This document shows positions 1 to 64,000 of a DNA stretch of 64,000 bases, piece by piece. The DNA lies in NCBI RefSeq assembly GCF_016432865.1, contig NC_067402.1, positions 292,888,001 to 292,952,000 on the forward strand, written 5' to 3'. Every line of letters starts with the position of its first letter. The first letter of the stretch is position 1. Source of the stretch: Antechinus flavipes (taxonomy: Eukaryota). Both the position numbers and the translations under genes were made by a program. The notes beneath the pieces were generated by a model. It saw only the letters and a program-made list of their open reading frames with translations, did not search any database and was not told the DNA's origin.

Positions 1-1898
1 CTGCTCCCATGCTAACCCAGGCTGGGTCTCCCCATCCCCAGAGGCTCCCCGGGACTCTATGGCAAAACGCACAGCACCAACTCCCCTTTTAAACCTGCTG
101 GGCTGCGCCCGCCTGCGGCGGCCACACCAGCCCGAGCTGCTGCCTCACTGCGCCCAGACCCTCGCCCCCCGTCCTGCAGTCCAAGCAAGACCACCGCCAC
201 GGGCAAAGGCTTCAGGAGACGCAGCTTTAGGGACGATTCTCCCAGACCCCAAGAAGGGGAACTCGTGGCCACTCCCCCCCTTGGTCCTCAGACCTTCCTC
301 GCGAAGATGGGAAGACGGAGCGGAAGCCATCCTGGCCATGGGGCCAGCTTCCAAGCCAGCTCTCATACCGGCCTAGAGAAGCCCACTTCCCTAGACCTCC
401 ATGCCCTCATCTGTAAAATGGGTTCCTCAGAGGTGCAGGCCAGAGCCCGGCAGCCTCAGTTTCCCTTCTCCCCTTGTGCTCTCTAGCCTGGCCTGTCCCT
501 TTGGCAGCCTGCCATCCACCCCCGGGCAGAAAGCAGCAGGGCCGGGGCCGCTGCTCGGGTGCTGGCTTCCCACCCTGCCCCCGGTTCCCTCTGCCAGGGG
601 AGGAGGCTGGGCTCCATGAGCTCCCCCTCTGAAAGGCCTTTCCCAAGAAGCAACCCAGGCCCCCGCTGGCTCTGGCCCGCCAGCCTCCCCCGGATAATCC
701 GGCACGGGGTGCCCACGGGGGTCCGAGGTTGGGGCTCCTTCTGGGTCTTTCAACTCTAACGGGGCTGCCCCCACGGCCTGGCCCAGAACCCGGGGCATCG
801 GTCCGTGTCAGGGAAGGCACCGAGCCCGTGTGCCCGAGGCCAGACCCAGACCTTGGTTCTCCAGGCCTGTTCAGAGTCTGCTGCTGGAATGGGGGGGTTG
901 GGGAGAGAACAGGGTGGTCCCGGAGGGCTCCTCTGACTCCGGGGCCCGTCCCCCGTGGCCAGGCGTCCCCCAGAGACGGCCAAGGGGAGGAGGAGCACAC
1001 CGAGCGGCCGGGGGCACCCCCAGAACTCAGGCCTTGGCCAGCGCCACCTCAGCACGCCGCAGCCTCCAGCCCGGGAGGGGGCCTCGTGTCCAGGGCGCAC
1101 TTATTAAGTGTCTAGTGTATGCCGGGCGCTGGGGTCAACCTTGGGGCACGTGGAAAGGCCCGGAGAGGTTCAGCGCGGGGAAACGGAGGAGATCAGCAGG
1201 GGGGAGGCCAAGGAGCAGCATTTAGGGGGTGCCTGCTGCATGCTGGCCACCACCCTCCTCCTCGCGGCTGACCTGCCCGCTCCCCCCGCCAGGCAGGGTC
1301 CGAGGCCTCTCCTTTCCGGCTGCTGGGGGCTCTCCGGGCTCCTACCTGGGTCGGGGGCTTCTCGTCCGGACCCTCAGCAGCGAGCCGGGTTCTGGGGTGA
1401 GGGCAGCAGGAGGGGCTGACCTGCAGGGCGCGGGAGGGAACGAGGAAGTGAGGGGAGAGGGGAGAAGGGACTGGGGGAGGATGAGAAGGAGAAGGAAGTG
1501 GGGGAGGGGGGAGGAGGAGCGGAAGGGGGAGGAGGAAAGGGGGAACTAAGTGGGGGGGAAGGGGGAGGAGCTGGGGGGAGGGGAGGCCGGGTCTCGGCCT
1601 GGTCTCGGCCCGGCCCGGGGGGACAGGGGGAAACCCTCTCCGGCGGGACGCGACCCGGAGCACGGCACGTGGGGGGTTTGTGGTAGAGGGGCCGCCCCAA
1701 CTCGCCCCCTCCCCCACGAGGCTCCAGGGAGCTCCCCCAGCCCTAGCGAGAAAGCCGCAAGGAAGGCTGGCCGTCCGGCCCCGAGAGCTTCTAAGAGACA
1801 GCACCCCCGCGCGCTGCTCGGACAGCACCTGCACCTGCACCGCCCCCTCCCCCGAGACTCGGACCCGGTCGGGCTCCGCCACCCGGCAGCTCCCTCAC

Positions 1899-2030
1899 CT
1901 CGGTCGCTCGCTAGCTTGCTCGCTCCTGTCCGTCGCACGGGAGGGAGCAGGGGGGAGCGCGGGACCGCAGGGCACGCTGGGAAGAGGAGTCCCGGCCTCC
2001 TGTCCTTCCCCCCGCGGCCGCCCTGGACCT
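1899..2030 (-). other. Putative non-coding first exon of a leftward gene (TRABD expected from human synteny, no coding sequence in window)
   Basis: Minus-strand donor GAG|GTGAGG at 1899/1898 in the CpG island. In human, TRABD follows PANX2 in the same orientation and has a non-coding first exon. 5' end approximate; identity is inference only. Confidence 0.45.
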
Positions 2031-2037
2031 CGGAGAG

Positions 2038-2055
2038 GGGACTACAACTCCCAGG
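2038..2055 (+). promoter_or_regulatory. ZNF143/THAP11 (SBS, ACTACAnnTCCCA) motif
   Basis: GGGACTACAACTCCCAGG matches the ACTACAnnTCCCAG consensus, a motif known to be enriched at bidirectional promoters. Confidence 0.75.
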
Positions 2056-2099
2056 GGGTAGCGCGCCACCCGGTGCCTGAGAGCATGCGTGTCGACGCC

Positions 2100-2288
2100 G
2101 TCCGGCCTCGCGAAGGGGCGGGGTTCGGCGGCAGAGGGAAGGGGAAGGAAAGGGGAGGAGAGGAGAGGGAGGGTGAGGGGGAAGGGAAAGAGGAGGAGGA
2201 AGGGGAGGAGGAGGAGGAGGGAAAGTAAAGCCGGGGAGTTTGGGGAGGAGGAGCTCCTGGAGGCAGTCTGGAGGAGGGCGGGGATAGG
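2100..2288 (+). other. Putative non-coding + strand first exon (candidate 5' UTR exon of the tetraspanin gene)
   Basis: Donor AGG|GTAAGC at 2288/2289; no ATG in 2090-2288; start approximate. Confidence 0.4.
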
Positions 2289-2817
2289 GTAAGCCCCTCC
2301 TCCACGCCGGCCCCCTACGAGCGCAGTTCGGAATCCTTTTTGCAACAGTTGAGGCAGGTCAAAAGGGACGAGACTTGCTCAGGGTCCTGCAGCCAGTAAC
2401 AGTCTCCGCCCCCAGAGCGCTCCCTCCTCCGCCCCTCGCTGCTCTTTCCGCGCCGCCAGGTGGCCCGCGGCCCCCCACTCTGCTGGGGCCCCTCACCCCC
2501 TCCGCTGCCGAAACGGCGGCTCCTGCAGCGCCCCCAGGCGGGGGCCTTAGGGACCCCCACGGGAGGGGGAGGGGAGGACCCGCTGGGGAAGGGCAGGAAC
2601 GTGGCAGCAAAGGGCCGGGGTCCTGCTCCGCGTGCTGCCGGCCGCTGCCCCGGCGCTGCAAGGGGACCGGCCGAGGGAAGATCGGCTCTCTCCCATTGGC
2701 GCACGGGGCAGCCTGAGGCTCAGGAGAGCAGCAGCGTCTAACCGTGGGGGCGGCCGGAGGAGCCGGCGTGGGGGGCGGCCCGAGCAGCCTGGGAGACCTC
2801 CCCGCTTAGGGCCTCCA

Positions 2818-2975
2818 CTCCCCGGCAGGGGCTCCCGGCCTCCAGTCCTGCAGGAGTTAGGGATGCTCCTGGGGGAGTCTCCCCCTCCCCCCTCCCCGGC
2901 AGGGGCTCCCAGCCTCCAGTCCTAGAGGAGTTAGGGATGCTCCGAGGGGGAGTCTCCCCCTCCCCACTCCCCGGG
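2818..2975. repeat. ~74-bp tandem duplication (about 2.1 copies)
   Basis: CTCCCCGGCAGGGGCTCCC(G/A)GCCTCCAGTCCT..GGAGTTAGGGATGCTCC..GGGGGAGTCTCCCCCTCCCC starts at 2818 and 2892, partial at 2967. Confidence 0.9.
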
Positions 2976-3164
2976 TTCCGACACAGGCGCCCCTCCCAGA
3001 CAAGGCTCCGGATCCTCTCAGGAATCATGGCCCGGGCAGCCAAGGAAGCAGGGAAAGTGAGAGATGGGGGCGGGGACAGACAGTGAAGAAGCGGGGATCA
3101 GGGGCAGGCACAGAATATAAAGTCCACCAGCAGCTGCTCCAGAACCGGGGTCAAACTCCCCAAG

Positions 3165-3525
3165 CCTGGGTTGGTCATTTTTGGGGGAACCCTTGGGGAG
3201 TAGGGAGGGTCCCTGCGCTGGTCACTTTGGGGAATAGGGAGGGACCCTGGGCTGGTCACTTTGGGGAATAGGGAGGGACCCTGGCCTGGTCACTTTGGGG
3301 AGCCCTTGGGGAATAGGGAGGGACCCTGGGCTGGTCACTTTGGGGAGTAGGGAGGGTCCCTGCGCTGGTCACTTTGGGGAGCCCTTGGAGAGTAGGGAGG
3401 GACCCTGGGCTGGTCACTTTGGGGAGTAGGAGGGACCCTGCGCTGGTCATTTTGGGGAGTAGGAGGGACCCTGTGCTGGTCACTTTGGGGAGTAGGGAGG
3501 GACCCTGGGCTGGTCACTTTGGGGG
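3165..3525 (+). repeat. 34-bp G-rich minisatellite, 10 copies
   Basis: Unit CTGGGCTGGTCACTTTGGGGAGTAGGGAGGGACC; core (C/T)TGGTCA at 3171, 3218, 3252, 3286, 3331, 3365, 3410, 3443, 3476, 3510 (periods 33-34, or 45-47 with an AGCCCTTGG-type insert). Confidence 0.95.
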
Positions 3526-3984
3526 TCCTCTGGGGGGCAGTGAGGAATGCTACCTCTCTGGCACAGTTCTCTCACATTTGGGAAGTCTCTCCCCCGCAGC
3601 CTAGAGCTCCTGACATGCTTCTTCCCCCATTTCCTTCATTCTCTCCCCCCCTCCCCCGAATCCTGCAGAACAAGCTGAGCCTCTTTCTGGCCTCCGGAGG
3701 TGAGGAGGGCCGGAAGGTGGGGGGAGGTGGGGGAGGACGGAAGGAGCTGGATCGGGACTGGCTCTCCCTCGGCCCAGGGCCCCACCTCTGGCCAGCCCCC
3801 AGCCCAGCCCCTCCACTTGCCTGCATTTATCCCTTGCTGCCCATGACAGGCCCTGCCTGCCCCGGGACTGGTAGAAGGAAGACAGGGCCAGTGGCCAGGG
3901 GGCCCCTGAGAGTGGGGGACGGCGTGGGGGCTGGGACACCGAGGGTCCCGAGGTTTGGGGGGGGGGCTTGTGAGCCCGGGGACC

Positions 3985-4761
3985 ATGGCGCTCTTGAAGC
4001 TCTCCGTGCTGGCATTCAGCTTCGTGTTCGGGGCGGCCGGCCTAACGATGCTGACCCTCGGGCTGTGGGCCGAGATGGCTCTGGGAAGGTACCTGGTCCT
4101 GTCCGCCCGAGGGGCCCCCAGCGCCCCCTCCCTCCTGCTCGCCGCGGGGGCCGCCGGGCTGCTCTGGGGGGGTCTGGCTGGCGGCGGGGCGGCCAGCGGG
4201 CACCGGGGCCTGCTCCGGGCATCTGCAGCCATCCAGCTGACCGCCCTGGGAGCCGGCCTGGCTGCCGGCCTCTCGGGACTGTGCTACCGGAGCGAGCTGG
4301 CCCAGGGCTTCCGGGCAGGCCTGTGGCAGGCGCTGTGGGGCTACGGGGCCGGAGGGAGGGGAGATGCCAGCTTGGACGCCCTGCAGCGGGGCCTGGGCTG
4401 CTGCGGGGTGGACACTTATCGCGACTGGCTGGACTCCCCCTGGGCCCGAAGCCCCCGGGCCCCGGGGAATGGCTCTCTGCCCCCCAGCTGCTGCCAAGGC
4501 CAGGCTGACTGCCAGGAGGGGGCCAGGGCCGTGGCTTCCGATGGCTGCTTCTCCAAAGCCAGCGACTTTGTGGCCGACAACATGGACTTCATCGTGGTGG
4601 CGGCGCTGGGCCTGGGGGCCCTGCAGGTGGTAGGAGTCGTGCTGGCCTGCCTCCTGGCTGCCCGAATGGCCCCTGGCACCCAGGCCTCTGTGGAGACCCC
4701 AAAGAGACGGTCCCTGAAGACCCCGATCCCCGACGTCCCCGCTGCCCCCCTGGAGCCCTGA
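3985..4761 (+). CDS. Intronless tetraspanin, TSPAN6/TSPAN7-like (258 aa), probable retrogene
   Basis: Strong Kozak GACCATGG at 3985; four hydrophobic segments; large loop with CCG (4399-4407), YRDW, PPSCC, C and GC (six-Cys type); colinear by eye with TSPAN7/TSPAN6 (SFVF..G...L.LGLW...LG.Y, QR.L.CCGV..Y.DW, GCF.K, NM, LQ..G..LAC.L); no introns, stops or frameshifts. Confidence 0.88.
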   Translation: MALLKLSVLAFSFVFGAAGLTMLTLGLWAEMALGRYLVLSARGAPSAPSLLLAAGAAGLLWGGLAGGGAASGHRGLLRASAAIQLTALGAGLAAGLSGLCYRSELAQGFRAGLWQALWGYGAGGRGDASLDALQRGLGCCGVDTYRDWLDSPWARSPRAPGNGSLPPSCCQGQADCQEGARAVASDGCFSKASDFVADNMDFIVVAALGLGALQVVGVVLACLLAARMAPGTQASVETPKRRSLKTPIPDVPAAPLEP

Positions 4762-7289
4762 GCCCCCGCCCCCACCCCCATTCCCCCCTCTCTCCAGGCT
4801 GGGCCCCGTCTCCTCATCTCACCCAGGAAATAGCCCTCACAGCCTCGCCCCTGAGCCCAGCAGGTGCTTCTTCGGCCCCCCAAAGAACTGTTCCTTTCCC
4901 CCCCTGCCCCTGAGGGACAACAGCTGGGGATCCTAGTGAGCCGGGCCTGGACCCTGGGACCCTGGAGACGGCTGCCCCAGATCTGGCTCTGGATGAGTGG
5001 CTGGGGGTGAGGAAGGTCTGGATTGTGGCAGGGGAGGCCAGAGCTGGGGGCAAGGACCCCCCTGGGGCCCTGAGAGTCCATAGCGACGGCAGGTTGTTGG
5101 GGAGAGCAGCACCGGGGCCTGGAGAGAGCCGCAGGCAGGGCTGCAAAAGCCTCCAAGGCCCAGCTTTGCAGGACGCCCGGGGGGGGGGGGAGTTTTGTGC
5201 CCTTCCTCTTTGCTGGTTCTGTCACCTCCCCCTCCTCCCAGGCCTGTATTTATGGGCCAGCCTAGAGCGCGGGGCCCTAAGCTGTGTGTCCATGAGGCTT
5301 CCAAACTCAGGGGTCACCATTGCCCTCCCACCGCCAAAGCCGGGGGGCCCCAGCAGGGAGCTCTGACCTCGGCTCCTTCGGCTGTGGGGCGGGCGTGAGA
5401 GTCCTCCAGTGACCCTCCCTGCTCCACAGGGCCCCGATCCCTGCAGATGCTCGAGAGAAAACCCAGGATCCTCCAGTCGGTGACTCAGGAATGGCCCTGG
5501 ACTCCTGGCCAGAGACACTGAAGGACGCTTTCTGTCATGTCTCAGATGAACGGGCCGCCATGGACCCCTCGCCCGGCCCTTCTCCTCTGGTTCTCCCCCT
5601 TTATGCCCTGTTCCCCCAGCAGCCCTGGTGCCCGGCACAGGGGGCAGGGAAGGGGCTGCCAAGCGGCATCTGGCTGTGTTCCCTATTCTCATCAACCACA
5701 GGTTTCTAGCTCTTGATTTTATAGGATTCGACCTTGGAGCTGGAAAGACTCAGGGCTCTTAAAGGCATCTCTGTACCTCATTACATAGATGGGGAAACTG
5801 AGGATCCAAGGGGGCAAGGGTCTTGTGTAACATCAGGGATGAAGTCACAGCTCAGAGCCAAGGATATTTAGAAGTCATGGGGGCCGGAGAGATGGAGTCC
5901 TGCCATGTGCCCATTCTGTGGATGAAAAAGCAAGGTGGAGAGGGTGCAAGTAACTTGTCCACTAGTGTCAGGACTGGGTCTGGAGCTAAGTCTTTGGGCT
6001 TGAAGCCCTCCTTCCACTTCCTGTTTTAGTCATCAGCCAGTTGGGATGTCTGCATCTCCAATGATGTAGTAGCAGCGGAGAGACTGAGAATCCCAGCATC
6101 CATCCCTGTCAGGAAATCGCTCCTGGTTCCAGCCCCCCAGGGGACCAAGCGGAATAAGGCTGAGCCCCTTCCCCCAGGCACAGGACCCGGGTTTGAGTGC
6201 CCCCCCCCGTGATTATTTCCTGCTGGGGGGACCCTGAGACAAATGTTTCCTCACGTGCAAAACGGGGATCATACATTTGCAGTCCCTCTCTCAGGAGCTA
6301 GTAAAAGTGTGGCTTAAAGTGCATGAGGGCAGGATGGGAATATTCCCCCAAGTGCCCGCCCTTCAAGGGTTAAAGGCCGAAGGAAGCTTGCCTGCCCCCA
6401 GCCCCAGGACCGTTTTTCTGTGGGTCTGAATCTCTGCCAGGACTATCAGCACTGTTGGCCCAGCTCTGGTGTTTCCAAGGAGGGCAGCTCTCAGCTTGGT
6501 TCTTTATCTGCAATTTGGGGATAATGTTTATAATCTCTATCTTGTTATGACGCTCAATGTTAAGGAAAGTGCTTTTTAAACCTTAAAGCACTCTATTATC
6601 AGCCATGGCAATGATAATGTTATCGCCCTGGATTATCATGGCTTCCGCCCTCAGTTTACCACTGTGCTGGATGGTAATCTCCCTGAAGGCAGGAACCCTG
6701 TTTTTTCTAGGACCTGGGGGGCCCTTCTTATTCAAGACAATCCATTTACCGAGATAGAATGAGAAAAACCGGAACTCCGGTCATCTGGTCCAAGTCATGG
6801 CTCATTCCCATTCTCCTTTGCAGCCTCAGTTGGGACTCCCCAGGGGAGCAGAAGCCAGCGAGGCTCCCTCAAGAACGCCTTTTGGGCAGGGCTAGGAACC
6901 TGGTAGATCCAGGATTCTTAGAATTCAGCAAAGCAAACTGTGTCTGCTGATAGGAAGTACTTGATAAATATATGATAAATTATTAACAAATATAATTAAT
7001 AAATATATGATAAATCCCAGGATCCCGATCGCTTTATTGGAAACTCGTGGAATGGTCACCCTCAAAGACGAACAGTCTCAGGGTGTTTTGGAGGGGTCTC
7101 CAATGGTGGCTCCTCCAATAATTCCTGCTCCTAATCTATTCCTGTCTGGATCAACATTTTTATCAAAGAGTTGGAGAAAACAAATGATAAGGACAAAAGT
7201 TAACATACGCCCGGCATAATCCTAAGAGCTTTGCCAGTATGCTCTTGTTTTAAAGGCATATTTTAAATACTCTCATCCACGATGAAAGT

Positions 7290-7560
7290 TGTCAGATTTA
7301 AATACAATGACAGGAAGTTGGGGCAGCTAATCAACATGGTGGATGAGTTAGCCAGGATCTAGAAGGACTAGAGAGAGTTGAATGATAGGACTGAGCTAAC
7401 ATGGTGAAAATTTAAAATGAAATGTAGTCTCCTGCTTGGGTTAAAGAAATAGTGCATTTTGGACCACACGGAGATATTCTAGAGAGGCTGGTCTGCATAG
7501 TGACCACTGAGGGCCCTCCCCCTAAGGAGGTTCTGATTCTGGAGAGCGCTAACTCGTGGG
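7290..7560 (+). mobile_element. L3/CR1 LINE reverse-transcriptase remnant
   Basis: Degenerate match to the CR1 KLGG..NT....RIQ.DL..LE.W.E.N..KF...KC.VLHLG region (GACAGGAAGTTGGGGCAGCTAATC...CTAGAAGGACTAG). Confidence 0.65.
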
Positions 7561-8269
7561 ACTCCAGATCTGCTCTTCTGCAGCTTCCCCCCGGGCTTGG
7601 ATCTGTCTCCCCCAGGTGCAGGGAAGCCCGAGTTGGGAGAAATGAAGCCCTGCCTGCCTTCACTGTATGTGGGCCCCAGAGTGATGTGGGGCAAAGGCCT
7701 GGCCTAGATGCCCCTGCTGGGCAGGGGCCCAGATGGGAAACGGGGATGGTGGGACGGGGTCATGGCCCAAGTCAGCTATGGCCCAGGGGGTCAGTCTCCC
7801 AGAATTCCCAGAAACCACCTGGTCCACCCAGCGCCTGGACAAAACGAGTCCCGAACATCGCCGGTGTGGCTGGTAAGCCCCTCGCTGAAGAGGTGCCCAC
7901 GGAGATCCCCTCAGCTCTGGAGGTCCCTGGGGGATCGGGGAGCCCCTGGAGACCCCCTTTATGAAGCCATGTCCTTGTTGTCAGCGAGGGGACCAGAGGA
8001 AGGGCAGGGAACCCCCCTGCTCGAGCCCCTCTGCCAGGGCCAGAGTCTCTGCCAGACACGCACTTGGCAGGGCCCGGTCCCCGAGACAGACCCTGCTGAA
8101 GGCGCCCCTGGGATTAGGCTCCTGAAGGAGACCATTGTGAGAGGAGGAGGAAGGAAGAAGATTAGCTCCTTCTCATTATATAAAATCTCAGGATTGTGAG
8201 CCGCCCTGGCCTGCCCATCAGCTGGACAGCACAGCCCGAAGCACAAAAAGGGAAGGGATCCTGATCACC

Positions 8270-8350
8270 CAGGGGCCTGGAACCCCTCCTCCACCCAGGG
8301 GCCCGGAACCCCTCCTCCATCCAGGGGCCCGGAACCCCTCCTCCACCAGG
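8270..8350. repeat. 26-bp tandem repeat x3
   Basis: CAGGGGCC(T/C)GGAACCCCTCCTCCA(C/T)C at 8270, 8296, 8322. Confidence 0.95.
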
Positions 8351-8454
8351 CTCCATTCGGGCCCCACACTGAGCCAGAGCCAGCCGCCCACTGAGAGACT
8401 CAGGGCAGAGGGAGAGGGAGGCCGGAGGGGGAGCCCAAGAGTCAGGAAGGGGGA

Positions 8455-8810
8455 GACGGAGGGGCTTCCTCCTGGGTGGCCAGAGGGAGAGCTGAAGGGG
8501 TCAGGGAAGAGAGAGAGGGAGGGGCTCCCTCCTGAAAGGTGGAGCTGAGGGGTCAGGGGGAGAGGGAGGGGCTCCCTCCTGCAAAGGGTACTAAAGGGTT
8601 AGAGAAGAGGAGAGGGAGGGGCTCCCTCCTGAAAGGGGGAGCTGAGGGGTCAGGGGGAGAGGGAGGGGCTCCCTCCTGCAAGGGGTACTAAAGGGTTAGA
8701 GAAGGGGAGAGGGAGGGGCTCCCTCTGCAAGGGGGAGCTGAGGGGTCAGGGAAGGGGGAGAGGGAAGGGGTCCCTCCTGGGAGGGGGTGCTGAGGGGTCA
8801 GGGAAGAGTT
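8455..8810. repeat. Purine-rich minisatellite with alternating 47/50-bp units (97-bp dimer)
   Basis: GGGG(C)TCCCTC anchor at 8461, 8521, 8568, 8618, 8665, 8715, 8767; 8521-8617 and 8618-8714 are near-identical 97-mers. Confidence 0.9.
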
Positions 8811-10034
8811 AAGGACCGGAGCCTTATCCAGTCCCTGAGAAGAAGGGAGGGAGGGTCCTTCCAGTTGCCGACTTGAGCAGGCGCTCAACCCGTCAGGTGC
8901 TGGGCAGGGGAGGTGGTGACACGGAAAGTGACAGACACAACGCAGACTGATTTCGGGGCCTGTGCCCGAGGTGGGGCAGCGGCCCGCTCTGTTCCCCGGC
9001 TGAAGGGCCCGGGCCCCGGTTCCCTCCCCTGCTTCCAAAAGGGACCCCAGGCCTATTTTGTTCAGCCCAGGAGGCTGGGAAGAGAAGGGGCCCCGTCTGA
9101 GACCAGAGGCCGGGGGAGCTGAGCCGCCTGGCCCCTGGAGGCTCCTGGGGCACCGAGGAGGAGCGCACCCCGAGTTTTCAGCGTTTCAGTCAGTTGCTCA
9201 TCGTCTGCAGAGCATTTTTTCTGTGGAAAATTCCCATCTCCCAGCGCCGTGCTGACGGCCTCCCGCCGGGTGGCCCTGACTTACCTTTCCATCCGGTGCC
9301 CCCCCAAGCCGTGTTCCAGCGGAACCAGAAGGCACAGCCTCGGGGCGAGCACCGTGGGCCATCCCTCCTGCCCAGAGTGCCCCGTGCCCGCCTCTGCCAG
9401 GCACCCCAGGACTGCCCCTTTGCTCTGGCCAGTCCGCAGGCCGGCTCAGCTCCCCGTCTGCCTCCTCCCAAAGGGGTCTGCCTCCTCCCGCCGTCTCCCC
9501 TTCTGGACTGGGGGGTCCTGGGAGAGGGCCAAGGCTGGCACCGATCAGCGGGCACACTGGCGACCCTGGAAAGCGGGGCTTTGGCGGCGGCGGCTCTTCC
9601 TCTGTTTCCCTCATTATAAGGCTGGATTTGATATTTTTTAAGATTGTTTCTAGCTTCCAGTCTATAGATGTCACACAGCTACTGAGGGGGCCTGACTCCC
9701 TGCAGCCCTCCTGCAGTACCCCAGACCGGGTCCCTGCCAGATCCCCGCCTTGCCTTCTCTTCCTCACGATTGCTTGTTGATTGACTCATCCCTCCAGACC
9801 AGTTCAGACCCTCCCCCGCCATGTCCAGGAATCTCTCCTCCCTCCCTTGTCTCCTTCCTTCCCACCCTCCCCAGCCCCGAAGCTTCTAACTAATCCCCCT
9901 TCTTGGGCGCCCATCGCCTCAAGTGAAGAGAGGAAGGGGACCGGCGTGGGCAAACCTGGAGGGCTTCCCGGCCGGGCGGACCCACCTTGGCCCATCCTTG
10001 TATCCCGGGGCGGGGCGGCCGAGGACACGAGGTG

Positions 10035-11639
10035 GACCTGTTGTTAGAATAATATTTATTTATATATTTAGTGCTATTTTTGTTCAACACTGCCGTCCGT
10101 CATCGTGTCTGAGGTAATAGATGCGAGAGCCAGGTGAGCCTTCGTTCCCCTCCAGGGCAGCCCCCTCCCTCCCCGGCCCGTCCCGCCCACGAGCGCCCGC
10201 ACAGGGGGCCTGGCAGGGGCGCGGGGGGCCGTGGGGCTCGGGACGGGCTGTTATTGCAAGATACGGTTTGTACATTCTCCATGCCCTTCCTCCTCCTCCT
10301 CCTCCTCCCTCTGGTTCTGGTGAAAACTCGGCTCTGAGTTTCCAAACCCGAATTATCGGTGATTACAGCATTCATAACAAAATGAAACACGTGGATGTTG
10401 AGAGACAAAGAGAAAGTGCAATTGAAAGGGGGAGGGGCCCCCCAGGGGTGTTGGAGGGGGAGCACTCCCAAGGGAGACACTGAGCGGGGGCTCTGGGGAG
10501 GGGGTGCCGGCCCGGGTGCTGGGGTGGGGTCAGCCCCAGCAGGACGCTGAGCCCGGGGCTCTGGGGGGAGAGGCTGGGGGTTGGGGAGTGGATCTGAGCC
10601 TTGGAAGGGGGGGAACATCACCCTGGACAGACCGAGCCCTGGAGGAGGCCGGGGCTCCAAGGTGATGGAGTCAGGAGGAAGACGGAACCTTCCTGAGAGG
10701 GAGGGATTTGGGGCAGAACACTGCACCATGTGGGGAAGCCCCAGGCTGAGGGTAGCTGTGGGGGGCCAGGGGCCATCCTGGGCCCAGGAAGCTCAGGGAA
10801 CCTTCTGAGCGTTCCCGCCCTTCCAGATCCCCCCATTCACTCCCCAAACGGATTTCCTTCCACCCTTCCGTACCCGGGGAGGAGAGGTCCATCCTCGGAA
10901 TAAATACCCCAGCACCCTAGGTTAATGACAAAATAGATTAAAAAAATAAACTCTTCATCTGGCCTCTCCAGGGCCACACATTGCTCCTCGCAGGGTCGGG
11001 GGGGCTTTGGGCCTTGTCCCCCCCACCTGAGGACAGGACCCATCCTGAGCACCTACCCTGGCAGTCCTTCCCCTCCCCTCCCGCCCGAGGGGAGCCGGGC
11101 CCCCAGAACTGTATTGCATATCTGGTGTCCGTGAGGCCGCAGGAAGGCCCTTCTCGGCTAGACCGCGAGTCTGTGGTTTGCAGGAAGCACGGGCGACGGG
11201 GGGCCGGGCCGGGCCAGGGTCTCGGAGACTCCGGGGGGAAGCGCAGGCTGGCCAGGCGGGCTCAGGCAAGGCCTGGGGTGGCTCCGGGTGGGACTGGCCA
11301 CGATGGGAGGGGAATCTTGGCTAAAGTGCATGTTGAGAACCACAGTGGCTGCGGACAGGCCGTCCCTAGCTCCCGGACGCTGGAGGTCGGGGGACCAGGG
11401 CAGCAGTAGCTAAGCAGGGTGGCTGAGGATGTGGGGGGGTGGGGATCCCTAGTTGCCCCTGGGCACTGGCAGTGGGTCTAGTGGGAGACTCGTGCTTGGG
11501 CTGGCGCTTCAGGGGACCTTGGCGAGGGCATGCAGTGGCCGGTTTCCTGTCAGGTTGGGGGTCTAGGGGCAGGTCCTGACGACGACCCGGGGCTGGAGGT
11601 GGGGTGGCTATGAGTACTGGGGGGACTTGTCGCCTCTCT
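10035..11639 (-). other. PANX2: PANX2 3' UTR (approximate 3' end)
   Basis: Lies between the TAG at 11640-11642 and the AATAAA at 10055-10060. Confidence 0.65.
10055..10060 (-). terminator. PANX2: PANX2 polyadenylation signal AATAAA
   Basis: TTTATT on + (AATAAA on -) inside an isolated AT-rich patch in GC-rich sequence, ~1.6 kb past the stop codon. Confidence 0.7.
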
Positions 11640-12001
11640 CTAAAACTCCACAGTACTCACAACTGTCCGGGGCTCCTCAAAGGTGGCAATGAGAATCTGC
11701 TTGGGGGGAGGGATGGTGATGAGGTCGGCCATGTCAGGGGAGGCTCGCGGCGGGGCCTCCTCCTCCTCCTCCGCCCGGTGGTCCTCATACAAGGTATTGA
11801 TGTGCAGCAGGGGGTGGGTGGAGTTGTGGCTCAAGACAGCTATAGATTCAGGCTTCCCAAGGCCAGGGGTGACACTGGCTGGGGGCCCCGGGACCCCGGT
11901 AGTTGTGGTAGGTGGGCAGCTATGGAAGGATCCCGGAGGGGGTGCCATGGCCCGGCACGGTTCCACTGGGTACAGGATTTCTTTTTCTGGGCCTGGGGGA
12001 T
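11640..12001 (-). CDS. PANX2: Pannexin 2, coding exon 3
   Basis: Acceptor TTTTCAG|ATCCCC at 12002/12001; encodes DPPGPEKEILYP...HPLLHINTLYE...QILIATFEEPRTVVSTVEF*, matching the PANX2 C-terminus. Confidence 0.96.
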
Positions 12002-13989
12002 CTGAAAACAGGATCAAAAACACCAAACTGTCTCTTTCTTCTTTCAGACCATGGATTCCTCCTCCCCAGCCCCCCAAATGTCGTATAGAGTAGACTGGTG
12101 AGTTTGACCCCAAGTGCCCAGGGGACAAACCCTATATCAGTGTCAGGTATCTGGCACTCAGTGCCATGGCCTGGGGCTCCCTGCTTAGAAAGGCCCACCC
12201 TGAGCTCAGCTTTGCGGATGCATGTTTGGAGCCACTTGTGAAGGGACTGTGGACCTTGGGTGATCTTGGAACATGGGATGAAAGAACGGGGGAAGGGAGT
12301 GCTGGGAAGGACACCTGGAAGCGGCGGCCATAGCAGAAGAAAAAGGCCCAGAGCTCAGGGAATCGGGAAGATCCCGGAGGTTAGCTCCAGGCCCAATGGT
12401 TGGACCTTAGTGAGGGCCGGGGAGGCCCACAAAGTTGTGAGGTGTGAAAATCATGGGGCCAAAGTCAAAGGGTCTGGGGATGTCTCCTGGGCTGAGCAGC
12501 TGGCCAGTGGATCTGGGTCAGTCATGAACAACGGCCAGGGAGCAGCCCGTCACTGGCCCAAGGGATGATTATTCATGGCTTCAGAAGGCCGAGAAAGGCC
12601 CCAGACACCACCGCCTAGAAGGAATCTTAGAGACCGTCCATTTTAATCTCCTAACTTTACAGATGAGGAAACTGAGGTCTAAAGAGATTTGATGAAAAAC
12701 CAGCTTTTCTCATTTCTGGATCCAACCCTCTTTCCTCTACACTGGGCAGCCACCAGGCAGGCTCTGAACAAAAATGGTGGACAAACCTATGAGAGAAACG
12801 GAGTCCTCCCGGAAAGTAGTAAGGCTGATATTATACAACCCAGCATAAAGAGCTTCTGGTCTGATGCTTCGGGGTCCCTTCCAGTCAACTCCTGAACAAT
12901 GGGGTCTCTGCTAGAGCCTATGCATGACCCAGGACCCCAGAGATATGTCCCTGCGGGGGCTGAGGCTCAAAACAACTACACACTCATCTTGCCTTTGAGT
13001 CAGCTGGTCCGAAGGAAGGGAGCCTTGGGTTCCACGCTCCTGCAGTGGGTCTGGCAAAGGCTTCCCCAGCCTGGATTCGTTTAGGTGGCAGAAGAGCATA
13101 TCTGAGCTGGTCCTTGGTTACTGGGTGATGAGAGGAGCCCTATTCTACCTGGCTGGGCCGGCCGCTGAGCAGCAGGATGGCTTACACAGGCTGCCTCCTT
13201 CCTCCAGCCGGACACTCTCGGGGGTCTCTCTCAGACTGACGGCAGGACTCTGCATCAGAGCCGTAACTAGCAAAGTGGGTGGCCAGAGCAAGCTTTGTGA
13301 GCTTAAAGACAAACTTGGGAGGAGGGGGGAGGTGGCGTTCTTGCTCAGTCTTTGTGACCCCTTGGACCACTGGCCCTTCTGTCCTCCACTGTCTCCCAAA
13401 GTCTGTCCAAGCTCGTGTTCATCACTTCCACGACAAGCTCTCTCCGTCTCATCCTCTGCCATCCCCTTCTCCTTTTGCCTTCCATCACCCAAATATCAGG
13501 GTCTTTTCCAATGAGCCCTTCCAATGCAGGGTGGTGAAGGGGAAGCCATGCTGAGAGACGTGGGCTGCGATTCCACTTCAGATACTTACTAGGAGTCTAA
13601 CTCTGGGCAAGTCCTTTCCCGGTTCTGAGCCACAGTACCATCATCTATATAATGGGGATAATAAGAGCCAGAGAACTTACCTAACAGAGTTATTGTAATC
13701 TGTAAGAGCTTTGTAAGCCTTAAAAAGCCATGAAAACATCGGGACTGTTACGCTTGAAGAGGACCCCATTTCTGGCTCTTCTCTTTCAGCTAAACATCCC
13801 CAGTGTTTTCAAGCAATCTTCATTTCGCTTGGTTGCTCCCCAGCCTTCTCCCCATCCCGGCTGCCCTAATCTAAACAGTCTATGGCAGAACTGTCCAACT
13901 CTTAGCTGGGGTCTCCATATGGCTCCCCCAAAACTCCCTAAATCAGATGAAAATGTTATTGAAAAACTAACAAAATTAACAACATAAAT

Positions 13990-16900
13990 AATGCGAATTT
14001 GTAGTTTTCTAAGCCAATATGCACTTGTTTCCAAAGCACTCTTTATGGAACCCTGAGTTCTAGAGATACAATATTCCAGATGTGGTCAGATCAGAACCGT
14101 ACCTTTGTTATTCCTGAATACCTCCTTTGGGCATCCAAAGATCACACTATGTGAGGGAGACTAAGGGACACCATAGCACACTGCTGTTCCACTAGACCTC
14201 TGAGAACTTTTTCACAAAAAATGCATTACACTTTACAAAAGTGAATGGTGAAAATTATCTCTGCATGTATTTGGAAAAATAAAATACTATTAAAAAAAGA
14301 AATGCTGAGTAGCTATATTTCACCAATCCTGTACATATGTTGGTGAGAGTTTGAGCATGTATGGTCAACTTTATACCCTTCTCCCTATTAAATTTCATTT
14401 TATTGGGATCGCTAGATGGCACAATGGATAGAGTACCAGCCCTCCAAATCTGATCTCAGACACTTAATACTTTTCAGCTGTGTGACCCTGGGCAAGTCAC
14501 TTAACCCCAATTGTCTCAGCAAATATATATATTTATTATTATTATTAGACTGAGTCTCTCATTCTAGTATATCAAAAAATTTAAACCACGACCCTATGAT
14601 TCTAAATCATATCTCTTCCCTCCAGACTTCACATTGTATGTATATGATCTATGTCTATATTAAAGTCATGGGTAATCATTTTAGATTGGACAGGACAAGT
14701 ACAGAGTCCCCTGGGAGACTCCACTAGAGGCTTCCATCCAATATAATTCATTCATGACTCCTTTTTGGATTCAGGCATCCAATGAGTTCTGAATCTATCT
14801 ATCCGGACTACCATTTAGCTGAGCATTTCTCCATCTTGTCCAAGGAGGGAATGAATCTTGGTCAAATGTTTTGCTGAAATCTAGTTAAGGTTGATCTAAA
14901 GTATTTCTCCAATTGACTAGTCCATTAACCCCACCAGAATAGGAATTGAGGATGTATGGATGAAGTAAGGCTGGCTCTCAGTTAATTGGCTTAATAGCTG
15001 AAGAAACCATCTTTTCCCCCTTTATGAAAATTAGGATGGCATTTGCCCTTCTCCAGGATCTTTTCCATTCTCCATATTTTCCCACAAATCACCAAGAGCT
15101 GTTTAGCAATTATATTTCTCTCTTATTATAACCCCTCGTATGTAACTTCTCTGGGCTTAGTAAAGGCATCTCTAAGTGCATCTTGTTTTTAATTGATTGT
15201 TGTTCGGTTTTGCTTTTCTATTGCTTGTCAGAAAATCTTTTTTTTGGTAGAGAAGACAGAATTAAAGAATTAGATTGTTCTTCCTTTCCTCCACTGCCTC
15301 CTTTGATCATTACCCAATCCACCTTGAGCAATGCTCCTATCCTTTCTTCGATCTTCTTTCCATCCCTCACACTGGAAAACCCTCTTTGTTATCGTAGCTT
15401 TCTCTGCTGGTCTTCATTCTTCTGGTTGTTAGCCCTCTGCTGCTGCCTTTTGATATCTGTCTTCATTTATGGCCTTCTTCCACTTTTTGTACACTGTCTT
15501 TTTCAAATACGAGTTGGCCAATGTTTCCTAAATTCATATTAGTAAGTTGAGGGAACTTCTCCCTTTATTCGTAATTGGGTTCCTTTGTGTTTGTGTTGTT
15601 GGAATATTATACTTTAGAAGAACATCACATTCATTTCAGTCAACTTCCTTGGAGGATTTTAGGCCACGAGTTTCTGGCTATCTTTCTTATAAAGTCTTTG
15701 AAATCCACTTTCTGAAAATCTCAGATGCAGCTTTCTTTCCCCTACTCATCTAGTCCAAACTTGAAAATGGAGTTCTCCTTCCAAGGTTCCCATCATTCTA
15801 TTTCAGCTTGTTCATCTTTACTGCTCAGAATTAACTCGAGAGTAGCTGTTCCTCTTGGTCACATCCTCTACCAAGAATCCAGGATTGTCAAAGCTCAATT
15901 GAGAAGTTAGTAGCATGACTTTGGCAGAGTGAGCACCGGAGTCCCAGATGTCTCAGAGAGTTGAGGTCTCTCTGGCTAGCTTCTGGATCACTTTCTAGAA
16001 CTTATCTTTTGTTGTGGTGGATTATAGCCACAAGATCACTTCTGATCACTTCCCTTTAACAAAACTTCTCTCCGATGCTCCTCCATCTCCATCAATCTTC
16101 ATGACTCTCTTTACATGAATATTCTTCCCATGAGCCCTCCTCTATTTCTCCTTTCTTGGTTTCTCTTCTTCTTTCCATAATTTCCATATTTCTGCCATGA
16201 CTGATCTCCCATATCGCAGAGCTTCTTTGGAGGCTGATTGTGCCTCCTTTTTCAGTTCACTTGCTATTTATTTTTCCACACTGATTTCTGGACTTCCTGA
16301 GGCCATGGAACTTAGTGGTGGCTCTCTTCCTGGATACATCCCCTGTGAATTACTGTTCTCTCCAGTAATAGCTGCTTTTAGTCTCCATGGTCTCCAGCTT
16401 GGCAAATTTATATGGGTCGGTTTCCCCCCTTCCATTTTCAGTTTAAAACCCTTTGGATTCAATCTGAAAATCTCTAAAGAAATTAATTTTAATGTTCCTC
16501 ATGAGATTTACTTTACTCCCGCCAAAGAGCCTATCATTCCAATGTGTTCCATAAATCCAAATTTACACTCTAACAGTGGATCACTCTTTCAATAAGATTC
16601 CACTTGCAACCAGGAGCAGTAAAGAAAACCTTACTTTTCCCTCCTAAGATCTTTAGTTTCTCTCTTAGAATTTTCTCTTCCTCAGCAATGCTTTCTAGGG
16701 ATATTATCTGTCCTCACATAACTCACCAAGAGTGTCTGATGGTCACCAGGCTTGGAAAACATTAGGAAAGGGTCACATTCAGAGTACAGGCTCTGGGATG
16801 GAGTATGTCTCTTGACTGTTCCATTCCCAAAGATTCACTAGTGATCACTATCAAGCACCACCAGTTGTGTCTGTCCAGTCCTGAATGATAGCTTCCTGGT

Positions 16901-17450
16901 GGTACTTGTGTACTCACAGTATTACTTCTTGGCGATCACATCTTCCTCTTCGGAGCTCCAGCTTCATCCTCTTCGGAATGATACTCATGTTTGTTACCTT
17001 GCTCCAAAGAGTCCCATGATCCTCCTCTTTCCTCTTTGTGTTGCTATCTTCCACTCTCTTATCCAGGTAAGGATTCCTCAAGAATCAAAGGACCCAAGCT
17101 GCAGAACTCAGTGTCCACAGAAGCCAGCCTCCTTTTTCTTTCTTCCTGTGGAACTCTTATGTTAAGAAACACTTCATTCTCTTTAATAAACTGGAAAGTA
17201 AAAGCCCATTCCTCTATTCCCTCCATCTCCTTCTTTAGGAGGAAGGCACATTCGTGTTAACCACCACTAACAGAAGCACAAACTCACCAGAAACCATCCT
17301 TGTTGGCAGTCAAGGTCTCAGTTCTCCCATAGGCTTGCACACAGTAGGAACTTAATAGATAGTTTTTGTCTGGTTTACTAATAAGGCTATTTCAGGGAAC
17401 CACCTGGTAGTTGGTCCACCCTGCCTCCTGCTACAGACTTAGAAATATTT
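13990..17450 (-). mobile_element. Long L3/CR1 LINE ORF2 remnant in PANX2 intron 2, with nested SINE/L1 fragments
   Basis: Minus strand reads LDFSKTFD (14858-14884) and a PIF.KG-like motif (~15020-15050), with degenerate ORF2-like sequence continuing to ~17.4 kb; many stops; boundaries approximate. Confidence 0.7.
14405..14525 (+). mobile_element. Marsupial tRNA-derived SINE (WSINE/Mar-type), internally deleted
   Basis: GCTAGATGGCACAATGGATAGAGTACCAG...CTCAGACACTTAATACTT...GTGTGACCCTGGGCAAGTCACTTAACCCCAATTG. Confidence 0.8.
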
Positions 17451-17894
17451 TCTGGGTTATTTGTCATGTACCACTAGAGCTCTGATGGCCATAATAACTG
17501 CCTAAGGAAGGAAGGTCTCTGATGTTTTAATTATACAGAAGTGAGGTTTCTAGCACTTCTTCCCCTTTCTTTTCTCTTTTTTTGTTTTGTCCCTTGGTCA
17601 AATATTAGAGAAACTCCCTACATCTTTCTCCTTCTCTTATCTTTAGGTTAAAGCAACATCCTCATCACTCCCTGACATAGTGTTACCGATTGTGCCCTGA
17701 ATGAATTTTGAACTCCCAAATAAGCGAATGAGGATTTTTGGATTCTCTGTTTATCTGGTTGATAGAGAAGGTTGGGTCCACTTCAAAAGAAAAAGGATTG
17801 TCCTATCTTATTTGCCAAGTATCCTCAAAGAATATGCTGTCTCCCTTCAATAAACTTTCAACCAGGGTTACTCCTTCTTTTAAATGTATAAAAA

Positions 17895-18055
17895 TGGGAG
17901 CAGCTAGATGGTGCAGTGAATAGAGCACCAACCCTGAAGTCAGGAGGACCTGAGTTCAAATCTGGCCTCAGACACTTAACACTTCTTAGGTGTATGACCC
18001 TGAGCAAGTCACTTCACCCCAATTGCCTCAGCAAAAATAAAAACAAAGTATAAAA
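17895..18055 (+). mobile_element. Marsupial SINE (WSINE1/Mar-type)
   Basis: A box, B box GAGTTCAAATC, CTCAGACACTTAACAC core, A-rich tail. Confidence 0.85.
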
Positions 18056-18743
18056 AATGCTTATTGACCTCTCTGAGTGGAACTCTTTCTCCCACATCTC
18101 CTGTGTGGGTCCCCCTGCCTTCTCAGGGTACAGGCTACTGAAAGCAAACTCCCCACCTCCCAAGGCCCCTAGAGTGATGGCAGGTGAGCACTCATCACTG
18201 TAGCATCACTCAGAGATGCTCAGAAGGGCCCTGGTCTCTGGAATACCCCACTCTGTAAAGCTTTTACCACCTTGTTCCTTCCCAGGTTTTTTTTAGCTGC
18301 TGTCCATGGTTCTACCTAGAGCAGACCACTTTCCCTTGCCAGTGGGTGGAAAATAAAGCTAAAGTAAATTTAAAAATTACCCTAATCCTAGCTTCAAGGC
18401 AGTAAACTGATTTTAAGCATCGAAATTTTCGGCCCTTTTTAAGGCTCGGGTGGGAGTCTGAGAGGGGTTTCCTGCCTCTGCTCCCGAATAAAGCCCACAG
18501 CCTTTTTTTTCTGGCAGATCCACGGCCCCATTCTTTACTTCTAGGATCATGGCTGAGTTCTGAAGGCCGGGGCCTCTCCATGTCTAGGAGAGGAGATTAT
18601 TCTATAATTTTTTTTTAAATTATGGATTTAATGGAGGGGGGCGGTATGATCTGCTGCTTTCGGTTCTCCTTGGCTTCCCGCTCCCCTGTCCATCCTCCTT
18701 GAGTCAACCTCACTGCGGCCCACCCCCTTCCCCACCTTCCTAC

Positions 18744-20189
18744 CTTTGGCAGGCGCCATGCGGGTCCCTCTGCAGTCCTCCCCCTGGGTGAGGAAGGCAC
18801 CCTCTTGGCTCTTGGAGGCGGGCAGGGCGGCAATGGGCGGCAGCTCTGGTTTAGGCTTCTTGCTGCTGAGGATGTAGGGATGGACGTCCAAGGAGAAATG
18901 TCTGGCGTGTTTCTTCTCGCCGCTGGCGGACGGGGGCGCGGAGGAGGGGCCGGGGTCTCCGGCCCCGGCCCCTTTGTGGTGGGCGGCTCGGGCATCCAGC
19001 AGCGGCGCGATGAGCGTGTCCGTGGCCGTCTTCCTCCTCACCGGTTTGGGTTTGTCCGCCTTGTGGTTCTCCACCTTCATGATGGCCAGCTGCTCCTTGA
19101 AGGGCTGGGGCAGGGGGTTGCTGGTGGGGATCCACTTCATCTTTTTGCGGGGGCGCTTGACGACGGGGGGCTCCCCCGAGTCGCCTTCGGCGGGGTTGGC
19201 GCTGGGGTCCACCGTCTGAATGCCCGAGTCTCGGACCGTGGGGGTGGCGTCGTGGTTGGACTGGGCCAGGGCGGCCAGCAGCTGTCGCACCACGTTGTCG
19301 TACATGAGGTCGCTCTCGTTGGTGATGAAGTCGAGCCGGTTGAGCGACTTGATGTGGTCCCGGTTCTCGTTGCAGAACATGGCCAGGATGTTGATGTCGC
19401 AGAACTGGGAGCGGCGCCACTGGCGGCGGGTGCGGATGCCCACCTTGTGCAGCTTGTCGAAGATGAAGTTGCTCTTTCGGAAGATGAAGAGGTGGATGAG
19501 GTTGACGAGGATGATGAGGTTCATGAAGCAGAGGAGGACGATGTCCACGCCGGCGATGATCCTCTGCAGCTGCACCGAGGGCAGCTTGCAGCTGACGCGC
19601 ACCGAGCCCCGGGGGCCGTCGGGAGGCTCGCCCAGCGCGCACGTGAACTCGTTCTGCTTCTGCGTGGCGTAGTAGGTGCACAGGTAGCTGATGGGGACGA
19701 CGCTCAGGAGGAGGATGAGCACGTGCCGGGCGAGGTAGAGCTTGGCCAGAAAGTTGCTGCGGCCCCGGCGCTCCAGGTACTTCTCGAACAGGTTCTGCTC
19801 GGGGCTCTTCTCCTTTTCGGCGTTCTCGATGATCTCCCGCTTCTCCCTCTCCGTGATGCCGGGGCCCTTGGACTGGATCTGCTTCTCGATCTTGGGGGCC
19901 CGGCCCTCCGCAGCCCGATGGTAGCAATTGTCAATCTCCTGGAGAAGGAAGTTGAGCTCGGAGGTGAGGCGGGTGGAGGCCAGGAACTCCCAGCCCAGGG
20001 CGGGGACGTACATGATGCCGGCAAAAGCCAGCAGGGCATAGGGCAGGAACTTGTGCTCGAAGAGGGAGGGCCAGTGGCTGGAGTCCACCCCGGGCAGGGC
20101 GTCCCTAAGCTCTGTCCAACAGTAGCCACGTGCATAGAGGGCCTGGTCACGGGTGAAGTTGTGAGGGGTATAGCAGTAGATGGGTTCCT
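18744..20189 (-). CDS. PANX2: Pannexin 2, coding exon 2 (1446 bp)
   Basis: Acceptor CCCTCCAG|AGGAACCC at 20190/20189, donor AAAG|GTAGGA at 18744/18743; EEPIYCYTPHNFTRDQALYARGYCW...CKLPSVQLQRIIAG...FCDINILAMFCNENRDHIKSLNRLDF is PANX2. Confidence 0.98.
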
Positions 20190-21689
20190 CTGGAGGGCAG
20201 AGAGGAGAGACACGGCTCAGGGTCATGGCAGGGATGGGGAAGGGTCCACAGTGCTCATCCCTCCTGGCAAAGGGAGGACACAGATTGGGGTGGGCACTGA
20301 AAAAAACATTCACCCACTATTGATGTCCAACAAGGGGGCAGAGCCTTTTCCTGTATCCCCATCCCCCCTGTCCCTGGGGTTTAAGAGCATACGTGAACTG
20401 GCAGGGCAGACCTTGGTTGGGGACAGAAGGAACCTGAGTGGCAAGGCTGTACACCGGCTGGGAGCCTGTCCTCCCATACTTCCCCTGCTTCTTCCAGAAG
20501 GTACATGATTTCAACTCTAAAAGACCCAGGATCATTTCCTAAAATGATCTCCTATCAAAAGAGGAATTCCTCATATTCAGGAAGTTTCCAGAATGAGGAT
20601 ATAAAGTTGGCAGGTACTTCTGAGATCACGTCATCTAATTTTACATATTTATGTAAATAAGTATATTTACATATAATCGTTTTACAGATGAAGGTACTGA
20701 CGTCTACAGGGGTGTAGCTTTGCCCCCAGGTCACATGGACAATGGGAGAGGAACAGAGCACTGAAAGGGGAGTCAGGAGACTTCAGATCCCAGTTCTGAT
20801 ACCTATGAATGACCTTGAGTCTATCACTCAGAGCCTGTCTGCACATCTGTAAAATGTGGAGGACAGATGACTTATAAGGTCTCTTTCAGTTCTAGTTGTA
20901 AGAACCTTTGCTCCTAACCAGCCTACCTAGCCAAGTCTAAGGTCTCTTCCAGTTCTAGATGTAGGAACCTTTGATCCTAACCAGCCTAACCAGTTAATCT
21001 GAACCAATCTACGTTTTTTAAAAATAATTTTTACCCATGGTCATGGACTCCAAAGCCAATGCCCCTTCCTTGACATTAGGTCAGTGCTAAAGATACATAC
21101 TATTTTCCCCAAATATTGTATCTCACAGAGTTCTGTGTGAGAGATAGTGGAAGATGGGCTGAAGAAATGGAGAAGGGGAAATGTCCTGATTTTCAAAAAA
21201 AGGGAGTGGGTAGAATCTATGAATGATAAATTAGGGGAGCCTGATTTTGATGTGGGACAAAATTCTAGAGCACAGCATTAAAAGGATGTTAATTGAATAT
21301 TTGGAAATGCAAGCAGTGGCCACATAGTATCAGCATTACTCACTAAGAACAAGTCACACAAAACCAATCTCGCTTCCTTTTTGGGGGGCAGGATTACTGG
21401 ACTAGTAGATTGGGTAAATGCCACAGACACAGTTAATTGAGATTTCAGCAATCTTTGACTTGACACAATCTTTCATGTTATCATGGACAAAATGAAAAAA
21501 AAAAAACCATCTAGGGTAAATGAAGCATAATGAGGAGCATTTGTTACTCGTCGATCGGCTAGGCTTTATGTCAGTTCACGAGGAGGTCTTCAACAGGATG
21601 CCCTAACGATCTGGATTTAGATCTGTGCTAGTTCCGGTGGAAACGTGCGATGGACATCCAGAGAGAGAGAGCTGAGAAGACTGAATGTG

Positions 21690-21960
21690 GTTAGAAACAT
21701 GGTATGCTCAACTTTTTTTGTTTGTGTTTTTCCCCTTTTGGTCTGACTTTTCTTGCACAACATGATGAATATGGAAATATATTGGGAAGGATTGCACATG
21801 TTTAATTTATATCAGATTGCTTACTGTCTTGGGGAAGGGGAAGGTGAGAGGTGGGAGAGGGATTTGGAGCACAGGGTCTTGCAGGAATGAATGTTGAAAA
21901 ACATTTTTACATGTATATGGAAGGATAAAATACTATTGAGGAAAAAATAAATCTGTGCTA
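21690..21960 (+). mobile_element. Marsupial L1 3' UTR fragment
   Basis: TTTTCCCCTTTTGGTCTGACTTTTCTTGCACAACATGATGAATATGG...G-rich tract...AATGAATGTTGAAAA...AATAAA. Confidence 0.7.
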
Positions 21961-22126
21961 TTATTGACTTGTTTTTTTGGTCAATGACTTGTATAAAGGG
22001 ATAGAAGTCCATATATGATACATATCTCAGAGGTACAGCTAACATACTAGATAGCAGTCAGAATTTTAAAAAATGTCTTGATAGGTTAGAAAATTGGGCT
22101 CAAAAGTAAAAAAAAAAAAAAAACAA

Positions 22127-22275
22127 CGGGGAAGCTAGATGGACAGTGGATAGAGGACTGGCCCAAGAATCAGGAGGACCCGAGTTCAAACTCATCTTCA
22201 GACACTTAATACTTGCTAGCTGTATGATCTCAGGCAAGTTACTGAACCCCAATTGCCTTACAAAAAAGAAGAATA
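22127..22275 (+). mobile_element. Marsupial SINE
   Basis: GGGAAGCTAGATGGACAGTGGATAGAGGAC...GAGTTCAAAC...CAGACACTTAATAC...CCCAATTGCC. Confidence 0.8.
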
Positions 22276-23439
22276 ATTTCAAATTATTGGTTTCAAAGAC
22301 ATCAGCTTCATAGGCACAAGATGGGGAAGGGTAGTTTGTTCAGCAGTCCAGATGAAAAAAAGATCGAGAGCATTTAGGGAGCTATCAACTGCATATAAGT
22401 CATTACTATGACATGGCAGTGGGAGACCTGGTGTGACCTTGGGAAGCTTGCAGAATATCAGCCCCAACCAGACCCTATCTGTTGTACTATGTGTATAGTC
22501 TGGGGTACCACTTCTGAGGAAAGACACCAATACATTTTCCAATTGGATGATGATGTCCTATAAGGCTAGACTGAAGGAACGCAGAGAAGAGAATACACAA
22601 GGAGGATATGATCAGTTTTGAATGGATGTCAGGGAAAAGAGGCTCAGGGCTTTGTCCTAGTTGGCCTTGGGGAGCAGGACTAGGAAGAATGGGTGGAAAT
22701 TGCTAAGAAATAAATCAAATCTGGATGGAAAGAAGGACTTTCCTACAGGAAGGAGAGCTGTCCCAGAGTGGTGGGCTGCCTTGGAGGAAGGCTTGCAAGA
22801 TGTGTTCCAACAGAAGATCATTTCTGGAGGTAGCGTGGGATGCTTTTACTGGTAGGCAGGGCCTGGATCAGAACACCTCTCACAACCCTTTTGGATCTAA
22901 GCTTCTATGAATCTACCATTATCAAGGAAGTTGAGGAAACTGAAGTCCAGGGAATTACAGTGATTCATCCAAGCCAATGAGAGAGCCTAGATTGAAATCC
23001 CAGCTCTCTCTCCTAGTCCAGGTGGGTAAGGGGAGAAAAGATCCTGTGAACCAAACAGGGGATGGTTCTCTAAACATTGGGGTTTAGAAAGGGTTGCTCC
23101 CCAGCTAGTCAACTCTCAAAATTGCTCTGTTCTATCTAGCTAGAAGCAGAATGTGAAGACCAGAACAGAGATGATTCTTAGAACCAAGTGGAACCTAACT
23201 CTGCCTGCCTAACACTGGAACATCCTCTGCTTCTGTTAGCGAATCCCCTTGGGGCTGGCTTCATTGGTGACTTAAGCAGCTGAGATTGGAGAGCAAGTCA
23301 GCCTGCTGTGGGGTGGGGCTCCTGGGGTAATGAGCAGAGCCCCATGCTGGAAGCTGGAAAAGCTGGACTCTGCCTTTGCTGTGGGATTCAGCCAAAACTC
23401 TCTGGACTTTAGCTTGTTTGTTTGTTTTTGCTTTTGTTT

Positions 23440-23820
23440 TAATTTTTGATAATAGATTTTTATTTTCAAAATATATGCAAAGATTATTTTCAACATTCAC
23501 CCTTGCAAAATCTTGTGTTCCACATTTTTTCTCTCTCCACCTCCTCCCCTGAACAGCAAGTAGTCCAATATAGGTTAAACATGTGCAATTCTTCTATACA
23601 TATTTCCACAATGATCATGTTGCATAAGAAAAACTAGATGAAAAAGGCGGGGAAATGAGAAAGGAAAAAAAAAGCAAACAAACAACAAAAAAGGTGAAAA
23701 TACTATTTTATGATCTACATCAGTCCCCATGGTTCTTTTTCTGGATGCTGATGACTTTCCCCATCACATCTTTTGGAATTGGCCCGAATCACCTCATTGT
23801 TGAAAAGCTTCTTCATTTGT
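23440..23820 (-). mobile_element. Marsupial L1 3' UTR fragment
   Basis: Reverse complement of the same L1 3' end type (TTTCAACATTCACCCTTGCAAAATCTTGTGTTCC...). Confidence 0.7.
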
Positions 23821-23869
23821 AAAGTGAATAAATTGTATTAGACCATCTCTAAAGTACCTCGCACTCAAG

Positions 23870-24101
23870 AGTGTATTGGAGCCAACTGGTACTGGCTCCC
23901 AAGAATTGATCGTTAAAATTTTAATGTGAGCATTTATGCCTCAGAAATTGGAAAACTCTAAAAATCAGTTCTTAATTTACTGCTTTGATGACTGTCTAAA
24001 CTTAGGACAATGACAGAAAAATGTTAATAATGCAGATTAAATTTACAAATGTGTCATGAGCAAATGTTTTTCTTGGAGAGCCAGTTGTTAAACATTTACC
24101 A
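23870..24101. mobile_element. Non-autonomous hAT DNA transposon (Blackjack/MER63-like)
   Basis: GTGTATTGGAGCCAACTGGTACTGGCTC...GAAATTGGAAAACTCTAAAAATCAG...GAGAGCCAGTTGTTAAACATTTACCA resembles the recalled MER63-type consensus ends; family name tentative. Confidence 0.55.
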
Positions 24102-25509
24102 CAATTTTTCATTTTCCAATTCAGAAGCCTCCTCAGACTGTCTCAGGAAGCTAGAAGAGGGAAGGAAACTGGCGGGGGGGGAGAGGGGAGACTAAGGATC
24201 ATCCCTTCAGCACAGCTCAAGATCTTCCCCATTTAACACCATCTTAAATCTGAATGGGGATACTTGGTCCTTTTTCTCAGAAAGAGAATGTGAACTTACT
24301 CTATCAGTACCAACTTTGCTCTGGGAACCTGCCTTCCAAAGACAGGCAATTCTCAAGTATCCATCCCAGATGCATAACAGAAAAATAAAAGCGGACCCCC
24401 TAAATTGTCTGCTCGCTTTTGGAATCCAAGTAATGCCTTTGGATCCAGTTATTCTGTTGACCAATACTTGCTGTGTTGTGGCCCTGTGCCAGGCGTGGCT
24501 GTGTGTGGGAAACAGGGCTGAATGGGGCCCACCTTTGGAGGGTGGACCCACCTGGATGATTGAGTCAAGCCTGGGGTTCTCATAACTTGACTTCCAAGGC
24601 AGGTTGGAGGCATGTAGGCAATGAGGAAGCAAGTAAGGGTTGGGGATACTCAGAAGGGGAACTGAGGTACAAGCCATCTTCACCCCACTGCCCCCTACCC
24701 TTGGACCCTTTTGGGCTAGAAACAGAAGGTTTTCTTTGATATACAGCTTGTTTTTTCAAGTATTTAACAAACACATCACTTTTTTAAGATTTATTTTACT
24801 AATTCAACACATTAGTTCCCCCACTGCACCATTAGAAAAGAAAAACAAAATCTGTGTAACAAACATGACAAACAAAACAAATTCTTGCTTTAGCCTTGTC
24901 CAATAGTTGTATGTTGAAGGATTTCTTTAAGCTAAAGATTCATTGCTGTACTGATAGCCACAAGACACTAGAAATCCAGAAGTCCTCTGCCTCTACAGAG
25001 GGTTGATGGGAGGGCCAGAATGGCCATCGGGGGCAGCCTGCGTTAGCAGAGGGAGCTCTTACAGGATGAGGTCATGGAACCACTCAGTATAGATATACCA
25101 ACATATGGTGTGGGATCCCCACCTCCCCCTCTCACAGTGCTCAGCCCTGTCTTCAAGGAGCTTACAGCAAGAGGGAGACGTGAGTCACACATAGATGATT
25201 CAGAACACAGAGGATGCCCAGAAATCGGATGAAAGGACTCTTACTTTAAGGGCCAGATCAGAGAGGGCTTCCTGAGGAAGGGGGACCACCAAAGGTCCCT
25301 AAGCAGGTGACTGATAAGATTAGGGATGTATCTATCAGACAGATTTTAGCGACACTGGTGGGCAGAGATTGGAGGCCTGCCAACCTATGAGGAAGAGAGA
25401 CCAGACAAGAAATGAATAGGGTGTGAATAAGTGAGTTCATGAATATGAAGGAGAGAATCAAAGTGCCATTCAATTCAGAAACATTCATTTATTAAGGGCC
25501 TGCTATGTA

Positions 25510-25700
25510 CAGGCAGGTAGGATGGAGTGACAAGTCTGGAGTCAGGAAGACTCTAAGCAAGTCATTTAACCTTTTGTGCCTCAGTTTCCTTACCTGTAAA
25601 ATAAACTGTAGAAGGAAAGAGCAAATCCCTCCATTATCCTTGCCAAGGAAACCCCCAAAAGGGGTCCCAAGGAATCGGACATAAGCAACTAAACCGCAAC
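25510..25700 (+). mobile_element. MAR1-type CORE-SINE
   Basis: MIR core CCTCAGTTTCCTTACCTGTAAAAT plus MAR tail GAAGGAAAGAGCAAATCCCTCCATTATCCTTGCCAAGGAAACCCC. Confidence 0.7.
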
Positions 25701-26034
25701 ACTGTACTAGTTAGCGGGGCACAAAGACAAGTGATAGATAGATGCACTCAAGGTGCATAATCTGTAGAAACAGACATGGTGTAAATAGAATTGAAAAAAT
25801 TAAATAAGTGAATGTTTGCAGTTGCTGGATGGCTAGTGAGCTGAATGTCCTGTTGAGACCAGGGCTCCCCCTGGGCAGGACTATGTCTCCTCATCCTGTT
25901 TCCTTGAATGTGGGATTGGTCCACAAAAGTCTTCTGACAGAGAAGAAAAGATGGGGGAACTCTTTGATGATTGAGTTCACTTCCTGCCTTGCCCCAAATA
26001 GTCACTATCCTATCTCCCAAATTAAAAAAAAATG

Positions 26035-26150
26035 GTTAGGGGGGCAGTTAGGAGGCACAGTGGATAGAGAACTAAAGTCAGGAGGACCTGAGTTCAAATC
26101 TGTGTAACTCTGGGCAAGTCACTTAAACCCCCCCTCCCCCGCCAAAAGAA
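26035..26150 (+). mobile_element. Marsupial SINE, truncated
   Basis: GGGGCAGTTAGGAGGCACAGTGGATAGAG...GAGTTCAAATC...GGGCAAGTCACTTAA. Confidence 0.75.
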
Positions 26151-27989
26151 AAATGATTAAACTTTCCTATCCCCCTGCCCTGATTTCATTCCCCACTCCC
26201 CCTACCCCAATCCTGTGTCCCATCAAATACCCACTGGATTTCCCTAACTGGATGAATCTCAAATCCAACTGCCATTGGGAGAAAATGCCTCTTTATGAAC
26301 TGATCCCAAATCTCGTGATTCTCTGTCCCCTTGATTCAGTACTGAAAGACCTTCACAGTCTCTTCTGCCTGTTTCCCAGTCTTACTGCACACTGCTCCCA
26401 ATGCGCCCTACAGTCCAGCCTTGCCGTATCCTCAGACACGCCTCTCTCTCACTTCTTCTCCTTTGCCCAGAGAGCTCGCACCCTCAAGCCTGGCACACCT
26501 TTCCTCTTCTACCTGCCCCTCTTTAGACCATCTGAGATCCCGGGGCTGAGCCCCAGGGCTGCCTCTTGCAGGAAGTCTCTCTGGATCTCAGCAGCCCCGC
26601 TCCTCCCCACTATGACCTCATACTTACTGACAAGACATGTGTTTCCCCTGATACAAGTAGAGGTTCCTCGGGATCTGGGATGTCTCCTCATCCCAGAGTC
26701 TGACACTGAACCTGCACATAGCAGATGCTGCAAATGGGAGGTCTCCCTGTGGCCTGTTCTCACTTGTCATGATTTGGTAGCTGCACTCTGCTGGATTCTA
26801 CCCGATCCACAGAATTGTGGCAAAGAAAGGTAGGAAATCAAGCAAAGATGCCACAAAGAGCTGTGGAGGGGGTGTTGTCAAGCTCAGATGGGAATCCAGC
26901 TCTACTTTTCTAGGGGCATGGGAAGCTCAGGCATAACCAATTTTAGGGCCTGCAGATTCAATGGCAGCCAGGAGACTTTCAAGGCAGCAAAAAAGTGAAT
27001 GCAGCCAGAAGCTCCCTTTAAGAAAAGCCCCAAGGGAAGCAGTGGGTCTGTTTCTGGATTCTACATTTTAGGAAGGGCATCAGCAGCTAGGGCAGATCCA
27101 TAAGAAGGCAGCTTGGACAGGGATGGGGGTGGAAAGGGTCAAAGACTTTCAAACCAAGCCTTCATGCGATTAGCTGAAGAAACTGAGAATATTTGGCCTG
27201 GAAAAGAGAAGTCCTGGGGGATGAGGAAAGGGGATGGGGGATGCTCACAGATTTCCCATAATTAAAAGATGGCCACTTGGGAGAAGAATTAAACAAATTC
27301 TGCTGGGCACTAGAGAGCAGAGCTAGAGGCACTGCAGAGAAGGGGCCAAAATGCAAATTTAGGTTTGGTGTCAGGAAAGACTGCTTAATAATTAGGGCTG
27401 TCCCAAACTGCAACAGACTGCTTTGGGAGGGAGGGAGCTCTCTCCAGCCAGCTTTTCAGAATGAATGCTTTCTTCCCTTATTCTCTGGACTCCCTGAGAC
27501 TCCCCTGTCCTTTTCTGTGTCCTCCTGATCCCCTTGCGATCTCCCTTAGACCCCAGCTCCCAGAGATGTCCCAGAAGGGAACGGGTCACCTCTCACTGAA
27601 GCTCAAGCAGAGGTCAGGCAACCACTTGTGGAGTACATCCTAGGAAGGATGGATCAAGTGACTGCTAAGATCTCTTCTAGCGCCACGATTGAAGAATGAT
27701 TTGGGATAAATCACTTTCCTCTTGATCTTCATCTGCAAAATGGGGTAGCTGATGGTAGCTCCTTGCCTCCCAAAACTGTCAGGAGGCTTAAAAGGGCATA
27801 AATGCCTGAGGGCAGGTGAGAGTGAGAGAGAGGAAAGGAAACTAGGAGAGTGTTAATAATTGGGAGATCAGAAAATGCTTCATGAATCATCTGGCAGAAA
27901 TCAGGCCTAGAGCAACATCTGATACCACATGCTAAGACAAGGTCCAAATGGATAAATGATCCAGGGTGACATCATAATCAAATTAGAGG

Positions 27990-28760
27990 AGCAAGGAAAA
28001 AAATGAACAGATGTACAGATTACCAAACAAAGTAGAGAAGATACAAGAAGATAAAAGAGACAATTTTGATTATATGAAATTAAAAAGATGTTGCATAAAA
28101 TCATTTCAGTTGAAACTAACCTTTGCAGCAGGTTTCTCTGATAAGATCTTATTTTCAAGATGTAGGGAGGACTGAGTTTAATGTATAAGACTAAAAGCTA
28201 TTCTCTAGTTGATCAGAGGATATGAAAAAGTAGCTTATCAGAGGAAGAAATCTAAACAAGAAATAACCATATAAAATGCTCCAAATATTACTAATAATTA
28301 GAGAAATGAAAATTAAAGTAACTCTGGAATTCTACTTTATATCCATCAGATTGGCAAAGATGACAAAAAAGAAATGACAAAAGTCGGAGGGGTTACAGAA
28401 AAACAGGCACTCTAATGCATTGTTGATGGAGTTGCAAATTAATTGGTCCAATTATTTGGAAAAGCAATTTGGATCTATTTCTCCCAAAATCACTAAATTG
28501 GGCTTATCCTTTGATCCAGTAATATCATCACTACTTTGCCTCACAGAATTCAAGAAAGAAGGAAAAGGACTTGTATGCACAAAATATTTATAGCAGCAAA
28601 CAACAACTGTTTTTAAAGGAAAACAACTCGGAAAGACTTTGAGACAACATCAGTGCAATGTCAAGTCACTGTTCAAGAATCCCAAAGATGAAGCATGCTA
28701 CCAACCTCTAATAGAGAGGGAGACATACAGAAGGAAACGGGTTTTTGAACAATTCAGGAT
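27990..28760 (+). mobile_element. Old L1 ORF2 C-terminal fragment
   Basis: Degenerate FAA.FSDK.LI.K.Y.EL...YK.KS.S..D region and downstream L1 motifs. Confidence 0.7.
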
Positions 28761-28899
28761 TTGCTTTGTTTGACTATGCCCATCAGAAGGTTTATTTTTT
28801 AAATGGCGAGTGAGGGGAAGATGGGAGAGAGACCAAAAATAAGATATGTTAAATGAAAAAGGAAAATACTTTGTAAACTAGATAACACCTGGGTATTAC

Positions 28900-29700
28900 T
28901 GAAGAAAGCTGTGAATCCTGAAAGACTGAAAAGAGAAAAGAATATACTCCTAGAATAGGGCACAGCTTGGGCAAATGTGCCATGAAAGGCAATAGAGCAA
29001 TGAGTTTGGAGAAAGACAACTACGAGGTCCTTGGGAGAGGGAAGGCAGGAAGGAGAGTGATGTGACATTAGGCAAGATCAGGATCAGATCATTGAAAGAC
29101 TTAAAGGCTAAGGACTTTGCATTTTAACCTATCAATTGGAACTATGGTTATAGTTCAAAAGAAATAAGGATAGGGTTGGGTGGGGGAGGGAAGAAGGTAG
29201 AGAATTTAGAATTCAAAATTTTAGAAATGAGTGTTAAAAATTGTCTTTACATGTAAGTGGGGGAAATAAATAGTAAATAAAATTTCAAAAGAAATAAGTG
29301 AATTTATTGAAAGAGAAGGATTAAGCTAGGATCAGTTCTGGTTTGGGCATGCTGCATTTGAGATGTTAATGTTTTATCATAAAATTACTAAGCTTATTCT
29401 GAGTTCCCTAGGACAAAATGCAAACTTCTCTGTTGGACACAATCTTCCTCAATGTATCTTCCCAGGTAGATCATTCCCCTTCACACACTATTCTATGTCC
29501 TGACCAGGTGAGCCCATTTCCCATTCTCTAAACATCATATTTCATCTTCGGCTTTTGTGTCTTTGCATAGGTTGTGTACCATTCCAGGGATGCTCTCTTT
29601 ATCCTCTTAGAATTCCTAACTTCTTTCCCAATGCAGCTCCAGGACTACCTCTGACTGGAGGCTTGCCCGGGTCCTCTCAACTAAAAGCACCATTCCCCCC
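28900..29700. mobile_element. L2 fragments (both orientations)
   Basis: Similarity to L2 3' half (CTTTGCATAGGTTGTGTACCATTCCAGGGATGCTCTC and reverse-strand counterpart). Confidence 0.5.
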
Positions 29701-29750
29701 AAGGGGAATCCCTCCATGTCCTTAGCTCTTTTATATTCTGAGTGAGTGGC

Positions 29751-29832
29751 GTGTGTATGTGTGTGTGTGTGTGTGTGTATGTGTGTGTGTGTGTGTGTGT
29801 GTGTTTATAATATATATATTACAGCAGTTGGG

Positions 29833-29874
<42 letters not shown>
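29751..29874. repeat. Inverted microsatellite pair (GT)~27 - 30-bp spacer - (AC)20
   Basis: GT tract 29751-29804 (two GTAT interruptions), TA-containing spacer 29805-29834, AC tract 29835-29874. Confidence 0.95.
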
Positions 29875-29876
<2 letters not shown>

Positions 29877-31249
29877 CAGCAGTTGGTCCCAGAGTAGACT
29901 TGAACCTAAAATCTCAGCAAGATCATTTTGGCAGCTGGGAGCTGTATGGATATTTTAAAAATAAAGCTAACTGACACATTAAAATAATTATGAAGATGAC
30001 AAAAATAATAATGGGCTCAAATCTGAATTAAGGTTTACAAAAAGCTCCTTGCACATTATCTCATCAATACTGTTACAGCTCACTGAAACATTCAAGCATC
30101 TATTTTAGAATCCGAGACCTTTAGAAGGACCTCAGGGGCCACCCAGTTCAGTCTCCAGCTCGGCTCGGAGATGCTCTCCACAGCATCCTTATCAGGGGTC
30201 ATTCAGCTGATGCTTGGGCATTTGTAATGAGGGACTTCACTAGCAGAGAAGGGAACCTGCTCCGCTCCTGGATAGCTGTTATCATTAGACAGTCCTCCTT
30301 CCATCCAGCTCAATTTAGCTTCTTGGAACCTTTCCCTTCTATTCCTGCTCTTGTCTTTTAGAGCTAAGTAAAACAAGGCGAATTTCCCTTCTTTCAAATA
30401 GGCAGCTATTATATCATTTACCTCCCCCCCCATTCCCTTCTCAGTTAGTTAAATCCCCCCCTTTTCCAGCTAAGCATCCCTATCTCATTTCTTCAACAAC
30501 AAAAAATAGAGTCCTAGGTCTACAATTCTGACAACTGCCCTAAGGCTAGATACCACATGTCTAGCTCCCTCCCAAGCCCAGCCTCACCCCAGACCAATCT
30601 CTTCTCAGTTTGAGGCCCCAGAAAGTTGGGACCCACCCACTGGATCTCATCTGACTTAGTCTCCCATTGGTTTTTCTACTGACCAAGAAATGCCAACCTG
30701 CCAGTGCCAGTCCCCTTCTCCACGGAAAGTCTGCATTTATTTAAAACAGGGTAATTCACCCCCCTAAGTGCAAGACATACCCGGGTATTTTTGCACACCA
30801 GCGTGGGTACTGAGATGGTTGTTGTCTGGGATCCCCAAGCAAATGTAGGTGTTTCTCCTCCTTCTGCATGGATGATGATGGGGAGATGCCTGCCAGTACA
30901 TTAGCCCTCTCTGGGATCCTATGTTACCAGGGGCTGGAACACTCTGGGTGGGTGGCTGTGACCAGGTATCAGGGCTTTTCCTTACAGGAAGAGCTGAACG
31001 TAATTTTAAGCGGTCACATGGGCACCGAGGAAACATAGGAAGGCCCCACTTAACCCAGGGCCCAGGGAAGGAGGGCCCACTTCTGTGGCCGCTCCTGCCA
31101 GGCAACTGTTTCCTGGTGATGGGGCTGGGGATACTCCCTGGTACCCAGGGCTTCTGGAGGCTCCTGAGGGAAGGGCGCCTGGCCTCTATTTTCCCATTCT
31201 GTGGGGAGGCCCTGAGGTCCTGAGCCAGCCCCCACGGTGCTTTCTAGGG

Positions 31250-32850
31250 CCCCCTTGGAGCTGTCCAGCGCCAGGCTTCCTGGCTCCCTCGGGATCGCGG
31301 CGCCCGGCCGCCTCTTCTAAGAGGCTGGGGCGGTGAAAGCTGGGAGGGTCTGCTCACCTCCCGTGCCCCTCACTCACGCTCACCCACACACGCACGTCTG
31401 GTCCCTATGGTGCCCGGACATCCTTCCCCAACCCTTGTGCTTGTCTGGTCTCTCTCTTCCCCCTCACTCCATCTTGGGCAAAGAGCAGGGGAAGCCGAAG
31501 CTCGGGAGGAGATAAGGAAGCTCCGGGGAGGGAGAGACCGGGCAGCCCCGGAGGAAGAGAGGAGGGAGGGTGGGAGGAGGGCTGCCCCCCACCCCGGGGG
31601 CCGGGCCGGGTCTTACCCGCGAAGTTCTTGGTGAAGACGAGCGTGACGAGCAGGATGGGCACGAGCACGGTGCCGATGGTGACCACGCGGTCGAAGGGCA
31701 GCTCCAGCTTGAGCTGCAGCAGCAGCGCGGCCAGCGCGCCCGCCTTGTCGTCCTGGGCTCCGGGCAGGATGAGCTCCCGCAGCTTCTCGCCCGCCAACAG
31801 CGCCGTCGCCATGTCCGCGGGCTGCTCCAGCAGGTGGTGCATGGGGGGTCGCGGGGCCCGGCCGGCGGCCCGGGAGGGGGAGGCCTGGGGGGCTGCGGGG
31901 AGCCCGGAGGGCCCCCGGCCCCGCGGCGGGGGCGGCGGCGGGGCTGCCCCTGCCCCGGCCGGGCGCTGTGGCTGCCGCTGCCGCTGCCTCCCCGGCGGCG
32001 GCGTTCAAGTCCAAGGCTGGGCGGCCGGCCGGCCTGGGGGGCGGAGGCGGGGGCGCCCGGCTCGGAGCCCCGCTCCAGGCCCGGCCCGGGCCGGCGTCCT
32101 GCCTCGCCTCGCCTCCCGTTCGGGCACTCCCTCACTCTTTGGGCCGGCCCGGGCCCGGCCGCCGCGGGACCCCGCGCCCCCCGGAGGCCACTGCGGACAC
32201 CCCCTCCCCCCGGCCCCGGGCGGCCCGGAGCGCGGGAGCGGGGAGGGGGCGCGGGGCCTGTTTACCTCCGGCAACTTGGCGGCGCGCGCGGCTTCTCCCC
32301 GCGGCCCCCTCCCCTCTGTGGGTCCCCCTCCCCCGTCCCCCCCCACACCGCCCCCCGCGGCAGCTGCGGCGGCTCCGATGACTTGGCAAAAAAAAAAAAA
32401 AAATTACATGAAAGGGCCCAGAAAAGCTCCAAGCTCGCCCCTCCCCTTCCTTCCCGCTGGCACTCCCTCCGGGTCTCCCGCTCGCCCGCCCGTTAGTGTG
32501 TCTCCCACCCGGCTGCTCCCCGCTCTGCGTCTCAGTCTCCGTGGGTCTGGCTCTCTAGTGTCTGGCCCTATCGGGCTGCCGGGCTGCGCAAGCGGCGGCG
32601 GGGAGGAGGAGGAGGAGGAGGGAGGGGAAGAGGGGGAGGACAGAGGCACTGGCATTCACGGGGGGAGCCGGGGAGGACTTAGGGGAGGCGCCCCCGCCCG
32701 CCCTCACATCTGGCCGATGGGGTCTGGGCGCAGCTGCAACACGTGGCCCACGCCCTGCCTGCCTCTTCTCCAGCCCCTGTGTCCCTGCATCCCTCCTATA
32801 CCCCGCCCGGTAGCAGCCGGGGTTCCGGGCCCACCCCACTCCGAACCCCG
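31250..32850. promoter_or_regulatory. PANX2: PANX2 promoter CpG island
   Basis: Extremely GC/CpG-rich region covering exon 1 and ~1 kb upstream. Confidence 0.85.
31617..31842 (-). CDS. PANX2: Pannexin 2, coding exon 1 (226 bp)
   Basis: MHHLLEQPADMATALLAGEKLRELILPGAQDDKAGALAALLLQLKLELPFDRVVTIGTVLVPILLVTLVFTKNFA; donor GCGG|GTAAGA at 31617/31616. Exons 226+1446+362 = 2034 nt = 677 aa + stop. Confidence 0.98.
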
Positions 32851-34049
32851 CATATGGGACTCCTGTGTCTCTGCTCTCCTGCCCTACTGGCTGTCCCCAG
32901 CACCCTCTGCGGCCCTCTCCCGATGTTTCTGCCGATTGCCAATCCCCCCCTCCCAATATGGCTCTCTGTTCTGGTCTCTCCGGGGCACTCTGCCCGCAGC
33001 CCCTGGCGCATCCTTTCCCCTCCAGCCCTCTTCTGCCTCGTTCTTTGGGGGGCCCCGTAGGTGGCAGCATCTGGCAGGGAAACCCCCGCAGAAATAATTG
33101 GGTCGGAAGGAGGGAAAACAGGGAAGGAAGGTGGACCTGGCTCCAAAGAGTACGAATCAACTTTGAGTAGCTTTCTGTCTGCCAAATCAGGGGACACTAG
33201 AAAACCGTTCCCCATCATCATCACTCCCGGCACCTTCATCAGTGACAGGCCCGGTGAAAAGAGCTCTGCCCTTGGGGACTCCGGCTGAGCCAGAAGGAGC
33301 AAAGAAAGTGTAGGTCTAGCTGGGCTCTGCTACCTTAGATCATCTCTGAGCATGGATCTCGGTGAAAGGAGAGGGTTGCATTAAATCAACCCATTGCCTC
33401 CTCTTTAAAGTGAGCATGATTATGTTTGTACTACTTAACTTAGGAGGTGTTGTGTGGAGAGGCCTCTGGGAGCCCTTAATATGCTACAATCACAGAAGCT
33501 TTTGTCTTGCCTCTTTTTCAGCACTTTCCCCATTATCACCTGTCACTGAAGGGAAAGGGATTGTGGTTATTATCATTATGATTATTTTTGTGGATGTGAA
33601 CTCTAAGGGTGCCTTGTGAGGCTGGATCCAATTATTCGAATCTCTGATTCCATTTGATTGTGTTTCCTTATGACTCTTCCACAGTCATCCTTCAATGATT
33701 CCTTGTGGCATGGTGGCAACCCTGGTCTGTCAAAGTCTCTGCCAGTGAAGTCTAAATTCTAGCTCATTCTTCAGAACTGAGGAAGCTGTGAGGATGGTCC
33801 CAGAATCAGCCTGAATCTGCTGTTTTCTGAGGGCCAGTCTAGCCAAGTATAGAGTGGATCATCACCAGTAGGCTGGCTACTTCATGATCAGTTCTTTGGT
33901 CATGGCAAGTCACAACTTAAAGACAAATATGAAATGTTCCTCAGTGCCTTCTAAGTCTACAGTGACAGTGGCTGGGATAGAAGAGGGGACAGAGAATGTT
34001 AGAATCATAGAATTTTTAGACCTCTATCAACTTTAACTTAGCTATGGTA

Positions 34050-34850
34050 CTCTAAATGCAAGGTCTTTGTTCAGTGATTTATCAATCAATCAACAATCAT
34101 ATATTAAGAGTCTGTTAGCTGTCTGGGGATACAAGGAAGCCTACCCCCCAAAAAAGGCCCCCTATCCTCCAGAAGCTTCTGAATCAATGAGGAGACACTC
34201 TGAAAACAATTAGGTACAAACAAGGTAGACAGAAAGTCATCTCAGAGAAGGCACTAAATTCAGAGCAGAAGCTGGTTAGACCTGTGGCAGAAGGTGACAC
34301 CTGAGCTGATTCCAAAAGGTGAAGATGGGAAGGGAGAACTTTCCAGGGCTGGGGAACAACCAGTGCAAAAAGACTCCAGAGTTTGAGTGAAAATGCAAAG
34401 GGAAGGAACTAGGGAGGAAGAATGATGAGCCAGGGCTGTGACTGGATAAGGAAGAGGACATATGGGATAGAAATGATGAGATTTAGCGATGGTTGGATGT
34501 ATGGTGTGAGGGAAGGGAAAAAGGGGAAGGAAATATCCTGGAGGATTTAAAAGACGGTGGTGTTCTCAATAGTAATGATGGATTGGGAAGAGGGGATGTT
34601 CTGTTTTAAAAGGATTGAGTGTGAGATGTCTCTCTGGGGCATCCATAGAGAGTAGGGATGATGAGAGCAATTTGCTAAAAAGGAAGAGAGGATGAGATCA
34701 TAGGAACTCGTAGAGGAATTGGTTTTTGTAAAGAGAAGGATCACTTTATCATAGATGAAAAAAGGACAAGGTAGTGGGATGATGATAGCGGGATGTGGGA
34801 TGAGGAGAGGATAGAAGAGGAACTCTGGGAGAAGGACCTACATTTTATTT
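34050..34850 (-). mobile_element. L2 LINE 3' region
   Basis: Begins with reverse-complemented L2 3' end (ATCAATCAATCAACAATCATATTAAG...), purine-rich L2 body follows. Confidence 0.65.
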
Positions 34851-34939
34851 AATTTTTTGGTATTGTATCACTCATGGAAACTGCAGCAAAATGAAAGGAT
34901 GTTTACAGGTTCTCTCTGAAGAAGAAAAGAGGAGGGTTT

Positions 34940-36200
34940 TATTGATTGTTCAAAGGTGACAAACATTTGGTCACTTTGCAGCGTTTGTGATAAATAGATG
35001 CTTACAAAAAAGGTTGCTATGGAGATAACTATAGTTTATGCAGAAACTTCTGCAGCAGAAGATGAGGAGGTCAAGAAATTTCATGAAAAATTTGATAAGA
35101 TTGTTCAATTAAATCAAAAGATATTTTTATATTTGCAAGAGTGCAATGCAAAGGTAGGCATGGGGAAGAACAATGAGAATTATGAAAGCAAGTAAGAAAT
35201 GGAAGAGGCTAAAGGCTTGTAGACTACTTGAGAGATTTACACGTATAAATGACAAATACCTTTTTCAAGAAGAGAATCAGGAAGTGCTGAACATAGTGAG
35301 CACCACATTGTGTAACAAAGATGAAATATTATATTTGAACAGGAAATGATCAATTATTGGTATAGGAGTAATTTCTAAGAGTATTACCTTTGTATAGTTA
35401 GACCCCAGACTTATTATAGTAAAAATCAAAATCATGACCAAATTACAAGAAAAAAGTCATGGAAGATACATAGGATGAAGTCCAAAAGAAAAAGGGATTT
35501 CCTAGAAATGGCAAGGTCTTCCAGACACTGTGCATATTGTACTACTTTGCCTCAAGATTCAGAACATGTCAGGGTTTACTAAATGAAATACATAATCGCT
35601 TAAAAGAGTTCAGTCCACAATTCACACAGGAACAAATAAGTGGATGGATTGTTAATTAGAATAGGCAATGCAATTGTATGGACAGCCAATGGAGCTTAAC
35701 CATCTATATTGATATCTTACACAAATCCTACAGATGAGCAATAAATCGGAGGAAGGAAGCAGACTGGATTTCATTGTAAACCATTTTAATGACCCCAAAC
35801 TTTTCCCTAAAAGAAAAACCCAGTTTAAAAAAAACCCACTAATAGTCTTATGTGATAGTGTTGTTGTAAGCCATAGAATGCCACAGTCTTCGAGGAATCA
35901 AAATTGTAAGTCACCCAAAGGGCAAGAGAGAAAGTATAATAGGGGGCACAAATAGGCCATAGCACCTTACCAATGAAGAAGAATCATGTGAAAGAATCAG
36001 CATAAAAGGTATCATCAAAGAGAGACAGAGCAGGAAAAAGGGGCCAACTGGTATCAACAACAACGAATAACTGACAGACACTCCTCATAATGAAATGGCA
36101 TCCAGGTAATGTCGAGAAGTATGAAAGAAGGCTCTCCCATGTTTTGGTGTACCATTTGTAGAGAATTTATGAGAGAGTACTGAAAAAAGTTGCAGAAAAT
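34940..36200 (+). mobile_element. RTE-clade LINE remnant (marsupial RTE)
   Basis: Endonuclease segment MEITIVYAETSAAEDEEVKKFHEKFDK (34998-35195) and degenerate RT/C-terminal RTE sequence to ~36.2 kb. Confidence 0.7.
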
Positions 36201-36899
36201 GAGACAGAATGAATTCTGTCTATATCAAGAGAGGGAGTAGAGTCATTCAGGCCATGGAAGTGGAGGAGCAGGAAGATGTACAGCTGAACATTCCTGCTCA
36301 ACTTCTCCATAAAAATCTAGAAAATGCAACCCTGATTGGGAAATCCAAGAAAAGAAAGCAGAGCAAGTCACATTTCCAAGCCAGTTCAGGGCAGGGAGAG
36401 GGTCAGAGAGGTCCGTGGACAGTGGGACAAGATCTTCTCATTAAGGCACCAAAGAACATTTCCAGATGCTGCTGGAAAGAAGAGGGTCTAGCCTTATACT
36501 GAAGGATCCTGACCTTGCTCAGGATGTGGGAACAGATCCAGCTAACAGTTATTTCATTCTCTATCTGGTTCTGGGTCATAGATGTAGAGTGGATTGTGGA
36601 GGGGAACCTAGATTGAGGGGATCTGGACTTGTACTCCAGAGTGGAATTCTAGAATGGCAACAGGTGCTATTTTGGTGTACTTAAGAAGGAACGAGCTCAT
36701 TCCCTCTAGAAGTACCCAGAATATGATCTTAATATAAAGTCTAAAGTCAATAAGAATAAGAACAGGCAAACAATAAGAGCAACAACAACAACAAAAGTCC
36801 TGCCATAAAGAAATATTGTGGCAATAGGAACAGTCTAGAAAAAGATAATGATTCCAAAACATCTATAAGCAAAACTTCAGAGAAATACACTGTGCAGTT

Positions 36900-38450
36900 A
36901 TCAGTTCAACTAGATTTCCCAGAAGAGATGGAGTAAGATTTTTTCTTTTTAGGATCTATAAATAACTTTTAAAATCAAATAAGAGGAAGAAATGGGAAAA
37001 AGCAACGAGAGCTATGGATGATATGAAAAAAGAACAACTTGGAACAAGAAGTATAAAACCTTACCCAAGAAACAAATCTCTTCAACACTAGAATAGATCA
37101 AATAGAAGAAGCTAATGATTCCATGAGACCTTAAGAAACATGAAAAAGTCAAATGACAAAAAAAATAGAAGAAAATTTAAGGTATCTCATAGCAATAACA
37201 ACTGATCTAGGAAACAGACTGTGGAAAGAAAGTAAGAGTCTAGTGACTACTTGAAAGCCAGGAGCAAATAAAAAAATAAATAAAAGAACTTAGATATCAG
37301 AATTCAAGAAATCTTAAAACTGCTCAGAACTCTGGAAAAAGGCTAAGAATCTTTTATTGGCCTCTAGGTGAGGAAAAGAGGAAAGGGATAAGGGAGCTAG
37401 ACCAGATTATACCAACCTTTGCCTCAGAGGGCAAAGTGGAAATAGAAAAAATCATTTTATTACTCCCTGAGAGAAACCCCCAGATGAAAACTCCCAAAAA
37501 TATGATAGTGTCAATCCAGAGCTTCCATATCAGATTTTTAAAATGTTGCAAACAGCTAGACATAAAGAATTCAAGTACTGAGGAGCCACAGTGTGACTAA
37601 ACCACATGTGACTAAGCAGAAAATATGAATACAACATTTCTGAAGGCAAAGGATATTGGCTTACAACTAAGATAACTTATCCAGCATAACAGAATAGTCC
37701 TACAGGGGAAAATGGATCTTTAATGAAACAGAGAACTTCCAAATATTCCTGATGAAAAGATCAGAGCTGTATAGAAACTATGAACAGTTAAAAGAGTTAA
37801 GTTAAGAGTTAAGTTACTATGAGCAGTTAAGAGAATTATAAAAAGGTAAACACTAATGAGCAATCATAAGGGATTAAAAAGGATAATCTGTATAATTTTA
37901 ACATGGTGAAATAATACATGTATTTCCTCAGAACTCTATCATCAAGGAATTTAAGAGGAAATTTAAGCAGAGGGCCTAGGACTGGTTCTTATGTTCTGAT
38001 GATCTTAAAATAAGAATGAATAGGGAGGAGAAGAGGAACATATTAGGGATAGGAAAGGAAAGGAAGCATGAGAAGATTTATCTCATAGAATTGGGGCACA
38101 CAAGTAGTAGTCTATACCAAGGATTGGTAAACTATGGCCCAAAGACCAAATCCAGTCTGCTGTCTGTGTCTGTATTGTCAGTAAAGTAAGAATGATTTTA
38201 CATTTTAAAAATACAAAGAGGAGACACTTGAACCTCACTCTTATCTGAAATGATCAAATGAAGGATATACACACACAGTTGGGTATAGAAACACATCTCA
38301 TTTAACAGGGAAATAGTAGGGAAAGGGGAAAAGAAGGGAAGAAATAGGATGAAGTGTAGATTAATCTAAGGAGGGATTAGTAAAATAAACAATAAGAAGG
38401 GTGGATTTGGAAAAAATGCTTAAAAGAAAAGCAAAAAAGGAAAAAGGCTA
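36900..38450 (+). mobile_element. Old L1 ORF1 / inter-ORF remnant
   Basis: Degenerate EGKVEIEKI..L.PE.NP.MKTPKN (37425-37505) and later ORF1 motifs. Confidence 0.65.
38118..38215 (+). mobile_element. hAT-Charlie (MER58-like) fragment
   Basis: CAAGGATTGGTAAACTATGGCCCAAAGACCAAATCCAGTCTGCTGTCTG resembles the recalled MER58A 5' end. Confidence 0.5.
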
Positions 38451-39239
38451 AAGAATCTATTATTTGTCTCTAGGTAAGGAAAAGAGGAAGGGATAATGGA
38501 GCAAGACCAGATTATACCAACCTTGAGCACTGGGGCTGAGCTCCTTTGTATGTTACTACCCTTTTCTTTATAAAGAAGGGGTGGGAAACAAAAAAGAAAG
38601 ACACGCATAAGGGTATAAGATGGAGGAAAATCCACCGTTAATAATCATAACCCATAAAATGGCTCCACAAGCCAAAAAGCTGGGTTCCTGGTTTCCCTTT
38701 GCTTGTGAAGTCAAAGATCATCCACATTCTGGGGGCTGGGGCTTCAGCTTTGCAAGGAAAGTTTTTCATCACAGTGTCCCTCGATTTATGGCACAGGCAC
38801 TTCTGAAAAGTTTTGTGAAAATAATTCCATGTCCCCTCTGCACTCAGCTCATTTCCAATTACTCTCCAGTGGGAAATAGTTCCTAAAACTTATGTGGAAG
38901 GCAGGGAATGTTTCATTATTTGTCTTTGTAACCTAAAGTTCCCAGAACAGTTCCTAGTATAGAATAGTTGATTCTGTTCCAGCTAGCTTCTGACAATTTT
39001 AGGGAAGGATTTCTTAATCTGGAGTCAAGGATTTGTTTGCTTGTTTTTTAATTTTGATAATATTTCAATCTAATTTATTTCCTTTGTACATTTTATGCAT
39101 TTTATTTTATGAATTTAAGAACACGACTTTTGAACATAGACTTCAGACATTAGGCTGCCCGTGGGGCCCAGGACTAAAGAATGCTGGATTCATATAACAT
39201 TGTATACAGTAACTGCAAGATTACGTGATAATCAGCTAT

Positions 39240-39640
39240 GATAGACTTAGCTCTTCTTGGCAATGTAGTGATTCAAGACAATTCAAAAAAAAAAAAAAGG
39301 AATAGAAAATGCCATCTGCATCCAGAGAGAGAGAGAGAACCATGTGGATTGAATACAGATCAAAATATACTATTTTCATCTTTTTTGTTTGTTTGCTTTT
39401 TCTTTCTCATGGTTTTCCCCTTTTGTTCTGATTTTTCTTTCACAAGACAAATATGGAAATATTTTAAAAATGATTGTGTATATATATCACCTGTGTCAGA
39501 TTGCTCACTATCTTGGGGAGGGGGGAAGTGAAGGGAGGAATGGAGAAAAAATTTGGAACTCAAAATCTTACAAAAATGAATGTTGAAAACTGTCTTTATG
39601 TGTAATCGGAAAAATAAAATGCTACTGGGAAAAAAATAAA
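39240..39640 (+). mobile_element. Marsupial L1 3' end
   Basis: CATCCAGAGAGAGAG..GGATTGAATACAGATCAAA...G tract...AATGAATGTTGAAAAC...AATAAAA. Confidence 0.75.
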
Positions 39641-42519
39641 AATAAAACACACCACTAAAAGCCTTCCAAATTGGGGAAAAAAAGAATTCCTGTTCAAGGA
39701 GTTAATTCTCTACAAGAGAAACCCCTAAACCTCGGGGAACCCTAATAAAACACTAACCTTTGAAATGTGAATAATCTCCTTCACTATTTCCATATCTCCC
39801 AGGTAGGGTTTATTTATATAAATTGCCTCTCAAACATACAGATTCTGATGACTAAGAGTGTATGTGGGAGAGACCTTTCCTTTGCTGAGGAAAAGCTAAG
39901 GATTTCAAATGACCTAATCTGTTAATAAGTTCCAAATATCAACTGCTGAAGTACAAGATGAGGGAGGTATGCCCAGAATGAAGTTAATTTGCAAAAATCT
40001 AGGGGTTTTTAGCGCTCTAGAAGTTTAATGTAAGAAATTGTGATGTGGCAGACAAAAAATGTAGAAAGGACCTCAGGCTGTTTTGAGGGGCTTGGCATCT
40101 ATGGAAGAATTTGGCTGCCCCTGTTAGTGCATACCGAAGGGGATCATACTCAGCTCTCGAATTACTCTTTAGGGAGGGCAGCGATCATTCAGCTGCATAG
40201 AGTTCAGAGGAAAGCAAGCAGGTGAAATATCTCGAGATCAGTTGAGGGAAGAAATGATGGATGGTCTGGACAGAAGGACTAAGGGTGGGAATACTATAGC
40301 TCTGCTCAAATATTTCCAGGATTAATATTAGATTTGTCTGCTGGCCCCAGAAGGCACAAGTTGGAAGACTGGGGAAAGTTGCAAAGCAACAAATTTTGAT
40401 ACTAAGGCTATGGGATTTCCCACTGGGTAATTCCAGTGGGCTGCTTTTCAATGGATCTCTTTAAGCAAAAGAATACTTGTCTGGGATGTGAAAAGCATTG
40501 AGGAACATAATTAGGATCTCAGCCCCAGAAAGCAGCTCAGAGACTCCTTGGGGCAAACCCAACCTGACTTCTGATGTGGTCATTCACTTTCCAGGTCACC
40601 AGCTCAAGCAAATTTCCTGGGGGAGGTGGAGAAAGAGGCAATCCAATCCGCTTTGGAGAGCCCTAATTATTAGGAAATCTGGCTCTGTTAATTCCTATGT
40701 TGTTCTCAATTCTGCTCTGTGAGATTACATAGGAGAAGTCCAAACCCTCCTTCAGAGAGCAGCCTTTCAAATTCTTGAAGAGAACCATCCTATCATCGTT
40801 AAGTCAACGTGACCCATGAAGAGCTCATTCTCTAGTTACCAAGGAGTAGCAGCTCATCTGTATCTGTGGAGGGATCTTCCACAAGAGGAGTTTCTCATGC
40901 CAACAAAATTGCTGGGTACTTTATAAATGCTTGTTTCCTTCCTTCTCTACCTTGAAGGAAAAAAACAGATTTCAGTCTGTTTTATTTTATTGAATATTTT
41001 TCCCTTGTCACATCCAAAACAAAAAAAATTACATTTGTTTTTAAAAATTTTTGAGTTCTACATTCTCTCCCTTATTTCCACCCAATTAAGAAATCACTTG
41101 TGAAGTTATGGAAAACATTTCCATAAAAGTGAAGCTGTGGGAAAAAAAGCCAAGAATTGATTTCAGTAAGATCAAAAAGATTTGATTGATAGAAAATGAA
41201 GGAGGAAGAGTAGATAGTGAAGGACTGTGCCAATAAAATAAAACTGGGTATATTAGAGGTTGGGGTGCCCTCAATAGAAACAGAGATAATTGGAGGAAGA
41301 GGAGAAGTTTTATAAAGGGGAACAGTTCAATTTTGGACTGGTGATTGGCGGTGCCTATGGAAAAGAAATGTAGAAATTCCAGCAGGCAGTTGATAAGGCA
41401 AGAGTGGAATCCAGGAAAGGGCTTAGCAGTTGATAAAAAAATGGTTGAGGTCATTGGGTTCCTTCCCAACTTTAAACTTCTGTGATTCTGTTTTGTGAAG
41501 AAAGGCACGATTTTCATAGAGATGTGATATATGTAATGAATATGGTAATAATTAGATTTGTCAGAGCTAGATTTTCCTAATAAATTCTGATGGCGTAGTC
41601 GAATTTCACAAGCTTGAAATGATCAATTCTTGACAGTGCTCTTCCATGCATGTTAAGTGGAATGAATCAAAGCTTGCTGAACCTGTTCCTGTCACAGAAC
41701 TCTGGTCCTGTCCCCTCACAAATCACAACCCCCCAGGATTTGAAACACTCACTTAACAACTGTTCCCAAAGGACTAAAGAACATCCATATTGTCCTGCAC
41801 ATGTGGGCTTGTCATGAAAAACCATTTAGGTCCTGAAAATAATTGTATTGTAAGCCACCTTATGATTTGTGTACAAAATCTGTGCTTTACTTTGAAAGCT
41901 AGAGTCTCCTGGCCAGGAGAACTTCCAGTTTGCAAACTCTGAAAGTGATTAATTAAACCGACACTTGATCTCTACGAACCATTCTCTAGGCTTTGTGTGA
42001 CTTCAGCTATTCATAGTTTAGAGACCGATACAATAAAATTCTGTTAATGGTTTAGAGATGAAATCCACAGCCAACTCAGCCAAGTCTCAGCAGATTCCTT
42101 TAAGTGCATTTGGCAGACTGTATTATTTTTCAATATGTATAATGCATTTTCTTCTCCTAAATGAACTTTAGAAAACCTTTATTGTGGCCTGGAATACATG
42201 CAGCCATCGAGGAAGAGGGAAATAAGATCTGCATGAAATGCCAGGAAAGAAATAGCAAGGATAGCAGAGAAATGAAGGGGGAAGGAGCAGCAATCTGAAT
42301 GATAGATCAAAGGACAATAGACCTAGAGTTGCAAGGGGCTTTTCAGGCCAATGATCTCATTTTTTTTTCAGAAGTGAAAACTGAAGCCCAGGGATAAGTG
42401 GCTTGCCTAAGAATCTAATCCTAAGTCAGATCCTGACTCTGAAACCAGAGCTAAAACACATGATTACATATTACATCACCTTGATCAGATACTGTAGCTC
42501 TCTGAATCCAGGGAATATC

Positions 42520-43600
42520 AGTCACTCAATAAACACTTATTAAGCACTTACTGTGTACCAAGAACAAGGACCAAGTAGAGTACCAAGGATACACAGAAAG
42601 TAAAATGATAAAAATAAACCCAAAAAACCTTNNNNNNNNNNNNNNNNNNNNNNNNNNNNNNNNNNNNNNNNNNNNNNNNNNNNNNNNNNNNNNNNNNNNN
42701 NNNNNNNNNNNNNNNNNNNNNNNNNNNNNNNNNNNNNNNNNNNNNNNNNNNNNNNNNNNACAGAGAGAGACACACACAGAGTGACACACACACACACAGA
42801 GACAGAGAGATGGAGGGGGGGAGAGAGAGATGGAGAAAGAAGGGGAGGGAAGAGAGAGATGGAGAGAGAAGGGGAGAAGAGAGAGGGAGAGATGGAAAGA
42901 GAAAGAGGGAAGGGGAGGAAGGGAGGGAGAGGGAGAAAGAAAAGGAGAGAGAGACTCTGATGCAATAGTCCATCCAAAAGTGATGATGACTTGAACTAGG
43001 ATGGTGGTTGTGGGAATGGAGAGAAGAGGGCATAGAATAGGGATATTGTGAAGGTCAAAATAACTATTTTCAACAATGGATTGGATATGGGGCGTGTGTG
43101 AATTTGAGGGAGGACTCAAAGTCAAGACCAAGTTTGCAAATCTGGGCTCCTGAGAGGAGAGTGATTTCCTCATCAGTTAGAGGACAGTTCAGAAGACGGG
43201 ATGGTTTTTGGGAAAAGACAATGAATTCTGCTTTGAATACAATGTGAGATTACTACAGGACACCCAGTTCAAAATGGTCAATAGGCAGAGGAGGTGCAAG
43301 ACTGGAGGTCAGAAAAGAGATTATGATCAGAGCTATAGACCGAGGAATCAACTGCATAGAGATAACTCAACTCAACCCATGGGAGCTGATGCAATCAACA
43401 AGGGATGTAGCATTGGGAGAAAACAGAAGAGGAGCCACTCGGGGGAAAGAACTCACTATTGGACAAAAACTGCTGGGAAAACAAGAAGGTCTGGCAACAT
43501 CTTGTGCTTTATACCAAGATAAGACATGTGATCCATCGGTAAGACATATAATATCTCATCATAAACAAATGAGAGGCCCGAGGAAGAAATTACATTTCTG
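42520..43600 (-). mobile_element. L2 LINE, interrupted by gap and GA/CA microsatellite
   Basis: Reverse L2 3' end CACTCAATAAACACTTATTAAGCACTTACTGTGTACC, L2 RT-side sequence 42960-43500. Confidence 0.65.
42632..42759. other. Assembly gap (128 N)
   Basis: Run of N next to a (CA)/(GA) low-complexity tract at 42760-42960. Confidence 1.
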
Positions 43601-43679
43601 GTGAATAGATAGGGGAAGAGTTCATAAACAAGAGACAGAGGGGATCACAAATGATAAAGTAGATAATTTTGATTCTATA

Positions 43680-44700
43680 ATATTAATATTTTTTTGAAGC
43701 AATGAAGCTAATGCAGCTAAAATGGGAGGAAATAGAAGCTGGGAAAATCTTTGAAGCAAGTTTTTCTGATAAAGTTCAAATTTCTAAGATATATACAAAA
43801 CTGATTAAAATTTATAAGGACAAAAGTCATTCCATAATTGATAGTCAAAGGATATGAACAGGCAGTTTTCAGAGGAAGAAAATCAAGTCATTGATATGAA
43901 AAATATTTCAAATCATTAATAGAGAAACATAAACTAAAGCAACTAAGAGATTTCACTTCATACCCATCAGATTGGCAAAGAATACAAAAAAGGGAAATAG
44001 TTTCTGGAGAGGTTGAGGGAGAACAGGCATATAAATGTATTGTTGGCAGAGCTGTGAATTGGCCCAGTCATTCTGGAAGGCAATTTGGAACTATGACCAA
44101 AAAGCTGTTAAATTATGACCACCAGTAATTCATTTTCTAGGCCTAAGCTCCAGAAAGAGGAGACAATCCTATATGCACAAAAATCTTTGTACTAGCTCTT
44201 TTTTGTATGTGGTGGCAAAGAACTAGAAACTGAGGGGATAGCCTTTGCTTGGAAAGTGACTAAATAAATTGTATATAATTGTAATGATTAATTCTTAAGC
44301 CATAAGAAATGACAAAATGTAAGATTTCAAAGAAATCTGAGAAAGTTTGTATGAAGTGATGCAGAATAAAATGAGCAGAATCAAGACCATGTTCTATAAC
44401 ATCAACATTTTGAACAATTTTAACAATTTTAACAATTTAAAGCAATTTAAAACAATTTAAGTATTCTTATCAATGTGACCAATTGCAATTCCAAAGGATT
44501 AATGATGAAACATGCTACCCATTTCTTTACAGAAAAATGAGGGACTCAGAGTACATTTTGAGAATATGCTTTTTGAACATGGCCAATGGGGTATTAGTTT
44601 TGTTTGAGTATATGTATTTGTTGCAAAGGTTGTTTTTCTTCCTTCACTGGGGAAGAAAAACATGGAGGGGGAAGAGAAAATAGATATTAATTAAAAAATA
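43680..44700 (+). mobile_element. Old L1 ORF2 3' fragment
   Basis: Degenerate EASFSDK...KIY.KLIKIYK.KSHS..D.SKDMNRQFSEEE region and 3' UTR. Confidence 0.75.
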
Positions 44701-44840
44701 AAATAAAAAATTTTGAACATGAGAGGAAAAAATAGAAGAAGGCTCAGGACAGAGCTTTGGGTACTTTCCATATGTTAGGGGCATGTCACAGATGAAGATC
44801 TAGTAAAGGAGACTAAGAAATAGTCAAATAGAGGAAAACT

Positions 44841-44902
<62 letters not shown>

Positions 44903-45400
44903 GTGCCCTCAAAAATCCATTGAGGAGAGTTTACTGGAAGAAAAGATGGTCATTAAGGTCAAATGCTGCAAAGGTTAAAAAAATATGATAAAGATAGAGA
45001 AAAGGCCATTAGATTTGACCATTAAGATATGTTGCCTTTGAAGAGAGGTTTCAGTTGAATGATGGAAACCAGATTGCAGGGGTTTCAAAAGAGATTGAAT
45101 GGATAGATGACTCTTTTAGGGAATTTAGCAGAGAAGGGAAGGAGAGATATAGGGATAGCTGGGGGAAGACTGAAGATTAGAGAGAGTGGGGAGTAATCAG
45201 AAAGGGGACAGAAATGATCTCGGGACAGATGGGATTCAGTGATCAGGAAGAATTTAGAAAACAGTAAAAGCTGAAAGCCTTGGGAATGAAAGGATAGGTC
45301 CATAAATGCTGGTTTTGAAGAAGGAACTGGTAGCTTGTAAGGCTCACTGGACTGGTGAATGAAGGTCAAAGCTGGATATCAGAGACGCCTGTAGAAGAGA
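44700..45400 (-). mobile_element. L2 RT fragment with internal (GA)n (44840-44898)
   Basis: Reverse strand GTACCCAAAGCTCTG (VPQ.S.L-type motif) and L2 RT-like sequence. Confidence 0.6.
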
Positions 45401-45689
45401 GGGAACCCCCCTTCTGCTCCCCTCCACACTCTCATGTACACAAATGAATACTTGAAAGTGCATGCATGTGCTATTATGTGCACAGGAACACACACACACC
45501 AATTCCATACAAAGCAAAATTCAAATTTTGTTAGCTGCTCCAGCAGGGCTGATCACGACAAGTTTTACCAACAGCAATCAGGCCTGGGCTGGGCTGCTAA
45601 AATCCCATATTTTTGCTAGGAACTGGTACTTTGACCTTAGTTGGAGGGAAAGGGACTTAGGGATTTCAGTGGAAGTGGAGTTCTTTCAG

Positions 45690-46850
45690 GATCAGCTAAA
45701 TATTCCATCATATGAAAGGCTTCTGAGCTGGAAGGGACCTCAGAGACATCTAGTCCGAGATCCTATGCATGTAAATCTCCTTTAAAACATAATTGACAAG
45801 GCGTCATTCAGCCTTTGTTTAGAGGCTTCTGGGGAGGAGAGAAGTGACTCTTTCTGGAGAAAGTCCATTCTATTTTTGGACAGCTCAATTGTCAGGATTT
45901 CTTGTTTTGTTTTGATTTGCATTAAGCTTAAATCTGTCTTTGTACACTTCTCCACATTGCTCCCAGATCTCCTCTCTGAGGTACAGCAGACAGTGACAGC
46001 CCTTCATATACTTGAAGACAGCAATCATGTCCCACTCTGAGTCTTCTCTCCTCTGGGCTACACCCTCCCCCTTCCCCCCAGCAAGCCTTGTATTATGAAG
46101 TCTAGGGATAAGCCAGGAATCTGATTTTCCTTGTCTAGAAATGCTTTGGCTTATGGTGACTTTCCTAAAATGTGGCATTCAGAAATGAACACCCTATTCC
46201 AGATCTGATCTGATCAAGGCTGAGAAAGGGGGATCCATCCTTTACTTTGTCCTGGACCGGGTTTCTCTCCAGGCAGTTAAGATCACACTGCTGATTAATG
46301 TAGACCTTGGAATCCCCTGAAATTCCAGATCTTTTTTGGATGGAGTGCTGACTAGCCATATCTCTAGCACTTTGCCTTTATCTTTTTTTTTTTTTGCATT
46401 TCACTGTATTCCATTCAGCCCAATGTTTGAGCCTGTTAAGATCCTTTGGACTTGGACTTTGTTCAGTGTGTTAGTTATTCCCCCTAATTTTATGTCACTG
46501 AAATGCTGGTAAGGATATCTGTTGTTTTTGCCCAAGTCATCGATAAGAATGTTAAGCAGCATAAGGTTAGGAGTAGTTCCTTGGTGCACTTCCCTAGAAA
46601 TCCTCCTCTAAACCAACATGGGTACTCTGTGAGCGTGCTAGTTCAATCAATCCCATGATGCAATTATTGTCCAGTCTACGTGTTCCATCTTTTCACAAGA
46701 AGAACATGAAAGCTGTGGGTTAAATGCCTCCCTAAAATCTGGAAAAACAACGTGGCATTTCCTGGTCTATCAATCTAGCAACCAACCCTGTCAAAAAAGG
46801 GGAAGTGAGGTTAGTCTGGGTGAAGTTATGCTTTGTCCAGAATTATAACC
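45690..46850 (-). mobile_element. L3/CR1 LINE RT and 3' end
   Basis: ORF 46401-46589 HQGTTPNLMLLNILIDDLG...FSDIKLGGITNTL is a degenerate CR1 PQGSVLGP.LFNIFINDL...FADDTKLGG..NTL. Confidence 0.8.
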
Positions 46851-46949
46851 TGGACTTTACAATCTTTCCAAGAAAATCAGTAGTGACTCAGAAACTACAT
46901 TCAATTCAAGATTAATTTATTGTTTTCTCCTCCTCTTCCTCTTCCTCCT

Positions 46950-48450
46950 CTGTCTTCTTATTCACATTTTGAATTCCAAATTCTCTCCCTCCCTCTAGTC
47001 CTCCCCAGCCTCTCACTGAGAAGACAAGAAATATGATATCAATTATACAGGTGAAATAATGTAAAACATTTCCATATTAGCCTTTTTTTTTTAAATCAAG
47101 AAAAAATAAAGTGAGAAAGTTATATTTCCATTTGCACTCAGACCATCAGTTCGTTCTCTGGAGGTGAATAGCATTAAAAAAATTTTTTTTTTTATCAAGT
47201 GTCCTTCAGAATTGTCTTGCAATATTGCATTGATCAAAATAGCCAAATCTTTCACATCATCATTAAAATATTGCTTTTACTGTGCACAATGATCTCCTGG
47301 TTCTTCTCACTTCACTTTGCATCAGTTCATAGAGGTCTTGCCATATTTTTCTGAAGCTACCCCCTTGTCATTTCTTTTAGCATAATAGTATTATTCCATC
47401 ACAATCATTTACCACAACTTTTTCAGCTATTCCTCAGTCGATGGGCTTCCTCTCAATTTCCAATTCTTTGACACCACAAAGAGAGCTGCTAAAATATTTT
47501 TGTACATATATAGGTCCTTTTCTTTTTATCTAGTAGTGGTATTGTTATGTCAAAGGGTATGCCCAGTTTTATAGCTCTTTGGGCATAGTCCCAACTTGTT
47601 GTCCAGAACGGATAGACCAATTCATTGCTTGTATAAGGGTAGATCAGAGTAGAAATGTGACCTATGACCCTACAGGAAAATGTAAACTACCTTGAGTAAA
47701 TGTAAACAGCAAAGAAGCTTCAACTATCTGATGGGAACACTTGTAAGTGACCCTGAGTCATCTCTGGCACTATGCCTTCATTGTTCTGTTTCTATATAAT
47801 ATGTGACCTGGCCTTGGATTGGTGTTGAAATGCATTACACAATTTTCTCCTCCTGCTAAAAAAGGACCTAGTCTCACACACTCTCCCAATTAACTGAAAC
47901 AAAACTATGCATATCTATCTATCTAGATATATCTGTATATATATAGATATATAAAACAAAGCTGGCAGGGACACTATTATTTTGGGATCTCAGTATTCTC
48001 TTGAAGGTCTGTTTCTACAACTGGCACATCAGGGCAAAACAGATCAGTCCCCTGACATTTGGCCTTAATATTGGCAGAGCTGGCAGCATAGTCTGTCCTA
48101 CAAATCTCGTGTCTTTTTACCGCTCCACTAGCAGTTCATTAGTGTACCTATTTCCTTAAGCATTTGTCATTTCTGATAGATATGGGGTAGTACCTCAGAG
48201 TTGTTTGATTTGCATTTCTCTAATTGATAGTGATTTAGAGCATTTTTAAAATGACCGTAGGTAGCTTTGATTTCTTTTTCTGAAAATTTCCCATTTATAT
48301 TCTTTGATATTTATCAATTGGGGAATGGCTTTTATTTTTAGAAATTTGTTTCAGTTCTATATTTGACATATTTTTGAGAAATAAGGTCTTTTTTCAGAGA
48401 AACGCTATCAATTTTTAAAATATTATTTCATCGTTTATAGTACCCTTTAT
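46950..48450 (-). mobile_element. Older L1 3' region (host of the young L1)
   Basis: Reverse-complemented L1 3' UTR/ORF2 end (CTTCACTTTGCATCAGTTCATAGAGG, AGTACCTCAGAGTTGTTTGATTTGCATTTC). Confidence 0.7.
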
Positions 48451-48467
48451 CATAATCGTTTCTCTGA

Positions 48468-49165
48468 GATACTAAAAAAGGGAAGGGGACCTGTATGTGC
48501 CAAAATGTTTGTAGCAGCCCTGTTTGTAGTGGCTAGAAACTGGAAAATGAATGGATGCCCATCAATTGGAGAATGGCTGGGTAAATTGTGGTATATGAAT
48601 GTTATGGAATATTATTGCTCTGTAAGGAATGACCAGCAGGATGAATACAGAGAGGCTTGGAGAGACCTACATGGACTGATGCTAAGTGAGATGAGCAGAA
48701 CCAGGAGATCATTATACACTTCGACAACGATATTGTATGAGGATGTATTCTGATGGAAGTGGATTTCTCTGACAAAGAGACTTAACTGAGTTTCATTGGA
48801 GAAATGATGGACAGAAACAGCTACACCCAAAGAAGGAATACTGGGAATGAATGTGAACTATTTGCATTTTTGATTTTCTTCCCGAGTTATTTTTACCTTC
48901 TGAATCCAATTCTCCCTGTGCAACAAGAGAACTGTTTGGTTCTGCAAATATGTATTGTATCTAGGATATACTGCAACATGTTTAGCATATATAGGACTGC
49001 TTGCCATCCTGGGGGGGGGGAGGAGGGAGGGAGGGGGAAAAAACGAAACATAAGTGATTGCAAGGGATAATGTCGTGTAGAAATTATCCTGGCATGGATT
49101 CTGTCAATGCGAAGTTATTATTAAATAAAATAAAATTTATTATAAAAAAAAATATTAAAAAAAAA
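48468..49165 (+). mobile_element. Young 5'-truncated L1 with 16-bp target-site duplication
   Basis: TSD ATAATCGTTTCTCTGA at 48452-48467 and 49166-49181; undisrupted ORF2 C-terminus MFVAALFVVARNWK...IGEWLGKLWYMNVMEYYC...; 3' UTR and A-rich tail. Confidence 0.92.
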
Positions 49166-49399
49166 ATAATCGTTTCTCTGATTATCTCTTTTAATTAGAT
49201 CTAATTTGGTTCTTTGTAATCATGACTGCTAGTTGTCTTTTTTTACTTTAATTGAAGCATAGCTTATTTTGCTCTAGTCCTTTTTTTTTTTTAAACTCTG
49301 AGTGTGTTTCTGTTTTAAGTTTCAACAATATAAGTGTTCATTTGGGATGAGAACACAAATTTGTAGTGGACCAACTCAGTACAATTGTGTAATCTCTTG

Positions 49400-50250
49400 T
49401 TATATTCAGCCATAGGTCAGTAGGAGCAGAGATGGAAGGTCAAAGTATTCCAACTTGGGGTTTAGCTGGGAACACATGGTGATAAGGAGGCAAGTGATTT
49501 GGGGACAACAAAGTTGAAAGAGATCATCTCTAGGGTTAAGCTCGGGGTGGGGGGGTAAGGTAGTGAAGTCATAAGAAGGGTGATAGCCTAGGAAAACACA
49601 CAGAGGAATGAGGGAGAAATGAGAGGACTGAAGCTCCATGAGGATGAAGAAAAGACTTCTTGAGACGCTGAGGGAGATGGAATCATAGGCTATGTTTAGA
49701 TGGAGGAATTCCAGAATTTGAATGAGTGAACAGGGACAGTGTGACTGTCTCTGTGTGGCTGAGGTGAAATGAAGTTATTGATTGTGAAGCTGAGGTTGAA
49801 AGCCCAGAAAACCTGAGTGTTGAATGAGCAGCAATGCCTCTGGATGCTGAAGTTCCCTAGTGTCCCTTGAGAATGGAGGGAGAATATCTTGGGGGATGGT
49901 GAAGAACTCCCACAAGAATTCATGCAAAGTAATGCACCAGAGATAAGCCTTCTGAATGGCTTTGGGCATGGGAAGGGGGCAGGAATAGGAGCTAGGAATA
50001 TGACATTTTCTCCTCCTGAATCAGGCTATTGGAGGACATGAGAAAAGGTGCCTCCAAGATCAGAAAGGATGGCCAGGAAGGAGTAGGAAAGAAAAAGGCC
50101 AAAGATGAAGACCAGTTTATAAATGAACAGAGTTCCTGAGGACACAGTGGAAAGTGGATGGAATTGGATTAGAGCTCAGGAGGAGGATGACAGAATTGGA
50201 TAACGAATGAGAAATGGTGATTAGGGAACAGGAACTTAGCATCACTGATA
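49400..50250 (-). mobile_element. L2 endonuclease/RT remnant
   Basis: Minus strand ILVGVLHHPP.YSPSIL resembles the L2 endonuclease region. Confidence 0.55.
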
Positions 50251-51999
50251 TTGTGTACTCATTAGTTGTAATATGGGGATAGGGCATTTTTTACCGGGTC
50301 TCCCAAACTCATTTTGTGAATAGCTGGGATTGATATCACTTCTTTCGAAAACTAGGGAAGAAGGGAAATTGGGTGTGTATTGTTTGTGGCTCTTTCCCAT
50401 ATGAGGTCCTGAACTGAGTTCTTCAGTTGAAGGTTAGGTACAAAAGGCTCTGACTTTTGAGGAAGAATGGTTCAGATTACGGCCTGGGATCCTTTTTTGC
50501 CTACCAAGATAACTAAAAACATCATCTTTTTGCTGTCCTTTAGCCTTCCTTTGAAGCTTCAACTTATTCTTAGCTTCAGACTTTTTACTTTTTTCCCCCC
50601 CAAAGGACCTTGCTATACTATGATAATTTGTTCTCCCTTATCTATCTTTGTCTCTATCTTCCATGTCTTTTAAATTAGCTTATTTTAATTTATTTGATAC
50701 ATCTTTGTGCATTCACATAGATTTTGGGAACACCTCCCTCTGTGCCCTTTCTCACTGCAGTTATTTTCTTTTGTGTATGTCAATTTTTCCTTGTATCTGC
50801 TTTATTAGGGGCTCTTATCCTCTTTTCTCTTCTTCCAGGTATCTTCTGCCCTGTCCAAGTCAGATTTCTCAATATCTCCCACATTTCTATCTCTAATCAT
50901 TTGCTTACACTGTTCACTATCTCTGAGAGATTTTTCTTGCTCATTTTCTCTCAAATTCTTTCCCATTCTTTAAAGCCTTTCCCAATCCCTCCACCCTGGG
51001 ACCTCACATAGTGCTTTGTTTTGCATCTCTCTCATGATGAACTCATTGTATGTTATAGTTAGCTTTGTGTTATAGCCTTTTACTTTATTGCCCAGAGCAA
51101 AGATCTTACCCATTTAAGCATGAAAGTATTTATCAAGCCTTTTTTCAGTTGAAAAGTTGAATGTAGAACAAATTTTTGCAAAGTGAATCTTTCTTTTTAA
51201 AAAAAGTTTTGTTAATTTTTAAAAATTTTTCCTGGTAACAAAGATTTAACCCCAACAACCAAGAAAGTCTCGCATAAAAGCAGAACTAGCCAATACATTG
51301 GCCATTTCTAACAGCATACAAACCATTCTATAGCCACAGTTTTGCTTCTTTCTTGAGGAGGGTGTATTTTCTCACCCGGTCTCTGGGGTTCTTGCTGGTT
51401 GTTTATAATGACACAAAGATCAATTTTTGTTTTGCTTAAGTCATAGTCATGCATCTTATTATCCTGGTTCTGCTCTATTTTGCATCAGTTCATGATAAGT
51501 CTTCCTAGAATTCTCCAACTTCTTCATAATATCTCATTCTACATCTATACCACAGATTGTTAAATTATTCCCTCTCAATGGGCACCCAATTTTCAGTTCT
51601 TTGCTATCAATGTTTTTAAATAGAATTTTTTTTTCTGCTGACATATTATTTTGGAGGCTGTGTTTCTCCATTTCTGAATGATTTCAATTGTCATTGAGTA
51701 TCCCAATCTTTTTCCTGCCCTTCCTGTGAGGTGAATAGTCCATGACCAGAGATACCTTAGTTTAGACCAGAATCCTAATGAGAAATTTGGGGTTGACCTA
51801 GACAACAACTCTTTCTTGGTACTTCTGTTTTTGTGGTTAGAAATTCCTGCCTCCTGTTCCTTTTCTGGGCGCTAGAATTTCTGGCTTTGGAGAGGAAAAG
51901 CCCCTTTCCATCTTCTGTAATGTTCTTGGACGCTGGGTCTGTCCTTCCTGGGTCACTGTCTCCAGACATGCTGGCTACTACTTTCTTTAGGTCCTGAGA

Positions 52000-53990
52000 C
52001 ACATAGTTTCCACCACTGCCTTGTCCAGATCCTCCCTTTGTTATCATTACTCAGCACTTTCTTTTCCTCTGAGGTTAATTAACTCCATCTCTCCAGATGA
52101 CCTATACAGATTTTTCCAGCCTCAACTACCAGCTTTTAGATCACATACTCTCTTCATCTTCCTAATTCAGATTTACTCCAAACCTTATTTGCTTTTCTCC
52201 TCTTTGGTGACTTCAATATTTATGTTAATGACTCCATCCCAAAGCCACCCTAGATCAACCTCAGTAACCCTCAACCTTAGACCTCATCATTACCAGAGAT
52301 TACTCTGTCTAACATCTATAACTTGGAACAGTCCCTTGTCCTTCACCTCTCTCTACCTCACTCTGAAACCCGTTCTTATTCTTGTGACTGCCAATCTGAC
52401 TGTGACTTCTTTCCCTGTCCATTCCTTATCCTTTTTTTCCCATTACAATTAACTCAAGCACAGTTGCTATCTTTTCTGGGTCCAGAAAAATCCTGTATTT
52501 CTCCTTCTTTGACTATACAACTCCTAGAAAGACACATATACTTTCCCCCTAATCACTTAAATCTCAACCTCTTACAGTTTAGCTTTTGACCTCAAATGTT
52601 CTATTGAAACCGTTCTGACAAAAACAGCCAATAATCTCTTAACTGCTAAATTATACAACTTTTCCTCAGTTTTCACCTTTAAACTTTCTGCAGCTTTTTA
52701 AACACTGCTGACCACCCGTTACCCCACTTGGATTCTGTGATCGCTTTCTCCTGACTCTCCTTGTGGTCTTATTGCTCATTCCCAAGATTATTAGATTCTT
52801 GTCTTTCCTCTCCCTTGGGATCTCATTTGTTCCCTTGGGTTCAATTATCTTCTCTAAGCAGATGATTTGCAATCATTATTTCCAGTACGAATTTTCTTTC
52901 CTGAATTTTGAGTCTCAAATTTCCTTATGTCCACTGCCATTTAGCTCAAAATTAACATGCCTGAAACAGATGGACTCTTCATATGTTGGAGCTGTGGTGG
53001 AGCATTCCGAACTCCTATTGATCTGATAACCTGGTTGGATACTGTTATTCGATTTCTAATATAGTGATGCATTTTGGTCCTCTGAGAAGGAAAGACAACA
53101 ATCAGCCTGCTGAGGAACCATGTCTTCCCATCCCAGGGTACTAGATTTGAATACCTGGACTCATCTTGAATCTTCCCTCTAAATATCTGGTTCCTAATCC
53201 TGTCCATTCTAACCTCACGTCTTGCCCATTCATTTCCTTCTTGACCCTACTTCAGGCCACACAGGCCAGATGGCCGTTCCTCCAGTGTAGGCTTTAATCG
53301 CCACTTTCCACAAGGAGCTTCCTCCTTCAGTTCTCCCCTGCCCCTAATCCGTCCTTTACCTGGTTGCCAAAATCATCTTCCTAATTCAAAGGTCTCTCAA
53401 TGGCCCCTACTTTAAACACTGAACCACAAGTGGTTCCATACTGGTCCTAGGGAATTATGGGTCCAGAGGCATCTTGGAGGCTATCATTCCAAACACATCC
53501 GGAAGTGAAGTCACTGCTCAGGGTCACACAGGTGATGTCAGAAGGAGGATCCAAAGCCATTTCACTATTTCTTGCTCTAGTGAAGGACAAATCCCTTAGC
53601 CAGTAATAAGAGCCCCCAATTCCCCTACTTTTCCCGTTTTATTTCATACCACTCCCCTTGACTCATTTCAGGCCAAACTGGACCAGCAAGTTCCAAGTGC
53701 TTGGAATACTCACGTGTCCCTCATGCTTGGAATACTCTTCCTTCTTCACCCCAACCTCTTAAAATCCATAGCTTCCCTCAAGGCTCATCTCAGGGATGTC
53801 CTTGATTATTCATCTTATTGCACCCACAAAAATGATTGAAAAAACATCTTATTTGTGTAAATAAACATTTCAGACTTCACTATGTACAGGTTGTTTTCCC
53901 CGTAGGACGGAAGCTCCTGGAGGGCAGAAATGATTTTCTTTGTACTCCTAGGTTTTAGTATCGGGTGAGTGCTTGAGAAGCGTTCACTAA
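52000..53990 (+). mobile_element. L2 LINE (EN, RT and 3' end)
   Basis: GGTGACTTCAATATT (GDFNI), ET.L.K..N.LL.AK...LSAAF..TADH at ~52600-52720, 3' end AAGCTCCTGGAGGGCAG at ~53910. Confidence 0.75.
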
Positions 53991-54927
53991 ATCCAAGTGG
54001 GCGGCCACTTTCCTCCGGCTCCACCTGCGATGCCCACAGTCTCCTCTTTTCTGCAGCTTCCCCGGCCAAGTGTCTGGGTGACCTCCTCATGCAGCTGTCC
54101 CGGGGGCCCTGGTTCTCTCCCTGGAACCTTCTATTCTTGTCTGTGTGGATGGTAGGAGACCCTCTTGCCTCCAGAGCACTCAGGGGAGCAGGACCTGGGC
54201 CGGCAGGGGGAGATGCACTGGAGCGGGGCCTTGCCTCCTTCATAGAGATCAGACCGGGCGCTGCTTTCCTTCTCTGACTCACAGGGAAAAGCTCCCCCGT
54301 GGCTGCGCCCTCTCCCGACTGCCGGACCTCAGTTTAGCCATCTGTGAAAGGAGGGAGCTGGGCAGGTGGTTCCTAAAGGTCCGTCCAACTCAGGCACCGC
54401 TGGGGATCCTGGGAGGAGTGGGGCGACAAACCGCGGTCTTTAGCCCTTGGCGGTGTCTAGGGGTATTTTCTGGGATCCCCACGGAGACCGGGGATGGCTG
54501 GGACCCAGGCAGGGCCTTCCTGAGGGCTGGGGAGAGCGGAAGGAGAAAACCCTCGGGAGCGGACTCTTGGGGCACCCCCATCCGGAGGAGGGAATTAGGG
54601 AGACCCCCACCAGCTGCAGCTTCTGGGGCACCGCCTCCCCCACCGGGCTCAGTGGCGAATTCTATGTGGGAGGCCTGACCTCGGAGCACTTTGCACAGCT
54701 CAGGCACAGAGCAGGGCTTGAATCAGTGTGACCTGAGGATGGGGGAGGGGAGACGGCTACAGGGAGGAACTCCTGAGGCACCACTTTTTTCGCAGGGGGT
54801 TCAGTGCACAGACCACGCCCGCGGCCTGGGGCAGCTTAGGTCGCGGAGCTCCCACGGACTACACAGGTATGCGTGCTTGGCTCCAGACCGGGGAACTCCC
54901 GGAGGAGGCGCGTCCCTCCGCACTCAC

Positions 54928-55070
54928 TCGCAGGCAGCCCGAGTCCAGCCGGACCACGAGCTCTGGGCTCGGTCGGACCCCGCCCTCCCTAAAGCCTCCT
55001 CAGCTGCCCCGCCCCAGCCGGACAGTCGGAGCGACAGACTGACCGACAGCTCCCGGTCGCCGGCCCGCCA
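54928..55070 (-). other. Putative divergent (minus-strand) non-coding first exon
   Basis: Donor CGA|GTGAGT at 54928/54927; no ATG in the exon; 5' end approximate. Confidence 0.35.
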
Positions 55071-55349
55071 AACACTTGGCCCCACCTCTCTCCGCTCGCT
55101 GATTGGATGTGAGCGTCTCTTCGCCCCGCCCAGCTCCAGGAATCCACTTATGATTGGGTGAAGCGTCTCCCCGTGACCCGCCACGCTTCCCGAAGTTACT
55201 GTTGATTGGGTATGGAATCTCCGCCCTGGCCGTTTACGCCCCTGCCCCCGCCTCCCCGCCCTGGGCGGGCGACATAGATTGGCTGAGGAAGTTTTCCCCG
55301 GCCCTGCCCATTGGCGAGGTTAAGGGAAGGCGATTGGTTAGCGGCCGAG

Positions 55350-55419
55350 GGGGCGGGAGTCCGAGAGAAGAAGCGGGCGAGCAAGATGGCGGCGGCAGTG
55401 GCGTCGGACCCGAGCTGAG
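55350..55419 (+). other. Putative first exon of the + strand gene, containing a 10-codon uORF (55386-55418, MAAAVASDPS*)
   Basis: Directly after the CCAAT array, overlaps YY1 motif, donor GAG|GTGACG at 55419/55420. Confidence 0.55.
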
Positions 55420-58249
55420 GTGACGCCCCGAGACCCCACCCCCCCACCCTCTCGAGCCTTGGGACCCCGCGACTGTGGAGGCCGCGACCCCCGAGGCCGA
55501 GAGCCGGGGCGCGTGTGTGCGGTGGCTCCTCGCTTTTGCTTCTCCTTCTCTGCCTGTCTCTCCATATGTCTCCAGGTCTCTGTCTCCATCTGTCAATCTC
55601 TGCTCGTGCGTCTCTTTCGCGCCGGCGCTCGGCGGCTCCTACCGGGGGGTTGCGAGGAGGTGCTTCGGGGCCGGGCGTATCGGGGCAGCTCGAGGCGGGA
55701 ATTCGTCCCAGAGGTTCTTGACTGAGGTTCTGTTGCCGGGTCCCCCTCCATCCTTGAGCCCATAGTTTTGTGGGGTTCTCCCCCGGGCGCCCCTGTGACA
55801 GAAGCCTCTCTTCTTTAGTCCAGTGAATGGAACCGCGTGTAGAAAGCCGAGAAAAGTTCCTAGTGAATGGAAATGCTTTCGGAAGTGCCCGGGTCCGAGT
55901 CGGACCCGCCCGGGGTCTGCGTGGCCGGCCATATCCCACGGCTAAGCGCCTGCGAGAGCCCGGGAATGCCCGGTCCATGCGCTTGATCCCCGGCCCTGTT
56001 ACTGACGACCCCTGGGGAATCCCTGACGCCCGTTTGCCCCTTGGTCTTGTGCAGTGCCGCGGCACCTTGGTCCCGTCCCTCCTCGCCTCCGGGCTGCAGT
56101 TGTCTCCTCGTGCCATCTTTCCCACTCCGTGGCCGAACCGTGTGGCCTCCAAGCCCCATTACAGCTCTCTTTCTCTCATTTTGAGAACTAAAGCCTGGCC
56201 ACGAGGCCGAACCTTCCGAGGCACGCGGAGTTTTATGCAAAAGGGCCAAGTCTTGTGGTGAAGCCTTAGATTTTAAACACCACAAAAGCGCGAGCTAAAT
56301 AGTTTCCTTTGTCTGACTGACTCAGTTTCTTTTGTGATCTTACCTTCGGGAAATCTCTGAAGACCATCTGCTGGCAGGAAACAGTCAGGGGCTGGTGGCT
56401 CAGGTGAATTGGAGGAACGAAAGTGCTGAGGCCAGAATCGCTGTTTTGGGGTATGGCACGGCAGTGGTAAAGAGTCTGAGAGACAGCATGGCGCGCAGAG
56501 CTTCATCGGACCCATTATTTATCAGCGGGGTTAGTTTTGTACTTCCCAGGATCAGAGCTTAGAGGTGGGAGCCACGGGAGAGTCAAAGAAGCCGATGGAG
56601 GGAGAGCTTTCTAACCATCAGCACTGGCCCAGAAACTAACTTAGAAGGCATTCAGTCCCCTACAGGGTCCATGCATCCCGCGGGTTACAGTAGTAAGTGG
56701 TGTTTGGGTCCCAGAGCTCCCAGATTTGCACTGTGGCAGGATGTCCGGCTCTCTGAGCCCTGTGGCTCCAGTTAGACGTTGTAGTTTTGCTTTGGGGTTA
56801 TATCCTGGATGGCAGAATTGTTTGGGAAGGCGCCTGGAATCAGAGTAGGCCCCTTATGAGTGAGCCTTGTCCTTTGGATCTGTGCTATGCGCCCATGAGG
56901 TTCTCTGTCTGAGAGAAGGATCTGCTTTATAAAACCTAATGTGTCCTGAACATCAGTGAGTGTGGGCAAGTTCTCTGTCAGGGAGGTTGGACCCTTTGGG
57001 CTGAACAGAGGGCTCGTGAAAGTCTTTTGGATGGGGAGATCTGCAGGAAAGAACATTTTTAGATGGCTTTTTACCCCGATCACTTCATGATTGCTGCTGC
57101 CAGGAGGAAAGACCTAACAATAGGAAAGAAAGGCCTATGATGGGGATGGAGAGGGAGGGGTGCAGCAGCAGCAGATGAAGAGGATTAGGAGCAATAAATA
57201 CTCATAGTTTTGTAACACTTTTTGGTTTACAAAATGAGCTCCTTGCTACCACCCTGTAAGGTGGATTTAATAAAGGGGGTGAAGAGTGAATGCAAGTAGA
57301 AGCTAGTGTCGAGAAACCTCGTTTAGTTCAGGCATCAGCAACAGACTTTAGGTTCTTTCCATTGTGGTCCCGTCCTGGCTGGATGCTGGTGCTGAAGGGA
57401 AGCAGCCAATCAGTACATGTCTTCAGGGGCTTTTAAAGGGGGTGTGCTTATAGTGGGAGAACTAAATTGAAGACTGCAGCCCTAGCAAAGCTGACTTGCT
57501 CTTTTTGGCCCAGTCAGGGCAACACCGGGGAGCCCTCCACTTTCCTTAGTGGAAGGGAGTCCACTCTGGGCCGATGTGTCTTTCCACATCTTTACTTTTT
57601 CTACTAGTTCTGGCGCCTGCTGACATTCTTTCTGGCATCTCCAACTCTGTGTCTAACCTGAGCAAGAAGGAGGAAGGAGCATCGGACATCTATCATTTCA
57701 CTGGGGGCACTCCATTCCTACTTTGCTCTTTGCGGACATTCATTAGTGGATCACGTGGGGAGTGTATCTGGCAGCCCCCTCCTCTCCCCCCCCTCCGCCA
57801 CCCAACTTATTTTGGGTTTTTCTGATATTGTCCCTCATGTGCAGTAATTCTCCACTGGTCACATGGAGTGAAAGACGTAGGAACCAGGGGGCATTATTAC
57901 GTTAGGGCCAGGCCCAATAAAATGCCTTTTATTTGAACCCTTGAGTGTAGTTCCCATTGCCCAGAAGGAAGGATGAATTGTCTGTGAAAGATTGTGTGGA
58001 GTGACTAAACTTGTTGGCAAGGGACTGGAGAAAGACCTGTGGCTTTTTTCTTTTCTTCTTTTTTTTTTTTTTCTCTTCAAAGGAAGTTTAGCAAACTAGA
58101 GCTTGATCTGATAGAATTCTAGGACTATAAGTAAAGCAGATTTTGAGAAAAGAGTGGTGGTCTTTGAGAGAATGCCAGCAAAACTTGGAGTTGCGATCAT
58201 GCCAGGCAAACCTCCTTTCCTTCTTGGACAGAATTGTGGTTGTTGTGGG

Positions 58250-60050
58250 TGGTTGTGGCTGCAGGTTTGGGGAAGATATTTGACTTTGTTAAATGCTTGT
58301 GGGTGGACAAGCTGGAGGGTTGATGCTGACTCCATTAAGTGAGTGGAGAAGTGGTTGAATGAGCCTTAATATCAGCTTGGAGGCAGGTCTCCAAAGGGTT
58401 GGGGATCACTGTTCTGGATTCTGTGCTATTTAATGCTTATGTTTTAATTTCATCACTGACTTGGATAAAAGTTTAAAGCATTGCAGGTGACTCCAAGTGG
58501 GGAGAGAAACTGAGCCCCATTTCAGAATGTCTTGTGGGATCCACAAAGATCTTAATAGGTGGAACAGTGGACTGATCAAATGTGGTGAAATATGATGGGG
58601 TGAATGGAAAGTCTCACCTGTGTGAGCTTTCAAAAAGTCAGCTTCACCAGTATGAGAAAGGGCTGACAGCCACATGTGTTTAGTGGGATGCAAGCTTAAT
58701 GAGCCAGCTAGGACGGGAGTCAGAAGAACTCAGGTCATTTTAGGCTGAATCAAGAGAAGTATCTGGTCCAGGATGAGAGAGACAGATGAGGTTCCCACCA
58801 TCCTGAGGTCTGGTCAGACTACTTGGAGTCTTGGGCTCAGTTCTAGACTCCACAGCTTAGGAAGGATGTTAAGTGATTCAATGTCCAGAGGAGGGACAAC
58901 CAGGAGAATCAAGAGCTTAGAAAAACCTGGCACAAAGTAGGTGCTTCATAAGTGTGCCTGCCAGCCTGATGAAGGCCTCGCTCAGTAGAGTGAAGGGGGA
59001 GATTTGTCTTATAAAAGAACCAAAGGGCCTGGACACAGTGACTTTGGGGACAGGGAGGGCTGCCATGTGGAGTGAACTCACTCGGATTTGGAACTTAGGG
59101 TGGAAGGGCAGAGGCAGACTTTGACCTGAGGGTGGGGAGAAGAGTCCTGTTCATGAGCACTAGAAGTGGGATGGGCTCCTTTGGGGAGTTCCTGAGGGGG
59201 AACCGTGGGAGGAAGTGATTACTCTATCGGAGAATTTGTGTTTCAGAAGAAGAAATCTGGGATGAGGTAGAAATATCAGAGCTTGAATTTTGAGAGAGCA
59301 GATTTAAAAGAATTTAGAGAAAGGATGATTAAGATTGGATCCTAGGGACTGAGAGTGTCAACCCAGGAGGGGTTGGAAGCGTTCAAGTAAAATGATGAGG
59401 ACAAAAAAAGAAAGATTTCTGAGGAGAAAAAGGGATAAATTTCTAGTGATCAAACTTAGATTATCAAGAGACACTTAGAAAAGATGGGGGTGAGATCAGA
59501 TAACAAGATGGACACAAAAACATGGTGTAGTCCTGGAAGAAAAGAGTTAGGTACGCTGAGTTGGAGAAGGAACTTGAGCTGATAATTATAGAAGAAAGGC
59601 TGAGATGATCACTATCCAGGGTTGATGAAACTGAGTGATAGCGGACACCAGAGAAAAACAGAGCTCACTTTTGGAGTTGAATAGTACAGAAGAGAGTAGA
59701 TCAGTAAGAAGTAGTAAAAGAGCTGTCAGTGGCTCTTGATGAGTTGAAGCCCCTTGGCCCATAGAGGAACTATGTACACTCTTAGAGAAAGATCTGAAAG
59801 ATGCGATCGCTGTTGGTGATCTTTGAAAGATTATGGAGAGTTGCTCCACAGATTTTTATAAGAGCATTTGTTTTCAAGATTTTCCAAAAAGAGAATAGTC
59901 TTCAAACTTCAGGCTTAAATAGTTTGACTACAATTTCTTGAAAAATTCCAGAATTTATTATTAAAGGGTGAACGTTTAGAAAAAGAAATGGTGATCACAG
60001 TCAGTCTGACATCTTTAATATGCCAGACTAACTATATATATTAAAGTTTG
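58250..60050 (+). mobile_element. L3/CR1 LINE fragments
   Basis: Degenerate CR1 RT (W..V..G...GSVL...LFN, IHKDLNRWNSG) at 58.3-59.1 kb and a further ORF2 segment at 59.2-60.0 kb. Confidence 0.6.
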
Positions 60051-60099
60051 CCACTGGATGGTGGTTCCTATTCATTTTTGCTCATTTATTTATTTCCCA

Positions 60100-61760
60100 T
60101 TTTAGCTAGCTATGTTGCAAAAAAAACCACAAAGAAACTGGTAAAAGAAAAAACTTATATTTCATTCTGAATACAGAACATATCACTTTTCTCTCTGGAG
60201 GTGGATAGCGTTTTATGTCATGGGCCCTTTGGAATTGTTGCGAGTTGTTGTCTGGATCAGGGTAGCTAGCAAAGTCTTTCCTGGTTTGTTATTATTGCAA
60301 TATTTCTGTTCCTGGACATAACGTTCTCCTGGTTCTGCTCACTTCACTCGGCATCAGTTCATTTAAGTCTTCCCAAGTTTTTCTGAAACCATTCTGCTTG
60401 TCATTTCTTACATCAAGACAGTATTCCATGACAATCAGGTACCATAACCATAACCATAACTCCCCAATTGATTCCATACTCAATTTCTAATTCATCATCA
60501 CCAGAGAAAAGCTGCTTCTATAAATATTTTTGTGTAACTAGATTTTCTTTTTCTGTGATCTCTGGAATACAGACCTAATGCTATGCTATATTAAAGGGTA
60601 TGTAACCATTTTATAGCCATTTGGACATAGTTCCAAATTATTCTCCTGAATGATTAGATCAGGTCACATCTCTTTCTGTGTGTGTGCGTGTGTGCGTGTG
60701 CACATATTGTTTTATTACTTTTTTTTATTAAAGCTTTTTATTTACAAAACATACATGGGTAATTTTTCATCATTGTCAGGTGACATCTCTATGAATAATG
60801 TATTTGTGTGCCCATTTCCCCACATCGATAGGTGTGAGGTGCTATTTCAGAGTTGTTTTAATTTACATTTCTCTAATCAGAAGTGATTTAGAGCATTTTA
60901 ATATGATTATTAATAGTTTTAATTTCTTCTGAAAATTGCTTGTTCATATTCTTTGACATTTGTTAAGAGGGAAATAGCATCTTAATTTTTATAAGTTTTG
61001 CTTAGTTCCCTAGATTTTTGAGAAATGAGACTTTTATCAGAAACCCTTGCTGTGAAGTTTTGTTTCAAGTTTTTTGTTTTACTTCTAATTTTGTCTGCAT
61101 TAGTTTCATTTATGTAAAAACCTTTTAATTTTATATAATCAACATTTCCCATTTTACATTCCGTAGTACTCTTTATTTCTTGTTTGATTAAAAATTCTTT
61201 CCTTTTCCTTAGATCCAACAGAACAGATTCTGTTCCCTTAATTAGCTTACAATATTGCCCTTTTTGTCTAAACCACGTAGCCATTTTTGACCTTATCCTG
61301 ATATGATATGATATGACTAATATCTGTTAGTCTTTCTTAGTTTCTGCCAAACTGTTCTCTAATTTCCCCACCAATTTTTGTCTGACAGTGATTTCTTATT
61401 CCAAAAACTTGCTTCTTTGAGTTTGTCAAATGCTAGATAACTAGTGTTATCTAGTTATCTGTCTGGCCATTTACTACCATGTCTTATATACATAATCTAT
61501 TCCACTAATCCACCACCTTATTTCTTAGCTGGTACCAGATTGTTTTGATGATTACTGCTGTGTGATATAGTTTGAGATATGGTATTTTGAGACCATCTAA
61601 TTTCAACTTTTTTTTTTTCATTGATTCCCTTCGTATTCTTGACCTTTTGATCTTCGAGATAAATTTTGTTACCGTTTTTTTAAGCTCGTGTTTGGTCGTT
61701 TAATTGGTATGGCGCTGAAGAAGTAAATTAACTGAGGTAGAATTGTCATGTTTATTTTAT
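60100..61760 (-). mobile_element. Old L1 ORF2 3' region
   Basis: Reverse-complemented L1 ORF2 motifs (GTTTTGATGATTACTGC, CTTTTATCAGAAACCCTTGCTG). Confidence 0.75.
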
Positions 61761-62279
61761 TGGTAAAGTTTAAGTGACTTGTTCAAGACCTCACAACTAT
61801 TAAGTGTCTAAGACAGGATTTGAACTCATCTTGTTCTTTTGACAAAATCATGTATCTACTGAACCACCTAAATTGCTCCATCTTCCCAGAGCTTGAAGCC
61901 AGATCTGCTGCTACAGGACCAATTTTATTTCTACATGATTTCCCTGGCAAGAAGGAGAGGGATGGGAAGGCTGAGGGTGTGGCGGGTATTATTGGGAAAT
62001 ACACACAGACAACAGGTATTGATGAGCAGTCTGGGGTGAGCTGAGGACCTCCGAGGAGGATCCAGGGGGTGGTGGTGGGGGTACCTGACAAGAAATCCCC
62101 AACCGTCCGAGCTAGGATGGGCCAGCCTGGGGAGAAGCACTGTTAGGCAGGCAGTGGAGGTTTGCTGCCTGCGCTGGGCTCCTCATGCTACCAGTCCCCG
62201 TTTGTTGACACCCCATTTGATGAGGGTGGGCTGGGCCTTCTAATTCCATTCTTTGTGCTTGTTTCCAGTTGCCAAGAGG

Positions 62280-63230
62280 ATGAGGCATTCTCTGGAGAAT
62301 TCCGTCCTCTCCGAGGACCCCGTGAGGATGACAGCCCCCATGCTGCCCCAGCAGCCCCTCCCTGAATGGCTGGCGGCATTCTCCGCTTCAGGGCCCGAGG
62401 CCGGCCAGCAGTCTGCCCATCACCCTGCTTCATTTTATCCGGAGGGACACCTTGAGTACCTCGATTCCACGGCTGTGGCAGACTCTCTCCTGGAGCTGGC
62501 TCGATCTGTTCCTTTGCCTCTGCCTCATCTGGGAGCAGCCCAGGGGCTTTCCTTAGAGGCCCACCAGCCCTCCTCATCACCCGGGCGGCTCCAGCCCTGC
62601 CAGGAGGTTACCCTAGGGCAGCTGCATGTGGCTGTCTGGCCTTCTCCGGAGAAGCAGACCCAGCAGGACAGCGGGCCCGGGCCTTTTGACATGGCTCAGC
62701 CCCTGAAACGGAGAAAGCTCGACTTGTCTGGTGAGGATGCTTCACCCCTGAGGTCGCCATTGTCCCCGAGCCCGCTTCCCCTCGGGCAGACCTCGCTGCC
62801 GCTACCCAGTGCGTCCCTGCTCCCCGAGCTGTTGACAGTGGACAGCAGTCAGCTTTACGACCACGGACTGGAGCCTACCTCGGCCATGGGCCCGCTGCTC
62901 GGCGTGGATTCTTGGTCTGCGTTCCCCACGCTCAGTGTTGGCCCGGAGGCTCATGCCATCTCCCTCCCTCCTGCTTCCCCAGCTCTTTGTGAGGGGCTTC
63001 CCATGAGGGCACTGCCTGGGGATGGGTTTTTGCTGAGCCTCGAGGGAGGCAGCGAGAACCTGAAGGATGCATCAAGGCCCGGGAAGAGCGTTCAGGACCC
63101 GTCCACCCTGGTTTCCTCTAGCTTTCCGGAGGACTTTGTAGATGCCAGTGTTTCCATCCCTGTCCTGGGCCAAGGAGGAGAAAGACCCTGCCCCCCACCT
63201 CAGTACTGGACTCCCGAGCAGATGCTGCTA
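62280..63230 (+). CDS. Large first coding exon (317 aa) of an unidentified Pro/Ser/Leu-rich, probably nuclear protein; gene continues beyond
   Basis: Branch-like CTAAT (~62240) and TTCTTTGTGCTTGTTTCCAG| acceptor (exon starts 62269); ATG 62280 with A at -3; 951 nt open; donor CTA|GTAAGT at 63230/63231; NLS-like PLKRRKL; no family recognised. Confidence 0.7.
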
Positions 63231-64000
63231 GTAAGTGTTTCCCCGTCAAGTCCAGGACCCCAGGCCAGTGCTAGGCTGGGACGCTGCCCCCAAGCTCTAG
63301 GTGGCCTGGGGTTCCTTTTAGAGGCAACTTCCTGCGTGGGATGTGGTGGATGGTGGGGACTTCCCTTTGGATCCCCAGCAGTGACCTGGGAGGAAGGAAG
63401 GAGGGAGGGAGAGGAGAGAAAAGTGTGGAAAAAAAGTGGGTAGAAAGGGGAGGAGATGGGTGGTTGAAAGGGGAGGAGATGGGTGGTTTCTGGATGGACT
63501 CTGTCTGGGGCTGGCCCTGTCCTGGACCCCCCTGCTCTGGGTGGCCCTCCTGCTTGTGCCTGAGGGGGTGGCAGGCCCAGTGGGTGTGCTGACTTCTGCC
63601 AGGCTCTCCATGGGATGCCCTCGGGGGCTCCATCTTTGCTGTGTTCACATACCTTTTGCTTTGGGGGCTCCCCTTGGACTGGGCCAGGACTCAGAAGCTC
63701 CCTGGGCACTAGCCCTGTCATGTTAAAGATGGGGAGAAGAGCTGGGGTGTAGACAAAGCAGGGCCTTAGGCACTGCCCCCAGCATCCTCCAGTGAGAGGC
63801 GGTGATTGTAACCAGCCAGACCTCCCTTCCAATAGGAGGTGCCCCCAAAAGGATTGCAGGTCTGTCAGTGATGAAGAGTCCTTGAGCTTGGCCCTGCAGA
63901 AAAGAGGGGATGTCTGGAAATTGGGAAGGGCAAAGATTAGCGGGGCAGGGCCTGAGAAGCATAAAGCTTCTCAGCTTCCCTGAGGAGCTGGAAAAGTGGC

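Follow-up and report, generated by a model that had tools for sequence, protein, structure and literature searches.

An intronless marsupial tetraspanin, very probably an orthologue of the ancient vertebrate 'TSPAN6-like' lineage

Here, we analysed a stretch of 64,000 nucleotides of the Antechinus flavipes genome (contig NC_067402.1; hereafter, the window) that contains a single-exon tetraspanin gene between TRABD and PANX2. Very probably, this gene is orthologous to an ancient vertebrate tetraspanin without introns, named 'TSPAN6-like' or 'tetraspanin-7-like', which most likely arose by a single retroposition; marsupials have kept it under selection. The outcome is mainly corrective, in that an apparently young retrogene turns out to be an old vertebrate gene, and its value as a discovery is small: the family has already been published and the orthologues of five other marsupials are already annotated in RefSeq. 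What the analysis adds to the 2010 description of the family is the membership of elephant shark and lamprey, the retention of the gene by marsupials at the TRABD-PANX2 locus, and a seemingly GC-biased change along the marsupial stem.

The tetraspanin reading frame and its predicted product

The reading frame encodes 258 amino acids on the forward strand, with its stop codon at 4759-4761 (Table 1). The start codon lies in a consensus Kozak context, and in the family alignments the initial methionine lines up with the conserved start, MxxLK, of all orthologues. The protein matches the Pfam family Tetraspanin (PF00335) with an E-value of 2.2e-29 and 103.2 bits, the curated cut-off being 32.1 bits, and the match runs from residue 4 to residue 225, covering profile positions 1-223 of 225. 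Hydropathy indicates four hydrophobic segments, and an AlphaFold2 model built from a 43-sequence alignment (mean pLDDT 83.7) places helices at residues 2-37, 46-71, 74-119 and 188-227. The top fold matches of this model in the PDB are all tetraspanins (CD53, PRPH2/ROM1, TSPAN15, CD9, CD81 and uroplakin), and the best sequence relative in the same database is TSPAN7 (9w2b; E = 1.4e-32). The large loop carries the motifs CCG (residues 139-141), D147-W148, P166-P-S-C169-C170, C176 and G187-C188, all of them invariant in the family alignments; this arrangement reads as the tetraspanin 6-cys-a type, CCG--[DN][WY]--PXXCC--C--GC, and agrees with what Huang et al. 2010 list for the TSPAN6 lineage. A glycosylation sequon, N162-G-S164, likewise occupies invariant columns within the loop. 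The C-terminal tail is proline-rich and ends in PLEP.

Table 1. Features of the window and the evidence on which each was placed
Feature	Position in window	Strand	Evidence
Homologue of the first exon of the Sarcophilus TRABD gene model	1..366	-	Alignment to the Sarcophilus locus (L003)
GC-rich, CpG-enriched stretch (GC 0.68-0.74, CpG observed/expected 0.54-0.65), candidate shared promoter	1501..3000		Composition; TRABD and tetraspanin head-to-head
Kozak start context, ACCATGG	3982..3988	+	Direct reading
CDS of the marsupial 'TSPAN6-like' / 'tetraspanin-7-like' orthologue	3985..4761	+	ORF, Pfam, identities, tree, dN/dS
Variable part of the large loop with six cysteines and NGS sequon	4399..4548	+	Invariant columns in two alignments
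First AATAAA downstream of the stop codon, candidate polyadenylation signal	6998..7003	+	Pattern scan
PANX2, coding exons 31842-31612, 20247-18745 and 12008-11643	11643..31842	-	Innexin match on the large exon; tblastn exon map

An open frame by itself says little here: the DNA is rich in GC (72%; GC3 0.85), and other frames contain overlapping ORFs of 269-329 aa that arise by chance. The ORF is nevertheless considered real because it matches the family and is conserved across species; judged by its sequence, it is a genuine, intact and functional-looking tetraspanin gene. No A-rich tail follows the stop codon and no remnant of a poly(A) tract or target-site duplication is visible, as would be expected if the founding event predates the vertebrate radiation. 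The initial annotation had described an intact, intronless 258-aa frame with a strong Kozak context, four transmembrane segments and all six loop cysteines, free of visible poly(A) or target-site-duplication remnants and situated between PANX2 and the 5' end of TRABD. Each of these observations is borne out, the first ones by the ORF reading, the Pfam match, the hydropathy profile and the structural model, and the location by the minus-strand exons of PANX2 and the mapped start of the TRABD model.

By analogy with the rest of the family, the product would span the membrane four times and serve as a scaffold, gathering partner membrane proteins into microdomains, with a large extracellular loop presumably locked by three disulfides and glycosylated at the conserved NGS site. 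Its sorting and its partners probably differ from those of TSPAN6 and TSPAN7, because the cytoplasmic tail ending in YEMV, with which the retrieved TSPAN6 and TSPAN7 sequences terminate, is missing from the window protein. That the marsupial product has a function at all is suggested by the constraint on its sequence.

Relatives across vertebrates and the origin of the lineage

A protein search with the window ORF returned 81 matches, and nearly all the non-marsupial ones bear the name 'tetraspanin-7-like'. The closest relatives are the marsupial orthologues, from Sarcophilus (95% identity), Gracilinanus (90%), Vombatus (88%), Macrotis (87%) and koala (87%), followed at 47-59% identity by orthologues from birds, lizards, snakes, turtles, alligator, caecilian, frogs, coelacanth, sturgeon and elephant shark. 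When cluster representatives were searched exhaustively, teleost members and one from a lamprey, Lampetra planeri, came to light as well. By contrast, identity to true TSPAN6 (from snakes) and TSPAN7 (from turkey and medaka) is only 26-31%; the vertebrate TSPAN6/7 representatives were selected via their YEMV tails and then named. A second large protein search had a chelicerate query (P0094) and contributed invertebrate outgroups only. Neither the search with the window ORF nor that of the cluster representatives yielded a protein from a eutherian or a monotreme; judging from this absence of annotated proteins, eutherians appear to lack the lineage and monotremes possibly do so too, which would imply that it was lost among mammals outside the marsupials.

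TSPAN6 and TSPAN7 are multi-exon genes. In the lineage of the window gene, the gene span equals the CDS length for every orthologue whose span could be read, that is, in a lizard (738 bp), two birds (717 bp), a mackerel (1089 bp) and a caecilian (750 bp), as well as in Sarcophilus, Gracilinanus, Vombatus and Macrotis. Given that the single exon is common to lizard, birds, mackerel, caecilian and marsupials, intronlessness is ancestral to the lineage and is not a marsupial event.

Maximum likelihood trees computed under LG+C20+F+G4 unite the window protein with its five marsupial counterparts in a clade with 100/100 support, and this clade is nested within a second 100/100 clade that comprises all 'like' proteins, including those of shark and lamprey. 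Vertebrate TSPAN6 and TSPAN7 constitute a separate 100/100 clade, with the window protein outside it. A tree constrained to group the marsupial proteins with TSPAN6/7 is worse by 79 log-likelihood units, and the AU test rejects it (p = 1e-6). The 'like' clade as a whole joins a long hemichordate branch, a join flagged as one where long branches meet, so its position relative to TSPAN6/7 is unreliable. TSPAN6 and TSPAN7 are the nearest canonical tetraspanins, with a loop cysteine pattern in common and a similar length, but they differ from the window protein in their tail, in their low identity to it and in forming a clade of their own.

The presence of a Lampetra planeri member implies that the lineage predates the split between lampreys and jawed vertebrates, and, since elephant shark and lamprey both are members, its origin is to be placed at or before the vertebrate ancestor and not within bony vertebrates. 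The lamprey protein (P0086) matches the family up to the middle of the large loop and continues into unrelated sequence, and its model is probably frameshifted or mis-spliced beyond that point. Several other gene models also deviate from the common form. Models from teleosts, sturgeon and several frogs (P0241, P0060, P0058, P0042, P0050 and P0054) begin with some 100 additional N-terminal residues, which in mackerel are encoded within the single exon (locus L004, 10001-11089); amniote proteins are without them, and no alignment was found between the frog and teleost extensions. The Sarcophilus RefSeq model is 309 aa long and starts 51 codons upstream of the conserved methionine (L003 10001-10153, corresponding to window 3844-3984). 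The matching ATG of the window (at about 3844) lies in a different frame from the tetraspanin ORF, so that the extension is probably an annotation artefact.

Huang et al. 2010 (BMC Evol Biol 10:306, PMC2965184) described the lineage itself under the name 'TSPAN6-like' and regarded it as a divergent, retrotransposition-derived tetraspanin of bony vertebrates; with the use of synteny data, it was classed as a small-scale duplicate, and its PAML one-ratio omega was given as 0.040. The reference set of that study includes TSPAN6-like sequences of chicken, Xenopus and zebrafish and holds no such entry for human or mouse; marsupials are absent from the data set, and neither 'opossum' nor 'Monodelphis' occurs in the supplements. 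The published chicken, Xenopus and zebrafish sequences have the same opening and loop motifs as the bird, frog and fish matches found here. The window protein shares with this lineage its 100/100 monophyly, the single exon, the 6-cys-a loop, the NGS sequon and the lack of a YEMV tail, whereas the marsupial members stand apart by a long branch, an enrichment in glycine and alanine and a proline-rich tail. A zebrafish gene named 'tspan7b' in a paper on egg quality (PMC6631549) was set aside, its membership of the TSPAN6-like lineage not being established. Another intronless vertebrate tetraspanin is TSPAN10 (oculospanin), reported to be without introns by Garcia-Espana et al. 2009 (PMC2650405); it differs, however, in being of the 8-cysteine type and of an unrelated lineage, and its loop matches the window protein only weakly and partially (E = 8.6e-4).

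Constraint and change in marsupials, and the competing explanations

Compared with Sarcophilus, the CDS is 96% identical with no gap columns, whereas the flanks have diverged further, to 78% identity with 86 gap columns over 585 bp upstream and to 88% with 59 gap columns over about 940 bp downstream. The 31 differences within the 777 bp of the CDS are distributed 6/5/20 over the three codon positions and comprise 19 synonymous and 12 non-synonymous changes, which for this one species pair yields a dN/dS of 0.24; under neutrality, so few non-synonymous changes (at most 12 of the 31) would occur with a binomial probability of 1.2e-4. Furthermore, the frame is intact and of similar length in six marsupials, an American didelphid included, with protein identities of 87-95%. 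By these measures of sequence, the gene is maintained by purifying selection in marsupials.

This conservation was preceded by extensive change. In the ML trees, the marsupial stem branch measures 0.83-0.86 substitutions per site, compared with 0.004-0.09 for branches within marsupials, with the caveat that the marsupial sequences deviate in composition, which can distort branch lengths. Under commonly accepted divergence dates, the stem would, as a rough estimate, have evolved about three-fold faster than the sauropsid lineages. Among 108 near-invariant columns, defined as those identical in at least 15 of the 16 orthologues from outside the marsupials, 79 are retained by every marsupial and 19 are altered in all of them. 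The replacements are largely to glycine or alanine (W16G, Y44A, V58G, F63G, C66G, Y80S, D123G and A211G), and these two residues make up 32.5% of the window protein versus 19% of the lizard protein. The history of the gene would thus include a long stem shift towards glycine and alanine, followed by renewed conservation across marsupials. Such a shift is consistent with substitution pressure towards GC in a region that is very rich in it, and an adaptive component is conceivable. A more far-reaching possibility is that marsupials alone among mammals kept a tetraspanin some 500 million years old, and that the stem burst, in which otherwise invariant residues of membrane helices were exchanged (W16G, F63G, C66G and Y80S) before constraint set in again, marks a change of partner or function specific to marsupials and not a mere by-product of GC-biased gene conversion; we consider this combined proposal doubtful.

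The initial annotation had proposed the gene as a candidate marsupial-specific retrocopy of TSPAN6 (X-linked) or of TSPAN7, possibly, if TSPAN6 was the parent, an out-of-X copy that compensates for meiotic sex-chromosome inactivation. An intact gene without introns, the lack of eutherian and monotreme proteins among the matches and motifs that look like a mixture of TSPAN6 and TSPAN7 would all suit such an event, but we accord it next to no probability, given that orthologues from lamprey and shark to birds are far closer to the window protein than TSPAN6/7 are, that the marsupial proteins nest within the 'like' clade to the exclusion of a grouping with TSPAN6/7, that the single exon is common to lizard, birds, teleost and caecilian, and that the lineage has been in print since 2010. 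Of the proposed TSPAN6/7 affinity, what survives is relatedness, with TSPAN7 as the best PDB match; descent from within the TSPAN6+TSPAN7 clade does not, and neither does marsupial specificity. Because the gene is old in vertebrates, the story of escape from the X and of meiotic sex-chromosome inactivation is inapplicable. An amniote orthologue had indeed already been published; beyond marsupials, synteny is seen as far as the presence of the gene and PANX2 on the same chromosome-scale contig. The suggestion of purifying selection, on the other hand, agrees with the single pairwise dN/dS, which indicates constraint and is not near 1, and with the absence of indels from the CDS relative to Sarcophilus.

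It could also be argued that the frame is a non-functional relic, preserved by chance or decaying in GC-rich DNA where stop codons are rare. The base composition and the overlapping chance ORFs lend themselves to this view, as do the long marsupial stem and the replacement, mostly by glycine or alanine, of 19 of the 108 near-invariant residues, W16G, F63G and C66G among them. Against it stand the excess of third-position and synonymous differences, the complete lack of indels in a CDS whose flanks contain 145 gap columns in total, the frame that stays open in six marsupials, the retention of all six loop cysteines together with 79 of the 108 near-invariant columns, and a confidently modelled fold, which together render a relic very improbable. 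A different origin for the lineage as a whole is less remote, if still unlikely, namely, that it is a paralogue of TSPAN6/7 from whole-genome duplication, or an older duplicate, that was later stripped of all its introns. The 'like' clade does fall outside vertebrate TSPAN6+TSPAN7 in the trees, the lamprey member makes the lineage about as old as the early vertebrate duplications, and there is no trace of poly(A) or target-site duplication; however, genes seldom lose all of their introns, whereas a single retroposition would account for the absence of every one, Huang et al. 2010 (PMC2965184) class the lineage as a retrotransposed small-scale duplicate, and the deep placement in the tree is subject to long-branch attraction. 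Retroposition is suggested here by the intronless state, which complete intron loss would mimic. The scenario that we favour, an ancient intronless gene retained by marsupials, would most likely involve a single retroposition of a TSPAN6/7-type ancestor before the lamprey/jawed-vertebrate split, with vertical inheritance of the lineage ever since.

The TRABD-tetraspanin-PANX2 locus

The window is collinear with a locus of Sarcophilus harrisii (L003) at about 87-89% identity in non-coding DNA (blastn), and the genes called in that locus are TRABD (PF01963, minus strand), the tetraspanin (plus strand) and PANX2 (PF00876, minus strand). Window positions 16-493 align with L003 6879-7327, the TRABD range ends at L003 7195, and the ATG of the Sarcophilus TRABD model maps to window position 366 on the minus strand. 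From the Sarcophilus gene order and this mapping, the tetraspanin lies head-to-head with TRABD and tail-to-tail with PANX2. The window PANX2 is 98% identical to that of Gracilinanus. The same arrangement of the three genes is found in Macrotis, and in Gracilinanus and Vombatus PANX2 follows 8.5-9 kb downstream of the tetraspanin on the minus strand.

Beyond marsupials, the longest contigs reported for the gene and for PANX2 are equal in length, which indicates one chromosome-scale contig for both, in Apus, Rhineura, Podarcis lilfordi, Microcaecilia, Rhinophrynus, Discoglossus, Pelobates and Lithobates. PANX2 exons were not found within 10 kb of the tetraspanin in a lizard and two birds, and these 10-kb flanks share no sequence with the window except the tetraspanin itself. 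The neighbours differ at the mackerel locus, where they are CCDC53, a TINF2_N/zinc-finger gene and a SWAP70-like gene.

Several smaller features of the locus deserve mention. The predicted N-terminus of the Sarcophilus TRABD model, which has 462 aa compared with 374 aa for the Macrotis product, keeps its frame in the window for only about 18 codons, and the first 'coding' exon of that model (L003 6800-7195) may really be 5' UTR. Purine-rich low-complexity repeats of the GGA/GAG type occupy window positions 1450-1556 and 2133-2225, in the CpG-enriched stretch. About 460 bp upstream of the tetraspanin ATG, at 3193-3524, sits a minisatellite with a 34-bp unit in about nine copies (80% matches; also scored with a 79-bp period), which the collinear blastn blocks with Sarcophilus (window 2939-3169 and 3510-5655) skip, so that it may represent a lineage-specific expansion. 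Far downstream of the tetraspanin, a run of 128 N at 42632-42759 marks an assembly gap or mask.
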